A stretch of 54,551 nucleotides of DNA from a virus (lineage: Duplodnaviria; Caudoviricetes), in IMG/VR virus record IMGVR_UViG_3300012231_000002, positions 1-54,551 of that record. One strand, given 5' to 3'. This document shows positions 1-54,551 of this stretch, one piece after another. A model generated the notes under the pieces. It searched no databases, was not told the origin of the DNA, and saw nothing but the letters and a program-made list of their open reading frames with translations. The translations under genes and the position numbers were made by a program. The number at the start of each line of letters is the position of its first letter. The first letter of the stretch is position 1.

Positions 1-123
1 CTCAATACGCCGGAGTTGATGTACGCGGATGTCTTCTCCAAGACGCCTACTGAGTGGGCCGCTCAGTTGGAAGACTGGGAAATCGACAAGCACATGGACG
101 ACTTCATGGCCTTGTCCCGCCAG
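1..123. repeat. Terminal direct repeat, copy 1 (circular assembly overlap)
   Basis: ctcaatacgcc...tgtcccgccag is identical to 54429-54551 and falls inside a continuous reading frame. Confidence 0.97.
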
Positions 124-1710
124 CGTCCCGCCCGTGGCGACTATGCCAGCGCCAAGGCGTACAACGCCGCCGTGGAGGAGTGGGAGCACCAGAAGACTCT
201 GTTCCTTCAGGCCCACCCACAGGTCGCTGCGAGACTTGCGTCTGGACGCAATCAACTCGACTACGTGCGCGACCAGATGCAGGCCGAGTGGGATACGATC
301 CTGAAGAGGATCGCCAAGCGGAACGAGGCCATCGAGGCTGCGAAGTCCGTGATCGCTGAGGCTGGCCGGAACTCCAAGGCTGGGCGGAAGGCGCAGGATT
401 ATCTCGATCGCGCCTACCTGATGAACGAACTGGACTACTCGCTGCTGGAACGCGACTACGCGGCGGTGTACTTCACGCAGGACGACCTCGATTACATGGC
501 CGGTGGTGGCTCGACGCTCCTCCGTCGTGCAACCGTGCTGCTGGACTTCGATGCTACACGGATGGAGAAGGCGATCCGCGAGGGTAGGCTGGACGAGTTT
601 CTCCGCAAGGAAGAGTACGGGCGTGCTATTCGTGCGGCGATTCTCTATGCCAAGGGGGGCGATCCCTTCGGCGCGTTCGATGGCAAGCGGTGGGCTGCGT
701 ACATGGCTGCGCACCCCGACCTTCAGAAGCAGTATTTCGGTAAGAACCCCCAGACGGAGAAGGACTTCGTTAACGGGTCGAGGTACTTCTTTGGCATCAC
801 TGCGCTCTGGAAGAAGGCCGGGAATGACCCCGCCAAGTGGGTTCGCCTGTTGAAGCAGGACCCGTGGCTGATGCGCGAGTACTTCCGGCGCAATCCCGGC
901 AAGCGTGAGCAGTGGGCCCGGACCGACGCCTATATCAAGCACATTTCCGTGTGGGGCAAGTTGATCGGCGCTGAGCGGTTTGACGAGGCCAATGACGTGT
1001 GGGACAACCTCCCGCAGTGGGTCAAGGACGAGTACTACAAGAAGCATCCTGAGCGTCGCAAGGCTTCGGCTCAGACCGCCCAGTACCTTGGGTACATGGA
1101 TAAGTGGGTCAAGCTGTTCGACAAGAGCGAGACCGAGGCGATGGCGTACTTCAACTCTCTGCCCAAGTGGGCCAAGGAGCGGTACTTCGAGAAGCATCCT
1201 GACAAGCGGGCGAAGTTCGGGCTGGATGCCAAGCACTCCACGGAGTTGATCGAGTACTTCGCTGGGAACAAGGAGGATCGCGCCGCCTACCTGAAGGCCC
1301 ACCCCGGACTGGCGGAATGGCTGGCGAAGAACTCTCCCGCCAAGGCCAGCGAGCGGTACGCCATCCTTGCTGCGTACTCGGCGATTCCGAAGGGTGAGGC
1401 GTGGCTGCGGCGCGTGTACAGGGAGAAGTACCCTGAAATCTTCGGGCAGGAGGCCAAGGGCGAGGCTCGCCTGAAGTCGGTCTATGACTCTCTGTCTCGC
1501 CACCCCTCCGTTCTGCCCGAGTTCGAACAGTGGGTGAAGGTCATCCAAGAGACCTATGTGGAGATGCTGAAGCACGCTCCGCGTCCTGCGAACTCGTACA
1601 TTCAGATGGTCCGCGATGTGCCGGATCGTTTCCGAAAGCCTTCTCTTTCCGCTGAAGAGGCGGCTAAATACTCTCGCGTACATTCGTACTCGACCCGAAA
1701 TCCGTCGTAA
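1..1710 (+). CDS. Giant protein, C-terminal part (helical W..LP.W...Y..KHP-type repeats)
   Basis: ORF 16..1710 is open from base 1 and in frame with the 47949 ORF via the terminal repeat. Confidence 0.85.
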   Translation, partial: LNTPELMYADVFSKTPTEWAAQLEDWEIDKHMDDFMALSRQRPARGDYASAKAYNAAVEEWEHQKTLFLQAHPQVAARLASGRNQLDYVRDQMQAEWDTILKRIAKRNEAIEAAKSVIAEAGRNSKAGRKAQDYLDRAYLMNELDYSLLERDYAAVYFTQDDLDYMAGGGSTLLRRATVLLDFDATRMEKAIREGRLDEFLRKEEYGRAIRAAILYAKGGDPFGAFDGKRWAAYMAAHPDLQKQYFGKNPQTEKDFVNGSRYFFGITALWKKAGNDPAKWVRLLKQDPWLMREYFRRNPGKREQWARTDAYIKHISVWGKLIGAERFDEANDVWDNLPQWVKDEYYKKHPERRKASAQTAQYLGYMDKWVKLFDKSETEAMAYFNSLPKWAKERYFEKHPDKRAKFGLDAKHSTELIEYFAGNKEDRAAYLKAHPGLAEWLAKNSPAKASERYAILAAYSAIPKGEAWLRRVYREKYPEIFGQEAKGEARLKSVYDSLSRHPSVLPEFEQWVKVIQETYVEMLKHAPRPANSYIQMVRDVPDRFRKPSLSAEEAAKYSRVHSYSTRNPS

Positions 1711-1713
1711 TGC

Positions 1714-1742
1714 TTGCAATGGAGATATTTGTGCGCTACGTT
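1714..1742 (+). promoter_or_regulatory. Putative sigma70-type promoter for the head genes
   Basis: TTGCAA-17 bp-TACGTT just after the giant gene stop. Confidence 0.4.
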
Positions 1743-1746
1743 TGGA

Positions 1747-2025
1747 ATGATGAACGGAACGTCTGTTCGTTACAAGGTTTTTCTAACAGGGAGAGACTGG
1801 GCCGTGCCGGAAGATAGCGAGAGCTTGAATTCACACGGTTTCCGACCTGACTATGACTCGGGTCCTCATCTCACGCTGATGGCAGCGGCGGTGAGACTCG
1901 CACGTCAGGACATGTCGAACCCGCTCTACTTGGCGGAATGTCGGTCGTTTTTGACCGGTGACCTAGTAACTCTTTTCGCCGAGTGCCTCGGATATGAAGG
2001 GAGCTTCCTAGATGCCCGGTCCTAA
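1747..2025 (+). CDS. Hypothetical protein
   Basis: Fills the gap before the scaffold gene; protein-like helical sequence. Confidence 0.5.
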   Translation: MMNGTSVRYKVFLTGRDWAVPEDSESLNSHGFRPDYDSGPHLTLMAAAVRLARQDMSNPLYLAECRSFLTGDLVTLFAECLGYEGSFLDARS

Positions 2026-2566
2026 CGAAACTGACAACGAGCTTGACGGAACTGAAGAGGAATCGACTGAAGAGACTGAAGACACTGGCGAGACCAGCGA
2101 GTCTACAGAGGAAGCAGGCGACGACTCGAAGGACACCGACAAGTCCGAAAAGCGTATTCGGGACCTTCAGAGCAAGGCCGATGCTGCGGAGGCGAGAGCC
2201 AACAGGGCAGAGGCGGCGCTGAAGTCCAAGAGCGCGGATAAGGGAAATAGTGGGGCTGATCCAGCCACACAGGCGTTGATGCAAGAAGTTCGGGAAGCGT
2301 CTTTGGACGCTATCTATGGGGAGTTTCCCCAGTTGAAGCAGTACGGCATTGACAGGTCTCTTATCGAGGGAAGTACTCGGGCGGAACTACGCTCGAATGC
2401 GAACTCTCTTGTTGGACTCATCAAGTCCGTTAGTACGAAGGTGCGGAACGAGACGCTGGCTGAGCATGGGCTTTCTGCCCCGGCCTCTGGCTCTACTCGA
2501 AAGCCGCCCGTCGATTACGGCTCGATGCCAGATGCAGACTTCCTGAAGCTGCTTAACGAGATGTAA
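2012..2566 (+). CDS. Capsid scaffolding protein
   Basis: Acidic N-terminus, coiled coil, directly upstream of the MCP. Confidence 0.75.
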   Translation: MPGPNETDNELDGTEEESTEETEDTGETSESTEEAGDDSKDTDKSEKRIRDLQSKADAAEARANRAEAALKSKSADKGNSGADPATQALMQEVREASLDAIYGEFPQLKQYGIDRSLIEGSTRAELRSNANSLVGLIKSVSTKVRNETLAEHGLSAPASGSTRKPPVDYGSMPDADFLKLLNEM

Positions 2567-2605
2567 CTCGGATAGAGCAGCCGAAAGTAGAGAAAGGATA
2601 AACTA

Positions 2606-3556
2606 ATGGCTCTTCAGACGACCGCATCGGCGGGTCTGACGGCGGAAATGAAGACGTTCTATGACAAGCAGCTTCTTCTCCGCACGACTCCGACGCTGCT
2701 CTATGCAAACTTCGCCCAGAAGAAGCGCATCCCCGAGCACGGTGGGCGTATCATCGAGTTCCGCAAGTTCCTTGGACTTGCTGTCGCGACGACCCCACTG
2801 ACTGAGGGCGCGCTCTTTACCAACCTCAAAGACCTGACGGTCACCAGCACGACTGCCACTGTTGCGCAGTACGGCGATGCTGTCGGGTTCTCGGACATTG
2901 TTTCGACCACGACTATCGACCCGCTCCTGAAGGAGACGACCGATATCTTGGCTGAGCAGGCCTCCGAGACGATTGACGAACTGATCCGTGACACCGTTAC
3001 GGCAGGGACGACCATCTTCTACAGCACGGTGTCGGTCAACACGGTCCGTACGGACCTTCTGGCGACTGACATTATCACGACCGCTGATGTCGCGAACATC
3101 GCGATGCAGATGCGTCTCAACCGCGCGCGCAAGATCAATGGCGCGTGGCAGGCGATTACGCATCCTCGGGTCATCTTTGACCTGATGCGCACGACTGAGT
3201 GGCGTGAAGCTCAGAACTATCATCAGACTGGCCGCATCTTCGACGGCTCCGTTGGTGAACTCTACGGAGTTCGCTTCTGGGAGACGGACAAGGCCAAGGT
3301 CTTCCCTGACCTCGGTGCCGGTGGCACGGTCGATGTCTATACGGTCATGGTGTTCGGTGCCGATGCGTTCGGGATCGTGGACCTTGCCGGTCACAATCTT
3401 CAGACGGTTTTCAAGCCTCTGGGGAGCGCGGGTACTGCTGACCCTCTGAATCAGCAGTCCAGCATGGGCTGGAAGGTGACCTTCGGGGTCAAGCGGCTTC
3501 AGGAGCCCTTCATGCTTCGGTATGAGTGCGCCACCAGCACGGGTGCGAATACCTAA
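2606..3556 (+). CDS. Major capsid protein, N4-gp56 family
   Basis: TFYDKQLL, IPEHGGRIIEFRK, PLTEG, QYGD, G.vGELYGVRF, GTADPLNQ..SMGWK motifs; RBS AAGGA. Confidence 0.92.
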   Translation: MALQTTASAGLTAEMKTFYDKQLLLRTTPTLLYANFAQKKRIPEHGGRIIEFRKFLGLAVATTPLTEGALFTNLKDLTVTSTTATVAQYGDAVGFSDIVSTTTIDPLLKETTDILAEQASETIDELIRDTVTAGTTIFYSTVSVNTVRTDLLATDIITTADVANIAMQMRLNRARKINGAWQAITHPRVIFDLMRTTEWREAQNYHQTGRIFDGSVGELYGVRFWETDKAKVFPDLGAGGTVDVYTVMVFGADAFGIVDLAGHNLQTVFKPLGSAGTADPLNQQSSMGWKVTFGVKRLQEPFMLRYECATSTGANT

Positions 3557-3564
3557 GCCGGATA

Positions 3565-3590
3565 GCGGGGGAGCCTTCGGGCTCCCTCGC
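3565..3590 (+). terminator. Stem-loop after MCP (C-UUCG-G tetraloop; terminator or stability hairpin)
   Basis: gcgggggagcc-ttcg-ggctccctcgc; no U-tract. Confidence 0.5.
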
Positions 3591-3623
3591 CCCGGTGCGG
3601 TATAGCACAGAAAGGAACAAGAA

Positions 3624-4082
3624 ATGGCTGCAAATTCCAATTCTGTTCTTGCGGAGTCGCTGTACTTCGTTGAGAACGGAGCTGGTACTTATACGGGGAC
3701 TGTTGTCATCCCGGCTGGTGCCACGCTTATCGACGTTATCGTTCATGCCGACGCTCTTTGGACTGCCGGTACCTCCGCGACGCTCATCGTGGGTGACACG
3801 GTGGACGATGACGGCATCTATACTGCTGTTGACTTGAAGGCGACTGACCTTCTGGCTGCCGAGTCCCTCTCGATTGCCTTCCCCGCTGGTCAGTTCGGTG
3901 CTGACGTTGTTGTGGACTATACGTCCGTGGCAACGATTGGTGCCTCGTATGTCAAGCGGCGTCAGCTTTCTACTGAGCGCACGTTGCAGGCGAAGGTGAC
4001 TTCGGTTGGTGCCGGTACTGCCGGTCGAACTCGCGTTACGTTCATCTACGCCCCGCTCGCTCAGACCGTCATCACTCAGTAA
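3624..4082 (+). CDS. Capsid decoration/cement-like virion protein
   Basis: Follows MCP; IPAGA.LIDVIV...TLIVGD..DDDG beta-rich pattern typical of post-MCP accessory proteins. Confidence 0.6.
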   Translation: MAANSNSVLAESLYFVENGAGTYTGTVVIPAGATLIDVIVHADALWTAGTSATLIVGDTVDDDGIYTAVDLKATDLLAAESLSIAFPAGQFGADVVVDYTSVATIGASYVKRRQLSTERTLQAKVTSVGAGTAGRTRVTFIYAPLAQTVITQ

Positions 4083-4091
4083 GTCGGGTCA

Positions 4092-4122
4092 CTGGGGGAG
4101 GGGCTGCAAATCCCTCCCCCAG
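4092..4122 (+). terminator. GC-rich stem-loop
   Basis: ctgggggaggg...ccctcccccag inverted repeat. Confidence 0.45.
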
Positions 4123-4144
4123 CCTCGCATCTGAAAGGAAAGAA

Positions 4145-4411
4145 ATGGCTCCTACAAAGATCGCCGATACTGAGACTCCTGTTCCGAAGACGTTGGATCA
4201 GGTCTCTCTTGAACTGACCGCCGCTCGCCAGAGTATGATCGACAACATGCGCGATCACTACAAGGGTATGAAGCGTGTTCGAGTGAAGGTTCGTAACGAT
4301 GGCGACGTGCCTGTTCAGGTGAACGGGTATACCTTCATTATCCAGTGCAACGTTGACGTTGATGTTCCTGAGGAAATCGCGAACATTCTACGTGAGGCCG
4401 ACTACATCTAA
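4145..4411 (+). CDS. Hypothetical protein (conserved small protein following N4-like MCPs)
   Basis: RBS AAGGA; VPVQVNGYTFII...VDVPEEIANIL motif. Confidence 0.7.
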   Translation: MAPTKIADTETPVPKTLDQVSLELTAARQSMIDNMRDHYKGMKRVRVKVRNDGDVPVQVNGYTFIIQCNVDVDVPEEIANILREADYI

Positions 4412-4442
4412 TCTTCTGTAGAACCCCAGAGCAGAATGGAGA

Positions 4443-4922
4443 ATGAATATGTCAGCAGCAGATGATCCGAACTTGGCGTCTGCTCGCCCCGGAACCACTG
4501 CTGACCTCTCGCGTCGGATGGATCGTATGGAAGTCTCCCATGAGGTTCTTGCCAAAGAAGTCGCCGGGTTGACTACTACTATCGCGCGCGTTGAGTTGAA
4601 CCAGAATCACGCCGAAGAGGTCAACAAACTACGGTTCGACTCGATCGCTCTTGGCCTCTCGACGCTAGAGTCGAAGGTAACTACGTTCATTACTCGGATC
4701 GAGTCCATTATTGACGGGTCCGCGTCCACCGCGCAGTCTCGCGCTGGCGAGCAAATGGTCAAGGACTATCGGTTGTGGCGGGATTCCGTGGAAGTTAGAC
4801 TGGATGAAGCAGATACGCTTGCCATTCAACTCCGGTTTCTCTCGCGAATCATTGTGGCGTTGACGGGTGGATCGTTGATTGCGACCGCATGTGCGGTTTA
4901 TGTGGCGTTCTTCAAGGGTTAG
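4443..4922 (+). CDS. Coiled-coil membrane protein (C-terminal TM; holin-like candidate)
   Basis: Heptad pattern followed by a hydrophobic C-terminal helix. Confidence 0.55.
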   Translation: MNMSAADDPNLASARPGTTADLSRRMDRMEVSHEVLAKEVAGLTTTIARVELNQNHAEEVNKLRFDSIALGLSTLESKVTTFITRIESIIDGSASTAQSRAGEQMVKDYRLWRDSVEVRLDEADTLAIQLRFLSRIIVALTGGSLIATACAVYVAFFKG

Positions 4923-4931
4923 GAGTTCAAG

Positions 4932-5579
4932 ATGGCGTTTGTTTCTGAACTCTTTGACGCACTGCGGGATTTGACGAACGACGCTGCTGATACTCAGGTT
5001 CCCTTTGCGACCAAGAAACTCTATATCAACAATGGCATTCGGCGCATGTGGCCTCAGGTTTGGCGCGTTCAAGAGGAAGCCCTTGTTCTGAACACTGCTC
5101 GCGATTACCCGCTCTCGGCCGCTACCTCGGCTGGTCATATTTTGTCTGTTAGGATTGAGACCGGTGACGTGACTGCTGAGTATGTTCCGTTCAGCGAGTA
5201 CTATATCGCTCAGGGTGATGAGGATACGGTGGCCAGTATCCTGACCCTGACCGGTCCCCTTCCCACGCCACTCGGCCTGCGACTAAAGGTTCGTTATGCC
5301 GCCACTGTTCCCCTGATCGCCGCTGCGTCCTATGCCGCCTCCCAGTCTGAGACGTGGACCGGCCCCGATCGCGCCATGGCGATTCCTGTGTACTATGCCA
5401 TGGCCATGATCGCCGCCCGGAAGATTGATGATCGACAGGACACGCTGAGGTACTCTACTACTCAGGCTACCAACGGCGTGGAGGATCAGGACGTGATGTC
5501 GGCATCTCAGATGTGGATGGGTCAGTTCGAACTGGAACTGGCTTCCTTGGACCGGCCGCTCCCGATTTCGCAGGACTGA
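4932..5579 (+). CDS. Head-tail adaptor / tail tubular protein A-like
   Basis: RBS AGGAG; helical N-terminus (LYINNGIRRMW), beta middle, position in the virion cluster. Confidence 0.65.
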   Translation: MAFVSELFDALRDLTNDAADTQVPFATKKLYINNGIRRMWPQVWRVQEEALVLNTARDYPLSAATSAGHILSVRIETGDVTAEYVPFSEYYIAQGDEDTVASILTLTGPLPTPLGLRLKVRYAATVPLIAAASYAASQSETWTGPDRAMAIPVYYAMAMIAARKIDDRQDTLRYSTTQATNGVEDQDVMSASQMWMGQFELELASLDRPLPISQD

Positions 5580-5580
5580 C

Positions 5581-7548
5581 ATGACTGTCGGCACCACCAC
5601 CCACCTGTCGCTCGGTGGGCATGAGTACTTGGTTCGTCCGGGGTCCTACATCAAGCGTCAGGCCCCTCAGTTCGGGGCGCGGTTCACGACCGGCGATCCA
5701 GACTTCAACAACCTGTCCTTCTGGCAGCACTGGGCGCAGCAGTGCTTCGTGGGTGGCGTTGACCAAGACCTGTTCGCTGACGATGCCATGTATGACGAGG
5801 GCGTCGGCGTTGATACGACTCAGCACGAACAGGTCACTCTCTCGCGTGATATGACCCGTGGGACTGGCGCTAACTGGACTGTCTCTGCTGGGACCGCTAA
5901 TGCTTCGCAGTTCAGGACGTGTATCTACAATAACAAACTGTATGTTCTCGGTTTGGCCAGCGGCGGCAGCGGCTCGCATCTCTACGAGTACACTCCCGGC
6001 AGCGATGGCTGGACCCGGATCACCACGCTCGACGCTAAGAACATGGATGGTTTCTCTATTGGCACGTTCGGTGGCAGGCTGTATATCGGCGGGTTGACGT
6101 TTGCCGGGGTGTCTTACTTGATCTACTCGTCCGGTGCCTTCGGAACTTGGACGACCGTGGCCAACCCCGCTGGCGTCGGTGGTAATGCGGTCAATGCCAT
6201 GCGGACCTTCCAGCAGAAGTTCTACGTTGCCTTCGGTGCGTTTATCTGGCGACTGAAGACGGACAATACTTGGGATGGGAATACGGTCTTCTACACCGCC
6301 CATATGAATTCCGAGTCGAATTTCATCATCTCACTAGAGACCCACCTTGGCTTCCTGTACATGCTGTCGTATAACGGCCACGTGCACAGGACTGATGGTA
6401 ATACGACGTTCGACATCTGGTCTTGGGATGGTGGGACTCAGGGTGTTGCCATCAAGTCGTTCGATGGGCGTCTCTTTGTTCTGACGTTCGAGTATACCGG
6501 CACGGCCTCGGTTGGTCAGGGTGTGTTGTACCAGATGTCTGGTTCTGCCGTTACTCAGTTGAAGCGGTGGGGCGACATCAACCGTGCTACCTACATCGGA
6601 GATATGGTCGTCTACGATCGACGCCTCTGGTATGGTGCGTCCAATTTGCTGGGTTTTGGTCGTACGGCCAACGTGGAGGGCTTTGGCGTTGCGACCTACG
6701 ATCCCATCGAGGATGCCCACAGCATCTTGGCTGTGTCCAATGATACGGTGGCCTACTCCAAGGGCTCTGCACCATACACGAATTACATCGTTGACTCTGT
6801 GATCTTCTTCGGTGGGTATATGTTCATGGCCGTGCGCGGGCACGGCATGTTCAAGACTCCGTACGGCCCACACGACAAGACCTATAATCCCGGCAGCATT
6901 GGTGCCCACTTCAATATCTCTTCGGCTGGTGCCTCTGTTGATCCCCTGAATGGTGGCTGGTTCACCACGTCTACCTATGATGCTGGTACTCCCGGCGTTA
7001 GGAAGATGTGGCGTAAGGTCATCGTGGATGCCGCGATCCCGACGAGCACCAGCATTGTGGTGGAGTACTCCACGAACATCGGCGTCTCGTGGACCGAGTT
7101 GCCGAATATCACTACGGTCTCTTCGCGGGTCAGGACCGAGTTCTGGTTGAACAACATCACGTCGGTCTCGTTCAAGTTGCGGTTCACCCTTCGCTCTACC
7201 AGTGCTACGGTCACTCCGATCTTGTACGGGTTCGTGGTTTCATACCTCCCGATCCCCGAACCGAACTGGCTCTGGACGTTCACCATCGTTCTGTCCGAGC
7301 GCCAGCAGGCGTCCGATGGTTCCCTGCCGGACCTGACTGTCAACACCGAGTCCGAGATGGCCTTCCTCGCGGCGCTGCACAGGTCGAAGCAGTTGACTAC
7401 GTTTACCGACGTTGACGGGGTACAATGGGCTACGGGAGGTAATCCTGGCGTGATGATCTATGACATTGAGTTCAGGGTCAGGGATATGACCCAGCCCTTG
7501 GAGTCGGAAGTTATCGTGACCCTTTTGGAGGCCGTCGAAACATACTAA
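5581..7548 (+). CDS. Tail nozzle / tail tubular protein B-like beta-propeller
   Basis: Repeated blade motifs (YNNKLYV, FGGRLYIG, FQQKFYVA, FDGRLFV, YDRRLWYG); C-terminal RKMWRKV..FKLRFTL. Confidence 0.7.
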   Translation: MTVGTTTHLSLGGHEYLVRPGSYIKRQAPQFGARFTTGDPDFNNLSFWQHWAQQCFVGGVDQDLFADDAMYDEGVGVDTTQHEQVTLSRDMTRGTGANWTVSAGTANASQFRTCIYNNKLYVLGLASGGSGSHLYEYTPGSDGWTRITTLDAKNMDGFSIGTFGGRLYIGGLTFAGVSYLIYSSGAFGTWTTVANPAGVGGNAVNAMRTFQQKFYVAFGAFIWRLKTDNTWDGNTVFYTAHMNSESNFIISLETHLGFLYMLSYNGHVHRTDGNTTFDIWSWDGGTQGVAIKSFDGRLFVLTFEYTGTASVGQGVLYQMSGSAVTQLKRWGDINRATYIGDMVVYDRRLWYGASNLLGFGRTANVEGFGVATYDPIEDAHSILAVSNDTVAYSKGSAPYTNYIVDSVIFFGGYMFMAVRGHGMFKTPYGPHDKTYNPGSIGAHFNISSAGASVDPLNGGWFTTSTYDAGTPGVRKMWRKVIVDAAIPTSTSIVVEYSTNIGVSWTELPNITTVSSRVRTEFWLNNITSVSFKLRFTLRSTSATVTPILYGFVVSYLPIPEPNWLWTFTIVLSERQQASDGSLPDLTVNTESEMAFLAALHRSKQLTTFTDVDGVQWATGGNPGVMIYDIEFRVRDMTQPLESEVIVTLLEAVETY

Positions 7549-7961
7549 TGCCTAATGATCATTCCCTTTATCACCACGGTATGCCTGAGCGTAAGGCAGA
7601 CTGTCATCCAGAACGAAGACACCACGCGCTTGGCAAGTGCCGTAATTGTCATCAACGAGATTTTAGGGCTTCTCGTCCTCCTCGCGATCGTGCCGCCGAG
7701 GGTCGTAAGTGGCGATATGGTCTGACTCCTACTCATTTTGACAATATGCTTTTTCTTCAGGGCGGTCGATGTGACTCTTGTCGCGTTCTTCTTGTTGATG
7801 GTGGTGATGGTCCAGATGGCCTGAACGTAGACCATGACCACTTGACTGGGGTGGTCCGTGGTTTGCTTTGTCGGGCCTGTAATCTTACCATTGGACATGC
7901 TAAGGAAAATGATTTTCGGCTTCAGTCTTGTGCCGATTATCTTAGGAGGGTGAAAATCTGA
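7548..7961 (+). CDS. Recombination endonuclease VII-family (HNH) protein
   Basis: YGLT..F..M...QGGRC..C, VDHDH.TG.VRGLLC..CN..IG. Confidence 0.9.
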   Translation: MPNDHSLYHHGMPERKADCHPERRHHALGKCRNCHQRDFRASRPPRDRAAEGRKWRYGLTPTHFDNMLFLQGGRCDSCRVLLVDGGDGPDGLNVDHDHLTGVVRGLLCRACNLTIGHAKENDFRLQSCADYLRRVKI

Positions 7962-8185
7962 TGCCTGATATCAACAAGGCTTGTTCGGTGGCTAAGTGCC
8001 CTACTCGTGTTGACGAGCGGGCGCTGTCGGCTGCTGGCCTGCTTTTCATCAATACTCAGTGGATTGCTGCGGTCCGTGCTGGTACGACTAGCAAGTGCTT
8101 GCCGCATTACTTGGACCTTGATGCGCCCGCCGCTTATGCCGCCTATATCAAGGGTTCCAGTCGTAGGAATCGCGAGCTGAGCTAA
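7961..8185 (+). CDS. Hypothetical protein
   Basis: Start and stop overlap both neighbours. Confidence 0.55.
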   Translation: MPDINKACSVAKCPTRVDERALSAAGLLFINTQWIAAVRAGTTSKCLPHYLDLDAPAAYAAYIKGSSRRNRELS

Positions 8186-8805
8186 TGCCCCGGACGTATA
8201 TCCGTCGCTCCGGCGAGCGGGTACGTCGGGAGAATGGTCGTACTCGGATCAGGGTCCCCAAGTGGGTGGACCCTTACTGGTATATCCAAGGGTCCAGCAT
8301 CGAGAAGATGGTGATGACCGAGTTCATCCGGCGCGGCATCTATTTCGAGCACACCCCCCAGACCAATCCCCTGCCGTGGGCGCGGTGGATGATCAATGAG
8401 AAGCACCCCGATAAGTGGGAGCCTGACTTCCTGCTGCCCCAGTACAAAATCTGGATCGAGATTCAGGGGGCCTATTTTCACACGCTGCCGGGTCAAATCG
8501 AGACAGATGCACTTCGCTTCGCCTACATCCAGACCGTGGGCTGGCGACCCATTGCGTGGTGGGAGGACGATATCAGGACCCGCCTCCACGAGTTGTTTGA
8601 TGCGGTGCCGGAATTCTATCGCGTCAACCTCGACAAGAATGCTAAACTGATCAAGAAGAGGAGTTCGAAAAATATCGGTGTTCCCTTCTATGAGGGCGGC
8701 ACCGGAGTTGATCACTTGAAAGGTCTTCGAACTGCTCTTCGTAATCGAGCAAGGCCACCTCAGGGGATGGCGAAGCGGTACCAGAAGAAACGGAGACCGA
8801 AGTAA
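8185..8805 (+). CDS. PD-(D/E)XK endonuclease (Vsr/DUF559-like)
   Basis: SSIE...EPDFLL...IWIEIQGAYFH...WWEDDI. Confidence 0.75.
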   Translation: MPRTYIRRSGERVRRENGRTRIRVPKWVDPYWYIQGSSIEKMVMTEFIRRGIYFEHTPQTNPLPWARWMINEKHPDKWEPDFLLPQYKIWIEIQGAYFHTLPGQIETDALRFAYIQTVGWRPIAWWEDDIRTRLHELFDAVPEFYRVNLDKNAKLIKKRSSKNIGVPFYEGGTGVDHLKGLRTALRNRARPPQGMAKRYQKKRRPK

Positions 8806-9299
8806 TGAAACTCCTGAGGTCCGTGGGCCTTTCTGTCCTTCTTGCGGTGCTTTCTGTTACCGGTATTTCTGCGGATACTTTCCCTTGGCGTAGTGCGACT
8901 ACGAGCGACCGGGCTGAGGGCATTCTCCGTTCCCTGATCAAGACTGAACATGCCCGTGTCTGTGCTAATACCCTCTCCGGTGACGCTCGTCTGAAGTGGA
9001 TGGCGAGGTATCGTGCTACTGATATGGTGGTTCGCGGATACTTCTCTCATACCACGCCAGAGGGAAATAAGGTTTGGGACTTCATGCCCGCTGGCGGCAT
9101 TTCCTTCCAGTCTGCGGCAGAGATTCTCGCGTGGAACTCCTACCCTGATGACTATGCCGCTCGGGCCGCGTACAATCAGTTCATGGGATCGTCTGGTCAT
9201 CGCGCTGCCATTCAGTCGTGTGACTACACGCGCCTCGGCGTTGGCGATTACAAGGCTGGTTCCAAGAGGATGTTCGTAGTCTTGTTCACGAGGCCTTAA
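8805..9299 (+). CDS. Secreted CAP/SCP-domain protein
   Basis: Signal peptide; ARYRATDM...YFSH..P, AEILAWN, FMGSSGHRAAI, GVG. Confidence 0.85.
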   Translation: MKLLRSVGLSVLLAVLSVTGISADTFPWRSATTSDRAEGILRSLIKTEHARVCANTLSGDARLKWMARYRATDMVVRGYFSHTTPEGNKVWDFMPAGGISFQSAAEILAWNSYPDDYAARAAYNQFMGSSGHRAAIQSCDYTRLGVGDYKAGSKRMFVVLFTRP

Positions 9300-9341
9300 G
9301 ATGAAGTACCCCAAGCCGACCAAGAAGCGTAAGCCTAGATA

Positions 9342-10751
9342 ATGCCGCACATTCCCGGTACGGGGCGAACGCGCTCTACTCACCGCAACCGCATCCGAAC
9401 AACTCACGATCATGCTGGTTATGACTGGGCTACTGGTGGTGTCACTCAGGAGTTCTTTGAACAAATTCTGATTGACGATGTGCCCGCTAGTCCTGTGGTC
9501 ATTGGGGGCCCCGGCTCGCCTAGTGGTTCCTTGGAGTCTGTGCCGCCTGCTGTTCCGACCAACCTCGTGTTGACCTCTGCTCTCGGCTCGGATATTGACG
9601 GGCGTTCTATCCTTCAGTTGATTGCTACGCTGACGCAGCCCACTGATACTGACCTCTTTGGTTCGTACGTTGAGTTTACCGCTGACAATGATGGTAACCC
9701 CGACCCCGGCTTGGTTGCTCCTATCTGGACGAACGCCGCTATTGTCTTGATTGGGCGTGAGGCTACTGCTGCTGCGATCGAGGGCGTGCGCGGCCTGACT
9801 CAGTACTGGGCTCGGGCGTGGGCCGTGGACATGATCGGCAATCGCTCAGATTACACGGCCATTGTCACGCATACTACGGTCAAGGATGATGTTGCTCCCG
9901 GTATGCCGCAGAACGTGGTGGCGTCGGGTGGTTTCAAGGGCCTCGGCGCACACTGGTCTCCCTCTCAGGCAGCCGATTTGATGTTCTATGACATCCGGTA
10001 TGCGATTGATGATGGCAGTGGTACTGGTCCTGCCACCGATCAGTGGGTCTCTGTCCGCGCTCGGACGAATACTATTTGGATCGACGCGCTGACGATCAAT
10101 GTCAAGTACTGGCTTCAGGTTCGTTCCGTGGATTTCTCGGGTAACGTGGTCACGAGTGATGTGGACCCCACCGCTGTTGACTACCTCGTTTTCCCCGAGG
10201 CGGGCTGGACCGTGGCCGTACAGGCTACGCCGAATGCTGTTGGTGCCTCAGACGTGGCGTTCAATAGCGTGATTACGGACATCCTGTTCGCCAATCGGAT
10301 CGACGCTGGGACCATCACCACCGGCATCCTGAAGGTCAATACGACCGATGGGAACATGGCAGATGGCATCGAAATCTATACCAGCGGCGGTCTCCGTATC
10401 GGCAAGTGGGATGAGACTGGGCTCTATATTGGCAAGACTGCCGATGGCCTTCCTGCTGACCTGTCAGCCTCCGACTACGTGCGTGTGACCGACGCTGGTT
10501 TGACCGTGTATCTCAACGGTGTATCGCAGGCTGCGATTACCCCCGATGGGATCAATGCTTCTGCGGTGAACTTTGGAGCGCTTCCCGGTGGTCACAATCT
10601 TCTTCAGAACTCTTCCTTTGAGTTGGCTGACTTTACGTCTGCCGCCTCTACCAAGACATGGGATGCTTCTGGTGACTTCACTGGTACGCAGATCGCCACG
10701 GTGAATGTTACGACCTCTGGTGGCTTGTCCCAGACGGCGAGCACATACTGA
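9342..10751 (+). CDS. Tail protein with fibronectin type III domains
   Basis: PPAVPTNL, ARAWAVD.IGNRS, APGMPQNV, YWLQVRSVD.SGN; NLLQNSSFE. Confidence 0.75.
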   Translation: MPHIPGTGRTRSTHRNRIRTTHDHAGYDWATGGVTQEFFEQILIDDVPASPVVIGGPGSPSGSLESVPPAVPTNLVLTSALGSDIDGRSILQLIATLTQPTDTDLFGSYVEFTADNDGNPDPGLVAPIWTNAAIVLIGREATAAAIEGVRGLTQYWARAWAVDMIGNRSDYTAIVTHTTVKDDVAPGMPQNVVASGGFKGLGAHWSPSQAADLMFYDIRYAIDDGSGTGPATDQWVSVRARTNTIWIDALTINVKYWLQVRSVDFSGNVVTSDVDPTAVDYLVFPEAGWTVAVQATPNAVGASDVAFNSVITDILFANRIDAGTITTGILKVNTTDGNMADGIEIYTSGGLRIGKWDETGLYIGKTADGLPADLSASDYVRVTDAGLTVYLNGVSQAAITPDGINASAVNFGALPGGHNLLQNSSFELADFTSAASTKTWDASGDFTGTQIATVNVTTSGGLSQTASTY

Positions 10752-13339
10752 TGGCTGATACCACTTGGTACTGTAACAAGGACGCCCGGATTGCGGACAA
10801 TGGTAGCAATCTCGGTGCCGGTGCTTCTGACTATCTGCCCGTTGGTCTGTACTCCGGGTATAAGTACAGGTCCCTGCTGGGTTTCTCTTACTCGTTTTCT
10901 GGCATGGTTGCTATCACCAATGCCGTCCTGCACATCAAGACTAGTAGTCAGTTCTACGTTGCTTTCGGTTCTGATCCCGATGTGGTGGTTCGGCGTATCA
11001 CTGCCTCGTGGTCTGAGGGTAGCAGCGTCGGTCTGTCGGGTTCTAACGCGGTCCACTGGGGTAACCAGCCCTCTTCTACTGCTAGTAACGAGGCTACGTT
11101 CGATGTGTCCGTTGCGCAGAATACGTGGGATACAGTCAATATCACGGCCCTGCTTCAAGACGCCAAGGCCGCTGGCGTCTTCTATGGCCTCCGCTTGGCT
11201 GCCGTTGATGAGGGTGCTGCTTCCGATGTTACTGAGTTCTATGCTCGCGAGTTCGGTAGCAACGATGCCTATATCGTGGTCACGTACACGACCAACGTTA
11301 TCCCCAACGCGCCCGTCTCTCTGGCCCCGACTGGCGGGTCAATCCCCAACGGTGGGTTGACTCCGACCATTTCGTTCACGCATAGCGACAATGATAGTGA
11401 CCCGCTCTTGGACTACGACCTTCAGGTCTCTACGGACTCGACCTTCGCCTCGGTCACACATTGGAACATCGCGGCTCAGACGACCGGGATCGTTGGCAAT
11501 GACGTGGATCGGGTGTACGCCGGGACTGCGCTGACCCGTGGGAGTACGTACTACTGGCGCGCTCGGACCAGTGCATCTAGCGGCGAACTGGGTGAAGGGG
11601 CTTGGACTGCCGCGCAGTCGTTCGTGGTCTCTTCTCTGCCTACCGCCACGCTGACTGAGCCCTCGGCCACTGGTCGGTTGATGCGTACAACCTTTGTGGC
11701 TGGCGGTGGCTGGGCCTCACCGCGCCCTTACGTGACTTGGGGCTTCTCCTGTCCTGATGGTGGTTCGCAGGCTTCGTGGGAAGTGGACATCGCCAATGAT
11801 TCCGCTGGTTCGCCGGGGTCATCCGCCTATGCCTCTGGTGTGGTGGCGGGGACCGACTCTAGTGTTACGCCTGCTATCACGCTCACGGAGTCGAACTACT
11901 ATCACGTTCGCGTCCGTGGCGTCTGCTCGCATGGTGAGACCTCGGCGTACTCGGGCTACTTCCGGGTGCGTGCTCGCTGGGGCGTGGAGACGCATCGGTT
12001 TGACTGTGGCTCAGCCCCTACTTCGTGGAGCATCTCGACCCTTCAGACCACCACCCTGTCTACTAATGCGGTGGTTATGGAGTACAGCAGCAATACGACT
12101 ACTTCCACTCCGGGGACCTTCTACGATAGCTTGGCCGCTGCGCCGTTTAACAGGTACTTCTTCTATAAGGCGTGGCTGTTGTCGTGGGGTGCTTCTCCGG
12201 CTACGTCTGCCTCGTTGGATAAGATGGTCCTGTCTTACTCGGCCAACGTCCTGATTCCTGATAAGTGGACGCTTTCCAGTGCGAACATGACCGTTGACGA
12301 GGCGACCTATGTCTACGGGACTCAATCGCTGAAGTTCACTGGGGACGGTTCTACCCACACGGCGAAGCAGACGGTCTCTGTTATCCCCAATACGAACTAC
12401 ATCCTGTCTGGACGCCTGAAGATTCTATCCAGTCCTGATATCACTTTCCGTATTGAGTCTACGACTGGCACGATCTTGGCTCTCTATTCCCCGGCTAACG
12501 GTACGGCTGACTGGGCTCGTTGGGACTCTGGCATCGTCAACTCTGGCGCTCTGACTGAGGTTGTCATCAATATTCGTGGTGTTGGCTCTGCCCCCGGCGC
12601 GGCGTGGGTTGATGCCCTGAAGTTTGAGGCCAGCAACGTTGTTACGCCGTGGAGCCCGTCCTTTCTAGGCAACGCTGTGGTGCTGGATGCTGGCGGACTA
12701 CAGGTGGACGCCACTAATGGCGGTATCCTCCGTCTCCGTGGCTCCACGGGGGGCACACGGGATCGTGTGGACCTTGGGGCTAATGGTCTGAAGTTCGGTG
12801 GTGAGACTGCCCTCGAAATCTCATCGCCTGCTGCCAAGACGCTGAAGCTGGGTACAACTGACACGCTTTTGCGCACTGGCGGTACGGCGTTCCCCGGTTC
12901 GCCTGCGTCTGGTGATATTTTTTGGCGCTCGGACCTTCGTATGGATTGCTTTTATGACGGTACTAGGTGGCTTAGCAAGGATTTGATGACTTATCAGATT
13001 ACAAGCCTTCGAATGGTCATTCCTTTCACGTCGAACCAAAGTGTCAATGCATCATGGCCCCGTGCGGACGGTGGTGACATTTACATCGAGGACGTGTGGT
13101 GTGATACCTATGTTGCTACTACGAACTCGGGTTCGGCCTATTGGACAATCAACTTCAATGGCATCTTGTCGTTGAGTACGATTAGCAATTCGCCAAACGT
13201 AGTTGTTCGTGAGCAGAGTGCTGTTGATGCTGTCCATAACAACGGTTCGTCGTGGATGCAGGCCGACTTTGCTAAGGTCAGCACACCGGGCAACATTTAC
13301 GGCACAGTCAGTTTCACATATCGCTGGGTGCTTACCTGA
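10751..13339 (+). CDS. Tail fibre/receptor-binding protein (DNRLRE-like N-terminus, FnIII, carbohydrate-binding module)
   Basis: DARI...YRSLLGF...AVLHI, FYARE; TYYWRART; VIPNTNYILSG...WVDALKFE. Confidence 0.7.
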   Translation: MADTTWYCNKDARIADNGSNLGAGASDYLPVGLYSGYKYRSLLGFSYSFSGMVAITNAVLHIKTSSQFYVAFGSDPDVVVRRITASWSEGSSVGLSGSNAVHWGNQPSSTASNEATFDVSVAQNTWDTVNITALLQDAKAAGVFYGLRLAAVDEGAASDVTEFYAREFGSNDAYIVVTYTTNVIPNAPVSLAPTGGSIPNGGLTPTISFTHSDNDSDPLLDYDLQVSTDSTFASVTHWNIAAQTTGIVGNDVDRVYAGTALTRGSTYYWRARTSASSGELGEGAWTAAQSFVVSSLPTATLTEPSATGRLMRTTFVAGGGWASPRPYVTWGFSCPDGGSQASWEVDIANDSAGSPGSSAYASGVVAGTDSSVTPAITLTESNYYHVRVRGVCSHGETSAYSGYFRVRARWGVETHRFDCGSAPTSWSISTLQTTTLSTNAVVMEYSSNTTTSTPGTFYDSLAAAPFNRYFFYKAWLLSWGASPATSASLDKMVLSYSANVLIPDKWTLSSANMTVDEATYVYGTQSLKFTGDGSTHTAKQTVSVIPNTNYILSGRLKILSSPDITFRIESTTGTILALYSPANGTADWARWDSGIVNSGALTEVVINIRGVGSAPGAAWVDALKFEASNVVTPWSPSFLGNAVVLDAGGLQVDATNGGILRLRGSTGGTRDRVDLGANGLKFGGETALEISSPAAKTLKLGTTDTLLRTGGTAFPGSPASGDIFWRSDLRMDCFYDGTRWLSKDLMTYQITSLRMVIPFTSNQSVNASWPRADGGDIYIEDVWCDTYVATTNSGSAYWTINFNGILSLSTISNSPNVVVREQSAVDAVHNNGSSWMQADFAKVSTPGNIYGTVSFTYRWVLT

Positions 13340-13430
13340 TACTAGGCTCCTATCCTTACGTGTTGTTTTCTCGTCGTCGTCGTGTGACGATGAGAGTGTT
13401 GGCAACGCATAACCACTAGGAGTCACACCA

Positions 13431-13688
13431 ATGGCCGTTCTTAATGCAAGCGAGCCCCTTGGGCTTCCGCCCGGAAGTGTCAGGGCTCTGATTGCTCTCG
13501 GCTTCTCCGGCGTCACCATGTATCTGTTCGCGACGAACCAGCCGATTGACCCCGGTTATCTCGCGATCACGACCCTGATTGTCGGCAACTATTTCGGTAC
13601 TCGTGGTGCCGAGAATGTCGAGGGTCATACTACCATCGAGGTTCTCGCGCCGCCCGCCACTGGCGATTCGGTCGAGGACCCGGCTTAA
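13431..13688 (+). CDS. Small two-TM membrane protein (holin candidate)
   Basis: PLGLPPGSVRALIAL...IVGNYFGTR; RBS AGGAG. Confidence 0.6.
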   Translation: MAVLNASEPLGLPPGSVRALIALGFSGVTMYLFATNQPIDPGYLAITTLIVGNYFGTRGAENVEGHTTIEVLAPPATGDSVEDPA

Positions 13689-14455
13689 TGTCCAAGTGGA
13701 CGGAGGCCGAACTTGCCGCTCTTGACTCCGTTGCAAATGACAACGGCATGTCGGCGTACCATGCTTGGGCAGCCCTCTCGGGTTATACCAAGTCGTTCGA
13801 TGCCTTCGAGGTAAAACGTCGTCGGGTGCTACAGGGTGGTACCCATCGTCCGGTTGCCGCAGCAGCCACCACGTTCGGAGTAGCCGCCGATGCGCCTGAG
13901 ACCCTCGTCACACAGGAAGAGATGGCGAATTTCGTCGGCTTCTCTATGGCTTTCTGGGACCTCGAAACGACGTTCTCGACCCAGCCCCTCGTTCTTCTCG
14001 GGTGTATCGCCGACCAGTTCGGTAATGTCACCGAGTTCAGGAAGGGAAAGGACATCACCGACGACAAGGCGCTTGTCAAAGCGATCCGTGATGCCCTCGT
14101 CAAGTACGACATCTGGGTGACATGGAATGGCATCCTGTTCGATGTTCCCGTCCTCAATGGGCGGTTGATCTTCCACGGGCTGGAACCGCTCCCGCCCACC
14201 ATGCATATCGACGCCATGTACAAGGCCACCGGTGGTAGCGTCCGCATTGGACGCCGCTCTCTAGACTCGGTGTCAAAGTATTTCGATGTCGATAACAAGA
14301 AGACCCCGCTCAACGTCAGAACGTGGGACAAGGCCATGTCTGGTGATGCCGATGCCTACGAACTGATCGCTGAGCATTGTCATGCTGATGTTCTTGTCAC
14401 AAGAGATGTGTTCAATGTTCTGAAGCCACAGGTTCGGCGCGTCGAAAGGAAGTAG
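13688..14455 (+). CDS. RNase H-like 3'-5' exonuclease (DEDD/YprB-like)
   Basis: FWDLET, VTWNG..FDVPVL, HIDAMY, HC.ADV. Confidence 0.85.
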   Translation: MSKWTEAELAALDSVANDNGMSAYHAWAALSGYTKSFDAFEVKRRRVLQGGTHRPVAAAATTFGVAADAPETLVTQEEMANFVGFSMAFWDLETTFSTQPLVLLGCIADQFGNVTEFRKGKDITDDKALVKAIRDALVKYDIWVTWNGILFDVPVLNGRLIFHGLEPLPPTMHIDAMYKATGGSVRIGRRSLDSVSKYFDVDNKKTPLNVRTWDKAMSGDADAYELIAEHCHADVLVTRDVFNVLKPQVRRVERK

Positions 14456-14456
14456 T

Positions 14457-14750
14457 GTGATGGCGGTGCGGTTGCTCCGGGCAGATGGGACGGCTCTTCT
14501 CGTTGACGTTGAAGAGACCGAACCAGAGGGCTACCGCCGCCGCCTTATCGGATTCCTCCCGGCAACGGAGCGCCCTATCCATGCACGAGTTGTAGAGGTA
14601 CCTGACAATGAGCATTCCGATGGGAGTGGAGTGGTCGGACCATCTGACCCGGACTTTTGGTGTACGTGTGGGGGCGACGCGGAGGGCGATTGGATTCACG
14701 GAGACCCGGAAACGTATGAAGAAGATGGCCCGGAAGTCGAGGCAGATTAA
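14457..14750 (+). CDS. Hypothetical protein
   Basis: Tight packing with neighbours. Confidence 0.5.
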   Translation: MMAVRLLRADGTALLVDVEETEPEGYRRRLIGFLPATERPIHARVVEVPDNEHSDGSGVVGPSDPDFWCTCGGDAEGDWIHGDPETYEEDGPEVEAD

Positions 14751-14752
14751 CC

Positions 14753-15085
14753 GTGTCCGAGCCAAGCGTCGCTGATCTTCAGGCTGTCATCGCCAGCCTT
14801 CTTGGCTTAGCCGCTGGGCTGACGGTGGTGATCTGGAAGCTGTTCAACAAGATGGCCCGTGGTTGCCCTCGTTGCCCCCACTGCATTGAAGAGCACCGCG
14901 AGGAAGACGAGCGGAAAAAGAAGAAGAGGATCGAGGATGCGCGTACGAATCTTCGCCACTTGGGTGTCTCGGAAGAAGAGATTAATCGCCGCTTGGACAA
15001 GTGGCCTAAGGCTGTGGTGGCACCGGAGGCGCGGCCATCTCGTGGTTCGCTCGGTGATGCGGGACGTTCAGAGCGTCTCCGGTGA
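14753..15085 (+). CDS. Hypothetical membrane protein with CPRCPHC
   Basis: N-terminal TM helix; RBS GAGG. Confidence 0.55.
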   Translation: MSEPSVADLQAVIASLLGLAAGLTVVIWKLFNKMARGCPRCPHCIEEHREEDERKKKKRIEDARTNLRHLGVSEEEINRRLDKWPKAVVAPEARPSRGSLGDAGRSERLR

Positions 15086-15158
15086 ATATCAGTTCTATTT
15101 CCGTCGCTCTTGGCATTGTGCCACTTGCAAATTCGACTGGCCGTACTATAGTTGATGC

Positions 15159-15302
15159 ATGGGTAACCATAATGGTCGCGTCTCCATGCGCGGAAGACTC
15201 GGCGTCAAGGTAATTCGTGCTCAGCCAACGTGGCGTACGCGCCTCGCTGATATCACATGGTCCTTTAGGACGTTCATTCGTAACAGGTTTCGGAGGCTCT
15301 AG
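15159..15302 (+). CDS. Small basic protein (47 aa, MGNHNGRVSMRGRLGVKVIRAQP...)
   Basis: Below the ORF-track cutoff; stop abuts the ATG at 15303; TTGCAA-16-TATAGT at 15125-15152 upstream. Confidence 0.45.
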   Translation: MGNHNGRVSMRGRLGVKVIRAQPTWRTRLADITWSFRTFIRNRFRRL

Positions 15303-16136
15303 ATGAAGCTCTTTGAGAAGCCCCTGCGGCTCCCGCTGGGATTTGTCCTTGGCCGCGACCCGCATGGCTCGGCTACTCTTATGTCGGGCATGATGTTCGA
15401 CACTCACTTGCGCGCTACACATATGCGCAATGGCGTGATCATCGGTGAGCACGACTTGGGCTCCGGCCTCGTCACCAACATCGGCGTCTTGGCCTTGGCT
15501 GGTGACAGCCAGTGGCCGCAGACTTCCATCGTCACCAACCTGTTCAAGCTCCTTCAGTACCATGCCTCGGGTAAGGGTGTCACTGCTGCGGCGTTTACTG
15601 ATATCCAGATCGAGACTGACTCCACCGTTGGTGGGCAGACCCCGGTGGCTGGTACTCAGGTCTTCACTCACGATCAGTCGGCTACGGCTCAGAAGTGGGT
15701 CTCTGTTGCCACGATCGCGTACACGGGTACTGAGGCTGTTACCGAGTGGGGCCTGTTCAATGGTTCTACGCTCTCGCGGACGACCGGTACTCCGTTCACT
15801 GCCACGACTGCCAATACTGGCACGGTTACTGGTACTCCTCTGACCGCATCCAGTACTTCGGTCCGTGGTGAGACGCAGTTCGTGGTAAAGACGACTACTA
15901 CCCCGCGTTACGCCCTGATCACTAGCAACTCCACTTCGGTCCTGACTCTCTCCTTCTCGGCTGCGTCGGGTTGGATGGTTACCTCGACCGGTGTCATCGG
16001 CAGCACTCCGGGTTCGTCTGAGGCGTTCACTCTTCGTCCGGTGATGTGGGACCACAAGGTCTTCTCGGCCATCAACGTCCTGAACGGCGACAGCATCCAG
16101 TTCACGTACACGCTGACCATCGCTTCGGGGGGTTGA
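15303..16136 (+). CDS. Virion structural protein
   Basis: AVTEWGLFN...MWDHKVFSAINV.NGDSIQFTYTLTI, a fibre/baseplate-type motif. Confidence 0.7.
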   Translation: MKLFEKPLRLPLGFVLGRDPHGSATLMSGMMFDTHLRATHMRNGVIIGEHDLGSGLVTNIGVLALAGDSQWPQTSIVTNLFKLLQYHASGKGVTAAAFTDIQIETDSTVGGQTPVAGTQVFTHDQSATAQKWVSVATIAYTGTEAVTEWGLFNGSTLSRTTGTPFTATTANTGTVTGTPLTASSTSVRGETQFVVKTTTTPRYALITSNSTSVLTLSFSAASGWMVTSTGVIGSTPGSSEAFTLRPVMWDHKVFSAINVLNGDSIQFTYTLTIASGG

Positions 16137-16181
16137 GTAATGGGCGCTCTTGCCGGGTTCAAGGTGCCCCGGTGTTGAGCA

Positions 16182-16454
16182 GTGGCACCTGAAGCCGTTA
16201 CCTTCCCGCATCGTCGGTTCGTCCTAACTCAAACCGTTGGTGGGGTCGAGACAAACGTCATCCAATCGACCCCGTTACCTCCGAACTACAGCACGGATCG
16301 GACCGAACGCCAAGAGGCGATGGACTCGGCGTGGGCGGCGAAGAACCTCGATCCTGCCATTCTCTATAAGCTGTACGGTCCTACCAACGGCGGCGCGCAC
16401 ACCGATGATGACCTGATCTGGCGGTCTGATATTGACTACGGCGACGGCAACTAA
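16182..16454 (+). CDS. Hypothetical protein
   Basis: Stop abuts the next start. Confidence 0.55.
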   Translation: MAPEAVTFPHRRFVLTQTVGGVETNVIQSTPLPPNYSTDRTERQEAMDSAWAAKNLDPAILYKLYGPTNGGAHTDDDLIWRSDIDYGDGN

Positions 16455-18968
16455 GTGTCTGCTCCCCTGTATGTCGCCGCATCGACCGGCGCAACTGACG
16501 CTACTGGTGCGTGGACGGCTACATGTCACGCCCCCGGCGCTGCTGGCCGCATCATCATCCTTCAGGTTCTGCAAGACGGTACGGGTACTCCTGCGACAGC
16601 CGACTCTGTTACGAACGCAGAGAACCTTGCCGGGACTGACAATGTTCTGACTCTCGTTGGGTCGTTTAATGTTGGATCGGCGACTGCGGCCCGACAGTTG
16701 ATCTACATTGGCCGAACGCTATCCACTTCGGCTCCGGTCGTTACCGGGTCCAACTCGGCTGGCGATGATCTGTACTGGCGGTTCTACGAGTTCAAGGACG
16801 TTTCGACCGGCACGACGCTCGCAACGGTTATCGAGAATGCGACGGCGGGCTCAACTGTCAATGAGGTCGGGACTTCTGCAACGGCGTCAGACGCGAGCGT
16901 CCAGTCACTCGGCTCTGATCGACTTGCCCTGAACTTCATCGCCGTCAACGACGACAATGCTATTGCCACCTTGGCCGGTATGACTGGCGGCACATGGATG
17001 ACACCCATCTCCCACTACGCCGACTCGGCCGGTACGGACGGAGCTATCGGCATTCAGACCGCCTATCCCGGCCCATCCATCCCTAACGAGGTCGGGGCGA
17101 GTCTCGTCAACTTCGGCACTACCTCCAATCCAGAGCGGGCGCAGTCGTTCAAGGCTCTCGGCGACGCGACGAAGGTCCGGGTACACGTCAGCAAGAGCGG
17201 CGGTCCCGAAGATAATCTGGAAGTCACCATCCAGAGCGACAGCAGCGGGTCGCCATCTGGTACGGTGCTTGGCACAGCCACCTTGGCGGGATCGGACCTG
17301 ACGACTACCGGGACGTGGTATGACCTGACGTTGAGCGCCGACCTGACGGACGGGACGACCTATTGGCTCGTGTTCGGACGGGACGGCGCGAACGACAACA
17401 TCAACTATTACCGCACGTATAGCGTTGCTTCGTCGGTTCGCTACGCAGACGGCAATGCGGCGGTCTTTACCAGTTCGTGGTCCAACCTGAGCACCGAAGA
17501 TATCGTGTTTACGGTCTACCCGAATCACACGACCGTTGATGGCGGCACGGCCAGCGTCACCGCCTCGGATGCTTGGGGAGTCCTTGGCTTCGCTTTGATC
17601 GGAACCACGGCTGATGGCACGACCTACGATCAGGCATTGACTGGTTCTTTGTCGTTCGCTGGTGCTTTTGTGAAGCGGGATAAGAAAGCCTTGACCGCCA
17701 CATTGACTCCGGCAGGCGCACTGAGGCGCGATACTTTCCACAGGATGACTGCGACTCTGACGCCTGCGGGAGCGTTGACCAAGAAAACTTTTCGGTCTTT
17801 GGCCGGTGTTCTGTCATTCTCTGGTGCCCTTGCTGCCTCTCGGTTGATCTTGAAGGCGCTGACCGGGACCCTCTCGTTCTCTGGCTCGCTTAGTAGACGG
17901 ACTGGCAAGTCTTTGGCTGGCACGTTGTCGTTCGCTGGCGAGCAGTCTAAGAGGACCGCCCACACCATGACCGCCACGCTCACGCCCTCTGGTTCTCTGG
18001 TGAAGCGGACTAGCCGCGCGTTGGCTGGTGCTCTCTCGTTCATTGGTGCCCTGTCTGTCTCTCGCCTTATCAACGTGGCGCTGTCTGCCACGCTGTCGTT
18101 CTCTGGTGGGCTAACCAAGCGGACTGGTAAGGCTACTGCTGGTACGTTGTCGTTCGCTGGCTCGTTGGCCAAGCGAACCAGTAGGGCGTTGGCTGGTGGC
18201 CTGTCGTTCTCTGGGTCTTTGGTGAAGCGTACTAATCGTGGGCTGGCTGGTGGTCTCTCTTTCGTTGGGTCTCTGGCGAGGCGGACTGGCAAGGCCACCA
18301 GCGGCACGCTGTCCTTTTCTGGGTCTGTTGCCAAGCGGACTAGCAGGGCGCTTGCTGGTGCTCTGTCTTGGGTCGGTGGACTCGCGACCAATCTCATCCC
18401 CGGTGGTGGCGGGCCACAGACCTATTTTCAGGAGTTGACTGCCACGCTGTCGTTCACTGGTAATCTCAATCGTCGGATGTTCCGGCAGTTGTCCGGTGGT
18501 CTGTCGTTCATTGGCACCCTGACAAAACGGAATTTTAGATCATTTACTGCTACGTTGTCGTTCGTTGGTGCGTTTAGAAAGACTGCCAGAAAGAATCTGA
18601 CTGCCACGCTGTCGTTTACTGGGGCTATCTCTAGGCGTACCTTCCACATGATGACTGCCACGTTGTCGTTCGTTGGTAGTCTGCCTCGGCGGACGGTCCA
18701 TGGCATGACCGCAACGCTGTCGTTCTCGGGGTCCCTGACCAAGAACACTGCTCGGACGCTGGCTGGTGTCTTGTCCTTTGTCGGCAACCACGCAATGTTG
18801 CAGGGCCACTTCTACACGCAAGCGTTCACCGCCACGTTGTCGTTCTCGGGGTCCTTGGCTCGTAGTTTCCTGACGCTGGTCTTTGGTGGTGATGCGTTGA
18901 CTCGTATGAAGTCGAATGTCTCTCGGTTCCCGTGGTATGCTAGGGGTAACAGGCGAGGTCGTCGGTAG
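16455..18968 (+). CDS. Fibre-like virion protein with ~22 basic 18-aa repeats
   Basis: Thr/Ser/Gly-rich beta domains, then repeats of L/M-T-A-T-L-S-F-x-G-x-L-x-K/R-R-T-x-R/K-x. Confidence 0.75.
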   Translation: MSAPLYVAASTGATDATGAWTATCHAPGAAGRIIILQVLQDGTGTPATADSVTNAENLAGTDNVLTLVGSFNVGSATAARQLIYIGRTLSTSAPVVTGSNSAGDDLYWRFYEFKDVSTGTTLATVIENATAGSTVNEVGTSATASDASVQSLGSDRLALNFIAVNDDNAIATLAGMTGGTWMTPISHYADSAGTDGAIGIQTAYPGPSIPNEVGASLVNFGTTSNPERAQSFKALGDATKVRVHVSKSGGPEDNLEVTIQSDSSGSPSGTVLGTATLAGSDLTTTGTWYDLTLSADLTDGTTYWLVFGRDGANDNINYYRTYSVASSVRYADGNAAVFTSSWSNLSTEDIVFTVYPNHTTVDGGTASVTASDAWGVLGFALIGTTADGTTYDQALTGSLSFAGAFVKRDKKALTATLTPAGALRRDTFHRMTATLTPAGALTKKTFRSLAGVLSFSGALAASRLILKALTGTLSFSGSLSRRTGKSLAGTLSFAGEQSKRTAHTMTATLTPSGSLVKRTSRALAGALSFIGALSVSRLINVALSATLSFSGGLTKRTGKATAGTLSFAGSLAKRTSRALAGGLSFSGSLVKRTNRGLAGGLSFVGSLARRTGKATSGTLSFSGSVAKRTSRALAGALSWVGGLATNLIPGGGGPQTYFQELTATLSFTGNLNRRMFRQLSGGLSFIGTLTKRNFRSFTATLSFVGAFRKTARKNLTATLSFTGAISRRTFHMMTATLSFVGSLPRRTVHGMTATLSFSGSLTKNTARTLAGVLSFVGNHAMLQGHFYTQAFTATLSFSGSLARSFLTLVFGGDALTRMKSNVSRFPWYARGNRRGRR

Positions 18969-19057
18969 GACCCTCTCCAACTGGAATTTCAGATACTTGG
19001 TTTACCCACGAGAGGGGGTGATGTCCAGCAGTTGTCGCGAAATTCCTGTCTAGCGCA

Positions 19058-19096
19058 AGAAAAAAGCCCCGACCATTGTGGCCGGGGCTTCTCTCT
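19058..19096. terminator. Bidirectional intrinsic terminator between the converging arms
   Basis: aaaaaagccccgacca-ttg-tggccggggcttctct. Confidence 0.8.
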
Positions 19097-19116
19097 AGTT
19101 GAAGATTTTTACGTCT

Positions 19117-19323
19117 CTAGCATGAGGATGTTGACCCGCATAGGATACAGGTCCAGCAAGCGCCGGTTCTCTGCGTGGGTCCATTATCCCAGATACAGGG
19201 CGGTCCGCCACCGGGCATTCGTGGGGGACTGTAGGTAATCTCTGGCATCTTCGGCGGTGGTTCATCCACAGCAGGATTCGCCGGACTTGCCTCCGCAGGA
19301 GCAGTTGTGCTGGGGTTGAACAT
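19117..19323 (-). CDS. Small Cys-rich protein resembling the class II RNR (NrdJ) C-terminal tail
   Basis: PPC..D....QRTGACWTCILCGSTSSC at the C-terminus; RBS GGAG. Confidence 0.6.
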   Translation of the reverse strand: MFNPSTTAPAEASPANPAVDEPPPKMPEITYSPPRMPGGGPPCIWDNGPTQRTGACWTCILCGSTSSC

Positions 19324-19771
19324 ATCGGGTCTCCGATGTAGGGATGTAAAGTTCTAGTATACGCTGATGGTCGGGTCCAACCCAGCCCTCTGGCTTCAGT
19401 TGTTTCCCGTCTGCGCGCTTTGGGCCATCCAGCTTTCGCATGTTGGCCCGGTGAACCTCATCGAAGTGACGTTGAAGGTCAATGTCTGCATTGACGGCCC
19501 CTCCGGCGACGACATAGGTCAGGTCGCAGAGGCCGTCGATGTATTCGAGTAGGTTCATTTTGGGCCAGTACTTGCGGAAGAGCGTGTCGTGGTTGTGGTC
19601 GGTGTTGTCGTAGACCCCAGCGGATACGTCGAAACCGAGTGCCGCTACGGTCTCGACAGCCTCTTCCATGATGAGGCGGGCGCGGAGGCGCTGTCCGTCA
19701 CGGGTGTAGATCGTTCCACGTCCGCCTGTCTTCTCGTGGAAGTCTGCTACGGCCTCTTGGAATGGGTTCAT
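19262..19771 (-). CDS. MazG-like / PRA-PH nucleoside triphosphate pyrophosphohydrolase
   Basis: V.DFH, RARLIMEEAVE, DGLCDLTYV, EVHRANMRK..G.KRADGK.LKPEGW..PD; start at MNPFQE with RBS GGAG. Confidence 0.88.
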   Translation of the reverse strand: MNPFQEAVADFHEKTGGRGTIYTRDGQRLRARLIMEEAVETVAALGFDVSAGVYDNTDHNHDTLFRKYWPKMNLLEYIDGLCDLTYVVAGGAVNADIDLQRHFDEVHRANMRKLDGPKRADGKQLKPEGWVGPDHQRILELYIPTSETRYVQPQHNCSCGGKSGESCCG

Positions 19772-19779
19772 GTCATCTC

Positions 19780-19926
19780 CTAGTAGTAGTCCGAGCAGGA
19801 CAGGAAGTATCCGCACTCGCAGATGAGTTTGCACTTCATCTCTGTCAGGGTATTACCACAGTTGGGACAGGTCAGGATCAGTTCTTCTGGTTCATCGTGT
19901 GAGTTCTCGGTATCGTTTGATTCCAT
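19780..19926 (-). CDS. 48-aa zinc-finger microprotein (CPNCG...[18 protein letters not shown])
   Basis: Read directly; below the ORF-track cutoff; CPxCG-type pattern. Confidence 0.75.
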
Positions 19927-20134
19927 TGGGGGTCAGGCGGATATTCGTCAGGTTTCTACCCGCCGAATGCAAATTCCGCCGCGTCTTGAACGTTGTAAGA
20001 CCGTCTTTCTCTAGTCGATACAGGGTGTGGACGATCGAGTGTTCGTCCGTCTCGGCTGCCTGTTGGAGTTGTCGCGGGCGTTCGACCACTGTCAGGCCGA
20101 TGCCCATGATTACTCGTTCTTTCACGGTGTTCAC
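19892..20134 (-). CDS. Winged-helix (MarR-like) DNA-binding protein
   Basis: [24 protein letters not shown]...IRLTPNG. Confidence 0.6.
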
Positions 20135-20351
20135 AGCAAAGGTGCTCCATTGTCCGAAGGAGGACACCGAACTCTTCCTTCGTGGCGGGGCGGTAGCGTC
20201 GCTCTGCTACCTTGATCCTGACTGCGGTGTGGTTCGGGTGATAGACTTCTGTGTCGTGGCATACGGCGCAGGAGATTAGCACGCGAGCCCAGTCAGTCTG
20301 GTGTGCGGTTATTGTCCACTGGTGTTGGTGGGCCGTTTTTCTTGCTGCCAT
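19956..20351 (-). CDS. Hypothetical protein (H.H.W...CAVC)
   Basis: Fills the gap, but its 3' part overlaps the wHTH gene. Confidence 0.4.
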   Translation of the reverse strand: MAARKTAHQHQWTITAHQTDWARVLISCAVCHDTEVYHPNHTAVRIKVAERRYRPATKEEFGVLLRTMEHLCCEHRERTSNHGHRPDSGRTPATTPTGSRDGRTLDRPHPVSTRERRSYNVQDAAEFAFGG

Positions 20352-20438
20352 CGTCTGTTCTCTAGGTTCCGGCAGCGAGAGCAACCGGGCTTGTTGTCGT
20401 GGGGCTTCTCTAGTCCGCACTCGCAGTAGATAGGACCC

Positions 20439-20855
20439 TTAGTCATAGTAGTGGGCCTTCCTGTTTACGGGTACCAGCGGTTTGGGTGCGGCCTCCACGT
20501 TGGGGGCTTCAATCTCTTCGATGATGGCTTGGGCGTAGGCGATGAGGTTGTTGAGGGCGATGGGATCGTTTTCCCACTGTCCGAGGTACTTGTTGCAGAG
20601 GTAGCAGAGGAGGGCTCCCCGTACGCGATTGGAGAGATGGGAGTGATCAACGGCTAGTCTCCTAGTGACGGCTCGGCGCATACAGATAGCGCAGCGTCCG
20701 TCTTGTGCGTCCAGCATGGCTTTGTACTGTCCGGGTTCAAGTCCGTATGTCTTGACAACATACCTGTCGTGAACCCGATCTGCCTTCTCTTTTGCTAGGG
20801 CCTTCGCCGCAGCCTTAGAGGCTCTGGATGTAGGCGATGGCCTTGGACTTGACAT
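20439..20855 (-). CDS. Recombination endonuclease VII-family protein
   Basis: YGL....Y.AML.AQDGRCAIC...LAVDHSH...VRG.LLC..CN. Confidence 0.9.
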   Translation of the reverse strand: MSSPRPSPTSRASKAAAKALAKEKADRVHDRYVVKTYGLEPGQYKAMLDAQDGRCAICMRRAVTRRLAVDHSHLSNRVRGALLCYLCNKYLGQWENDPIALNNLIAYAQAIIEEIEAPNVEAAPKPLVPVNRKAHYYD

Positions 20856-21675
20856 CGTTCTTCACCAGTTGAAGCTGGTTGATATAGTCGGCCTTCTCGG
20901 CTGCCCATGTGGCCTCGGCTGCGACCTTGGCAGCAGCAGCAGCGGCAGCGATGGCCTCGTCGTACTGCTTCTGAGTGAAGATGGGCGTGTCGGGTACCGG
21001 TGGCGGCACCGGGACTGGTTGCTGCTTCAGGATAGCGCCCCATGTCTTGATGCCTGCCACGTAGTTTGCTCGTGGGAAGCCGATCGTGTCCTTCTCCCAC
21101 GGACGCCAGCACGTAGGCTTCAGTTTGCCCGCGATGTTGTGGTGGTCGATGATGTGATGACCGTCCACGGGAATCTTGGCAATCTCTCGGATCAGGATGG
21201 GACCATTGGTGTCCCAATCACGGAGTCGGATACCAGCAGCCTTCCACTCGGCAAGCGTACCGTACCGGAGTAGGGCCTGTAGCTTCTGGCTGGCCTCCTG
21301 AACGTCGGCTCGCACCACGCCCTTGCCCTGCCCGCTGCCGTGGTCCTGATGTTCGATGCTGATTGTCTGCGGGTTGACCTCGGTGGTCTTGTATCCCCAG
21401 TCATCCCACGTACCGCTCGGGTCGTAGTTTCCATTGCCGAAGGCGGTGTCGTCCAGTGGGACGTACTGCGAGATTTTGACCACGCCGTTGTCGTAGAATC
21501 CGATGCCGAAGTGCGTGGACACTGGTCGGTTTGGATGCTGAAAGTAGGCGTCTGTGCCCGCAAGGAACCCCACCATTCGGTGGTTCACAAAGGCTCGTAC
21601 CGGTTCGGTCCTGCCCTCGGTGTAGAACTCAGCCTTCTTGAAGGTGATTGTCGGGAGTTTCAGATCACTGAGCAT
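20815..21675 (-). CDS. N-acetylmuramoyl-L-alanine amidase (endolysin)
   Basis: VNHRMVG, STHFGIG, QYVPL.DTAFGNG, TISIEH, IIDH..I, K.TC; ATG overlaps the upstream TAA. Confidence 0.85.
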   Translation of the reverse strand: MLSDLKLPTITFKKAEFYTEGRTEPVRAFVNHRMVGFLAGTDAYFQHPNRPVSTHFGIGFYDNGVVKISQYVPLDDTAFGNGNYDPSGTWDDWGYKTTEVNPQTISIEHQDHGSGQGKGVVRADVQEASQKLQALLRYGTLAEWKAAGIRLRDWDTNGPILIREIAKIPVDGHHIIDHHNIAGKLKPTCWRPWEKDTIGFPRANYVAGIKTWGAILKQQPVPVPPPVPDTPIFTQKQYDEAIAAAAAAAKVAAEATWAAEKADYINQLQLVKNDVKSKAIAYIQSL

Positions 21676-23246
21676 TAGAAGGTCACTCCGTTTTCTTCTT
21701 CGTCCGCGATGCTGGCCCACAGGTCATCACCGGCCTTAGGAATTCCAACGGTCTCAGTGGCCGCTGGTGTCATGCTATATTCTACCACGCCTGACAACCA
21801 GTCAACGTCCTCGGGGTCGGGTTCGACCTGACGCTGAAGGAATTCCTGTCTGACCTGAGCCGGGTCGATGTAGATTTGCTGACCCTGCTTGTGGGGGCGG
21901 CGCTTCTTGAAGCCCAGCACATCCAGATGCTTGCCTAGTGTCCTTGTCTTGTAGTACTCCTTCGCGTCCTCTTCGATGTACTGGGTGACGACCTCGTGGA
22001 TGGTTTTGAGGGGGTACCAGTGTTCGTCGTATGGATGACACGTAGCCAGAACGCGAGGCAGTGTGCGCAGAACCAGTCGGATGCGGTCTGTCGCATCGGC
22101 TTGCTTCTGAGACTCGGCGAAGTATTCGGTGAAGAATTTGATGAGAGCCTCACAGCGGGTACCTCCATCGTGTCGGTCCAGATAGTCTGCCAGAATGATA
22201 TACGATTGTGTGATCTGCCAGTGGCGAGACTTCAGGTCGGGGGCCCGTTCGAAGCGTAGAAGCTCGTTCCACTCGTCGGCGATAGCCTTGACTTCCTTCT
22301 GGCTGGTCATCATCCAGAGGTACAGGCGGTCGCGGAGGACTTGCCAGCGCGGGTTGGCTCGTTCGAAACCGGGGATGGCGCGCAGGGCTGGGCGCATGGC
22401 AACGATCACGCAGCGGGACCCGAGTACTTGGTCAAGGGGGTTGATGCTGGCGATAGCTTTGGGACCGTAGACCTCGTAGGGGACCACGATGAACCGGTCG
22501 CCCGGTCCTTTCTCCGTGCGTGTGGCGGTGGAGCCGTCGAGGTAGCCCGCGTTGAGGATGCGACGGAGCGCTTCACCACGCTCACCGTCGAAGCCCTCTG
22601 CCTCATCCACGCACACCACACCGGGGTCACCGGCGATGGTCCTGAACAGTGAAGGCTCGCTCATGGATGAGGACCAGATGGTGTTGAAGGCAAGGGCGTC
22701 AATGATGTTCAGGTTTTGGCTCTTGCCGCTGGCTGCCGTGCCATTGAAGTGGACGTAGCCGATCGCACCGAAGAGTCGGAACATGTAGGAGCCCATCACG
22801 AAGAGCGGCATCATGTCGTAGTACTCGGGCCGTGCGAACTCGATGTACTCGCGGTACACATCCTTCAACCCGTTGAACAGGGTAACAGGGTGGGGCTGGT
22901 CAGCCTCTCCGTTGAGGAAGGTCCGCATGGCGTCCATAGACCAGCGTGCCTTCTGTGGCTGCACTACGGTCTGGGGCCAGCCGAAGCCCTTCTCTGCCAC
23001 GCGGTCGGGGGTGTACGCGAAGTGGGTCCGGTCGCTGGTGATGCAGCCGATACCCAATTCCTTGGTTGCTTCGTCCTTGGCGTCCTTGCCCCTGCCCACC
23101 TTCTTGATGACGTTCAGCCACATGGGGATTGTCAGGTAGGTCACACCGTCCTTGTAGTCGGTGCCGGGGCGCAGGATATCGACCTCTTCCCACGCGAACT
23201 CGTCCAGTACAGTGAAGCCCTTTGCTTCCAGTTCCTCGGCAGACAT
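21675..23246 (-). CDS. P-loop ATPase / helicase-like replication protein (DUF3631-like)
   Basis: Walker A GTAASGKS, Walker B VCVDEAE, ILNAGY, SRC; adjacent to the primase. Confidence 0.75.
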   Translation of the reverse strand: MSAEELEAKGFTVLDEFAWEEVDILRPGTDYKDGVTYLTIPMWLNVIKKVGRGKDAKDEATKELGIGCITSDRTHFAYTPDRVAEKGFGWPQTVVQPQKARWSMDAMRTFLNGEADQPHPVTLFNGLKDVYREYIEFARPEYYDMMPLFVMGSYMFRLFGAIGYVHFNGTAASGKSQNLNIIDALAFNTIWSSSMSEPSLFRTIAGDPGVVCVDEAEGFDGERGEALRRILNAGYLDGSTATRTEKGPGDRFIVVPYEVYGPKAIASINPLDQVLGSRCVIVAMRPALRAIPGFERANPRWQVLRDRLYLWMMTSQKEVKAIADEWNELLRFERAPDLKSRHWQITQSYIILADYLDRHDGGTRCEALIKFFTEYFAESQKQADATDRIRLVLRTLPRVLATCHPYDEHWYPLKTIHEVVTQYIEEDAKEYYKTRTLGKHLDVLGFKKRRPHKQGQQIYIDPAQVRQEFLQRQVEPDPEDVDWLSGVVEYSMTPAATETVGIPKAGDDLWASIADEEENGVTF

Positions 23247-24082
23247 TAGAGGAACTTCCTTCCCGTCATATCTCGGTGGTGGGCGAGGTCTTCACTGTCT
23301 CCGTGTGCTTCGCAGCCGTAGCAGTGGAAAGAGTTGTCGCTGATGTACAGTACCATAGACGGACCGGGGTCGTGGTGGAAGAAGCAGTTCGTTGCGTAGA
23401 GTGCGCCGTGTGAGACCACAGTGCCGCCGAGACTCTCCACCACCAGCAGGATGTCTCGTCGCCCAAGTTGTCGGCGGGCGGCACTATCCATGGCGATAAT
23501 CTCATCGCCGTTCTGGATAACGACCCTCTTCTGTGCTACTCGTGCTTCTGGTTTGAGGATTACTGCCTGAAGAACTTCAGGTACCAGAGGAAGGGGTCGC
23601 GAGTCATCCCGCTCCGCATCCCAATCATAGACTCGCCCGGATGGGTGGACCGAAGGTGGTGCGACCACGTATCCGCCAGCGCCACGATAATCGCAGTGGC
23701 CTCCGAACAGTCCTGCTCGATTGCGTCCCGATTGGAGTGGCTGAAAGTATAGGTGCGTACCCTTCCCTGTTCGGACCACCGGACCAGTGTGTCGGTAATC
23801 CATCCCGAGAAGTTCTTGCAGGGCGGGCACTGACTTGGGTCCGTCGATGTCCAGTACGTCAAATCCCACTCCTGTAGAGAGGCCGATGTTTGCGTCTGGG
23901 AACAGTTGCCACCATTGCAGCACTTGTGTTCGGTCGGTGCTGGCATCAAGAAATCCCCTTGTACCCTTCAGTGGTGCCTTGTCGCGTGGGATCAGGGGGA
24001 AGACAGGCCAGCCCCTCGCCGCATACCTTTCGGCGGCGGCGAGGAACTGGTTGCTTCCCCTAGAACGGGAGGTCATCGCCAT
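23246..24082 (-). CDS. Bifunctional DNA primase/polymerase with C-terminal CHC2 zinc finger
   Basis: GWPVFPL, DASTD, ANIGL.TG, VLDID, RTGKGTHLYF, GGYVVAPPSVHPSG; CFFH.D..PS...FHCYGC. Confidence 0.92.
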   Translation of the reverse strand: MAMTSRSRGSNQFLAAAERYAARGWPVFPLIPRDKAPLKGTRGFLDASTDRTQVLQWWQLFPDANIGLSTGVGFDVLDIDGPKSVPALQELLGMDYRHTGPVVRTGKGTHLYFQPLQSGRNRAGLFGGHCDYRGAGGYVVAPPSVHPSGRVYDWDAERDDSRPLPLVPEVLQAVILKPEARVAQKRVVIQNGDEIIAMDSAARRQLGRRDILLVVESLGGTVVSHGALYATNCFFHHDPGPSMVLYISDNSFHCYGCEAHGDSEDLAHHRDMTGRKFL

Positions 24083-24950
24083 CGTCAGGACCGTCCGTTG
24101 CCGGAACAGTTCCCTCCGATAGCGCGGGAAGCTCTTCTCCGAGTTCGATGTGAACTGGCTTGAATGCGATTACCGTCCAGACGATGGACGGATCGCTTTC
24201 ACTACGGGTCTGGATGAGGTAGACATCAGCGACCACACCGCCCAGCCGCAGCGCCGTCATGGCGTTGAGGATTGCCTGAGCCTGTGCGTCCTTGCCGCCT
24301 CCTGCCTCAATGACCTGAGCGAGAGCCAGTTCAGCAAGCTGAACGATGAAGTTCTTGTCCTGAACAACACCGCCACTCGGGTTCTTGGTGGAGCCACGCC
24401 AGTCGAGCGCACTGGTCGTGGACATGGATAGTGTGTAGACCGGCTCTTCGCCTGTCATCTTCCCGTCTTCGGGGAGAATCTGGACCTGAACGTCGGCCTT
24501 GAATTGACCGCGACCACCCGTTAGGCGGCAGAGGTCGTCGTACACGTCGAGGTTGGCCCACTCGTCGGCTGCCTGTTCGGCAGGGTCATCGTACTTCTTG
24601 ACGAACTTCTTTTCGAGGTCCGGGCGTCCGATGCGACGGGGGTCGATTGCCTTGTTCTTCTCTTCTGCCGCGAGGTAGAAGGCGTTGTAGTAGATGGGTG
24701 GCTTGACGATGCGGACTGTCATCGTGGGTCCGCGCTTCGACGGGGGCCAAGACTCTTCGTCTGGTGTTCCTTCATCGGTGATGAGGGACCCGCCCTTCAG
24801 GCTCATGCGCCTGAAGTTACTTGCGCTGGGGGTCGGGAGCATACCTGACTGGCCCAGCATGGCCATCAGTTCATCGTGGTCGAGGCTCGCTGGAACGACC
24901 GCCGTGACGGGCGTTCCGGCAGGGCCTCGGCTCGGTGCCTTAGCTGCCAT
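24060..24950 (-). CDS. ssDNA-binding/annealing-like protein
   Basis: Acidic C-terminal tail DDGDDLPF; located in the replication cluster. Confidence 0.55.
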   Translation of the reverse strand: MAAKAPSRGPAGTPVTAVVPASLDHDELMAMLGQSGMLPTPSASNFRRMSLKGGSLITDEGTPDEESWPPSKRGPTMTVRIVKPPIYYNAFYLAAEEKNKAIDPRRIGRPDLEKKFVKKYDDPAEQAADEWANLDVYDDLCRLTGGRGQFKADVQVQILPEDGKMTGEEPVYTLSMSTTSALDWRGSTKNPSGGVVQDKNFIVQLAELALAQVIEAGGGKDAQAQAILNAMTALRLGGVVADVYLIQTRSESDPSIVWTVIAFKPVHIELGEELPALSEGTVPATDGPDDGDDLPF

Positions 24951-25374
24951 CTGTATCTTCCTCTTCAGTTGTCGTCTCTTCGGTTGGGAAGAGTGGGGTG
25001 GGTTCTGCTTCTCCGAGGTACTCACCGGTCGGACCGACGAGTTCCTCACCATCTTCCCCATTTCCCATCAGGATCGACGGGTCGAAACCCTGTCGCTGTG
25101 CCTGTTGGGCGTCCCACTGGGTCTGCCATGCGTGGTACTGGAAGGCGAGTTCGAGTGTCTTGGCGAGTGTTGCTTCTGACAGACGAGTTGTCTGTCGCTG
25201 ACGAACGATCAGGTCGTTCATTCCAACGAACCGATCGGCAATGGTGGGTTCCTGCGGGGGCTCGGGTGGAGGCAGAATCTCTGGTTCTGTCTCGGCCTGA
25301 GCCTCGGCATTCTTGGCGACTAGAGCGTCAACGACCTCTTGGTCGGTCAACCCATGCTTGGGCTTGCGGGGCAT
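24940..25374 (-). CDS. Hypothetical acidic protein
   Basis: RBS AGGAG; fills the gap. Confidence 0.6.
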   Translation of the reverse strand: MPRKPKHGLTDQEVVDALVAKNAEAQAETEPEILPPPEPPQEPTIADRFVGMNDLIVRQRQTTRLSEATLAKTLELAFQYHAWQTQWDAQQAQRQGFDPSILMGNGEDGEELVGPTGEYLGEAEPTPLFPTEETTTEEEDTDGS

Positions 25375-25382
25375 TGTATCTC

Positions 25383-26432
25383 CTATTCGGTTGGGGGTGA
25401 GGTTTGCGCCCTTAGTTTAGCGGCTTCGAAATCTGTGACAAGAGAAGATTGGCACCTGTCTCGGAAGCCGCACCACGAACAGGTAATTGGATTGTCCGTG
25501 GGCACGAACACGTTATGTCGGATGCCGTTTTCGATCTGCTCCATCTGAAATGCAAGTCTACGTGCTCGGTTTTCGAAATGTTCGGGGGTCATCAGGTCTG
25601 GTTCACGCGACATTGGGGTCATGTCCGGGCCATCCTTGGTGTTACCCGGTGTGAACATCTTGTACCCAAGGTGGGTGGGCCACAGTCCAGTGATCTTCTT
25701 CACGACGAGGCCGTAAAGTGATAGCTGGGAAGAGAGGTTGACTTCGCCTTGGGACCTCTTCTTGGCTACGAACTTGTAGTCGTCCACGCCCATGCGGACC
25801 ATGCCCTTGTTGGGGACTACGATCTTGCCGAAGTCATCGAACAGTACGTCGATCTTCCCGTTGACAATCCTGATGGGTGTCTCTAGCGGCTCGGGAAGGT
25901 ACTCGTTGATGTCGAGGTTGAATTCCAGTTCGGCTGCGAGCGGGCGAATGGTCGGCGCATCACGGGTCTGGAACACACGGGTAGCCGCGAGGAATTTGTC
26001 CTTGGTTTCTCCCGGCTCGACATCCTTCTCGTACTCGGATGGAGGCATGGCTGACAATTCGTGGTCCATGAAGTCCGAGGCCCATTGGACTACTTCATCG
26101 GGCTTCACGGTCTCGCCGTTCTTCAACTTCCGCTTGACGGCCTTCTCTAGTGCCGAGTGTCCACCCTTACCGATGGCGAGGGAGACCTTGGGCTTGTCCT
26201 TCAGGCCGAGTTTGTAGCGGAACATGTACTGCATGGAGCAGCGGCGGTACATTTCAGCTTGGGAGTTGGAGAGATGGGGGAAGTCCACCCTTCTCTCTGG
26301 GGTGTCACCGGCCTCGACCTCAGGTGCTCCTTCGGCTCTGAGCGCGGCGATGACTTTGGCGGGGAGCGAGATTTCTCTAGGCATACCTAGAGTATCGGTT
26401 GGCTTCTCGTTTGAAACAAGGCGCTTTGCCAT
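25383..26432 (-). CDS. PD-(D/E)XK Cas4/RecB-like exonuclease
   Basis: HLSNSQ..MY..C, G..GH, GKIDV, DDYK, QLSLYG, CSWCGFRDRC. Confidence 0.88.
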   Translation of the reverse strand: MAKRLVSNEKPTDTLGMPREISLPAKVIAALRAEGAPEVEAGDTPERRVDFPHLSNSQAEMYRRCSMQYMFRYKLGLKDKPKVSLAIGKGGHSALEKAVKRKLKNGETVKPDEVVQWASDFMDHELSAMPPSEYEKDVEPGETKDKFLAATRVFQTRDAPTIRPLAAELEFNLDINEYLPEPLETPIRIVNGKIDVLFDDFGKIVVPNKGMVRMGVDDYKFVAKKRSQGEVNLSSQLSLYGLVVKKITGLWPTHLGYKMFTPGNTKDGPDMTPMSREPDLMTPEHFENRARRLAFQMEQIENGIRHNVFVPTDNPITCSWCGFRDRCQSSLVTDFEAAKLRAQTSPPTE

Positions 26433-26433
26433 G

Positions 26434-26913
26434 TTACATGCCTGTGACTGGATCAGGGTTGGTGATCCTTGCTTGCCAGTCTTGGGTGTTCCAAGGGTCT
26501 TTTTCTTGGAGCATGTTCATGTAGTTGGGGGTAATACCCTGATCTGCTGCGATACGCAGGCAGTTGGGGCATTCAATTGGTGTGTAGTAGCGTCCTGCGT
26601 GGGCGAATTGGAGATTGGGCCAGCGGCTCTTGCTCTTGATTCGTCCACAGAGCGGAGTCAGAACTTGTTCTGGGGTCTGGGGGGCAAGGTTCCAGCCTTG
26701 CCATGGGGTCCAGTACGCTCGATTGTCTCTTCGGGTGTACTGGTTTTCTTCTCCGGGTGTGACCATTGGCGGTGGGGTTCCGCGTTCGCGGAGGGTTAGA
26801 TGGGACACGTTCATGTTATCGACTCGACCCAGCGGGGTTCCGTTTCCACCTGTGATCGTGGCCCAGACCCATGCTTCGACACCAACGATTGTGATGCCGT
26901 GCAGTGCTTTCAT
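26434..26913 (-). CDS. MxxLHxI-motif protein (MKALHGI...), with Cys motifs
   Basis: RBS AAGGAG; PLCG...CPNC. Confidence 0.7.
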   Translation of the reverse strand: MKALHGITIVGVEAWVWATITGGNGTPLGRVDNMNVSHLTLRERGTPPPMVTPGEENQYTRRDNRAYWTPWQGWNLAPQTPEQVLTPLCGRIKSKSRWPNLQFAHAGRYYTPIECPNCLRIAADQGITPNYMNMLQEKDPWNTQDWQARITNPDPVTGM

Positions 26914-26991
26914 GCTGTCTCCTTGCGGTAGAACAGCACTCTACGTGAAATTTCGTCAGCTAGATAACGTGATACAAATAGAACGCATGTT

Positions 26992-27174
26992 CTACTGGGA
27001 TGGTAGGGGTTTCGCTCGTGCGAGAATGTCGTGTAGACGATCTGAGTCGTCGTAGGTGATGTACTTGGTCTCGATTCGGTAAACCTCGTTTGAGATTTTC
27101 CGAGCGAGTAATTTGAGGAAGATCAGTTCTTCTTCGGTGAGTCGAACGCCTTCGATCTGGTGAAGACTGTTCAC
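26992..27174 (-). CDS. MxxLHxI-motif protein (MNSLHQIEG..., 60 aa)
   Basis: GTG overlaps the ThiF stop (GTGA). Confidence 0.7.
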   Translation of the reverse strand: MNSLHQIEGVRLTEEELIFLKLLARKISNEVYRIETKYITYDDSDRLHDILARAKPLPSQ

Positions 27175-27884
27175 TTCACCCAGCCTTCCCATGTCCTCAT
27201 ATCGACATGGTTCACCTGACCCTTGGCTAGATCGAACTGAAGTTCGGTCCAGCCGGGGTTTCGCCACTCTCCGGTGTGGAAGCGCCACAACGCAGCAAGC
27301 ATCCAAGCGGCTGCTTGCTGATTGGCGAGGATCAGTTGTCCGCCACCGGGGAGTGCTGCTGCCTGCGCACATGTCATGGCGGCGCGGTCGTCCTTGGAGA
27401 TAAATCGGATTTCGGGGTGCATGAACGTGATCGGGGGTGTGGCGTTCTGCCCGTTTTCGCGAACGTAGAGTTGGACGTTGCCGTCTGACAACTCGTTGCC
27501 TGCGTTGATGACGACCACGTTGGGCAGCTCGGCAGCGCGTTCGGCCACCAGCGCGCGGACGGAGTGGTTGTCCGCAGCGATGAAGACAGTATCGCCTTCC
27601 TGCATCATCTCGGCGAGGTCCACCTTACCGATGAACTTTGGGACCGCGATGACCGGGAAGCGGTTGTACATCCTCGCCATGGCCTCGGCCTTGTTGGCGG
27701 TCACGTAACCCGGTTCGAAGAGTTGGCGTTCGAGGTTGCCGATGTCGTAGTTGTCACCGTCTACGATGGCGAACTGCCACTCTTCGTTGTCCCTGTTCCG
27801 GTGATGGGTTTCGAGGTAGGCCAGTGCTGGGGCAATGAAGTGGCTTCCGGTGCCACCAGCGCCGATGAGAATGTATGAGTTCAT
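27171..27884 (-). CDS. ThiF/E1-like ubiquitin-activating enzyme
   Basis: IGAGGTGS, IVDGD...NLERQ, NKAEAMA, AADN, INAGN, candidate catalytic Cys in AMTCAQ. Confidence 0.92.
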   Translation of the reverse strand: MNSYILIGAGGTGSHFIAPALAYLETHHRNRDNEEWQFAIVDGDNYDIGNLERQLFEPGYVTANKAEAMARMYNRFPVIAVPKFIGKVDLAEMMQEGDTVFIAADNHSVRALVAERAAELPNVVVINAGNELSDGNVQLYVRENGQNATPPITFMHPEIRFISKDDRAAMTCAQAAALPGGGQLILANQQAAAWMLAALWRFHTGEWRNPGWTELQFDLAKGQVNHVDMRTWEGWVK

Positions 27885-28396
27885 TGGGGTCCTCTATCGT
27901 AGTCGCAGTTTTCACACCATTGACCGTCGTCTTGGTATTCGCCGTCGCCGTTTACCCAAACGTGACCGTCTTGTTCGCATCGGTCGCGACGGGTGACTAC
28001 CTTGATAGCGTCAAGGTCTAGTGGTGGAAGCGCGGTGACGTTTTCGGTTGATCGGCGGGCGATATCTACGAGATATTCTTCTCCACCGGTCCACCACTCG
28101 CTGTCGAGCCAGTTTTCGCCTTCGGTGTTTCGTCGGGTGAATTCCATCTGTTCGCGGTAGTACTGGGTGGCCTGTGTTGGCGTCATCCATGTACCTTCGC
28201 GGTGGTAGTCATCATCCTCTCGGGGGTGGATGATGTATCGCTGGTGGGTGATCTGCTCCTCCCACAACCCGAGTGGATAGCCATTCTCGGTCCAGCGGTC
28301 CAGAAGGGTGCCACGACCGTCTCTGATCAGGTCTTCTGTGATATACGGGAGTCCGTCATATCGTAGAGTGCCCTTGATTTCGTGGAGCCCTTTCAT
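27881..28396 (-). CDS. MxxLHxI-motif protein (MKGLHEIKG...), C-terminal C...GH.W...CENC
   Basis: RBS AAGGAG; ATGA overlap with ThiF. Confidence 0.75.
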   Translation of the reverse strand: MKGLHEIKGTLRYDGLPYITEDLIRDGRGTLLDRWTENGYPLGLWEEQITHQRYIIHPREDDDYHREGTWMTPTQATQYYREQMEFTRRNTEGENWLDSEWWTGGEEYLVDIARRSTENVTALPPLDLDAIKVVTRRDRCEQDGHVWVNGDGEYQDDGQWCENCDYDRGPQ

Positions 28397-28404
28397 ATTT
28401 CTCC

Positions 28405-28686
28405 TTACTTCGTGACGAAATGGACCTCCGACATTCGCTTTTGGGCGATTTCGGCGTACTTGTCGCGAAGGTTTTGTGTGTCTCGGTAGCGTGGCTGAAT
28501 ACGGGCCCAGCCGGGTCGCTGCCAGTATTGAAGGTCGGTGTTTCGGTAGAATTCGGGAATGATGTAGCCGCGCTTGGGCGTGGTTCGAACGCGGACTTCG
28601 TGGCCCTCGTTCAGCATTCGACCAATAGAGGCTAAGTCGATAGAGGATAGTTGTGGCACGCTGATGATGCCGTGCAGGGGCTTCAT
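28405..28686 (-). CDS. MxxLHxI-motif protein (MKPLHGI..., 93 aa)
   Basis: ATGA overlap with the upstream gene. Confidence 0.7.
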   Translation of the reverse strand: MKPLHGIISVPQLSSIDLASIGRMLNEGHEVRVRTTPKRGYIIPEFYRNTDLQYWQRPGWARIQPRYRDTQNLRDKYAEIAQKRMSEVHFVTK

Positions 28687-28886
28687 CCGTTCTTGCCGTA
28701 TCGTTCGATGTAGGTTTCCATTTGATTTCTGGCGTCCTCCATCGTCTGATACGCCCTCCATGTTATGTCTTTTTCTGTGCGCTTGTATTCGAGATGTCCT
28801 TTGTTGTCTCGGAACTCGTATCCGGCGTTTTTCGTGGTGAACCATTCCAAGACATTGGAATTGTCGATGGCGTGTAGCGTGATCAT
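28683..28886 (-). CDS. MxxLHxI-motif protein (MITLHAID..., 67 aa)
   Basis: ATGA overlap with the upstream gene. Confidence 0.7.
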   Translation of the reverse strand: MITLHAIDNSNVLEWFTTKNAGYEFRDNKGHLEYKRTEKDITWRAYQTMEDARNQMETYIERYGKNG

Positions 28887-29083
28887 CGGATTGTGTATCC
28901 GGTCCGCTGAATCCATCCCATCCAGTATTCGACACTGGAACCACTTCGCCACTCGCCTAGGAGTGGGAGTTCCCAGACGATTCCATTTCGGATTTCGAAC
29001 TTGTAGCGGTTTTTGAAGTGTGCGTTGATGATTTCGAGAAGGGCCTCTTCCCTTGTGCCTTTGATGTCGTGGAGCGCGTGCAT
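28883..29083 (-). CDS. MxxLHxI-motif protein (MHALHDIKG..., 66 aa)
   Basis: TGATG overlap; RBS GGAGG. Confidence 0.72.
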   Translation of the reverse strand: MHALHDIKGTREEALLEIINAHFKNRYKFEIRNGIVWELPLLGEWRSGSSVEYWMGWIQRTGYTIR

Positions 29084-29391
29084 CAGGACAGATACCTCCG
29101 AAAACCGTCCAAGCCACAGGAGCATTGGGTTTCGAGTTTTACGCAGTCTCGTTTGTGTTGGAGTCGTCCGTCCCAGAAGTCTCCAAGAGTACGAAGTGCT
29201 TCGAACAAGTCCTCGCGTGACGGAGTAGGTCGATCGCCTTGGGGCGTACTGTCCCGGTTGGGTGCCATGGGACTTGGTACTCGTTCAGGCACGTTAGACA
29301 AAGACTGGTCGTCTCCACCGTTATTGTCGGGTCGAGGGACCCGCAGAGGGCGCAAGCGAGGTTCTTTGTCAGGTGCCATTGGTGGTTCCAA
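29083..29391 (-). CDS. Hypothetical protein (H...C...CSCGL); start uncertain
   Basis: Stop overlaps the next ATG. Confidence 0.4.
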   Translation of the reverse strand: MEPPMAPDKEPRLRPLRVPRPDNNGGDDQSLSNVPERVPSPMAPNRDSTPQGDRPTPSREDLFEALRTLGDFWDGRLQHKRDCVKLETQCSCGLDGFRRYLS

Positions 29392-29535
29392 ACTCCGTCG
29401 TTCCAGACTCGAAACCTTTGAGCAAGTGCTCGGTAGGTCTCTTGATAGAAGCCCCGTTTTTCAAGGGCCTCTATCTGAGCGATGTGGGGGAGACAGTGAT
29501 CCCGGTGCGTGTCTGCGTGCTTCGGGGAGAAGTCG

Positions 29536-29946
29536 TTACAGCGATGTACCGGGGTCCGAGTCTCGGATTCCGACCAGTTCACGGTCGAGGTCGGCCGCGT
29601 GCTGTGCGATTCGGTGAGCAAGGTCTCGGAGATTGGTCGTGCGCGCTTCGGGCGTCCACTTCCCGTACTCCGCGATGGCTTCGGTGATGCCTTTCGCGAT
29701 GAGGTCGGACTTGGCGTGGGTGGCTGTGCTGACGGCTTCGGTCTTGGCTCGGGCATCCCAGTGCTTCCTTGCTTCGTCCAGTTCGCCAAGCGCCTCCTTG
29801 TCCGTGACCTTGACATCATCGTCGTTGATGCAGGCCACGAGGAAGAGGATGTGCTGGCTCGCCCGGAACATTGGCGGGAAGAATCCGCTGCCTGTGGGCG
29901 TCCGCCCCGTAAAGGGCAGTTCCTTGATGGTGTCGGCGAATGCCAT
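29536..29946 (-). CDS. Hypothetical protein
   Basis: RBS AAGGG; phage-like codon use. Confidence 0.65.
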   Translation of the reverse strand: MAFADTIKELPFTGRTPTGSGFFPPMFRASQHILFLVACINDDDVKVTDKEALGELDEARKHWDARAKTEAVSTATHAKSDLIAKGITEAIAEYGKWTPEARTTNLRDLAHRIAQHAADLDRELVGIRDSDPGTSL

Positions 29947-29947
29947 G

Positions 29948-30253
29948 CTACTTGTCCCTTTCTGTGGGGAATTCGGGAAGATCGTACTCTTCCCTGATCT
30001 GGGTGATGCCCTTGGCTGCGAGTTCTTCTAGGTGTTCCTTCTCGGCCTTGTCCACCATGTCCTTGATTCCGAGCAGGAATAGAAGCTTCTCTTTCTGCTT
30101 CTTCTTGTGTTCTTTCTTGTTGAGGTATTCGATAATGGTGGCGGTCACGTAAAACGTGAACACGACCGCCACGCCGATCCATCCGGCCATGGAATATGAC
30201 CCGAGGAAGGCGATGATCCAGATGGCTATTCCGATCATGGCGACTGCTAGCAT
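29948..30253 (-). CDS. Two-TM membrane protein
   Basis: Two hydrophobic helices and a charged tail; TAATG overlap with the JAB gene. Confidence 0.7.
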   Translation of the reverse strand: MLAVAMIGIAIWIIAFLGSYSMAGWIGVAVVFTFYVTATIIEYLNKKEHKKKQKEKLLFLLGIKDMVDKAEKEHLEELAAKGITQIREEYDLPEFPTERDK

Positions 30254-31842
30254 TAGTTCAGCCCTTTCTGGCTCATGTCTTCGGGTGGTGTGGCGGTTTC
30301 TGGGAGCAGTGCCATGTCCAGATCGCCGGGGATTGACCCGGTGACCTTGAATGAGACATTGAGGCCCAGCGTCCTGAGGACGTGGATTGATCGGAGTGTC
30401 TTGGACAGGAAGGCTTCTTGCCAGTACTCGGGGTCTCCGGCGATGTCTGGGTGGCGAAGGGCGAAGTCGATGTCGTCCTCGTTCACCTGATCGCTGTCGA
30501 ACAGGAGTTCTAGGACATCGGGCGGAAGGAGTTCCTCCCAGTGCTTGTCCTCTGATTCTGACCAGAGGCCCATTTCTCGAAGCTCGGCTTCGGAGAAGGA
30601 CTTTTCGAGAGCGCCTTCCTTGTCCCAGTCCACGCCACGTTCGGCCGCTCGCCGTGCGTTGAACTGTCGGGATTCCACCAGTGCCATGGGCTCGGTGTTA
30701 CCGACGAACTCCCAGTTCTTGATGCGAGGAGCCCAGCGGTAGCCCTTCTCGACTAGGAGTCGTGGTGAGATTCCCTCGTAACCTTCAGGTGGGCCATCAA
30801 GTCCCTGAAGCCGATAGAATTCGTCCCAGTCTTCGGCCCGATATCCAATCGGTTCGTTGGCAGGACGAGAGAGTGGTGCGTCGAAAGCCTGAGCCCGAAT
30901 GGTAGTGCCATTTTGACCGGGAAACGTGATGGTGCCGTCTTCGGCTACCACCCAGCTCTTGTGGACGAGGCGATGAAGCCTCTGGTTCCACACCCAGTCC
31001 TGCGTGAGATTGGAGCGTCCGACCGGATGCTGTCCCTGTCCCTGTGGCTGGGTAACTGGGGTGATCTTGGTGGTTGCGAATTCGTTGCCCACACCGGTCG
31101 GCTTGTTGAACTTCTTGTATAGTTCGTAGCCAACTGGCTTGGTCCGGGTCTTGGTGTCTTCGACGTAGCGATCCCACCACGCGGGGGCTTGGTGCTTCTT
31201 GACCTCGGAGAAGTCGAAGAGAAGCGGGAACTGGGACTCCTGATAGTGGATTAGTCGCTTGTTCATGGCGACCATGGCCACGATCTGCGGGGTTTCCCTC
31301 TTGATCATCCCGATGGTGGCGTGGAATCCGTCGAATCCCTCTGCATCCTTGGTGTCCGTGCCGCTGTGGCCTGCACCGAAGTCGCAGTGAGAGTGGATCG
31401 TTCCAACGAGGACCCAAGGCAGGGCGATGTGGGTCGGATCGAAGACGTAGTTGACTCCACCATGGGAGACTAGCTGCGTTGGGATGAACGCGCGCCATTC
31501 CTTGGTGTCTTGGTTCATGCAGAGCAGGACCATGGCTTCCGTGTGCTGGTAGTCATAGATTCGCTCGAAGAACGTCACGACATGGGACATGATCACGGCG
31601 GGGATCGGCGGGGCTTCCCACCAGAACATGCCCGTGGAGGTCCCGACCTTTGGGAAGAACTCGGGCCATGTTTCGACTCGTGCGATGCCGCGACCTAGAA
31701 GGCCGCGTCGATGCAGGAACAGTCCGTCCTTGGCTCCGAAGTAGAACGGATCGGGACCGTCTGGAACGCCATCCCAGCCGTCTTGTCCCAACTTCAGGAG
31801 AGCGCCGAACGCCGGGGGCGGGGGCGGCTTTCGCTTGGTCAT
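30253..31842 (-). CDS. JAB/JAMM (Mov34/MPN) metalloprotease with long C-terminal extension (PRTRC protein A-like)
   Basis: TEAMVLL...VGTIHSHCDFGAGHSGTDTKD = E...HxH-x7-S-x2-D; start MTKRKPP with ATGA overlap. Confidence 0.9.
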   Translation of the reverse strand: MTKRKPPPPPAFGALLKLGQDGWDGVPDGPDPFYFGAKDGLFLHRRGLLGRGIARVETWPEFFPKVGTSTGMFWWEAPPIPAVIMSHVVTFFERIYDYQHTEAMVLLCMNQDTKEWRAFIPTQLVSHGGVNYVFDPTHIALPWVLVGTIHSHCDFGAGHSGTDTKDAEGFDGFHATIGMIKRETPQIVAMVAMNKRLIHYQESQFPLLFDFSEVKKHQAPAWWDRYVEDTKTRTKPVGYELYKKFNKPTGVGNEFATTKITPVTQPQGQGQHPVGRSNLTQDWVWNQRLHRLVHKSWVVAEDGTITFPGQNGTTIRAQAFDAPLSRPANEPIGYRAEDWDEFYRLQGLDGPPEGYEGISPRLLVEKGYRWAPRIKNWEFVGNTEPMALVESRQFNARRAAERGVDWDKEGALEKSFSEAELREMGLWSESEDKHWEELLPPDVLELLFDSDQVNEDDIDFALRHPDIAGDPEYWQEAFLSKTLRSIHVLRTLGLNVSFKVTGSIPGDLDMALLPETATPPEDMSQKGLN

Positions 31843-32222
31843 CTCGCTACTCCCTCGTCCATCGGACGGATCGTTGTCGTTCCGATCGTGATAGTCGTTG
31901 CCTGCTCGTGCAATTCCTCGATCGTGGGCTTGGGTGTTGCCTTGACCTTGAACCTTGCCTTTTCCTTGCCGGTCTTCAGGTTTTGATTGAGTTTTGCCAG
32001 TCTTGGGCTTTTTGCTGTGACCAGATCGCTGTCCAGTGTCATCATGCGATCGGTGATCTTGGACATCGTTGCGTCGATTGCCGTTTTGAAGTAGATCGAG
32101 ATGGACTCGTCTGGGTTCGTCGGAAGACTCCCCGCGCCCGTCGCGATGACGTTGTGTTCCATCTGGTCCACGATGGCGAGTAGATCGGCGATTGTTTCTG
32201 GGCGCTTGTCGTCGGTGGCCAT
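31839..32222 (-). CDS. Hypothetical protein within the Ubl operon
   Basis: Between the E2 and JAB genes, translationally coupled. Confidence 0.7.
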   Translation of the reverse strand: MATDDKRPETIADLLAIVDQMEHNVIATGAGSLPTNPDESISIYFKTAIDATMSKITDRMMTLDSDLVTAKSPRLAKLNQNLKTGKEKARFKVKATPKPTIEELHEQATTITIGTTTIRPMDEGVAR

Positions 32223-32224
32223 GT

Positions 32225-33094
32225 CTAGGCAACCTTCTTACCGCTGTCTGCGCGGATGTTGGCGAGACCGACCTCGATCCGCTCCCTCTCTTCGGGAGTC
32301 AGTTTCATCAGCCACTCTTCGGTGCGTCCGAAGGTCATGGGCGTGATGATTTCGGGGATGCGACCAATGACCTCGATGGGAGCGCTTCGGTCGCTAAGCG
32401 TGCCCATGATCTTGCGAACTGTGGTGTAGGTCAGTCCGGGGACCTTCTTGCCCTTGGCGTGATCCCATTCGGGGAAGGATAGGAAGGCGGCGGGGTCCTT
32501 CTTGGACTCCTCTTCCCAGCGTGCCCAAGTGTCACGGCCGGTCTCGCTCATCCACGGGCTGCCTGCGCCGGAGCCGTGCGTGAATGTGGTGCGGTAGAAC
32601 TCGTCAATGGTCTGGTCGATCCTCTGGGCCAGTGAGAGGTTCTGGTGGGTGCTGGTCGTACCCCAGCAGATGTTCCCGCTGGCCGCCACGTTGGGCACCA
32701 TCGCGGTCATCAGTTCTTGGTCGAGGTTTGTGATGTTCTCGCGTGACCAGTACATCCGAGTGTTGACGTGGACCCAGTTCCGACCCTCCATCGGGTCTCC
32801 TGAGGTCTGAAGGTCAAACAGGAAGTACGTCCATGGCAGCGAAATCTGGTATCGCCGATCGTTGTACTTGCATGTGAACATGCCAGCGGTGTGCTCGGCG
32901 AGAATCTGCGCCTTGGCTTGCTTGGCGTCGCTCTGGTCCCAGTGAACGATGATCGCGCTCTTGGGCAAGATGCCAACGGTCACTGGTGGGCGGTTCTCGA
33001 TGTACGGGAGGAAGTCCTGAAGTCGGCCCTCGGTGATGACTTCGACTCGCTGGTGTCGAACGAGGTCACCTTCGATGAGCAGTTGATCGGGCAT
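32225..33094 (-). CDS. Prokaryotic E2-like conjugating enzyme (PRTRC protein B / Prok-E2 type)
   Basis: LPWTYFLF...AMVPNVAASGNICWG...FYRTTFTH; catalytic-type Cys in NV..G.ICWG; RBS AGGAG. Confidence 0.8.
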   Translation of the reverse strand: MPDQLLIEGDLVRHQRVEVITEGRLQDFLPYIENRPPVTVGILPKSAIIVHWDQSDAKQAKAQILAEHTAGMFTCKYNDRRYQISLPWTYFLFDLQTSGDPMEGRNWVHVNTRMYWSRENITNLDQELMTAMVPNVAASGNICWGTTSTHQNLSLAQRIDQTIDEFYRTTFTHGSGAGSPWMSETGRDTWARWEEESKKDPAAFLSFPEWDHAKGKKVPGLTYTTVRKIMGTLSDRSAPIEVIGRIPEIITPMTFGRTEEWLMKLTPEERERIEVGLANIRADSGKKVA

Positions 33095-33112
33095 GATGTT
33101 GCTCCTGAAACG

Positions 33113-33143
33113 AAAAAGGGGAGACCCTTGCGGACCTCCCCTT
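33113..33143 (-). terminator. Intrinsic terminator between the Ubl and E2 genes
   Basis: Minus strand GGGGAGGUCC-GCAA-GGGUCUCCCC-UUUUU. Confidence 0.8.
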
Positions 33144-33175
33144 CATGTCGGCTGACAGGTTGTCTGAGTTAGGTC

Positions 33176-33394
33176 TCAGACGCCCTTGTTGCCAGCGGCC
33201 TTCGTCGCCTGCACGCGATCGCCGTCAGCGAGGCGCGTGGTCGGACCGGCAGCAGCGCCGTTGACCGCGACTGCGGCATCGGCGGCGATGCCGAGGGGGC
33301 CAGCGACCTCGCGGAAGAGGTCGGCGACCGTCTCGACGGTCTCGTTCTCGATGGTGAACGTGCCACTGGGCGTGGTCACGGTGAGCTTCGGCAT
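33176..33394 (-). CDS. Ubiquitin-like (beta-grasp, ThiS/MoaD-like) protein ending ...AGNKG-V
   Basis: TVADL, AVAVNG, TRLADGDRV; strong RBS AAGGAGG. Confidence 0.88.
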   Translation of the reverse strand: MPKLTVTTPSGTFTIENETVETVADLFREVAGPLGIAADAAVAVNGAAAGPTTRLADGDRVQATKAAGNKGV

Positions 33395-33450
33395 TTCTGC
33401 CTCCTTACATGTAAGGTATCCGCCTTACTTCGGTTGCGGTGCTTGGTGCG

Positions 33451-33581
33451 CACCGGTCCTAGCAGCCTGAGATGTTGTCGATTTCGTCAGGTAGACCTCT
33501 CGGGTGAGAAGTAACTAGACTAGTCTTAGTCTCGCCTTCCGCTCTGAAGGCAGTGCATTGGGCTTGCTGCTAGGGCCGGTG
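33451..33581 (-). ncRNA. Structured RNA element upstream of the Ubl gene
   Basis: 16-nt arms caccggtcctagcagc / gctgctagggccggtg (15 of 16 complementary) enclosing ~100 nt with inner hairpins. Confidence 0.4.
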
Positions 33582-33585
33582 GGCA

Positions 33586-34011
33586 TCAGTCCGGTAGTGG
33601 GACTTGTTTGTCTATGCAGATGGTGACAACTGCTTCGACCCATTCGGAGAGTTGATCTTGTTCGATTATGACGACATCGGTTCTGGTCTCGATGTCGGGA
33701 TACTTGGTTTTTAGGTTCTGTAGAAGTTGGGGGGAAGGGTAAATCAGGGTGTGATTGGCGCGTTCGATCACCCCACCTGAAGTGAGGAGTTCGATGCTAC
33801 CTTTCTCGAATTCTACCCCTTCCTTTAGCTGGGTCGCCGCTCCTTTCGAACCTGTGGTGACGAGGATGTGGCCGAGCCTCGCGATGCACCTTCCGATGAA
33901 ATTGAGCGAGACTGCTTCTTCTTCGGTGATAGTGGCTTTTCCGATGAATCCGATTCGGGGGTTTCGAAGAGTTCGGGTTGACTTCTTAGTCCGGGTGTCA
34001 ACTCGGTCCAT
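33586..34011 (-). CDS. SLOG/LOG-like Rossmannoid protein
   Basis: RIGFIG...FIGRCIARLGHILVTTGSKGA. Confidence 0.55.
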   Translation of the reverse strand: MDRVDTRTKKSTRTLRNPRIGFIGKATITEEEAVSLNFIGRCIARLGHILVTTGSKGAATQLKEGVEFEKGSIELLTSGGVIERANHTLIYPSPQLLQNLKTKYPDIETRTDVVIIEQDQLSEWVEAVVTICIDKQVPLPD

Positions 34012-34092
34012 CCATCGGCCTCTGCTCTCTTGATGTAGTCGGGGATTTCGTCAGGGTCAACGTAGAGAGCGTAGCACTTTGCTTCGCCCCAC

Positions 34093-34359
34093 CTATTCCG
34101 ACCCCATATCGCGAATTTCGCCATGGGGTACCTCGTGGTCTGGGGGTAGTGATTCGAATTCTGGGTCGCAGTCGTCTTCGTCCGTGATCACTCGGCCTGT
34201 TCTGAGACAGACGTGTGGTGGGGACATCATGGTAGCCATGTCGCAGATGGGGCAACTGCCCTTGGTGGTTAAGGGCGAGTTGCAGCACCAGCACTCAGCC
34301 GTCTTGGGGTCCAGCATGTCGTCGTTTGTGGAGTAGGTGCGTGAGACACCAGTCTCCAA
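34093..34359 (-). CDS. Small zinc-finger protein (CWCC...CPIC)
   Basis: Cys motifs; start uncertain. Confidence 0.45.
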   Translation of the reverse strand: METGVSRTYSTNDDMLDPKTAECWCCNSPLTTKGSCPICDMATMMSPPHVCLRTGRVITDEDDCDPEFESLPPDHEVPHGEIRDMGSE

Positions 34360-34516
34360 GGGCTTGAACGTTGGCGGGAAGAAGTTCTGCGCCGACGACT
34401 GGGACGAAGTAACACTTCTTGGTGATTGGGCGGTACTTCTTGCCGCACATGTGGCAAGTGGTAAGACCTACTTGTGCGTGGTTGCCGTTGCAGTACTTCT
34501 TTTTCTTCCTACTCAT
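34295..34516 (-). CDS. Small zinc-finger protein (C...H...CHMC)
   Basis: Overlaps neighbours. Confidence 0.5.
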   Translation of the reverse strand: MSRKKKKYCNGNHAQVGLTTCHMCGKKYRPITKKCYFVPVVGAELLPANVQALGDWCLTHLLHKRRHAGPQDG

Positions 34517-34715
34517 TCGGAACTCTCGCGGGCGGTTCGGCGGCTGTCACGCGCTGGTACTTCGCCAACGCTTCGGGTGTCATGCCAGCAGTAACGTCCA
34601 GCGCGGGCGGTTCGGATTCGAGGATTACGAACAGGGTTGGGAGGTCGATGACCGCTTTCTGGGTGTTTGGGTCGATCCAAGAGTGACCTTGGATCATGCG
34701 TCTATTCGCCGCCAT
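34509..34715 (-). CDS. Hypothetical protein
   Basis: RBS GAGGG; tight packing. Confidence 0.55.
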   Translation of the reverse strand: MAANRRMIQGHSWIDPNTQKAVIDLPTLFVILESEPPALDVTAGMTPEALAKYQRVTAAEPPARVPNE

Positions 34716-34953
34716 AGGTTCCCTCTTCTGGTTGTGGATCGGCTGTCCAGTGGGACGGACGATCTGGAAGTGGGAAGCCCTTGAAGCTGGTCAGAACTCG
34801 GACTCCGCATTCGCAGTACCCGTAGATGTCCAAGGATTCGTGGACATGGGGTTCCGGGCAGACGTTGGGGATATTGTCGTGTGGAAGCCGTTGGTGTTCA
34901 CAGGTGCAGAGTGTCACGATGCTCTCCTGAAGTGTTTCATGCAGACGCACCAC
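34702..34953 (-). CDS. Cys/His-rich protein beginning MVRLHET (possible LH-motif variant)
   Basis: CTCEH...CECG. Confidence 0.5.
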   Translation of the reverse strand: MVRLHETLQESIVTLCTCEHQRLPHDNIPNVCPEPHVHESLDIYGYCECGVRVLTSFKGFPLPDRPSHWTADPQPEEGTYGGE

Positions 34954-34977
34954 GAGCCGATGAAGTGCCCACAGGTC

Positions 34978-35271
34978 TTACGCCTTAGCGCGGGCGCGGC
35001 GCTGGCCTTCTCTGTTGCGACATCGGTCGGAGCAAAATCTTGCTGCAACGTACCGGGTCGCGGAGATTCCACAGGACTCGCAGATGAAGGTGTGGGTCGG
35101 GATGGTTGGTTCTTTTCGTTCTGGTTGTGTGGCGAAGATTCTGTGGTGGTCACTGCCCGTCCAGCCTCCGGGTGAGTCGGTGTAGCCAACGATGGCTTTG
35201 ATCATGGATGGTTGAAAGACTCTGCGTGCTCCCAGATCGTGGAGTTGATTACGTCCGTCTCTGAGTAGCAT
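34978..35271 (-). CDS. CGNR-like zinc-finger protein
   Basis: CESCG...ARFCSDRCRNR; RBS GAGGA. Confidence 0.6.
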   Translation of the reverse strand: MLLRDGRNQLHDLGARRVFQPSMIKAIVGYTDSPGGWTGSDHHRIFATQPERKEPTIPTHTFICESCGISATRYVAARFCSDRCRNREGQRRARAKA

Positions 35272-35289
35272 TTTGTCCTCTGGATGGGT

Positions 35290-35339
35290 GAACCCCGGTT
35301 ATCTCTGGATGTCCAGTGGAGGGCAGATAACCGGGGTTC
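35290..35339. terminator. Long hairpin (15-bp stem)
   Basis: gaaccccggttatct ... agataaccggggttc. Confidence 0.45.
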
Positions 35340-35407
35340 GGGTTGGGCTTGGTGCTATTGGTTTATGACGACAGTCTCGCCAATGAACCTTCGCAATGAG
35401 CCCTTGT

Positions 35408-36232
35408 CTAGTACCGTGTATTGTCGAAATTCACGGTGTCGTTGGTTGTGACTTGGGTTGTGACGTGGTGGTGGGACTCACTGTCGAGGTTCGGACTCTT
35501 GTAGAAGTCGTAACTTGACAGTGCTGCGGCCGAATCGTCGGTTGTCACGCTTGATGCGGTGAGTCCGTCTCGGCGATAGAGAGCGCCGCCATCATTGTTC
35601 CGACTGTAGTACATGTCGGTCATGTTGATGTCGGCGTTGTCGTGATCGTTGCCGATGCTGCTGTAGATTTCACCGGTTTCGGCTCCCCACCACGCGAGAG
35701 CGCCGTACCAACGGTTGGGCTGGTACTTATTGAACTCGGTGTACTGGCCGTTGCTGGTGTCTGTGATGCGATATCGAACGTTGCCAGCACCACTTGGGAG
35801 TTCCGTGAGTGCGATCGTGTACTTGTACTTGGTGCCGAGTGTTGGGACCCAACTACCCGGAATGTTGATCGCGTTCGGGCTATCGAAAGCGTAAACGAAC
35901 TTCCTGCCATCGCTGCTTTCGGAGTATCCGAGTTGGTAAATGCCGCTTCCGCCACTGACGCTGTTCTGAAGATTGGCGGGAAGAATGTAGGAGCCGTGTG
36001 CTCCGGTCCCGGTGCAATCATCGAGGTCGCGTGTCGTGGCGCTTCCTTCGATCCTGTCGAACTGTGCATCACCACCGGGTCCATCGTGATATTCACGGAG
36101 GACGATCAGATGGTCGTTCTGTGCGCCGGGGAGAACGCAGACGGGTTCGGCGCTGACTCCGGGTGCGGAGAACGCGAGGATGGTGCCGACGAGTGCGACG
36201 ATCGCGCTCAGTCGTGCGAACTTGTTCTTCAT
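35408..36232 (-). CDS. Secreted protein, possible neprosin/G1 glutamic-peptidase-like fold
   Basis: Signal peptide MKNKFARL...VSA; IYQLGY and WWGAET motifs. Confidence 0.55.
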   Translation of the reverse strand: MKNKFARLSAIVALVGTILAFSAPGVSAEPVCVLPGAQNDHLIVLREYHDGPGGDAQFDRIEGSATTRDLDDCTGTGAHGSYILPANLQNSVSGGSGIYQLGYSESSDGRKFVYAFDSPNAINIPGSWVPTLGTKYKYTIALTELPSGAGNVRYRITDTSNGQYTEFNKYQPNRWYGALAWWGAETGEIYSSIGNDHDNADINMTDMYYSRNNDGGALYRRDGLTASSVTTDDSAAALSSYDFYKSPNLDSESHHHVTTQVTTNDTVNFDNTRY

Positions 36233-36243
36233 TGGGGGTCCTT

Positions 36244-36702
36244 TCAGTCGGCTGTGATGATCAGGGATGACAGGGCGTCGTTGATGGTCAGATCGAGTCG
36301 ATATGCGGTCCATGGACCGTCTACTCTCTCGCTGTAGCAGTTGTAGCTTGCGCAGTTGTAGAGAGAGATTTCGTAGAACGTGGATGGGAGCCAGACTTTG
36401 ATGCTGGACACGCAGTCATTCCAAGTGCTTCTTCCTCCCACGAGTGACGCGCAGTCACCGGGCAGTGAGTGGCTGTATCCCGCGAGGTCTGCGATTTTCC
36501 ACTGACTTCCGATCAGTGTCTTGTTGCACACGATCCAAAAGCTGTCGTTGTTGTCTCCGGTATCGCCCTTCTTGTTTTCGTAGAACCGGATCGACGCGCC
36601 AGTTGTCGGTGTGCATGAGCCCTGTGTTCCGGCGCTGACTGCGGGTGCGAAAGTCAGCATCATTGCCATTGAGGCAAGAATGACCAGAAGCTTCTTCTTC
36701 AC
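36244..36702 (-). CDS. Secreted beta/gamma-crystallin / peptidase-inhibitor I36-like protein
   Basis: Signal peptide ...PAVSA; WNDCVSSIKV, LY...SY, INDALSSL. Confidence 0.65.
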   Translation of the reverse strand: MKKKLLVILASMAMMLTFAPAVSAGTQGSCTPTTGASIRFYENKKGDTGDNNDSFWIVCNKTLIGSQWKIADLAGYSHSLPGDCASLVGGRSTWNDCVSSIKVWLPSTFYEISLYNCASYNCYSERVDGPWTAYRLDLTINDALSSLIITAD

Positions 36703-36959
36703 GGGTTCCCTTTCTGTCCCCCGGATTTGATGCTGACAGGAAGTTCCTCGGGTCCTATCAGCTATAATGCCCGTTGTCCCGAGTCCGTGCGGCTCTGTCA
36801 TATGACAGGGAGTGGTACGCCACCGGTGACGGTTCTAGCCCCGTGGAGCCGATGCGTCCTTGGGTGCTCTTGCGAGGGCACCGAGTAGGGTTCTAGTTGT
36901 CCTCATCCGATGTCGTACCCGACTCGTATGAAAGAACCCTACTCTATGACCTCGAAAGA

Positions 36960-37052
36960 CTAGTCATGCCACCTGTCGTGGCGAATGTGGTGTCGGTTGT
37001 CGTAGACCAGTGCTCCCCATAGGAGCAGTGTAGCGAGGATGATGAGTTCCAT
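36960..37052 (-). CDS. 30-aa single-TM microprotein MELIILATLLLWGALVYDNRHHIRHDRWHD
   Basis: RBS AAGGA; hydrophobic helix with His-rich tail. Confidence 0.5.
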   Translation of the reverse strand: MELIILATLLLWGALVYDNRHHIRHDRWHD

Positions 37053-37170
37053 GGTGTCCTTCGCATTGGGTAGAACAGGATGATTGCAGCCATGCCCCGA
37101 CTGAACTGGGTCTGTCCGTAACGAGGGGGTCTCTCGTAGGTCCCTGTCCTGTTCTACCCGGTGAGAGGGT

Positions 37171-37317
37171 TGGTGGAGCCGGTGGGGCGCTTCCCCCCAC
37201 GTTCGCCTCTGGTCGGATGGGTTATGAGGTAAAATCCTCTCCCCGTCCCATGCATCAGTCCACTTGCGTGTCTGGTGATTGGGGGCATCCTAACGTCAGC
37301 CGTACTATGTCGGCCCC
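37171..37317 (-). ncRNA. Miniature tmRNA-like RNA (alanine acceptor stem, 147 nt)
   Basis: 5' GGGGCCG pairs with 3' CGGCUCC-ACCA including G3.U70; T-like stem GUGGGG/CCCCAC; P2-like helix GUUAGGAUG/CAUCCGAC. Confidence 0.7.
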
Positions 37318-37485
37318 GTGGGTCGCTTACCGCCTCGGGCGTAAGCACGTTCTCGTCGGGCTTCCCGCTTTGGGTGGCCCTTGCCCCTGCGCATTGCAGG
37401 GCGACCGATTCTCTTGGTGTTGTGTCGATGCTGATTCTCGTCGCTTCGAGCCTTGAACAAGGTGCATCTCCAAGTGGAGTTTCAG

Positions 37486-37508
37486 ATATTGAGTTTACCA
37501 CAATATCT
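37486..37508 (-). promoter_or_regulatory. Extended -10 promoter (TGG-TAAACT) inside an inverted repeat (possible operator)
   Basis: Minus strand agatattg-tggtaaact-caatatct, upstream of the RNA cluster. Confidence 0.45.
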
Positions 37509-37557
37509 TCTGTGTTGTCTCAGGAAAGATTGAGCGACATTGCTGAGAGTGGTCGGG

Positions 37558-37607
37558 AAAAACGCACCACGGCGCAAGGGGAAGGAGGACCCCTGCGCCG
37601 TGGTGCG
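37558..37607 (-). terminator. Intrinsic terminator
   Basis: cgcaccacggcgca...tgcgccgtggtgcg followed by TTTTT on the minus strand. Confidence 0.7.
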
Positions 37608-37626
37608 GTAGTTGGGTTGGCGGTGA

Positions 37627-38079
37627 TCAGGCGGGCGTCTTGTCGCTGTCGCCTTCGTCGGTCTCGTCCTCGGCGCTCATCGCGTCCGAGAGGGAGACGA
37701 CATTCGCGGCCTGCGTGGCGGCTCGGGCAGCCTGCTGGGCCTTGATGTCGTCCTTCATGCGGGCCGAGAGAACCTCGTAGCCGAGCGTGCCACCGTGCTC
37801 GTCCACGTCGAGGCCCACCACGGCAGCGCCGAAGCGCAGCGGGGTGAACCGGATGTTCTCCGGGGTCTCGGTCAGGTACGTCCTGACGGTCTGCGGGTTC
37901 CCCTCGCGGTCGAGGGGGTTGGTCGTGCGCAGCGAGATGCACTGCGCGACGGACTGAAGGACCGGGCGACCATCGGCGCGCGTGCCCCAAACCTGCTGGA
38001 CCTCGGTGGTCTGCAAGGCCGGGATTTCCCGCTCCTGAATGATGATCGTGCGCGGGATGAACTCCTTGAGAAGACCCAT
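37627..38079 (-). CDS. Hypothetical protein (strong codon bias, probably highly expressed)
   Basis: Clean ORF, acidic tail, own terminator. Confidence 0.75.
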   Translation of the reverse strand: MGLLKEFIPRTIIIQEREIPALQTTEVQQVWGTRADGRPVLQSVAQCISLRTTNPLDREGNPQTVRTYLTETPENIRFTPLRFGAAVVGLDVDEHGGTLGYEVLSARMKDDIKAQQAARAATQAANVVSLSDAMSAEDETDEGDSDKTPA

Positions 38080-38228
38080 GTCTCTCGTCTCTCTTTCTGT
38101 GCCTATGGCACTAGCTGTAGTGTAGGCAGGGGTGCACGCTGCCTACTCCGTGTTCGGGAGAATTACTCCCTGTTTCTCTCCCCTTCTTTCTCTTCGAGCG
38201 CGGAGCCTCTAGTGAGAGTCCACGGCTT

Positions 38229-39440
38229 CTACGAAGGGCTGATCCATGGCTGTCCGTTCTTCGTGTCGTTCCAGATCAGTGAGTCGAAGGAGAACGGATC
38301 ATCGTGCCATCGCGTGGTGGTGACGGCGTGGTGGTCTGCGAAGCCTACGAGCAGGATACCATCCTTCATCTCGGCCACCAGTTCGTCGGACAGGTCTCCA
38401 TGGAGACCGAGTTCGCGTTCGCCTTGCGCCTTGAACGCCGCTGTGCGGAGTTCGGGAAGCAGATGGCGTTCCTTCTTGGGGATGATGTAGTCGTCTGCGC
38501 CTAGGTCGTCCATGGTCTGTTCTGGGATGGAGGAACCGTAGGTCACTCCATACAGAATGGAGCCAACGACGCCGTAGTGTTCTGCGCGGTCGCGGTTGTT
38601 CAGCAGGGCCTCGGCGGTGTCGAGCCCTGATTTCTTGGCAATACGGACGATCATGCGCATGAGCGTCCTGTTGTCAACGAGTCGTTCCATCCACTCCTGC
38701 GTGAATGATCCTGATACCGAGCCATCTTCGGCTGGGATCAGTTGGACCCGGACTACCGGACTGTGGCGTGCCTCGATCATCTCCCATTCGATGCGGCGTT
38801 GGATGGGAACCAAGTCCTCTGCGCTGTTGTAGAGTGGGAAGCCGTACGGGTTGTACAGCGCGTTGCCGTCCTCGTCCCTCTTGGGGCCGAACCCGTATGG
38901 GATGGTATTGAGATGGTGTTGGGCGACGACTGCGGACTCGATTTCGTCGTCATCCGTCGTCTTTTGTGACGACGATAGTGAGATTGCGTCGAAGCCTGAT
39001 GCGCGGAATTCGTCAACGATCAGTGGCATCTCCTTTTCCTGTTCGATCAGGACACGGTGGGTCGCTGCGTCTCGTTCTTGCTGGTTGGTCAATCGTTCGA
39101 TCTTCTTGATTGCCGCTTCCCACCAGTCTAGCCCTTTCAGGCTGCCCATTGGTGCCACGAATCCCGGTTCCATCAATGGGCGTTTCTTGATCGAGAGCGG
39201 TTGTCCGTTCATCCACTTCTCTTCGCGAGTGTCGCGTGGGATGGGTGCATGGACCTTGCGGGGGTTGGTGAACATGGGTGGGGCTGGCGGTCCGTAGCGG
39301 ACTGGCATCTCGCCCCATTTGGGACCGTAGAACGGCCGGGGTGGTTCTGGGTCCTTGAATGTGTGGCGGATCGTGAACTCTGGAACGTTGGGACAGGCCG
39401 CGATGGAACGCCTGTCTGGTTCGAGGTACTCGATATTCAC
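38229..39440 (-). CDS. Hypothetical protein
   Basis: 403-aa ORF; RBS AAGGAG. Confidence 0.75.
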   Translation of the reverse strand: MNIEYLEPDRRSIAACPNVPEFTIRHTFKDPEPPRPFYGPKWGEMPVRYGPPAPPMFTNPRKVHAPIPRDTREEKWMNGQPLSIKKRPLMEPGFVAPMGSLKGLDWWEAAIKKIERLTNQQERDAATHRVLIEQEKEMPLIVDEFRASGFDAISLSSSQKTTDDDEIESAVVAQHHLNTIPYGFGPKRDEDGNALYNPYGFPLYNSAEDLVPIQRRIEWEMIEARHSPVVRVQLIPAEDGSVSGSFTQEWMERLVDNRTLMRMIVRIAKKSGLDTAEALLNNRDRAEHYGVVGSILYGVTYGSSIPEQTMDDLGADDYIIPKKERHLLPELRTAAFKAQGERELGLHGDLSDELVAEMKDGILLVGFADHHAVTTTRWHDDPFSFDSLIWNDTKNGQPWISPS

Positions 39441-39479
39441 CTTGACTCCTTCTAGTCTAGTGACTGCCTTCTACCCCAT

Positions 39480-39854
39480 CTAACTCATGGGCCCGGTCGT
39501 TCCCCTTTCTGGATCGTTTTCCTCGGGACCGTCGTAGGTAACGATGGTCGTCAATCCCGGTGGTCGTGGATCATCAATCTCCATCAGCATGGAGTTGGTG
39601 ATCAGTGCCAAGACGGCGTGATCGGTGAATGGGCCGAAGCCCGTGTTCCAGTGAAGTCGAGCCGCCTGTTGGAAGTACATGAATCGTGGGTTCATGTGTC
39701 CGAACAGGATATCATCCTCGGATACGACGATGGTAGCGAGGGCTTCGAGTTCGATCGGGCTGTACTCCGAGCCGTTCTCGGGCTTGGCGAAGCGCATGAT
39801 GTGATCTTCGAATCGGTCGAAGGCTCGCATCTGTGGTTCGTGCTGGTCATGCAT
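39480..39854 (-). CDS. Hypothetical protein (MHDQHEPQ...)
   Basis: RBS GGGAG; 3' part of ORF 39480..40109. Confidence 0.55.
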   Translation of the reverse strand: MHDQHEPQMRAFDRFEDHIMRFAKPENGSEYSPIELEALATIVVSEDDILFGHMNPRFMYFQQAARLHWNTGFGPFTDHAVLALITNSMLMEIDDPRPPGLTTIVTYDGPEENDPERGTTGPMS

Positions 39855-40105
39855 GGTAGTGCTCCCCATGGTCTCCGGTGGGCTGGGCTTGTCGATCAGT
39901 AATGCGTCGCGCCTGTCTCTCAATACACTCCCGAGTGTGGTCTGAGAGTTCGACACAGAAGACGTGGCAATCTGGGGTGACTTCGAAGGTGGGGTCGGGC
40001 TTGTGAAGTCGGTAGGTGGTACGGCGTCGCATGTCTCGTTTCTCCTTCGCTTGCTGTTGTAGATGAGTGTGGAGAGGACGATGAGCCCTCTCCACAGATA
40101 GTGTC

Positions 40106-40585
40106 TCATACGAACGCTCCTGTGCGGATGTTGAAGACTGGCTTACCTTCCTTTAGCGCGTACTGGATGCAGTTCCATGTGCCGCCGTGCGTCTTGCCTG
40201 TCCAATAGGTCCATACCTCATCTGCGCGATCGACCATGGCGATGTTGCGTTCCTGATAGCGCTGAATCTCGTAGTAGTCTGCGCCGATGACCGTGATTGA
40301 CTCGGCGTGTTCGAGATGTCGGCGTAGCGTAGCCCTGCTTGATTCGGGCCAGAACTTCGTCATGGCGCGTGTCGTGAATGGCAGGATGATGTGGTATGGG
40401 ATGTTGTGGACGAAAGCCCATTCGGTAGCGTAGGTGTCAATGCCTAGCGCGCCGCCCGTGACGAAGATCAAGTCTCGGTATGGTGAGGCTGTCTCGTCAC
40501 GGTTGTTCATCAGGTCTGCGAATGCCCGATAGTCGAGGCTGCCCAAGTCCTTCGGCCGATGTCCTGTCCAAGCGATAGTTCGCAT
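40106..40585 (-). CDS. SLOG-family protein (YspA/DUF1273-like)
   Basis: IAWTGHRP, VTGGALGID, ILPF, YQERNIAMVDRAD, GGTWNCIQYA. Confidence 0.9.
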   Translation of the reverse strand: MRTIAWTGHRPKDLGSLDYRAFADLMNNRDETASPYRDLIFVTGGALGIDTYATEWAFVHNIPYHIILPFTTRAMTKFWPESSRATLRRHLEHAESITVIGADYYEIQRYQERNIAMVDRADEVWTYWTGKTHGGTWNCIQYALKEGKPVFNIRTGAFV

Positions 40586-40596
40586 GTCGCTCCTCT

Positions 40597-40824
40597 CTAC
40601 GAGATGATGGTGATGGTCGCGCCAACGAGGATGCTGACGTACGTGATTTCGAGGACGAAGCAGCCTTCGGATGGGCCGAATTCGTCTGTGATGTTGACCG
40701 AGGCGAGTTCGCGGACTCGGAGGATGTCGAGGTTCTTGATCAGCCCCGCCACGGACTCGTGGGAGAGGTTGAGTGCCTGCACGTCTACAAGATCAGAGTT
40801 CTGATTGAAGATGACTGTGTACAT
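40597..40824 (-). CDS. Hypothetical protein
   Basis: RBS AAGGAG. Confidence 0.65.
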   Translation of the reverse strand: MYTVIFNQNSDLVDVQALNLSHESVAGLIKNLDILRVRELASVNITDEFGPSEGCFVLEITYVSILVGATITIIS

Positions 40825-40901
40825 GAGTTGCTCCTTCTTAGACTGAGCGCCATTGATGCGGTGGTGTGGAAGCGGAACGTATGTCCCGCTCCCTGCTACG
40901 C

Positions 40902-41273
40902 CTAGCTGTTGAGGTAGGCTGTGTACTCGGCTGCGCGTCCCGTCTGCTGATACGCGGGGAGTTTACCTGTCGCGTATGCGTCGTCTAGTTCGGCGAGCGC
41001 GTCCGCCAGTTCGTCGTACGGCGCGAATGTCGCTTCGTCCATGGCTGCGATCAGGGCGTCGAGTGCAGTGTCCTCGGCGACCAGAGCGCGGTAGTTATCA
41101 GCGGTGCGGAAGAAGATGAGCGTGGCGCGGAGTGCATGCGTGTGAGCAGCGGGGCCGACGCCGTGGATGCTGATGCCGTTGACGTACTGCGTGTTGTACT
41201 GGGCCTGAACGCTGAGGATGCCCGCGTCGAGTGCCGCGAGGATGGTGGCCGTGGTCCAGAAGAACGTGTTCAT
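40902..41273 (-). CDS. Hypothetical early protein
   Basis: RBS AAGGAG; first gene after the long non-coding region. Confidence 0.7.
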   Translation of the reverse strand: MNTFFWTTATILAALDAGILSVQAQYNTQYVNGISIHGVGPAAHTHALRATLIFFRTADNYRALVAEDTALDALIAAMDEATFAPYDELADALAELDDAYATGKLPAYQQTGRAAEYTAYLNS

Positions 41274-42360
41274 GCCGAAGCTCCTTCGTCTGGGACCGTC
41301 ACCCGCTGGTGTGGGGATGACTTGTCCTGCGCCTTTAGAACTGCGAAGCGAAGGGTTGTGTCAAGGGTTTATCGGTGCGCGGTTAGCACCGACGCTAGAC
41401 GCCTCATAAGCTAATACTCTCTTGCAAGGAAGGAGCTTGCGACTGACGGCAAGAGGAAGATTAGCGTTGAGGCGGCGACGCAGCCCTTGATACGACCCTC
41501 GGTGAGCGGTATAACATGGCGCGGACAAGACATCCACACACCTGTCATCCGATAGCATGGTTTCGGGAGCAAGCGAGGAACGAGCGGTCCTGCGCGGCTA
41601 GCAGGATGCGGACGCAATCGGTGACGGCTTCGCTTTTGCAGGCGAGCCATCCGCAGAGGCGAGCGATATTCTCCTTCGCCTCTCCTCGTAGGGCAGAAGC
41701 GCGAGGGGTGCAGGGGACGCGCGCCTGCGTCCCCGCTATGTGGTCTCTCTCCCTCTCCACTGGCGGCAATCACTGGTGATGCGTGTTGTTGCCCATATAC
41801 CCCTCTTACTTCCCCTTACCCTCTCTTACGGGGTATCGCCAGTGATGAGCGTCAATCACTCGGTTTACCGACACTTGCTGGTATGACAGGGTAATGCTGG
41901 CCTAGGGGTGCCTTGGGGGTATGGTGGGTAGTGGGGGGTGTTTGTATGTGGGGGTGTGTTGATGGTGTGGTCAGTGTGGATTTGGTAGAAACAAGGTCGC
42001 GGTAGGACCCCCCAGCGACATTGGAACCTCCTGCCGGGTAGAAACCAGAATCGCGGCGGTAGGTCCCGTCTACGGTGTAGTGTAGGGATGGGGGTATGCC
42101 GGCTGGCGGTCTTGCGGTACAGGGGGGTAAGGCCAGTTATCGGTAAAACGACCCGAAAAGGCCGTCGAAACCGCGAAAACCCACCACAACGAGACGGGGT
42201 GCATTTTTTCCGCCACTGAGCGTGAAACAGTAGTCGTAGACATCAGTTTTCGTCCGAAAAGGGGTGAAAATGGACAAAAAGGGGTGTAAGCATATGACTA
42301 CAAAGTTTGTTTTTCGACCCTATCCCCCTCGTGGCGGATATCGGTCGGGACGGGATTTCA

Positions 42361-42400
42361 AAACGTCACGCTCAGGGGCTCCGAATTGAGCGTGAAAAAA
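42361..42400 (-). terminator. Terminator hairpin TCACGCTCA-12-TGAGCGTGA
   Basis: Inverted repeat just downstream of gene 42421..42897, with A/T-rich flanks. Confidence 0.55.
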
Positions 42401-42420
42401 CCAACTTTGTAGTGCTATCC

Positions 42421-42897
42421 CTACACCAGTGAGGCGCAGCGGCGCAGTGGGCTGTACTGGTCGGTGTCCTTGTCCATCAGGATGGCGAGGTCGTCCAGAA
42501 GATGCTCCATGGCGGCTCGGTCCTCTGGCTCGTCGGACACCCAATACCTCGCGCCGTCCCACCAGCGGTTCCAACTGATGGGCCTTCGGCCGTTCGCCAT
42601 TTCGAGGGACTCGGAGATATCTCGGATGACTCGGCCGACTGTGATGTTGTCGAATGTTATGGGGCGGTCGGCGAGGAGCTTGGTGACTTCTCCTGTCTTC
42701 CAGATGTCGCCGGAGCGGATGGACAGGACGACATCGAGAATGTGCCAGTAGGTATATGGATCACTGTACTTGTTCTTGGGCTTGGGGTAGCGAAGGCGGT
42801 TTTCCTTTATCTCCTTCACCCTCTTGGCGGTGACGATCGCCACCCCTCCGGGGATGGTGTTGCGGCCGTGTGTGTCGTTGGCGGCGTATGTATTCAT
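42421..42897 (-). CDS. Hypothetical protein (possible winged helix)
   Basis: Start MNTYAAN; WKTGEVTKLL...NITVGRVIRDI. Confidence 0.65.
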   Translation of the reverse strand: MNTYAANDTHGRNTIPGGVAIVTAKRVKEIKENRLRYPKPKNKYSDPYTYWHILDVVLSIRSGDIWKTGEVTKLLADRPITFDNITVGRVIRDISESLEMANGRRPISWNRWWDGARYWVSDEPEDRAAMEHLLDDLAILMDKDTDQYSPLRRCASLV

Positions 42898-42900
42898 GGC

Positions 42901-42960
42901 GTTATATTGACACTCGATTCTTCTCTTGTCAAGCCTCTTCTTGTCCTGCATACTATCCCC
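42901..42960. promoter_or_regulatory. Overlapping divergent promoters
   Basis: Plus TTGTCA-17-CATACT ending 7 nt before ATG 42961 (likely leaderless); minus TTGACA overlapping the same bases, ahead of ATG 42897. Confidence 0.6.
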
Positions 42961-43221
42961 ATGAAGCAGCTTCACGAACTGAACGCACCGCCCGCCGAGG
43001 GAACTCTTCTCTCGTGGTATGGGACTACTACTGCTGCGACCTTCGATTGGACTCCGGCTGCTTATCAGAGGCAGTACTTCGAGCAGATGTACGTGGGTCG
43101 TCCCGAACCGCAGCGTGATCAGATGGAACGTCTTCAGCGCGAGATGCAGCAGCTTCGTCGCGAAGTAGATATGTACCGTGAATACGCCTATCGAGCCGCT
43201 CGACTGACCGAGCCGAAATAG
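42961..43221 (+). CDS. MxxLHxL-motif protein (MKQLHELN...), C-terminal coiled coil
   Basis: Start just after the -10 element. Confidence 0.7.
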   Translation: MKQLHELNAPPAEGTLLSWYGTTTAATFDWTPAAYQRQYFEQMYVGRPEPQRDQMERLQREMQQLRREVDMYREYAYRAARLTEPK

Positions 43222-43408
43222 ATAATGCCGCCTAGGCGCGCCGTCCCGTCCGGTCGCCGCCAGCCGTCGAACAGGGGCGCGATTGGTGCCGCTGCTCCTT
43301 TCGACGGCAATGATACCAATGATATTACTTCTTGGATGTTCTGGAATGAGAACTGGCGGGAAGTGGATGTTCCAGACCTGATTACCCAGTTGATGGACTT
43401 TACCATCA

Positions 43409-43696
43409 TTGGCCATCTATCATGGGTTGTGTTCCCTCCTCATGGGTTTCGACTGTAGGGGTATCATGGCCATTGGCGACCGTCGCCGGTTTACTATCAA
43501 GGAAATTTCCTTGGACATTGAGGCCGTCGAGAATTCCGATGGCGAGTTCGAGGTCACTGATGACGCCGGGAGTCGCTGGACCGGAAGGTCTTATCGGAAC
43601 GCTGATGGTTCCGTGGCTGATACGTTTGGCCCCGGTCGGCGTGGCAGAAGGCTCCCTACTATCGTGAGGTATCTTCGTGCGCTCCGAGCGCCATAA
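43409..43696 (+). CDS. Hypothetical protein (start uncertain)
   Basis: Protein-like C-terminal two thirds. Confidence 0.5.
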   Translation: MAIYHGLCSLLMGFDCRGIMAIGDRRRFTIKEISLDIEAVENSDGEFEVTDDAGSRWTGRSYRNADGSVADTFGPGRRGRRLPTIVRYLRALRAP

Positions 43697-43877
43697 GACC
43701 TTAGCTGCGCGTGATGCTGAGTTGGCGATGTCCGTGGTCAATCCGGTCAAGGAGAGGAAGGCCGGACGGAAACGGCGTTGCGTTTCCTGCGGGTTGAGTT
43801 ACTCTTTAGATGAGTTGTTCCCTGAGCGGGATTCTGAGGACCGAGTGATTGGTCTGATTTGTGAGGGTTGTTACTGA
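43677..43877 (+). CDS. Small zinc-finger protein (CVSC...CEGC)
   Basis: CxxC pairs. Confidence 0.55.
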   Translation: MRSERHKTLAARDAELAMSVVNPVKERKAGRKRRCVSCGLSYSLDELFPERDSEDRVIGLICEGCY

Positions 43878-44107
43878 TGGCAGTCGTGAAGCAGGGTGGC
43901 CAGCCCTACAGTGGAAAGGTCTGGACTAGCAATGGTCCCAAAGATCGGCGTCCGCCTGTTTGCGCCCAGTGCCGCGAGCGGCGTGAGGGGTTGTACACTA
44001 TTTCGGTCAATGGACAGTTGATCTGTGGCCAGTGCAGTGGCGAATATGGTCGCGGCATCCTGACCCCTGATGAGGACTCCCCTTATGACGTTGGACCCCC
44101 AGACTGA
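43877..44107 (+). CDS. Small zinc-finger protein (CAQC...CGQC)
   Basis: TGATG coupling; CxxC pairs. Confidence 0.55.
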   Translation: MAVVKQGGQPYSGKVWTSNGPKDRRPPVCAQCRERREGLYTISVNGQLICGQCSGEYGRGILTPDEDSPYDVGPPD

Positions 44108-44633
44108 GGCCCCGCCGCCTAAACTCGGTATTGCGTGTCCGACGAATTGCACATTCCATCCCTCTAAGATCGGGTGGAAGAACGCCAACGCGCTGGCGGC
44201 GACTCGCGCCCGTGGTGCCGGAGAGATTGTCTTCCTCCGTCGATATGAGGAACTGACCGGTCTTCGGGCTGCTAATACGACTGCCCATCGGCATTTCAAG
44301 CATTACGTCAAGCCCGCTGACCCGAAATCCGACGAAGAGGTCGTTGAGGGGCCGAAACCTTCTGATATCCAGATTCTTGACTCGATTATCGGCGCTGGCT
44401 TCAGGAATTCCAAGAATTGGAAGCCTACGATTCGTGATACTCTGGAAGCGATGAAATTGAAGACTCAAATGACCGGGAATTCCGCGTTTGACGAGTTGAT
44501 CGCTCTTTTCGACGTTAACGATGACGGCGAGGATGAGGATTCTGCCCCTGAGAGCGCAGATGCCCTGCTTTCTCCCGATGAAAGGCCCGACGAGGGCGCT
44601 GAAGAGCTAGAATCCCCTCTCGGCGGCGAATAA
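44085..44633 (+). CDS. terS: Probable terminase small subunit
   Basis: Directly upstream of and coupled to TerL; acidic tail. Confidence 0.55.
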   Translation: MTLDPQTEAPPPKLGIACPTNCTFHPSKIGWKNANALAATRARGAGEIVFLRRYEELTGLRAANTTAHRHFKHYVKPADPKSDEEVVEGPKPSDIQILDSIIGAGFRNSKNWKPTIRDTLEAMKLKTQMTGNSAFDELIALFDVNDDGEDEDSAPESADALLSPDERPDEGAEELESPLGGE

Positions 44634-46180
44634 TGGACGCCCAGCAGAAGCGAAGGGCGATCGTCCGGGCGAGTAAGGCCGATCCGGTCTTCTTTGCGAA
44701 CAAGTTTCTTCCGAAGAAGCCCCATCCGGGTCAAGTAACGTGGTTGACGAACAGTAACGCGGCCATTAACGTCTTGGTCCCCGGCAACCGCTGGGGCAAG
44801 TCCACCGTTATCGCCATGAAGCACATCTGGAAGTGCGTCTTTCGGGTCGGCCAGACCCGCGACGAGAAGCTGGCGGGCGATCCCTACGAGACCATTTCGG
44901 TCGCGATGTCGGCGGATCAGGCCGAAATCGTCTTCCGAGAGGCCAAGAGGCTTCTTTCGAGCAAGGGACTGCGGCCTCTGGTCAAGGCGTTCCGTTCCAG
45001 TCCCTTCCCGCACATCATCTTCACCAATGGCGCTGTTATGCACTGTCGATCTGCGCATGATGACGGGAAGTACATCGACGGCCATCGCTATATGTACCTG
45101 TCCATTGATGAGGCTGGCTGGATCAACAATTTGCGGCACCTGATGACTAACGTGATCCTGATGCGGCTGGCTGGCGGCGGTGAGATTGACCTGATCGGGA
45201 CGCCCAAGGGTTATAACGACTTGTACTTCTACTATGAGCGTGGTCAGCGGGGTATCGACGGGTATTACAGCCAGCGGGGGAGCATCTACGATAATCCGTT
45301 TCTGCCTAACGAAGACATCAAGATGCGCGATAAGATGTTGATGTCCGCCGATCCGAAGATGCGTGAACAAGTCCTGTACGGCGAGTTCGTTGACTTCACT
45401 GGCTTGGCGTTCACCCGAGACCAGCGAGACAACGCATTTGACCCCGCCCTGCGCGAACACCAGCGCTGGCGGGATGGCCATAAGTACATTGTCGCGTGGG
45501 ACCTCGGGCGGACTACCGACTATACCGTGGGCATCGTCTTGGACATCACGACCCGGCCGTGGACCCTCGTCTCTTATACCCGCCTGAATCGAGTGTCTTG
45601 GGAGGAAATCTATGCGACTATCGAGCGCGTGGCGAAGGAATATCACGTTTCATACTCGACAATCGACTCGACGGGTCCTCAGGGCGACATTATCGAGGAA
45701 GAACTTACGAAACGCGGCACGATGGTCTATGGGTACAAATCGTCCACCAAAATGCTGAAAATCGAGCTGATCAACAACTTGCAGACCGCCTTGGACGAAG
45801 GTCGGACCGCTGAGCGCTTTGCGGAGGAAAAGGATGAGAATGGACATATGATTACCGTCCCGATCCTTCAGCCGCCCGGTACTGGGTGGGGACTCCTCCG
45901 ATTGCCGACTATTACCCAGTTGATGGACGAAATGGGCGTCTATTCGCTCGATGACAAGGATATTCCGTTTACGGACTCGGTTATGTCTCTTGCTCTCGCT
46001 ACATACGCCGCATATGAGGCCGAGGGCCTGACTGAGCCCGTGACCGGTGGTGTCTTCGGTTCTGGCAATCGTGGCGAGGATGAGGTTCCGAATTACCCTG
46101 CCGTTGGGCTGGACAAGACTTGGGCTAATCGTAAGATGGCTGAACTTGCTGAAGAGACGTTAATGTCCGATCCGAGATAG
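44633..46180 (+). CDS. terL: Terminase large subunit
   Basis: PHPGQ, GNRWGKST, SIDEAG, IGTPKG, AWDLGRTTDYT, DSVMSLAL. Confidence 0.95.
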   Translation: MDAQQKRRAIVRASKADPVFFANKFLPKKPHPGQVTWLTNSNAAINVLVPGNRWGKSTVIAMKHIWKCVFRVGQTRDEKLAGDPYETISVAMSADQAEIVFREAKRLLSSKGLRPLVKAFRSSPFPHIIFTNGAVMHCRSAHDDGKYIDGHRYMYLSIDEAGWINNLRHLMTNVILMRLAGGGEIDLIGTPKGYNDLYFYYERGQRGIDGYYSQRGSIYDNPFLPNEDIKMRDKMLMSADPKMREQVLYGEFVDFTGLAFTRDQRDNAFDPALREHQRWRDGHKYIVAWDLGRTTDYTVGIVLDITTRPWTLVSYTRLNRVSWEEIYATIERVAKEYHVSYSTIDSTGPQGDIIEEELTKRGTMVYGYKSSTKMLKIELINNLQTALDEGRTAERFAEEKDENGHMITVPILQPPGTGWGLLRLPTITQLMDEMGVYSLDDKDIPFTDSVMSLALATYAAYEAEGLTEPVTGGVFGSGNRGEDEVPNYPAVGLDKTWANRKMAELAEETLMSDPR

Positions 46181-46247
46181 TCCCTTGCGAACCGGTGTTC
46201 GGTTGGCACATACTAAGTCTGCATATGCACGCCCTTAGGAGACCTAC

Positions 46248-47945
46248 GTGTCCGAGATGACCCGAGATAAGGTCGTAGAGCTTGAACGAGCGCTTCGCCA
46301 AGAGTGGAACACGCGAAATGCTGAATACGACCTCTCGCGGCGTCGATACTTTGGCGATCACTGGGATGCCGAGACAAACCCCGAACCGATCAATCGCTAC
46401 AGCCTGACGCTGAACTATCTGAAGCCGTTCACCGATAAGAGCATCCAGTCGCTCGTTGGGCGGATTCCGGCGATTCAGGTCATGCCACCCGGTACCACGG
46501 AGCCCGACCGCCGTCACGCCGAGGAATTGGAAGGCGTTCTCTACGGGACGTGGGAAGCCAACGATATGGCGACGATCCTTCAGAAGACCGCTTGGGATTC
46601 CTTTGTCTTGCGTCGCGGGTTGATCTACCTCTGGTGGGACCCTGACAAGAGAATGGTCAAGATGAAGAACTGCGCACCCGAGCATTTCTTCCCCGACTAC
46701 GATGGCGACGAGATTTACCGTGCTATCTACGTTCAGCGCCGGAAGACCGAGGCGCTGAAGGAGCAGTATCCGAATCATGCGTCAGATATCCATTCTGACA
46801 GTGGGATGAACCATCCGTTCGTGGAGGGTTCCGATCCCAACCGGACCGGCGCTACTGACCAGACCACGGTCGTGGATTGCTATACGGCCGATGGTTGGTT
46901 CTATCGCGTGATGGGTGATGCGTTCATCTCCCAGAAGCTGGACCTTCCGTGGGAGGGAATCCCGTTCGTGGAGTTCCCGTGCTACCCGGTTTCCGGGGAG
47001 ACTGAGCCCCTGAACCTTCTTGATCAGCTTGTTGAGTTGAACCAGTACCTCGACCAGTTGGTGTCGCAGCAGGCTGATATCATCGCCCGGTATGCCAACC
47101 CCGTGGTTATCGCGAAGGCGACTGGTCAGAGTCCTGAGGCGATTCGCAAGGCGATGGGCTCGCCGGGTGCGGTTATCCCCGTGCGCCCTGACGGCGACCT
47201 GACCCTGCTGGGTTGGTCTGGGAATATCCCCGCCATCGAGCAGCAGATGGAGTTCGTGATTGACTCACTGTTTGACCTCGGCGGGAAGCCCCGGAGTGCC
47301 TTCGGTCAGCAGACGAGTCAGCAGAGCGGCGTTCAGACGAATCTCTCGCTCTCGCCGACCGTCCAGAGCAACGAGTACCATGAGTCGATCTGGGGCCAGC
47401 GCCTTGGGTGCCTGAACAAGTACATTCTTATGCTCTGGGAAAAGAACATGCCGGGTGACATCATCCATTTCGAGGGGAGTTATCGCAAGGCGAGCGGAAC
47501 CCAGACCTACTACGATGTGTCGATTACCGGTGAGGAAATCGAGGGCTGGTACAAGAACCGGATCAAGTGGCCTAGCGCCTATCGGATTGACGATCCGGTC
47601 TATATCCAGAACCAGCTTCAGCAGTTGACGAGTGATCCGCCCGCTATCTCGCTTTATACCTATCAGGAGAATGTGGGTCGCGAGGACGTGGAGGCTGAGA
47701 TTGATAGGATCAAGGAGCAGTTGATGGACCCGCGTATCCATCCCGAGCGTCTTCAGTCCGCCGTGGATGCTGCCGCCAGCGTGTCGGGGGCCGGACTCGA
47801 TCCGGGCTTTGCGCCCGATGCTGGTCTTGGGCTTCCCGGTGTCGAGCCTGATACGGGCGTTGCTGGTGCTTTTGGCGAACAACTGGAAGCTGGCGCTACG
47901 CCCTATACGTCGGACCTCGCTCAAACCGCCAAGCCGAAGTACTAA
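46248..47945 (+). CDS. Portal protein
   Basis: Follows TerL; 565 aa; RBS AGGAG + GTG; IPFVEFP, LVELNQYLD..VS motifs. Confidence 0.85.
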   Translation: MSEMTRDKVVELERALRQEWNTRNAEYDLSRRRYFGDHWDAETNPEPINRYSLTLNYLKPFTDKSIQSLVGRIPAIQVMPPGTTEPDRRHAEELEGVLYGTWEANDMATILQKTAWDSFVLRRGLIYLWWDPDKRMVKMKNCAPEHFFPDYDGDEIYRAIYVQRRKTEALKEQYPNHASDIHSDSGMNHPFVEGSDPNRTGATDQTTVVDCYTADGWFYRVMGDAFISQKLDLPWEGIPFVEFPCYPVSGETEPLNLLDQLVELNQYLDQLVSQQADIIARYANPVVIAKATGQSPEAIRKAMGSPGAVIPVRPDGDLTLLGWSGNIPAIEQQMEFVIDSLFDLGGKPRSAFGQQTSQQSGVQTNLSLSPTVQSNEYHESIWGQRLGCLNKYILMLWEKNMPGDIIHFEGSYRKASGTQTYYDVSITGEEIEGWYKNRIKWPSAYRIDDPVYIQNQLQQLTSDPPAISLYTYQENVGREDVEAEIDRIKEQLMDPRIHPERLQSAVDAAASVSGAGLDPGFAPDAGLGLPGVEPDTGVAGAFGEQLEAGATPYTSDLAQTAKPKY

Positions 47946-47948
47946 ACC

Positions 47949-50900
47949 GTGGCTAACACGGTCAGTGACGGAGGGAGCAGTAGCACCCGGACCGGGGGTC
48001 ACTGGGAGCGCCGCGCCTATCGTTTCTCCCTTCCTAATGGTGGTTCTGAAATCCGGTACCAGATGGTCTGGGTTCAGGATAAGGCACCCGTTAAACGACG
48101 GCCTAAGCCTCCGAAGAGGAAGAAGAAGGTTGCCGTTACCGTCAATACTCGGCAGCAGCAGATTGCTAGGCAAAATGAGGCCGCTGCTAGGCTGGGCGCG
48201 GCTGCCGCTGTTGCCAAGGCCCAGCAGCAGGCCGTTGCTCGCGCGCGCGCCATCGCCTATCAGGAGCTTCGCGCCAAGCAACTGAGGATCATCAACTCTC
48301 GCCGCCCTCTTCCGGGCAAGCCCGTGACTCCTGCTCCTATGATTCGACCGCCTCAGGGTCCTGCTGGCCCCGGCCAGAATACGCTTACTGAGCAGCAGCA
48401 GATGGCTGCCGAGAAGGCGTATATGCGGCAGAAGCAGCAAGAGGCCCTTCAGGCCGCTACCCGTGCCAAGGCCAAGCGCGATGCTTTGATCAAGGGCGGG
48501 TCGTACGAGTTCCCCTTGCCCAATGGTGGGACTGAGACTCGCTTCTATCCCCAGAAGGGTGATCCTCAGACTGGGAAAGATTTGGAAGAGCAGATTCGTC
48601 TAGAGGCCGCTGAGGCTCGCCGGACCGGGAAGGTGGACAACGACTACCTCAAAAAGCTTCAGGGCAAGTATGAGGAGCACGCCAAGGCGGTGTATGCCAA
48701 GTATGAGCGTCTTGTTGCCCAGTTGAATGCCGCCCTTGCCAAGAAGAACATGAAGCGCGCCCGCGATCTGTACTACAGCAGTGAGTTCAAGGCTGCTCGT
48801 GATGAGTTCACACGCCTTTATGGGAAGGGAACTGACCCGACGAAGGATGGCGAGTACGGTAAGTTCTACGAAGAGCAGAAGACGATTGCCAATAGCCAGC
48901 GCGAGTGGTGGAAGAGCCAGATGCGTGCTGCTCTACAGAGTCAGTTGAACCAACTCGAACATCAGATGGGCCCCTTTACTGATACCCAGACTGATGAGAG
49001 GAAAATGATTCAGGCCCAACTGGATGCTTTTAACGGGAAGACTACTCGTGTTCCTGACCAGAATATGCCGGGTGGTTATCGGTATCTGACTCTGGAAGAG
49101 GAACTACAGCGCCAGCAGGCGTTGATCATTGCCCAGAGGGAGAAGCTGGCGGCTGAGCGCAACCGGAATGAGATGCTTCGTAAAAAGGACATGATGCTGA
49201 CCGGTTACGTGGACTATAAGAACACGATGGTCAAGAAGGACGACCTTCCCCTGATCCAGACGTGGGAGCGGTTGGTCGCACAGAATCCGGCCCTGATGCC
49301 CGAGGGTGGTTTCCGGCGTCCTGATCAGGTTCAGTCTGCCGCCAATACGTTGTTGTCTGAGTGGGAGCGGGCGAATCCCAAGCCGTCTGCTCGATTTCCC
49401 GGCGATTACCAGCGCTGGAAGGCCAAGCGCGATGCTTACGAGAAGTACGTTTACGAGTTCTTCGGGAACAAGCCCCCCGAGTGGTGGGAGCGGGCCATTT
49501 CTGCCCCCGGCATCTCGCACGCCCTGTCGTTGCTTCAGGCCCCGAACTCGGCTATCGGCGCTGGTGGTCGAGTCTTGACCGCGCTCTTTAGCGGTTCTTC
49601 GACCATCGGGGTCAATAACCTCGATATGAATAACGCCCCGTCCAGCTATAAGGCTTCACAGGCGAAGGCTGAACGGGACTTCCTCGCCAAGAATGGCTAT
49701 GGCTACCGCTGGCAGCAGGGCCTCGCGATGGCCAAGGAACAGGCTCGACAGGCGTGGTTGGCTTCTCCTGAGGGTCGTCAGTGGGTTCTTCAGCAGCAAA
49801 TCGCCCAGCGGCAGAAGTCCCAGCAAGAGGACATCGAGTTCAAGGCCGGGTTCTACGGCGGGAATACTAACGCCCTGCCACAGATCGCCAAGGACCCCGG
49901 TGGCGCTCTTCGTGCCCTGAACGAATATGGGCAGGCTCCGTTTCAGAATGAGGGCGCGAATCTTCTGTTCAATCTTCTCGCCGATCCCACGAACGCTATT
50001 CCCCTGAAGGCGACGACTTACCTTGCGCGTGGGAAGTATGCCTTTGAGGCGGCTGAGGCTGCGAAGGGTCTTCTGAAGCCGACCGCCAAGGCGTCTGCTG
50101 CGATGCGCGCCTTCCTGACGGTGGACGAGGGCACCCTGAAGAAGATCATGCAGGGCGAGAAGTTGATGAAGGAGTTGAAGGTCGAGGGCATGAGCATCGA
50201 GCGCCTGACCGACCTGTTCCGCGAGCAGACTGCTGGGCTCTCGAAACTTGCGGAGAGGAAGTCCGTCCTGAATGACATCCTGCGCAGGACCGGTTTTCTG
50301 CCCCGTGAGGTTTCTGAGTCCCAGTTGTTCAACCTTGTGGAAGACTTGGCTGTGGGTCTTGCCGAGAAGAGGGGCCTTCACCTACTGACCGAGGTCGAAA
50401 AGCAGGCCAAGATCACGGAAGACCTGTTGAAGCAGGCTGATGTCGAGGCGAAGGCTGCCGAAGCGAGCCTGAAGGCTGATCGCGAGGTCGTCCAGAGAAG
50501 TCAGACGATTCGCGCCAAGGCTAACCAGAGTGCCCGCGAAGTGCTTCAGAAGCAGCGGGCTTCATCTATTGCGGCTAAGACGCCTCCGACCCCGAAGCCC
50601 GTTGCGACTCCGCGTGCCTCGTTTGCTCGGTTCCGTCTGGATTCTCGTGGTAATTCGGCTGCCCCTGCCGTCTTCAAGGAAGAGGCCGGGTACGTTTACC
50701 GTGTGGTTCACGAGGCACGGGTGGGAAGCGACTGGCGTGCTGGTGAATTTGCTTCGCGTAAACTTCAGACTGTGTATGTGACTGACCTTGATCGGTCGAT
50801 CATTCTTCGTGTTAAGGAGTCGAAGGGGTTCGAGCAGGCTACTTCTGGCTTGAATGCCAAGGACAATGTTCGCGCTAAGGCGATTATCTCTGCGGATGAA

Positions 50901-53900
50901 GTAGAGGTTCTGACTGCTGAGGGGAACTGGGTTCCTGTCTCGGCTGGTTCTCAGACACCAGAGGCTCGTCTGCGTGCCGAGGCTGCTGGGCGTAACCCAA
51001 TGCCTGATCCGTTTACCGGTGAACCCCGCCCGTACTCCGAACAGGTCGCTAAGGCCGTGGACGCCGAAGAGGCGAAGAAGTACAAGGCTGAGATGGCGAA
51101 GGCCCACGGGCACGTTGATCAGACCATCGAGAAGACCGCTGCCCTCGAAAAGAAGACTGGAACCGATCCCGACCCCGCTGGGCCGATTCCGTTCCATGCC
51201 GATGACCCATACGCTGATAATCCTCTTCCGAGCCTGTCTGAGCAGGACTGGCTCCGAAAGGAGAAGTTCCGCGCCCACACGGTTCTGACCTCCAAAACCT
51301 CTTCTGCTGCTGCCAAGAATGCTGCCCGCGCTCGAATTAAGTTGATCGAGCGCGCGGAAGAGGCGATCAAGGGCGAGCGCCGTTCTGCCCACCATGTCAA
51401 GTTGGTGCTGAAGGCGCATGGCGCTGAGGCCAAGAAGGCGATTCCGCCGAACCAGATTTCGCCCCTCGCGCTCTCTTCCTATGACGCTGGTGTGGAGCAG
51501 GTTCGCTCGCTCTGGCGGCGACTCTTGAACACGCCGGTCGGTCCTGTCGAGGGTGGGACCCATCACATTACTGTGGGCGGCAAGCAACTCGACCATATTC
51601 CGAAGCACGTCTATGACGAGGTTGAGGCGAAGGTCTCTGCCTATATCCGTGCAGCCCGTGGTGGCTGGCGGAACGAATTGCTGACTAAGCGGAAGCAGAA
51701 GGGCGGGTCCAAGCCCGAACTTCAACTCGGCGAAGAGCCGCCCATCCCCATCGCTGGCCGGATGTCGGATAAGGACCCGCTCGTGCTGGAAGCGAAGAAG
51801 CAGGCCCTTCTCGATTACGCCCGCGACACCGGGACCAAAATCAGTGTTGAGGCGTATGACGAGGCCCGTCACGTGCTCTGGCGCTCGTTCGTCCAGAATA
51901 AGTCCGCCCGCTATCTGTTGACGAAGGCCAAGAAGTACCGTCTGCTGAACAAGGATGTCTCGCTTGAAGACGCCTTCCTGCACGTGCGGAAGATCGAGGC
52001 CGAGAAGGAGTCTCTCCGGCAGCTTCAGGTGGTCGCACGCGAGATGCCGGGGTTCAAGTCTGAAGAGATTATGGCTGAGTTCCTCCGGCGCTACAGTGAT
52101 GACGGCATCCTGTATCACCCTGCCAAGCCACTGAGCGAGTTCCAGCGGGCTACGGTCGAGGGGTACATCAAGGACATCACTGGATTCAACGAACTAGACG
52201 ACCGAATGGCTGGGTTCCTTCAGTCTGCCAACCGTCCGCCGTTCGAGAACCGCGAGTTGACTAAGGGCTTCCTTACCCGTATCGGAGCGTGGAGCCCACG
52301 CAAGAGCGAGTTGTTCCTCGCCGATGCGACTTCGTGGAGCGTTCAGGAAGAGGCCCGGTACTGGCTGGTCAACTATGGAGAGATTCCTGAGTGGGCCGAT
52401 GAACTCGCCCTTGTGCGTGGAAACAAGGCGTTCTTCAGGAATGATGGCCTTCACTATGCCCAACTTCAGGCGTGGGGCGTGTTCAACCGTGCCGCCGATC
52501 TGAAGATGCGTGCTTCTGGTAAGACCGCGAAGGAGATTGAGGCGGCTCAGTTGGAGAGCGGGCGACGTTCGTTGGCCCAGCAGCGGAAGTTCGCCATCGA
52601 GCGGTATGGCAAGTTGGTGTCGAGGGATGGCAAGACGCTGGATGAGATGCCATGGTTGATGAACGATGGAGAGTATCGCCGCTACCTTGCTCGCGATATG
52701 GCCGAGGCTCTGCCTCCCCAGTTCATCCAGAACGCCGCCGAACTGGATGAGTTCATCGAACTGGCCAATAAGGTGTTGAATCCTCTGTTCGAGAAGTACA
52801 TCGGCGAGAAGGCCGTGGATGGTGTGGTTGATTACACCGACCTCCTTCGCTACGTTTCCGAGGTTCAGGCCACGCTGCTGGCTAGTCCGAAGTGGGCTCG
52901 CCGCCACCGGGACATTCTTGGCGATGGATTGAATACTTGGGCGTGGTTCAACCGCTGGCTCGTGTTCAGCAACCCCTCGTTCCTCGTCACCAACGTGATC
53001 GACGCTCCGATCAAGACTGCGTACTACACGTTCACTCGGCGTGGCTTGTTCAGTGTTGACCTTGCCCGCGTCAGTGCCGATGCTCGCGCCGGTGCGCTTT
53101 CCTTGACTCCATCTTCTATTGGGTACGATACGACTTCTGCGATGTACCGCGTGAAGCAGGCTAGCGTCAAGAGCCGCTTGACCGATCCGCGCGGGTATTC
53201 CGATATGGAGCGTGCCGTGGATCGTGGTCTTGCTCTGGTTGATGGTACCGGGGCGGTGTTCCCTGAGATTGCCGGTCGTGTGGAACTTGCCCACCAGATG
53301 GCGCTGGCTCGCCAGATTTACGCCACGTTCTATGATGACGCGATCAAGCGGCTGGGGGATACGCCCGCGACCCGCGAGTTGGCTGATGCCTACGCCAAGA
53401 ATATGGCTAGCAAGGAGGCTCGCCATATGTGGCCCTCCGCTGGTGATGCTCCTATCGAGCGTTTGTGGAATCGGATCGTGCCGTTCGCCTCGTATAGCGT
53501 GCGGAACAAGCTGATGTTCATTTCTGAGGCGGTCGGCCATCCCGCCCTGCTGAACTACATCGACGCCATTGGGCGCTATATCGAGCAGGAGAACCTGAAG
53601 AACTGGGAGGCGAACCCGGACACCAAGGACTTCGAGATGCCCGAGCATCTCCGGCGTCGCCTCGAAATCCCGTGGGCCAAGGGGTATTACCTCGACCTCT
53701 CCACGTTCACCGATGCCTCGCGCGGCCTGAAGCCCCTCTTCGCCGATAACTCCAATACGACCGCTCAGGACTTTGCCGCCCAGTGGATCAGGCTCGTGAA
53801 TCCCGGCCCGCAGGCTGGTATCTACGCCCTGTTCAATGCCTTTGGCCTGTTCCCTCGCACGGGCTGGGTGCTGAATGCCAATGGCGAGTGGGAGCGCCGG

Positions 53901-54551
53901 ACCGTGGGCTGGACCGAGCCGTGGTCGAAGGACAATCCCGATCTGTCTTCCGTCTTCTGGATGGTGGACGCCATGGAGAGCGCCCAGCAGTATGGCATCG
54001 GCGGGTTCACTGGCGATGAGGCGACCATGCTTCTCGGACAGGTCTTGTTCTTCAACGGGATCAGCACCTACGACAAGGGCTCTGTCTACAACGCCTATTA
54101 CTTCACGCTGAAGGAGAAGTCGCCCGAGGACGCGAAGAAGTGGCTGCTGACCCCTCACGGTAAGTATCTTCTCGACTGGTGGGAGGATCGTGCCAAGGAC
54201 CCCAAGCTGGTCAAGGACCAGTTCTCCTCCATGGCCAAGAATGCCCTCGATCCTTCGCCGTGGTTCCATGACCAGACGCCCCAGTTCCAGAAGAAGCTGA
54301 AGGACGCCCGTGACCTGATCCGTGCCATTCGACAGGGCTTTGCCGCCGAGTTGTCCCAGTTGACTCCCGGTACGAAGGAATACCGTGAGATGAAGGCGCG
54401 GATGTACATGGCGATCAACAACGTCTACCTCAATACGCCGGAGTTGATGTACGCGGATGTCTTCTCCAAGACGCCTACTGAGTGGGCCGCTCAGTTGGAA
54501 GACTGGGAAATCGACAAGCACATGGACGACTTCATGGCCTTGTCCCGCCAG
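47949..54551 (+). CDS. Giant protein, N-terminal part (continues across the join to 1710; ~2,729 aa); probable internal virion/DNA-ejection protein
   Basis: GTG 3 nt after the portal stop (VANTVSDGG...). The ORF track lists no stop-terminated ORF in this frame to the end. Position 54429 is in frame with position 1. Lies between portal and scaffold. Confidence 0.8.
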   Translation, partial: MANTVSDGGSSSTRTGGHWERRAYRFSLPNGGSEIRYQMVWVQDKAPVKRRPKPPKRKKKVAVTVNTRQQQIARQNEAAARLGAAAAVAKAQQQAVARARAIAYQELRAKQLRIINSRRPLPGKPVTPAPMIRPPQGPAGPGQNTLTEQQQMAAEKAYMRQKQQEALQAATRAKAKRDALIKGGSYEFPLPNGGTETRFYPQKGDPQTGKDLEEQIRLEAAEARRTGKVDNDYLKKLQGKYEEHAKAVYAKYERLVAQLNAALAKKNMKRARDLYYSSEFKAARDEFTRLYGKGTDPTKDGEYGKFYEEQKTIANSQREWWKSQMRAALQSQLNQLEHQMGPFTDTQTDERKMIQAQLDAFNGKTTRVPDQNMPGGYRYLTLEEELQRQQALIIAQREKLAAERNRNEMLRKKDMMLTGYVDYKNTMVKKDDLPLIQTWERLVAQNPALMPEGGFRRPDQVQSAANTLLSEWERANPKPSARFPGDYQRWKAKRDAYEKYVYEFFGNKPPEWWERAISAPGISHALSLLQAPNSAIGAGGRVLTALFSGSSTIGVNNLDMNNAPSSYKASQAKAERDFLAKNGYGYRWQQGLAMAKEQARQAWLASPEGRQWVLQQQIAQRQKSQQEDIEFKAGFYGGNTNALPQIAKDPGGALRALNEYGQAPFQNEGANLLFNLLADPTNAIPLKATTYLARGKYAFEAAEAAKGLLKPTAKASAAMRAFLTVDEGTLKKIMQGEKLMKELKVEGMSIERLTDLFREQTAGLSKLAERKSVLNDILRRTGFLPREVSESQLFNLVEDLAVGLAEKRGLHLLTEVEKQAKITEDLLKQADVEAKAAEASLKADREVVQRSQTIRAKANQSAREVLQKQRASSIAAKTPPTPKPVATPRASFARFRLDSRGNSAAPAVFKEEAGYVYRVVHEARVGSDWRAGEFASRKLQTVYVTDLDRSIILRVKESKGFEQATSGLNAKDNVRAKAIISADEVEVLTAEGNWVPVSAGSQTPEARLRAEAAGRNPMPDPFTGEPRPYSEQVAKAVDAEEAKKYKAEMAKAHGHVDQTIEKTAALEKKTGTDPDPAGPIPFHADDPYADNPLPSLSEQDWLRKEKFRAHTVLTSKTSSAAAKNAARARIKLIERAEEAIKGERRSAHHVKLVLKAHGAEAKKAIPPNQISPLALSSYDAGVEQVRSLWRRLLNTPVGPVEGGTHHITVGGKQLDHIPKHVYDEVEAKVSAYIRAARGGWRNELLTKRKQKGGSKPELQLGEEPPIPIAGRMSDKDPLVLEAKKQALLDYARDTGTKISVEAYDEARHVLWRSFVQNKSARYLLTKAKKYRLLNKDVSLEDAFLHVRKIEAEKESLRQLQVVAREMPGFKSEEIMAEFLRRYSDDGILYHPAKPLSEFQRATVEGYIKDITGFNELDDRMAGFLQSANRPPFENRELTKGFLTRIGAWSPRKSELFLADATSWSVQEEARYWLVNYGEIPEWADELALVRGNKAFFRNDGLHYAQLQAWGVFNRAADLKMRASGKTAKEIEAAQLESGRRSLAQQRKFAIERYGKLVSRDGKTLDEMPWLMNDGEYRRYLARDMAEALPPQFIQNAAELDEFIELANKVLNPLFEKYIGEKAVDGVVDYTDLLRYVSEVQATLLASPKWARRHRDILGDGLNTWAWFNRWLVFSNPSFLVTNVIDAPIKTAYYTFTRRGLFSVDLARVSADARAGALSLTPSSIGYDTTSAMYRVKQASVKSRLTDPRGYSDMERAVDRGLALVDGTGAVFPEIAGRVELAHQMALARQIYATFYDDAIKRLGDTPATRELADAYAKNMASKEARHMWPSAGDAPIERLWNRIVPFASYSVRNKLMFISEAVGHPALLNYIDAIGRYIEQENLKNWEANPDTKDFEMPEHLRRRLEIPWAKGYYLDLSTFTDASRGLKPLFADNSNTTAQDFAAQWIRLVNPGPQAGIYALFNAFGLFPRTGWVLNANGEWERRTVGWTEPWSKDNPDLSSVFWMVDAMESAQQYGIGGFTGDEATMLLGQVLFFNGISTYDKGSVYNAYYFTLKEKSPEDAKKWLLTPHGKYLLDWWEDRAKDPKLVKDQFSSMAKNALDPSPWFHDQTPQFQKKLKDARDLIRAIRQGFAAELSQLTPGTKEYREMKARMYMAINNVYLNTPELMYADVFSKTPTEWAAQLEDWEIDKHMDDFMALSRQ
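54429..54551. repeat. Terminal direct repeat, copy 2
   Basis: Identical to 1-123. Confidence 0.97.

Follow-up and report, generated by a model that had tools for sequence, protein, structure and literature searches.

The F-box and SOCS-box receptors of cullin-RING ligases combine a constant docking element, a folded domain of about 40-50 residues, with variable target-binding bodies, all serving one ligase. The NEDD8 E2 carries an N-terminal extension that docks in a groove of its E1, some bacterial protease adaptors recognise N-terminal motifs, and the precursors of RiPPs consist of conserved leaders and a hypervariable remainder and are encoded beside E1-like/ThiF-like enzymes. For phage T4, the consulted part of PMC3012670 describes internal proteins that share a short conserved N-terminal CTS, are otherwise diverse, and are encoded outside the structural module. 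Bacterial Ubl defence operons (Bil, Bub and CBASS Cap2/Cap3) hold the genes for Ubl, E1, E2 and JAB-type proteins together, according to the consulted part of Iyer et al. 2006 (PMC1779556), and the surveyed portion of the literature on such operons mentions no tagged accessory gene family.

The motif genes and their neighbourhood

The window, i.e., the whole stretch of DNA analysed, is an uncultured phage genome of 54,551 nt in which the motif M-x-x-L-H-x-I opens six minus-strand genes around an E1-like gene. The features of the locus are as follows, in the order of reading:

33176..33394, minus strand: Ubl candidate, 72 aa; Pfam ThiS at 1.1e-4 (23.1 bits, cut-off 22.5)
32225..33094, minus strand: E2 candidate, 289 aa; Pfam Prok-E2_D at 8.4e-5 (22.8 bits, below the cut-off of 25)
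30253..31842, minus strand: JAB candidate, 529 aa, start MTKRK, long C-terminal extension; Pfam Prok-JAB at 5.6e-3, below the cut-off
29536..29946, minus strand: conserved gene, 136 aa, ahead of the motif/E1 block; homologous C-terminus at the left edge of the related contig L004
28883..29083, minus strand: motif gene 1, 66 aa, MHALHDIKG; one-base overlap of the start with the stop of the frame upstream (TGATG)
28683..28886, minus strand: motif gene 2, 67 aa, MITLHAIDN; ATGA overlap with gene 1
28405..28686, minus strand: motif gene 3, 93 aa, MKPLHGIIS; ATGA overlap at its start
27881..28396, minus strand: motif gene 4, 171 aa, MKGLHEIKG; AAGGAG Shine-Dalgarno sequence upstream of the start
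27171..27884, minus strand: E1-like adenylyltransferase, 237 aa; Pfam ThiF at 1.2e-14; ATGA overlap with motif gene 4
26992..27174, minus strand: motif gene 5, 60 aa, GTG start, MNSLHQIEG; GTGA overlap with the E1 stop
26434..26913, minus strand: motif gene 6, 159 aa, MKALHGITI; preceded by a 78-nt gap, with AAGGAG 7 nt upstream

Reading of the minus strand bore out the six starts given in the preliminary description (29083, 28886, 28686, 28396, 27174 and 26913) and its claim of mostly coupled translation, with ATGA at 28886, 28686 and the E1 start (27884), GTGA at 27174 and TGATG at 29083. The ORF list likewise agrees that four of the starts are hidden inside longer calls (28883-29125, 28683-29117, 28405-28944 and 26992-27372). 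True starts elsewhere would have spoken against the motif; a codon-usage score, with 15 long genes as its training set, switched frame at the E1 start and all six motif starts, and the database gene calls for the 171-aa (P0121) and 93-aa (P0124) proteins begin at the same initiating Met. The 171-aa protein is acidic (net charge -17) and ends in a C/H zinc-ribbon-like motif, and the 60-aa protein contains an additional internal LHDI. Promoter and terminator scans gave background levels, and none of the sequencing runs listed was an RNA run.

The E1 begins with MNSYILIGAGGTGS and has a GxGxxG from residue 8; its only Pfam match is ThiF (residues 4-150), its closest PDB relative by sequence is MoeB (8e-6), and among its 184 homologues Cys172 is invariant in the 24 sequences aligned. 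The JAB candidate shows HSHCDFGAGHSGTD directly in its sequence, where the JAMM test found an HxHx7Sx2D motif. No PDB relative was found by sequence for the E2 candidate, and the ESM Atlas returned for the 136-aa protein helical look-alikes only, below the bar of the tool. PADLOC matched none of the Ubl, E2 and JAB candidates and gave for E1 weak E1-E2 hits only (best 4.3e-5). From these profile matches the block would be a putative generic Ubl/E1/E2/JAB module, with E1 clear, the Ubl at threshold, and the E2 and JAB candidates below the Pfam cut-offs.

Recurrence among relatives and background frequency

Motif starts were counted in relatives, as the preliminary description had proposed, using ten E1-bearing contigs (L002-L011, 27.5 kb in total), and 19 further motif ORFs of 71-175 aa were found beside E1 homologues (54-75% identity) in seven of the ten. 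The gene immediately upstream of E1 is a motif gene in 7 of the 10 loci with upstream sequence (in L005, additional to these seven, it carries a one-residue-shorter variant of the motif), and motif genes in this position overlap or abut the E1 start, though they are of different protein families. The gene downstream of E1 carries the motif in this genome, L002, L003 and L011; the motif is missing from the upstream gene in L011 and from the downstream gene in L004. JAB homologues lie upstream of E1 in L009 and L011, and in L009, with an E1 of 44% identity, JAB abuts E1 directly. By eye, a 149-codon frame directly upstream of E1 in L011 resembles the 136-aa gene. The number of genes between conserved flanking genes differs among the relatives, and the contigs of the motif-bearing clade span 37-65% G+C. 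In L004, the motif genes are dispersed over 6.5 kb among unrelated early genes, and five of the six lie 1.7-5.2 kb downstream of E1 amid phosphatase-like, ligase-like and other early genes; because of this dispersal the tag may mark an “early accessory protein” rather than a “Ubl partner”. The tie of the motif to the E1-bearing clade is supported, as an association confounded by descent (all motif loci were found via E1, in a single clade). Among cultured phages, a DNA search with 7.6 kb gave no match and tblastn with E1 gave six records, all below 30% identity, and scans of IMG/VR with E1 patterns gave no relative.

When the 54,551 bases were scanned in all six frames for xxLHx[IL] directly behind a start codon, eight places came up, six of them the motif genes; the remaining two (1548, minus strand, and 42961, plus strand) sit within longer frames and carry L as residue 7, leaving no M-x-x-L-H-x-I start besides the six in the complete 54.5-kb genome. 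The shorter pattern LH.I turns up 15 times over 109,098 positions of the six frames, including six times as residues 4-7 of the motif genes and a seventh time internally in the 60-aa protein. In distant cellular ThiF loci, three strict motif starts were counted in 943,133 bp (64 loci).

The motif might have proved equally common where the Ubl system is lacking, which the preliminary description had named as grounds against it. E1 was absent from all 27 capsid-related IMG/VR records (18 of them at least 90% complete), and no motif arrays were found in these 27 (11 pattern hits against 5 in the reversed control). G003, G004 and G005, with capsid proteins 59-85% identical, end before the E1 region and have no bearing on co-occurrence. 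Tandem-motif DNA patterns with three spacings hit 7, 20 and 10 IMG/VR loci, and on inspection 36 of the 37 were dismissed as AT-rich chance hits, short ORFs or DNA repeats. The remaining one, L091, is an unrelated record that lacks ThiF; in it, two plausible gene starts lie side by side and read MTILHII and MTTLHHI.

The peptide, the bodies and the predicted tails

The Leu codons of the six genes are, in gene order, CTC, CTA, CTG, CTC, CTT and CTG, as the preliminary description had it. Across the whole set used for codon analysis (25 motif genes), Leu4 is encoded by CTC (3), CTA (10), CTG (4), CTT (3), TTA (4) and TTG (1), His5 by CAC (14) and CAT (11), and position 7 reads ATC (9), ATT (4), ATA (10), GTA (1) or TTA (1). 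In L002, MSLLHSIP is kept although codons differ in 26 of 38 identical-residue pairs, including Ser AGY/TCN. The sole population variant within a motif, CTG>CTA at 28675 (runs X2 and X5), is synonymous. The earlier claim of selection on the peptide rather than on a DNA repeat is upheld by the six Leu, two His and three Ile codons and by the exchange of Ser AGY and TCN: the motif is under purifying selection as a peptide. Its distance from the N-terminus is constant in 25 of 25 genes (one-residue-shorter variants occur in L005 and P0137), and position 2 is K or R in 12 of the 25. At the x positions, motif genes of one genome agree with an identity of 0.341 (41 pairs) and those of different genomes with 0.070 (259 pairs), and in 5000 permutations of the labels the observed value was never reached. 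A co-evolving reader, one to each genome, would produce such genome-specific x positions; the likeness within genomes could also stem from recent duplication, and in L004 the codons AAC AAT recur.

When residues 10 onward of the 25 motif proteins were compared by BLAST, 4 of 300 non-self pairs reached E<=0.01, and leave-one-genome-out profiles beat all 200 shuffles for one of 22 proteins, whose orthologue was in the training set. On both counts, homology along the bodies, as in a single paralogous family, was not found, and the statement that nothing common is visible beyond residue 9 holds at the sensitivity reached here. Orthologue pairs retain the motif at 30-33% identity. The orthologue of the 93-aa protein, L010:239, starts MRNLHTI (its identity is 37% in alignment A3 and, from residue 10 on, 33% by BLAST). 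In the 171-aa family, 10 of 14 members have MxxLHx[ILV] at 25-44% identity. L002_1212 and L002_1565 can be recognised as paralogues (33% identity, E 1e-8). The body types comprise the acidic 171-aa protein with its zinc-ribbon-like end, Cys-rich proteins (L008, L011) and basic alpha/beta proteins of 93 aa, and the motif proteins range in pI from 4.3 to 10.3. By eye, a helix and then a beta hairpin follow the tail in many members (alignment; 93-aa model).

Pfam gave no family for five of the six motif proteins, and for the sixth a match to ABC_tran_Xtn was dismissed (17 bits against a cut-off of 25.9); PHROGs had no match for any of the six. For the 171-aa protein a word-index homologue search yielded one more relative, and for the 93-aa protein none beyond L010; the ESM Atlas had no usable match for the latter either. 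The AF2 model of the 171-aa protein has a mean pLDDT of 87.4 and an average of 66 over its first ten residues, and that of the 93-aa protein has a mean of 75.2, with residues 1-9 below 50 (mean 41), low terminal values that may reflect shallow alignments (14 rows for one model, 2 for the other). These models support a placement of the motif on a predicted flexible tail outside the fold. Foldseek (E<=0.001) found no match for the 171-aa model in the PDB or BFVD or for the 93-aa model in the PDB. A predicted complex of the E1 dimer with the 171-aa protein scored 0.07 (mark 0.32), which speaks neither for nor against binding.

Possible readers of the tail and comparison with known systems

Our tentative explanation, to which we give a probability of about 0.4, is that the motif is a short linear handle that one common partner reads on varied bodies. 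M-x-x-L-H-x-[I/L/V] would form a flexible N-terminal tail on small early proteins with unrelated bodies across a clade of metagenomic phages, and a single partner would read this tail on many cargo or adaptor bodies. We infer the existence of such a common reader. The Ubl/E2/JAB/E1 module is the leading candidate because it is adjacent, a matter of gene neighbourhood, and to seek the reader within this module rather than among the other phage proteins or the conserved proteins of the host is speculative. The docking peptide proposed in the preliminary description is borne out as far as selection on the peptide, unrelated bodies, a flexible tail and the E1-bearing clade go; what ties it to a Ubl ligase is gene neighbourhood. 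If the reader is the Ubl module, the tail would mark either adaptors that can replace one another or substrates of one class. A phage Ubl ligase with fast-evolving plug-in adaptors, each docked by the heptapeptide and bringing a different host protein (e.g., a defence factor), seems distinctly unlikely. Ubl attachment to a Lys within the motif was rejected, as two of the six proteins have no Lys in residues 1-9.

Common ancestry could explain the tail with no dedicated reader, if the motif proteins were fast-diverging paralogues in which it does the same job, such as metal binding by the invariant His or plugging one target site. The tandem arrays suggest duplication, L002_1212 and L002_1565 are indeed paralogues, the helix and hairpin seen by eye recur behind the tail, and the x positions are alike within genomes; nevertheless this is unlikely, given bodies without detectable homology (the BLAST pairs and profiles above), body types that differ across the range of pI, and two models without a PDB match (nor, for the 171-aa protein, a BFVD match), each having been compared with databases only. 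Rather unlikely, too, is a T4-like packaging/ejection signal, with a scaffold or core protein as reader, by which the tail would send small proteins, plausibly anti-defence, into the procapsid for injection with the DNA. It would account for a constant short N-terminus on unrelated bodies encoded outside the structural module in numbers that vary between relatives, and a 2729-aa ORF right after the portal gene is a possible internal or ejected protein. However, among 20 structural and neighbouring ORFs, most of them without any match, PHROGs detected no prohead protease; the motif is not followed by a conserved residue of the cleavage-like kind and opens none of the structural genes; and the motif genes are coupled translationally to E1 in one block with nuclease and primase genes.

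A conserved host machine (an AAA+ protease adaptor or Hsp70) might instead read the tail as a stability or chaperone signal that would give early proteins a common lifetime, in keeping with its fixed distance from the N-terminus and the frequent basic residue at position 2. We consider this improbable: the clade spans 37-65% G+C and its hosts are probably very different, yet L4, H5 and I7 are fixed, and a phage partner that co-evolves would explain the genome-specific x positions no less well. That the peptide is the by-product of a nucleic-acid signal at the 5′ ends of genes (a translational operator or a linker for cassette exchange by recombination) is hardly credible. The DNA word CTNCACNNNATC does occur eight times in this genome, six times at motif starts, gene number varies between conserved flanks, and the codons AAC AAT recur in L004, but all degenerate positions vary across the relatives (CTN/TTR, CAC/CAT, ATC/ATT/ATA and Ser AGY/TCN) while the amino acids stay constant, and there is no common sequence beyond the codons themselves. 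An RNA operator, a downstream box and a recombination linker were all rejected on the codon data.

Short linear motifs in phage proteins are rarely seen as cleanly as in this heptapeptide, fixed on unrelated bodies in phages whose G+C spans 37-65%, and the tail could be used as bait to find its reader. The motif also helps to label small ORFs that are otherwise unannotatable and to place start codons in related phages. Were the reader the Ubl machinery, the motif would be the first clue to partner choice by a phage-encoded ubiquitin-like system, and, if adaptors are indeed what it marks, a short linear motif would here underlie a viral equivalent of the F-box receptor families. Were it a head component, phages would have arrived at the T4 capsid-targeting principle a second time and independently, and the tail might serve to load proteins into capsids.

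Compared with the Bil, Bub and CBASS operons, the block described here is phage-encoded and very divergent, and of the curated defence profiles in PADLOC only E1-E2 ones were hit, weakly and by E1. RiPP loci are alike in having several neighbouring genes with a constant N-terminus and a variable rest next to a ThiF-fold protein, but this 237-aa E1 has no leader-binding domain fused N-terminally, and the bodies are of 60-175 aa, two of them modelled as folded (mean pLDDT 87 and 75), with no short unfolded core. The F-box receptors differ in that their docking domain is folded, whereas the constant part here is 7-9 residues long and predicted to be disordered (pLDDT 66 and 41). The tail of the NEDD8 E2 is an earlier example of the adenylation domain of an E1 being bound by a short N-terminal peptide; there, however, the peptide belongs to the E2, and the motif proteins have neither a match to an E2 family nor a conserved Cys. 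The preliminary description knew of no phage system of this design. The motif itself was indeed not described in the surveyed part of the literature on the motif, tagged receptors, phage Ubl/E1/JAB and capsid targeting. The T4 CTS, which the preliminary description did not consider, has a like anatomy. Unlike the genes of the T4 proteins, the motif genes are interleaved with and coupled to E1, and they are known from genes alone; the likeness is one of anatomy. With a short conserved N-terminal peptide on unrelated phage proteins, a trait shared by the 25 motif genes, the T4 CTS is the closest known design, and, by the consulted part of PMC3012670, its anatomy fits equally well.

Six motif genes around the E1 gene

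On the minus strand of the window, six small genes starting with the motif M-x-x-L-H-x-I surround the ThiF-family E1 gene.

Motif genes and E1 of the window
start 29083, minus strand: motif gene 1, MHALHDIKG
start 28886, minus strand: motif gene 2, MITLHAIDN
start 28686, minus strand: motif gene 3, MKPLHGIIS
start 28396, minus strand: motif gene 4, MKGLHEIKG
27884-27171, minus strand: ThiF (E1) gene (Pfam ThiF, 1.2e-14), between the fourth and fifth motif genes
start 27174 (GTG), minus strand: motif gene 5, MNSLHQIEG
start 26913, minus strand: motif gene 6, MKALHGITI

The six starts and sequences of the preliminary description were reproduced exactly on minus-strand reading, and we regard that observation as confirmed, as is its remark that four starts are hidden inside longest-ORF calls. 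The codon-usage score switches frame at each motif start, and the public gene calls of 171 aa (27881..28396) and 93 aa (28405..28686) share the same start Met. The genes are tightly packed (ATGA overlaps at 28886, 28686 and the E1 start, GTGA at 27174, TGATG at 29083), and AAGGAG sites lie 5' of 28396 and 26913. Scanning the 54,551 bases in six frames for xxLHx[IL] right after a start codon gave eight places: the six motif genes, plus two within longer frames where position 7 is L. The 109,098 translated six-frame positions of the window contain 15 instances of LH.I, six of them as residues 4-7 of motif genes and one more inside the 60-aa protein (26992..27174). The sole sizeable non-coding gap of the block (26914-26991, 78 nt) contains a short inverted repeat, AGAAC-ATGC-GTTCT, before the last motif gene; no promoter or terminator was called in the gap by a consensus scan.

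Candidate conjugation genes lie upstream on the same strand, and PADLOC recognised E1 alone in this block, weakly.

Ubl block, in order, upstream of the motif and E1 genes
33176-33394, minus strand: ThiS-like Ubl candidate, first
32225-33094, minus strand: Prok-E2_D-like protein (Pfam score below cut-off), second
minus strand: 127-aa ORF, third, after the Prok-E2_D-like gene
minus strand: 529-aa protein containing HSHCDFGAGHSGTD, Prok-JAB match weak (below Pfam cut-off), fourth
minus strand: 101-aa membrane protein, fifth
minus strand: 136-aa ORF, sixth

At 29083-29536 (minus strand), after the 136-aa ORF and ahead of motif gene 1, are two overlapping candidate frames with weak and similar coding scores, one ending at 29139 with a CxxC...CxxC stretch and the other at 29083; neither starts with the motif.

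As an IMG/VR virus record the window is complete, with a 123-bp direct repeat at its termini and 57% G+C; PHROGs/Pfam also named a polymerase exonuclease in it. No close relative among cultured phages was found by DNA or E1 search; sequencing runs from freshwater sediment and groundwater are listed as containing near-identical DNA, and contigs from four of these runs were compared with the window.

Other features of the window
44633-46180: large terminase (PHROGs/Pfam)
46248-47945: portal (PHROGs/Pfam)
47949-54551 continuing into 1-1710, plus strand: open frame, 2729 aa, crossing the 123-bp terminal repeat, directly 3' of the portal gene
2606-3556: major head protein (PHROGs/Pfam)
7548-7961, plus strand: endonuclease VII (PHROG 3.6e-24)
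23246-24082: primase-polymerase (PHROGs/Pfam)
25383-26432: PD-(D/E)XK nuclease (PHROGs/Pfam)
33586-34011, minus strand: SLOG-family candidate LDcluster4 (2e-4, below cut-off)
40106-40585, minus strand: SLOG-family candidate YpsA (2.5e-8)

Both SLOG-family candidates belong to the early region, close to the Ubl block; the neighbours of endonuclease VII are plus-strand ORFs 3' of the head gene, mostly unannotated. The 2729-aa frame has no PHROG match and a single, sub-threshold Pfam match (MHB, 20.3 bits vs a cut-off of 27.4), and is kept in three capsid-related IMG/VR records at 24-64% identity; its product may be a virion protein, either internal or ejected.

Occurrence of the motif within and outside the E1 clade

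Searches with E1 gave 184 homologues at E<=0.001, 24 of which were aligned, after which nine metagenome contigs and 65 species-representative genome loci were retrieved. Only L011 (59%) was close among the 65; the remaining 64, distant cellular ThiF genes, served as controls and held 3 strict motif starts in 943,133 bp. In the close set of ten contigs (L002-L011, 27.5 kb in total), ORFs that begin M-x-x-L-H-x-[ILV] and encode 71-175 aa numbered 4 in L002, 3 in L003, 6 in L004, one each in L007 and L008, two each in L010 and L011, and none in L006 and L009; L005 has a variant shorter by one residue (MNLHNLP), and a second gene of L007 begins MKNLHNA. L010 orthologues of the 93-aa and 171-aa proteins retain the motif in alignments at 37% and 33% identity, respectively. 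A profile search of 1.84 billion representatives gave 15 members of the 171-aa family; among the 14 aligned (omitting P0135, a 660-aa protein matching over 39 residues), 10 start M-x-x-L-H-x-[ILV], the exceptions being one shorter by a residue, one with Gly for His and two with shorter called N-termini. The motif is a clade-wide, peptide-level feature. Since the clade contigs span 37-65% G+C, their hosts probably differ widely. The L011 contig (4.8 kb) was assigned by binning to a MAG labelled Flavobacteriaceae (such binning of short phage contigs is weak host evidence).

The major head protein has 217 relatives in IMG/VR, 27 of which, picked mainly by record length (18 at least 90% complete), were tested: none contains E1, and the motif DNA pattern occurs 11 times vs 5 for the reversed control, at most twice per record. 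The three closest records are truncated before the E1 region, one of them inside an E2 homologue. Of 37 loci obtained in three tandem-pattern scans of IMG/VR, one, L091 (an unrelated 23-kb fragment without ThiF), has two adjacent plausible motif starts.

Motif starts in L091
5537, minus strand: MTTLHHI, 127 aa
5746, minus strand: MTILHII, 70 aa

The two genes appear coupled, and no homologue of any window protein was found in L091; the pair is either due to chance or a separate, small case of such tagging.

A conserved tail on unrelated bodies

Across 25 motif genes (six of the window and 19 of its relatives), Leu4 uses all six codons and His5 both of its own (CAC 14, CAT 11), which bears out the earlier proposal, made from the varied Leu codons, of selection on the peptide; position 7 codons include ATC, ATT and ATA. 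The only population variant within a motif, CTG>CTA at 28675 (two runs, low depth), is synonymous.

Of 300 pairs compared by BLAST from residue 10 onward, 4 non-self ones reached E<=0.01 (two orthologue pairs, one L002 paralogue pair and a weak match between Cys-rich proteins), and profiles from all other genomes scored a genome's own proteins no better than shuffles, except one with an orthologue in the training set; at this sensitivity, the statement that nothing visible is shared beyond about residue 9 holds. The proteins range in pI from 4.3 to 10.3. The AlphaFold2 model of the 171-aa protein has a confident body (mean pLDDT 87.4; first ten residues 66), that of the 93-aa protein an alpha-beta body of moderate confidence (75.2; residues 1-9 below 50); both rest on shallow alignments, and termini are often of low confidence in such predictions. 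Neither model had a Foldseek match at E<=0.001. Because the bodies are unrelated and the modelled N-termini of low confidence, the motif has the character of a short linear motif borne on a tail, apparently not part of the fold. Tryptophan makes up 2-6% of residues in 20 of the 25 proteins, which looks high by eye alone.

At positions 2, 3, 6, 8 and 9, identity is 34% within a genome vs 7% between genomes, and the within-genome likeness was not matched in any of 5000 label permutations. The L002 octapeptide MSLLHSIP is intact although its Ser alternates between AGY and TCN; this survival through saturated synonymous change points to a constraint specific to the L002 genome. In L004, where AAC AAT codons recur, recent duplication or gene conversion could be involved.

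Possible readers of the tail

Of the 10 loci having upstream sequence, 7 show the motif on the gene directly upstream of E1 and an eighth shows the shortened variant there; the proteins at this position are of different families. The downstream neighbour has the motif in four loci. Strongly acidic net charges (-17, -15, -19, -9) were seen upstream of E1 in 4 of the 7 loci (window 27881-28396, L010:537, L004:243 and L008:212; three different families).

We tentatively favour (about 0.4) a single reader that would recognise the common N-terminal tail, since the motif lies at a fixed distance from the N-terminus, on a seemingly disordered tail of unrelated bodies, and is better conserved than these, with genome-specific flavours. 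By synteny, the Ubl/E2/JAB/E1 block would be the first suspect, and the tagged proteins then adaptors or substrates; roughly half of our estimate goes to this specific link. However, the motif loci form one clade and were all found via E1, so the association could be simple descent, and in L004 the motif genes are dispersed over 6.5 kb among other early genes. By eye, two proteins encoded among the L004 motif genes show CGAGISRS (CX5R, phosphatase-like; 3308-3850) and KIDGTN (ligase-like; 4205-4861).

That the motif is instead an intrinsic element shared by fast-diverging paralogues of one family seems unlikely, if worth keeping in mind. A capsid-targeting tail of the T4 kind is by analogy a real rival, though a somewhat improbable one: PHROGs named no head protease in the 20 ORFs scanned (most of them without any hit), nothing like a conserved cleavage site was seen after the motif, and no structural gene bears the tag. 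A stability signal read by the host has a slim chance, and a nucleic-acid signal is nearly excluded by the codon data.

In the literature searched, neither the motif nor tagged accessory families next to phage Ubl systems were found described. The closest described design is the T4 capsid targeting sequence, in which diverse phage proteins likewise have a short N-terminal label in common (PMC3012670). The labelling principle is already known from T4; the motif, the clade and the setting around a phage E1 are new.

Follow-up and report, generated by a model that had tools for sequence, protein, structure and literature searches.

Gene content of the locus

IMGVR_UViG_3300012231_000002 is the genome of an uncultured, complete tailed phage with direct terminal repeats (Duplodnaviria; Caudoviricetes), and its full 54,551 nt are referred to here as the window. 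Terminase, portal, and major capsid genes are found in the record by profile searches. Contigs from three other DNA runs, X2, X3, and X4, match 30, 28, and 28 of 30 bins, respectively, mostly at 95–100% identity, and an assembly artefact is therefore ruled out.

The minus strand harbors genes for a ubiquitin-like protein (Ubl), an E2-like protein, a JAB/JAMM peptidase, and an E1-like adenylyltransferase ( Table 1 ), all at the coordinates assigned in the initial annotation. The four genes share the strand and the order described there, but they do not form a contiguous run: one ORF lies between the E2 and JAB genes, and the JAB–E1 interval spans 2.37 kb with seven further ORFs. The description of a complete four-gene system holds for the genes and their catalytic residues but overlooked a conserved four-helix protein and a set of small genes carrying an N-terminal Leu-His-x-Ile tag, the features that most set this locus apart. 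The cassette sits in the replication arm, beside exonuclease and primase genes and apart from the morphogenesis genes. A survey of related phages, as had been suggested, finds the cassette conserved, with the order Ubl-E2-JAB-helical protein-E1 retained in the relatives L005 and L120.

Table 1. Features of the cassette and of the tagged genes in the window.
Feature	Position	Strand	Evidence or remark
Ubl, 72 aa	33176..33394	-	Pfam ThiS 23.1 bits, cut-off 22.5
Terminator-like hairpin between Ubl and E2	33115..33144	-	13-pair stem and T run
E2-like protein (Prok-E2_D / PRTRC-B-like)	32225..33094	-	Cys143, His173; Prok-E2_D and PRTRC_B matches
127-aa ORF between E2 and JAB	31839..32222	-	No family
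JAB/JAMM zinc peptidase (N-terminal ~270 aa) with long C-terminal extension	30253..31842	-	Metal motif, homology
101-aa ORF, hydrophobic N-terminal half	29948..30253	-	tblastn: no match in fetched loci
Four-helix-bundle protein, 136 aa	29536..29946	-	Conserved; matches no known family; candidate scaffold
Cys/His-rich ORF, +1 frame after four-helix gene	29139..29558	-	29–50% identity, 9 fetched loci
Tagged protein, 66 aa	28883..29083	-	M-x-x-L-H-x-I N-terminus
Tagged protein, 67 aa	28683..28886	-	M-x-x-L-H-x-I N-terminus
Tagged protein, 93 aa	28405..28686	-	Tag; L055 homologue also tagged
Tagged protein, 171 aa	27881..28396	-	Tag; L055 homologue also tagged
E1-like ThiF-family adenylyltransferase, single domain, 237 aa	27171..27884	-	ThiF 54.5 bits, over cut-off
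Tagged protein, 60 aa	26992..27174	-	M-x-x-L-H-x-I N-terminus
Tagged protein, 159 aa	26434..26913	-	Tag; family conserved directly downstream of E1 in relatives
Candidate seventh tagged gene	42961..43221	+	M-x-x-L-H-x-L; upstream of terminase

The 127-aa ORF has no homologue in the fetched loci and no Atlas match, and its position in the maps of L005 and L120 is occupied by unrelated ORFs of 76–98 aa. The 101-aa ORF is probably an insertion. The Cys/His-rich ORF, which probably binds zinc, has no ATG, GTG, or TTG start ahead of its conserved part; four of the nine loci that contain it contribute an identical sequence.

The predicted conjugation core

Profile searches place the Ubl over the ThiS cut-off and the E1 over the ThiF cut-off, while the matches to Prok-E2_D (E 8e-5) and PRTRC_B (E 6e-5) for the E2-like protein, and to Prok-JAB (E 0.006) and PRTRC_A (E 2e-4) for the JAB, stay below theirs, as do all matches to PRTRC models.

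The Ubl ends in G-N-K-G-V, and the Val that follows Gly71 would need to be trimmed to expose the glycine. Related Ubls end in G-[TNSQ]-K-G, and the K-G end is common to bacterial cassettes. Contigs of runs X3 and X4 cover this end of the gene. The hairpin downstream of the Ubl gene would presumably let Ubl output exceed that of the enzymes; hairpin-type sites occur in the region at close to expectation (11 found versus 10.0 expected), so this one stands out solely by its length and place.

The E2-like protein contains the motif N-V-x-x-x-G-x-I-C-W-G in full. C143 and H173 are invariant in nine of nine close homologues, and C143 is invariant in 47 of 47 rows when bacterial cassettes are included; the iterated profile reaches bacterial PRTRC-type E2s as well as E2s of cultured phages. 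Structure comparison gives this ORF weak UBC/RWD fold matches, and its model is poor (pLDDT 61). Thirteen of the 16 top rows of the structure search name an E2 enzyme or FANCL, for example 1yrv_A (Z 4.8, rmsd 3.6, 119 aligned), and Z scores of 4–5 may reflect no more than a common arrangement; Foldseek returned nothing at E<=0.001.

The JAMM motif is intact, as initially annotated (E102, H150-x-H152, S160, D163). The catalytic region is preceded by about 90 residues, and the protein is 33–43% identical to the JABs of L005, L054, L061, and L120. In the E1, the GxGxxG motif, D44, R53, K65, D105, H156, and C172 are invariant in 72 of 72 rows. C172 is the only cysteine, and the protein consequently lacks CxxC zinc sites. 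This E1 belongs to a clade separate from the PRTRC E1s.

Judged by these conserved residues, the profile links to bacterial PRTRC-type E2s, and the retention of the cassette in related phages, the Ubl, E1, E2-like protein, and JAB probably form a cysteine-relay conjugation cascade. The scoring of the Ubl as ThiS and of the E1 as ThiF/MoeB-like would also suit a sulfur carrier, in which E1-driven thiocarboxylation supplies sulfur to DNA, tRNA, or a cofactor and the E2-like protein acts as a relay or is a relic. This is highly improbable given that the Ubl ends in K-G instead of G-G, that the single E1 cysteine leaves no CxxC zinc sites, and that all 47 rows keep the E2 cysteine. Furthermore, rhodanese has no match in the genome (the control matched in 13 of 14 genomes), and the 51 ORFs scanned against Pfam include no thiamine, molybdopterin, or sulfur-relay enzyme and no sulfur-using enzyme, in agreement with the absences first reported.

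The four-helix protein and the tagged genes

The four-helix protein, modeled at pLDDT 97, is represented by 210 clusters at 50% identity. Residues H32, E55, H62, D121, and G126 and a C-terminal SDPG are at least 90% conserved in 150 rows. The protein is present in 14 fetched loci, every one of which is an E1-clade locus, and it matches no PRTRC model.

Six consecutive small, dissimilar genes flank the E1 gene, and each begins with M-x-x-L-H-x-I, placing L-H-x-I at residues 4–7. Only 0.14–0.18 such starts are expected by chance per 80–100 genes. The candidate seventh gene is less certain because a minus-strand ORF overlaps it, and the corresponding site with respect to TerL is occupied by a tagged gene in the relative G001. 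Some tagged genes sit far from the cassette, as this one does and as others do in L041, up to 5 kb downstream. Among the 27 close loci (72 kb), tag starts number 39 on the coding strand versus 2 on the opposite strand, a count made with a motif defined after being seen and including a few internal starts. They occur in 20 of these loci; the other seven have no tag, and in L057 and L060 the four-helix gene is present with no tagged genes within 2.5–2.8 kb. In the 104 distant loci (1.33 Mb) the corresponding counts are 26 versus 17.

Every one of the six Leu codons, and each of the two His codons, is used for the tag across 44 tagged proteins, whose genes share no common upstream DNA by eye. Leu is the third or fourth residue in 43 of the 44, and the residues from Met to Leu vary in number and kind; in the 159-aa family, L4 and H5 are invariant in six of six rows. 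With the tag removed, the 44 proteins fall into 35 BLAST clusters, and a tag-less profile recovers just its own 14 rows. The bodies range from 60 to 175 aa, some being Cys-rich or Trp-rich without detectable similarity to the others. Many members nevertheless have a loose helix-strands-Trp pattern, and several of those of 65–95 aa may share a remote paralogous origin instead of being unrelated. No Pfam family for an F-box, SOCS/BC-box, or other receptor domain was found at E<=0.05 in 26 tagged proteins, 7 from the window and 19 from relatives (the tagged rows among 30).

Lysine content was also compared. In 16 GC-rich loci, lysine makes up 1.4% of the tagged proteins (32/2351; kinship uncorrected), 11 of 24 of which contain none, versus 4.2% of other genes (454/10891) and 3.1% of other small ORFs, a control that contains some shadow frames. 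The four-helix protein in these loci has 0.6% lysine (kinship uncorrected), and 15 of its 34 close homologues have none. In the genome under study, the tagged proteins are not significantly poor in lysine (3.4% versus 4.7%, p 0.14); lysine accounts for 5.9% of its four-helix protein. Depletion is likewise absent from the AT-rich loci L040, L041, L111, and L120 and the GC-rich loci L042 and L055. Lysine deserts are described in VHL and SOCS1, which are substrate receptors of cullin-RING ligases (PMC13696103); lysine scarcity could alternatively come from GC bias or from a Pup system in the host (PMC13696103).

Proposed mechanism and alternatives

In the proposed cascade, removal of Val72 by the JAB would expose Gly71, a step modeled on Bil, and the E1 would adenylate Gly71 and then hold it as a thioester on Cys172. 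The Ubl would pass to Cys143 of the E2, with His173 helping, and would finally be joined to a target lysine, from which the JAB could remove it. Between transfer to the E2 and conjugation, a tagged protein would use its variable body to bind the target and its tag to keep that target at E2~Ubl, the conserved four-helix protein being the candidate scaffold. The whole explanation, with the tagged proteins as interchangeable substrate receptors, is put forward tentatively, at somewhat below an even chance. The targets would most likely be host proteins that are disabled or redirected early in infection, a proposal made because the cassette is located among replication genes.

Three observations favor receptors over direct choice of targets by the E2: tagged genes cluster on either flank of E1 in most close loci (20 of 27), the 60–175-aa bodies include Cys-rich and Trp-rich ones without recognizable similarity to the others, and tagged and four-helix proteins are jointly poor in lysine in GC-rich relatives. 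Under direct choice, the tag would have a separate reader, such as a host protease, chaperone, or polymerase, or would mark an expanded, fast-evolving family that collects in the early region. Such an arrangement, which we consider rather doubtful, is what Bil would lead one to expect, as it needs no E3 (PMC11601596, available portion). It also accords with the lack of the tag in distant cassettes, those of three cultured phages included, with the tagged genes that lie away from the cassette, with the lack of lysine depletion in this genome, and with the loose helix-strands-Trp pattern.

The confinement of the tag to the extreme N-terminus, with Leu as the third or fourth residue of nearly all members, raises another alternative. 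The tagged proteins could themselves be substrates, the E2 reading the tag and joining the Ubl to the free alpha-amino group or a nearby residue, so that a panel of anti-host proteins is stabilized, activated, or delivered, with the JAB releasing them. Lysine-poor bodies are compatible with this too, since N-terminal conjugation needs no lysine, and UBE2W is a precedent as an enzyme that performs N-terminal ubiquitylation. However, a co-encoded JAB would be expected to cleave linear fusions at once unless regulated, and the spacer between Met and Leu varies in length and kind; we regard this alternative as unlikely.

Returning to the receptor hypothesis, its strongest form is a modular phage Ubl ligase, in which a fixed E1/E2/JAB/Ubl core and a four-helix scaffold accept fast-changing plug-in receptors that dock by Leu-His-x-Ile; this is a doubtful proposition. 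If true, it would be the counterpart, in a prokaryotic virus, of cullin-RING ligases and their F-box proteins, and each phage could tag its own set of host defense or housekeeping proteins. Each small protein, if a receptor, would indicate a host target, and the module would be a potential programmable protein-tagging tool for bacteria. Prokaryotic E1/E2 conjugation serves as a bacterial anti-phage weapon in CBASS and Bil and has been shown biochemically for Bub; we know of no E3-type adaptors in bacterial conjugation systems. Our literature search found no paper on a phage-owned E1/E2/Ubl/JAB set or on tests of the PRTRC class. The cassette is compact and complete, every residue for mutation is identified, and the phages of Salmonella, Vibrio, and Bacillus described below offer relatives for work in vivo.

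Comparison with known systems

The ThiS/ThiF and MoaD/MoeB carriers have a Gly-Gly end, CxxC zinc sites, and sulfur-relay and biosynthetic partner genes, whereas this cassette has a K-G-V end, one E1 cysteine, no rhodanese, and no such partner among 51 ORFs. Cullin-RING substrate receptors carry an F-box or BC-box. The tagged proteins resemble them in logic only, as variable small proteins with a short shared N-terminal element that would dock them and, in GC-rich relatives, with few lysines, as the receptors have; there is no sequence or family match, no cullin or RING is shown, and the element is a four-residue motif rather than a folded box.

Similar unannotated cassettes are found in Salmonella phage Arash (OQ632216), Vibrio phage D69 (OZ195729), and Bacillus phage WH1 (LC597490), with Ubl, E2, JAB, and ThiF genes and Ubls that end in G-T-K-G and occur as one, three, and five repeats, respectively. 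These are large phages (181–230 kb) whose E1s are just 25–29% identical to the one described here, and they have no four-helix homologue and no tagged-gene array. In WH1, the precursor that holds the five Ubl repeats bears the annotation of a virion structural protein, a label whose basis we have not seen.

The Bub operons (6E/DUF6527) likewise combine E1, E2, JAB, and Ubl processing, but in the available part of PMC11601596 their E1 and E2 lack catalytic cysteines, form oxyesters, and occur in Ubl-E2 or E2-E1 fusions, and BubE is present. Here, C172 and C143 are invariant and the E1 and E2 are separate genes.

The anti-phage systems BilABCD (PMC10557695; PMC11601596, citing Hoer 2024; both in the portions available) have the Ubl, E2, JAB, and E1 in the same order, with insertions here, and a cysteine relay, predicted here. 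In both cases a residue follows the reactive Ubl glycine; JAB trimming is shown for Bil, where BilC cuts Gly97-Ala98 and so provides a precedent for one-residue trimming (PMC10557695), and is predicted here. The initially noted parallel with Bil extends to components and order but not to the E1, which lacks the Bil architecture: BilD has three parts (IAD-AAD-CYS), whereas the phage protein is a single ThiF domain. Bil is a bacterial defense that conjugates through isopeptide bonds and has no adaptor genes, operating without an E3 as far as the available text of PMC11601596 describes it; this cassette is phage-encoded and has tagged small genes as candidate adaptors. Bil modifies phage structural proteins (PMC11601596, same portion), and this, with the shared components and order and the virion label in WH1, whose basis was not seen, would fit a Bil-like weapon aimed at rival phages, whether competitors or superinfecting ones, or else a shield that protects the phage's own virion proteins by removing host Ubl tags or out-competing them. 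Location in the replication arm rather than with the morphogenesis genes, the single-domain E1, and the absence of an integrase among the 51 ORFs scanned make this very unlikely; a lysogen-protecting role in particular has no support, because no integrase was found.

The closest relationship is to PRTRC (NCBIfam TIGR03735-03742), which in our reading of the available part of Iyer, Burroughs and Aravind 2006 (PMC1779556) corresponds to operon type 6d, and on which we found no experimental paper. The closest NCBIfam models are PRTRC_A (score 21.2, cut-off 101.8), PRTRC_B (22.6, 131.45), and PRTRC_ThiF (51.5, 144.75), the last being the best model for the E1; the PRTRC_C model does not match the Ubl. 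The match claimed at first therefore stands for residues, profiles, and conservation, by which the cassette is PRTRC-like, but curated cut-offs do not make it a PRTRC member. PRTRC has ParB, protein E, and protein C, none of which is matched here. The initially reported absence of ParB is borne out, PF02195 having no match in the complete genome (control matched in 10 of 14 genomes), which also lacks protein E, TIGR03741 (control matched in 1 of 14). PRTRC F (TIGR03742), a conserved alpha-helical protein, has no match here, in the controls, or in four further cassette genomes. The JAB of PRTRC/6d has a JAB-N domain with a conserved Arg and Trp. In PRTRC/6d the JAB lies immediately beside the E1, whereas here the two are far apart. 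Beyond PRTRC, the phage locus has the four-helix protein, the probable zinc-binding ORF, the N-terminally tagged small genes, and a tailed-phage setting. Both share a stand-alone small Ubl with a terminal Gly, a Prok-E2_D-type E2 with a Cys and a downstream His, a stand-alone JAB with the metal motif, a rhodanese-free E1, and the order Ubl-E2-JAB-E1, and on this sequence evidence the cassette is a divergent relative of PRTRC/6d.

Core enzymes of the cassette

All four ORFs that the initial annotation had assigned to a ubiquitin-like (Ubl) conjugation system were confirmed, and judged by their residues the core enzymes look intact. Matches under cut-off link the E2-like protein to Prok-E2_D and JAB to Prok-JAB; PHROGs gave no match for any of the four genes, and PADLOC gave weak E1-E2 matches for E1 and nothing more. 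Of 184 E1 homologues, 72 were aligned, and across these the nucleotide loop, D44, R53, K65, D105, H156 and C172, the sole cysteine of E1, are invariant. The JAB motif residues E102, H150, H152, S160 and D163 are present, and past a low-complexity linker the protein ends in a separate conserved region (loci L040 and L111).

In the E2, C143 and H173 are kept in all nine close homologues, and C143 is invariant in the 47 rows of the alignment from an iterated profile, which extends to E2s from cultured phages and from PRTRC-type loci of bacteria. The retention of both residues fits the description of the 6d E2s, given in PMC1779556 as a Cys plus a downstream His. The UBC fold is weakly suggested: the model has a pLDDT of 61 and Foldseek returned no match at E<=0.001, whereas VIA-align named E2 or FANCL in 13 of its 16 top rows (Z 4.3-5.2). 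Searches with the E2 against PDB sequences found nothing relevant, tblastn against cultured phages found no match, and neither did scans of viral contigs with a single E1, the E2 alignment and a 523-aa gene.

The window Ubl ends in K-G-V, versus K-G in the related loci L005 and L120 and in bacterial relatives. BilC of the Bil system trims one residue beyond the reactive Gly, according to PMC10557695. Given this precedent, JAB is probably required to mature the window Ubl. JAB would remove Val72, E1 would adenylate Gly71 and then hold it as a thioester on C172, the Ubl would pass to C143 of E2, and an isopeptide bond would join it to a target lysine. We regard this core cascade as likely from the sequences. 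Host proteins would be the likeliest targets, judging by the early-gene setting of the cassette. Sulfur transfer by a Ubl and an E1 that exceed the ThiS and ThiF cut-offs, respectively, is the least probable alternative; as the initial annotation stated, sulfur-transfer genes appear to be absent, a rhodanese model finding no match in the genome while its control worked.

Features of the window and of related loci
Feature	Sequence	Position	Strand	Remark
Ubl	window	33176-33394	-	
E2-like	window	32225-33094	-	
JAB	window	30253-31842	-	
JAB C-terminal region	window	30253-30600	-	~100 residues
E1 (ThiF)	window	27171-27884	-	
Four-helix protein	window	29536-29946	-	conserved, no family found
Putative zinc-binding ORF	window	29139-29560	-	+1 frame relative to four-helix gene
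SLOG superfamily	window	33586-34011	-	upstream of cassette
SLOG superfamily	window	40106-40585	-	upstream of cassette; conserved in G001, G004, G006
Gene pair with signal-peptide-like starts and cysteines in the bodies, plus CAP-domain gene	window	35408-36801; 8805-9299	-; +	
Endonuclease VII family	window	7548-7961	+	
Endonuclease VII family	window	20439-20855	-	
MazG-like pyrophosphatase	window	19262-19834		
PolB-type exonuclease	window	13688-14455		
Poly-Ubl precursor, WH1 gp211	L001	775-1674		five repeats
Poly-Ubl precursor, D69	L002	2382-3173		three repeats
Two E2-like genes	L064	7915-8457; 15913-16455		~8 kb apart, one metagenome locus
Tagless small genes	L057	763-1337		sister group
Tagless small genes	L060	397-636		sister group

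A peptide tag on small proteins beside E1

The cassette had been called complete with four genes; all four are there, but the tag genes and a conserved four-helix protein were overlooked. Six small window genes, four before E1 and two after, start with M-x-x-L-H-x-I, whereas residue frequencies of the genome predict 0.14-0.18 such starts per 80-100 genes for this motif, defined post hoc. Relatives provide the independent test of the motif. Across 27 close loci (72 kb), a count that drops the near-duplicates L006, L049, L050 and L056, the coding strand holds 39 tag starts, a few of them internal, versus 2 on the opposite strand, and 20 of the 27 loci have at least one. The corresponding figures for 104 distant loci (1.33 Mb) are 26 and 17. 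In a hand-picked set of 44 tagged proteins, 7 of them from the window, all six Leu and both His codons are in use, and BLAST of the sequences minus the tag yields 35 clusters. The excess in close relatives, the free codon variation and the dissimilar bodies together indicate that the motif is selected as a peptide. The freely varying codons rule out a DNA-level origin as a repeat or cassette site, and the position of the His, at residue 4 or 5, rules out an ATCUN motif.

Pfam holds no family for the tagged proteins scanned. Some members of 65-95 aa have a loose pattern in common and may be remote paralogues, and others, among them the 159-aa family found after E1, clearly differ. In the sister-group loci L057 and L060, both short contigs, the four-helix gene is present and the tagged gene absent; small genes without the tag lie between the four-helix gene and E1, and some begin with G-D-R-V-x-V/L, a start that we take to recall SH3/KOW domains.

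A four-helix protein and a putative zinc-binding ORF

The four-helix protein forms 210 clusters at 50% identity, and 90% or more of 150 rows keep H32, E55, H62, D121 and G126; that H32, E55, H62 and D121 form a metal site is a guess. Among the fetched loci it is confined to the E1 clade (14 loci), and matching longest-contig sizes indirectly suggest co-occurrence with an E1 homologue for ten close homologues. The model is confident (pLDDT 97). Pfam gave no family common to the 150 members; PDB sequences (best, a designed bundle) and Foldseek against PDB and viral structures gave no clear match, the Atlas returned generic bundles only, and the best VIA-align match (Z 11.3, rmsd 2.6, 105 aligned) lies within the usual range for helical bundles. 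No homologue was found in cultured phages. Modelling of a complex with one tagged protein, of 67 aa, from alignments A5 and A9 scored 0.00 in each of two runs, which counts neither for nor against binding.

Behind the four-helix gene, part of the E1 clade carries a Cys/His-rich, putatively zinc-binding ORF. Four of five junctions (window, L005, L058, L062, L065) lack a canonical start ahead of the conserved part, and in all five the Asp/Tyr-Pro-Gly codons are x-A-C, C-C-C, G-G-T; four AT-rich loci without the ORF have different codons there. The ORF is a candidate for a +1 frameshift fusion or a non-AUG start, with GC bias as an alternative cause of the codons.

Possible adaptors or substrates

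Our overall reading, held tentatively and at somewhat less than even weight, adds to the core cascade that the tagged proteins would act as adaptors, delivering targets through a common docking peptide. Its boldest form, a modular phage ligase, is doubtful. The likeliest of its rivals, an independent reader for the tag, seems rather unlikely; that the tagged proteins are themselves N-terminal substrates is improbable. Lysine content is the sole datum that discriminates between adaptor and substrate. Tagged proteins of 16 GC-rich loci contain 1.4% Lys, with none at all in 11 of 24. The remaining genes of these loci have 4.2% (p 5e-13) and other small ORFs 3.1% (p 8e-5), in counts that ignore kinship. 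Lysine makes up 0.6% of the four-helix protein and 1.8% of E2 in these loci. It is lacking altogether from 15 of the 34 close homologues of the four-helix protein. Loss of lysine would benefit proteins held beside a charged E2, so low Lys fits an adaptor role; lysine-poor receptors are discussed for VHL and SOCS1 in PMC13696103, which also names GC bias and pupylation as alternative causes. Speaking against that role, L057 and L060 have the four-helix gene and, on their short contigs, no tagged gene; AT-rich relatives show no depletion, nor is it significant for the tagged proteins of the window (3.4% versus 4.7%, p 0.14), whose four-helix protein has 5.9%.

Genomic setting and distribution

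The window is an entire virus record of 54,551 bases with direct terminal repeats and a GC content of 55-59%. Terminase, portal and major capsid genes lie on the plus strand; amidase, primase and exonuclease genes share the minus-strand arm with the cassette. The two endonuclease VII-family genes are probably homing endonucleases. The products with signal-peptide-like starts and the CAP-domain protein are apparently secreted, which is unusual among phages and perhaps hints at the host.

Three public DNA runs, taken from freshwater sediment and groundwater, each contain at least half of the window's words, and one of them is possibly the source. Contigs from three further runs tile the cassette region at high identity; no RNA run was among the matches. 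The four genes do co-occur in related phages: L005 and L120 keep the order Ubl-E2-JAB-four-helix gene-E1. L120 and L121 sit in MAG bins of unrelated taxa, bins that may be wrong. The related phage genome G001 (96% complete) also has virion and replication genes in common with the window; G003-G006, incomplete at 32-71%, do not include the cassette region, G004 stopping within an E2 homologue, and hence are no cassette-free controls.

More distant cassettes, unannotated, sit in three cultured phages: Arash (Salmonella), D69 (Vibrio) and WH1 (Bacillus). D148 and D181 are further matches. WH1 and D69 encode poly-Ubl precursors that resemble eukaryotic polyubiquitin genes, each repeat ending in G-T-K-G; gp211 of WH1 carries the annotation virion structural protein.

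Comparison with known systems

No paper describing a phage-owned Ubl cassette or the tag turned up in our literature search, which covered few subscription journals and no preprint supplements. A jumbo-phage survey (PMC7824862) does not mention JAB, Ubl or ThiF, and a preprint (10.64898/2026.03.05.709809) mentions a gut-phage UBA5-like protein family.

From its genes alone, the window cassette is predicted to work like Bil in its chemistry, but its E1 architecture differs and places it outside Bil; a Bil-like anti-phage or shielding role is very improbable. Its E1 and E2 keep their cysteines, unlike those of Bub as described in PMC11601596, which places it outside Bub as well. The resemblance to PRTRC stood: among NCBIfam models the top matches were PRTRC_B, PRTRC_A and PRTRC_ThiF, all of which score far under cut-off. 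The PRTRC E and PRTRC C models had no match in the genome and neither did ParB, its absence being as annotated; controls worked in each case. The PRTRC_F model likewise had no match, but it had none in the control genomes either. The window cassette thus lies outside PRTRC by cut-offs, ParB and gene adjacency, and in a quick tree of 42 E1s those of its relatives sit in a group separate from canonical PRTRC. It descends from the PRTRC/6d class.
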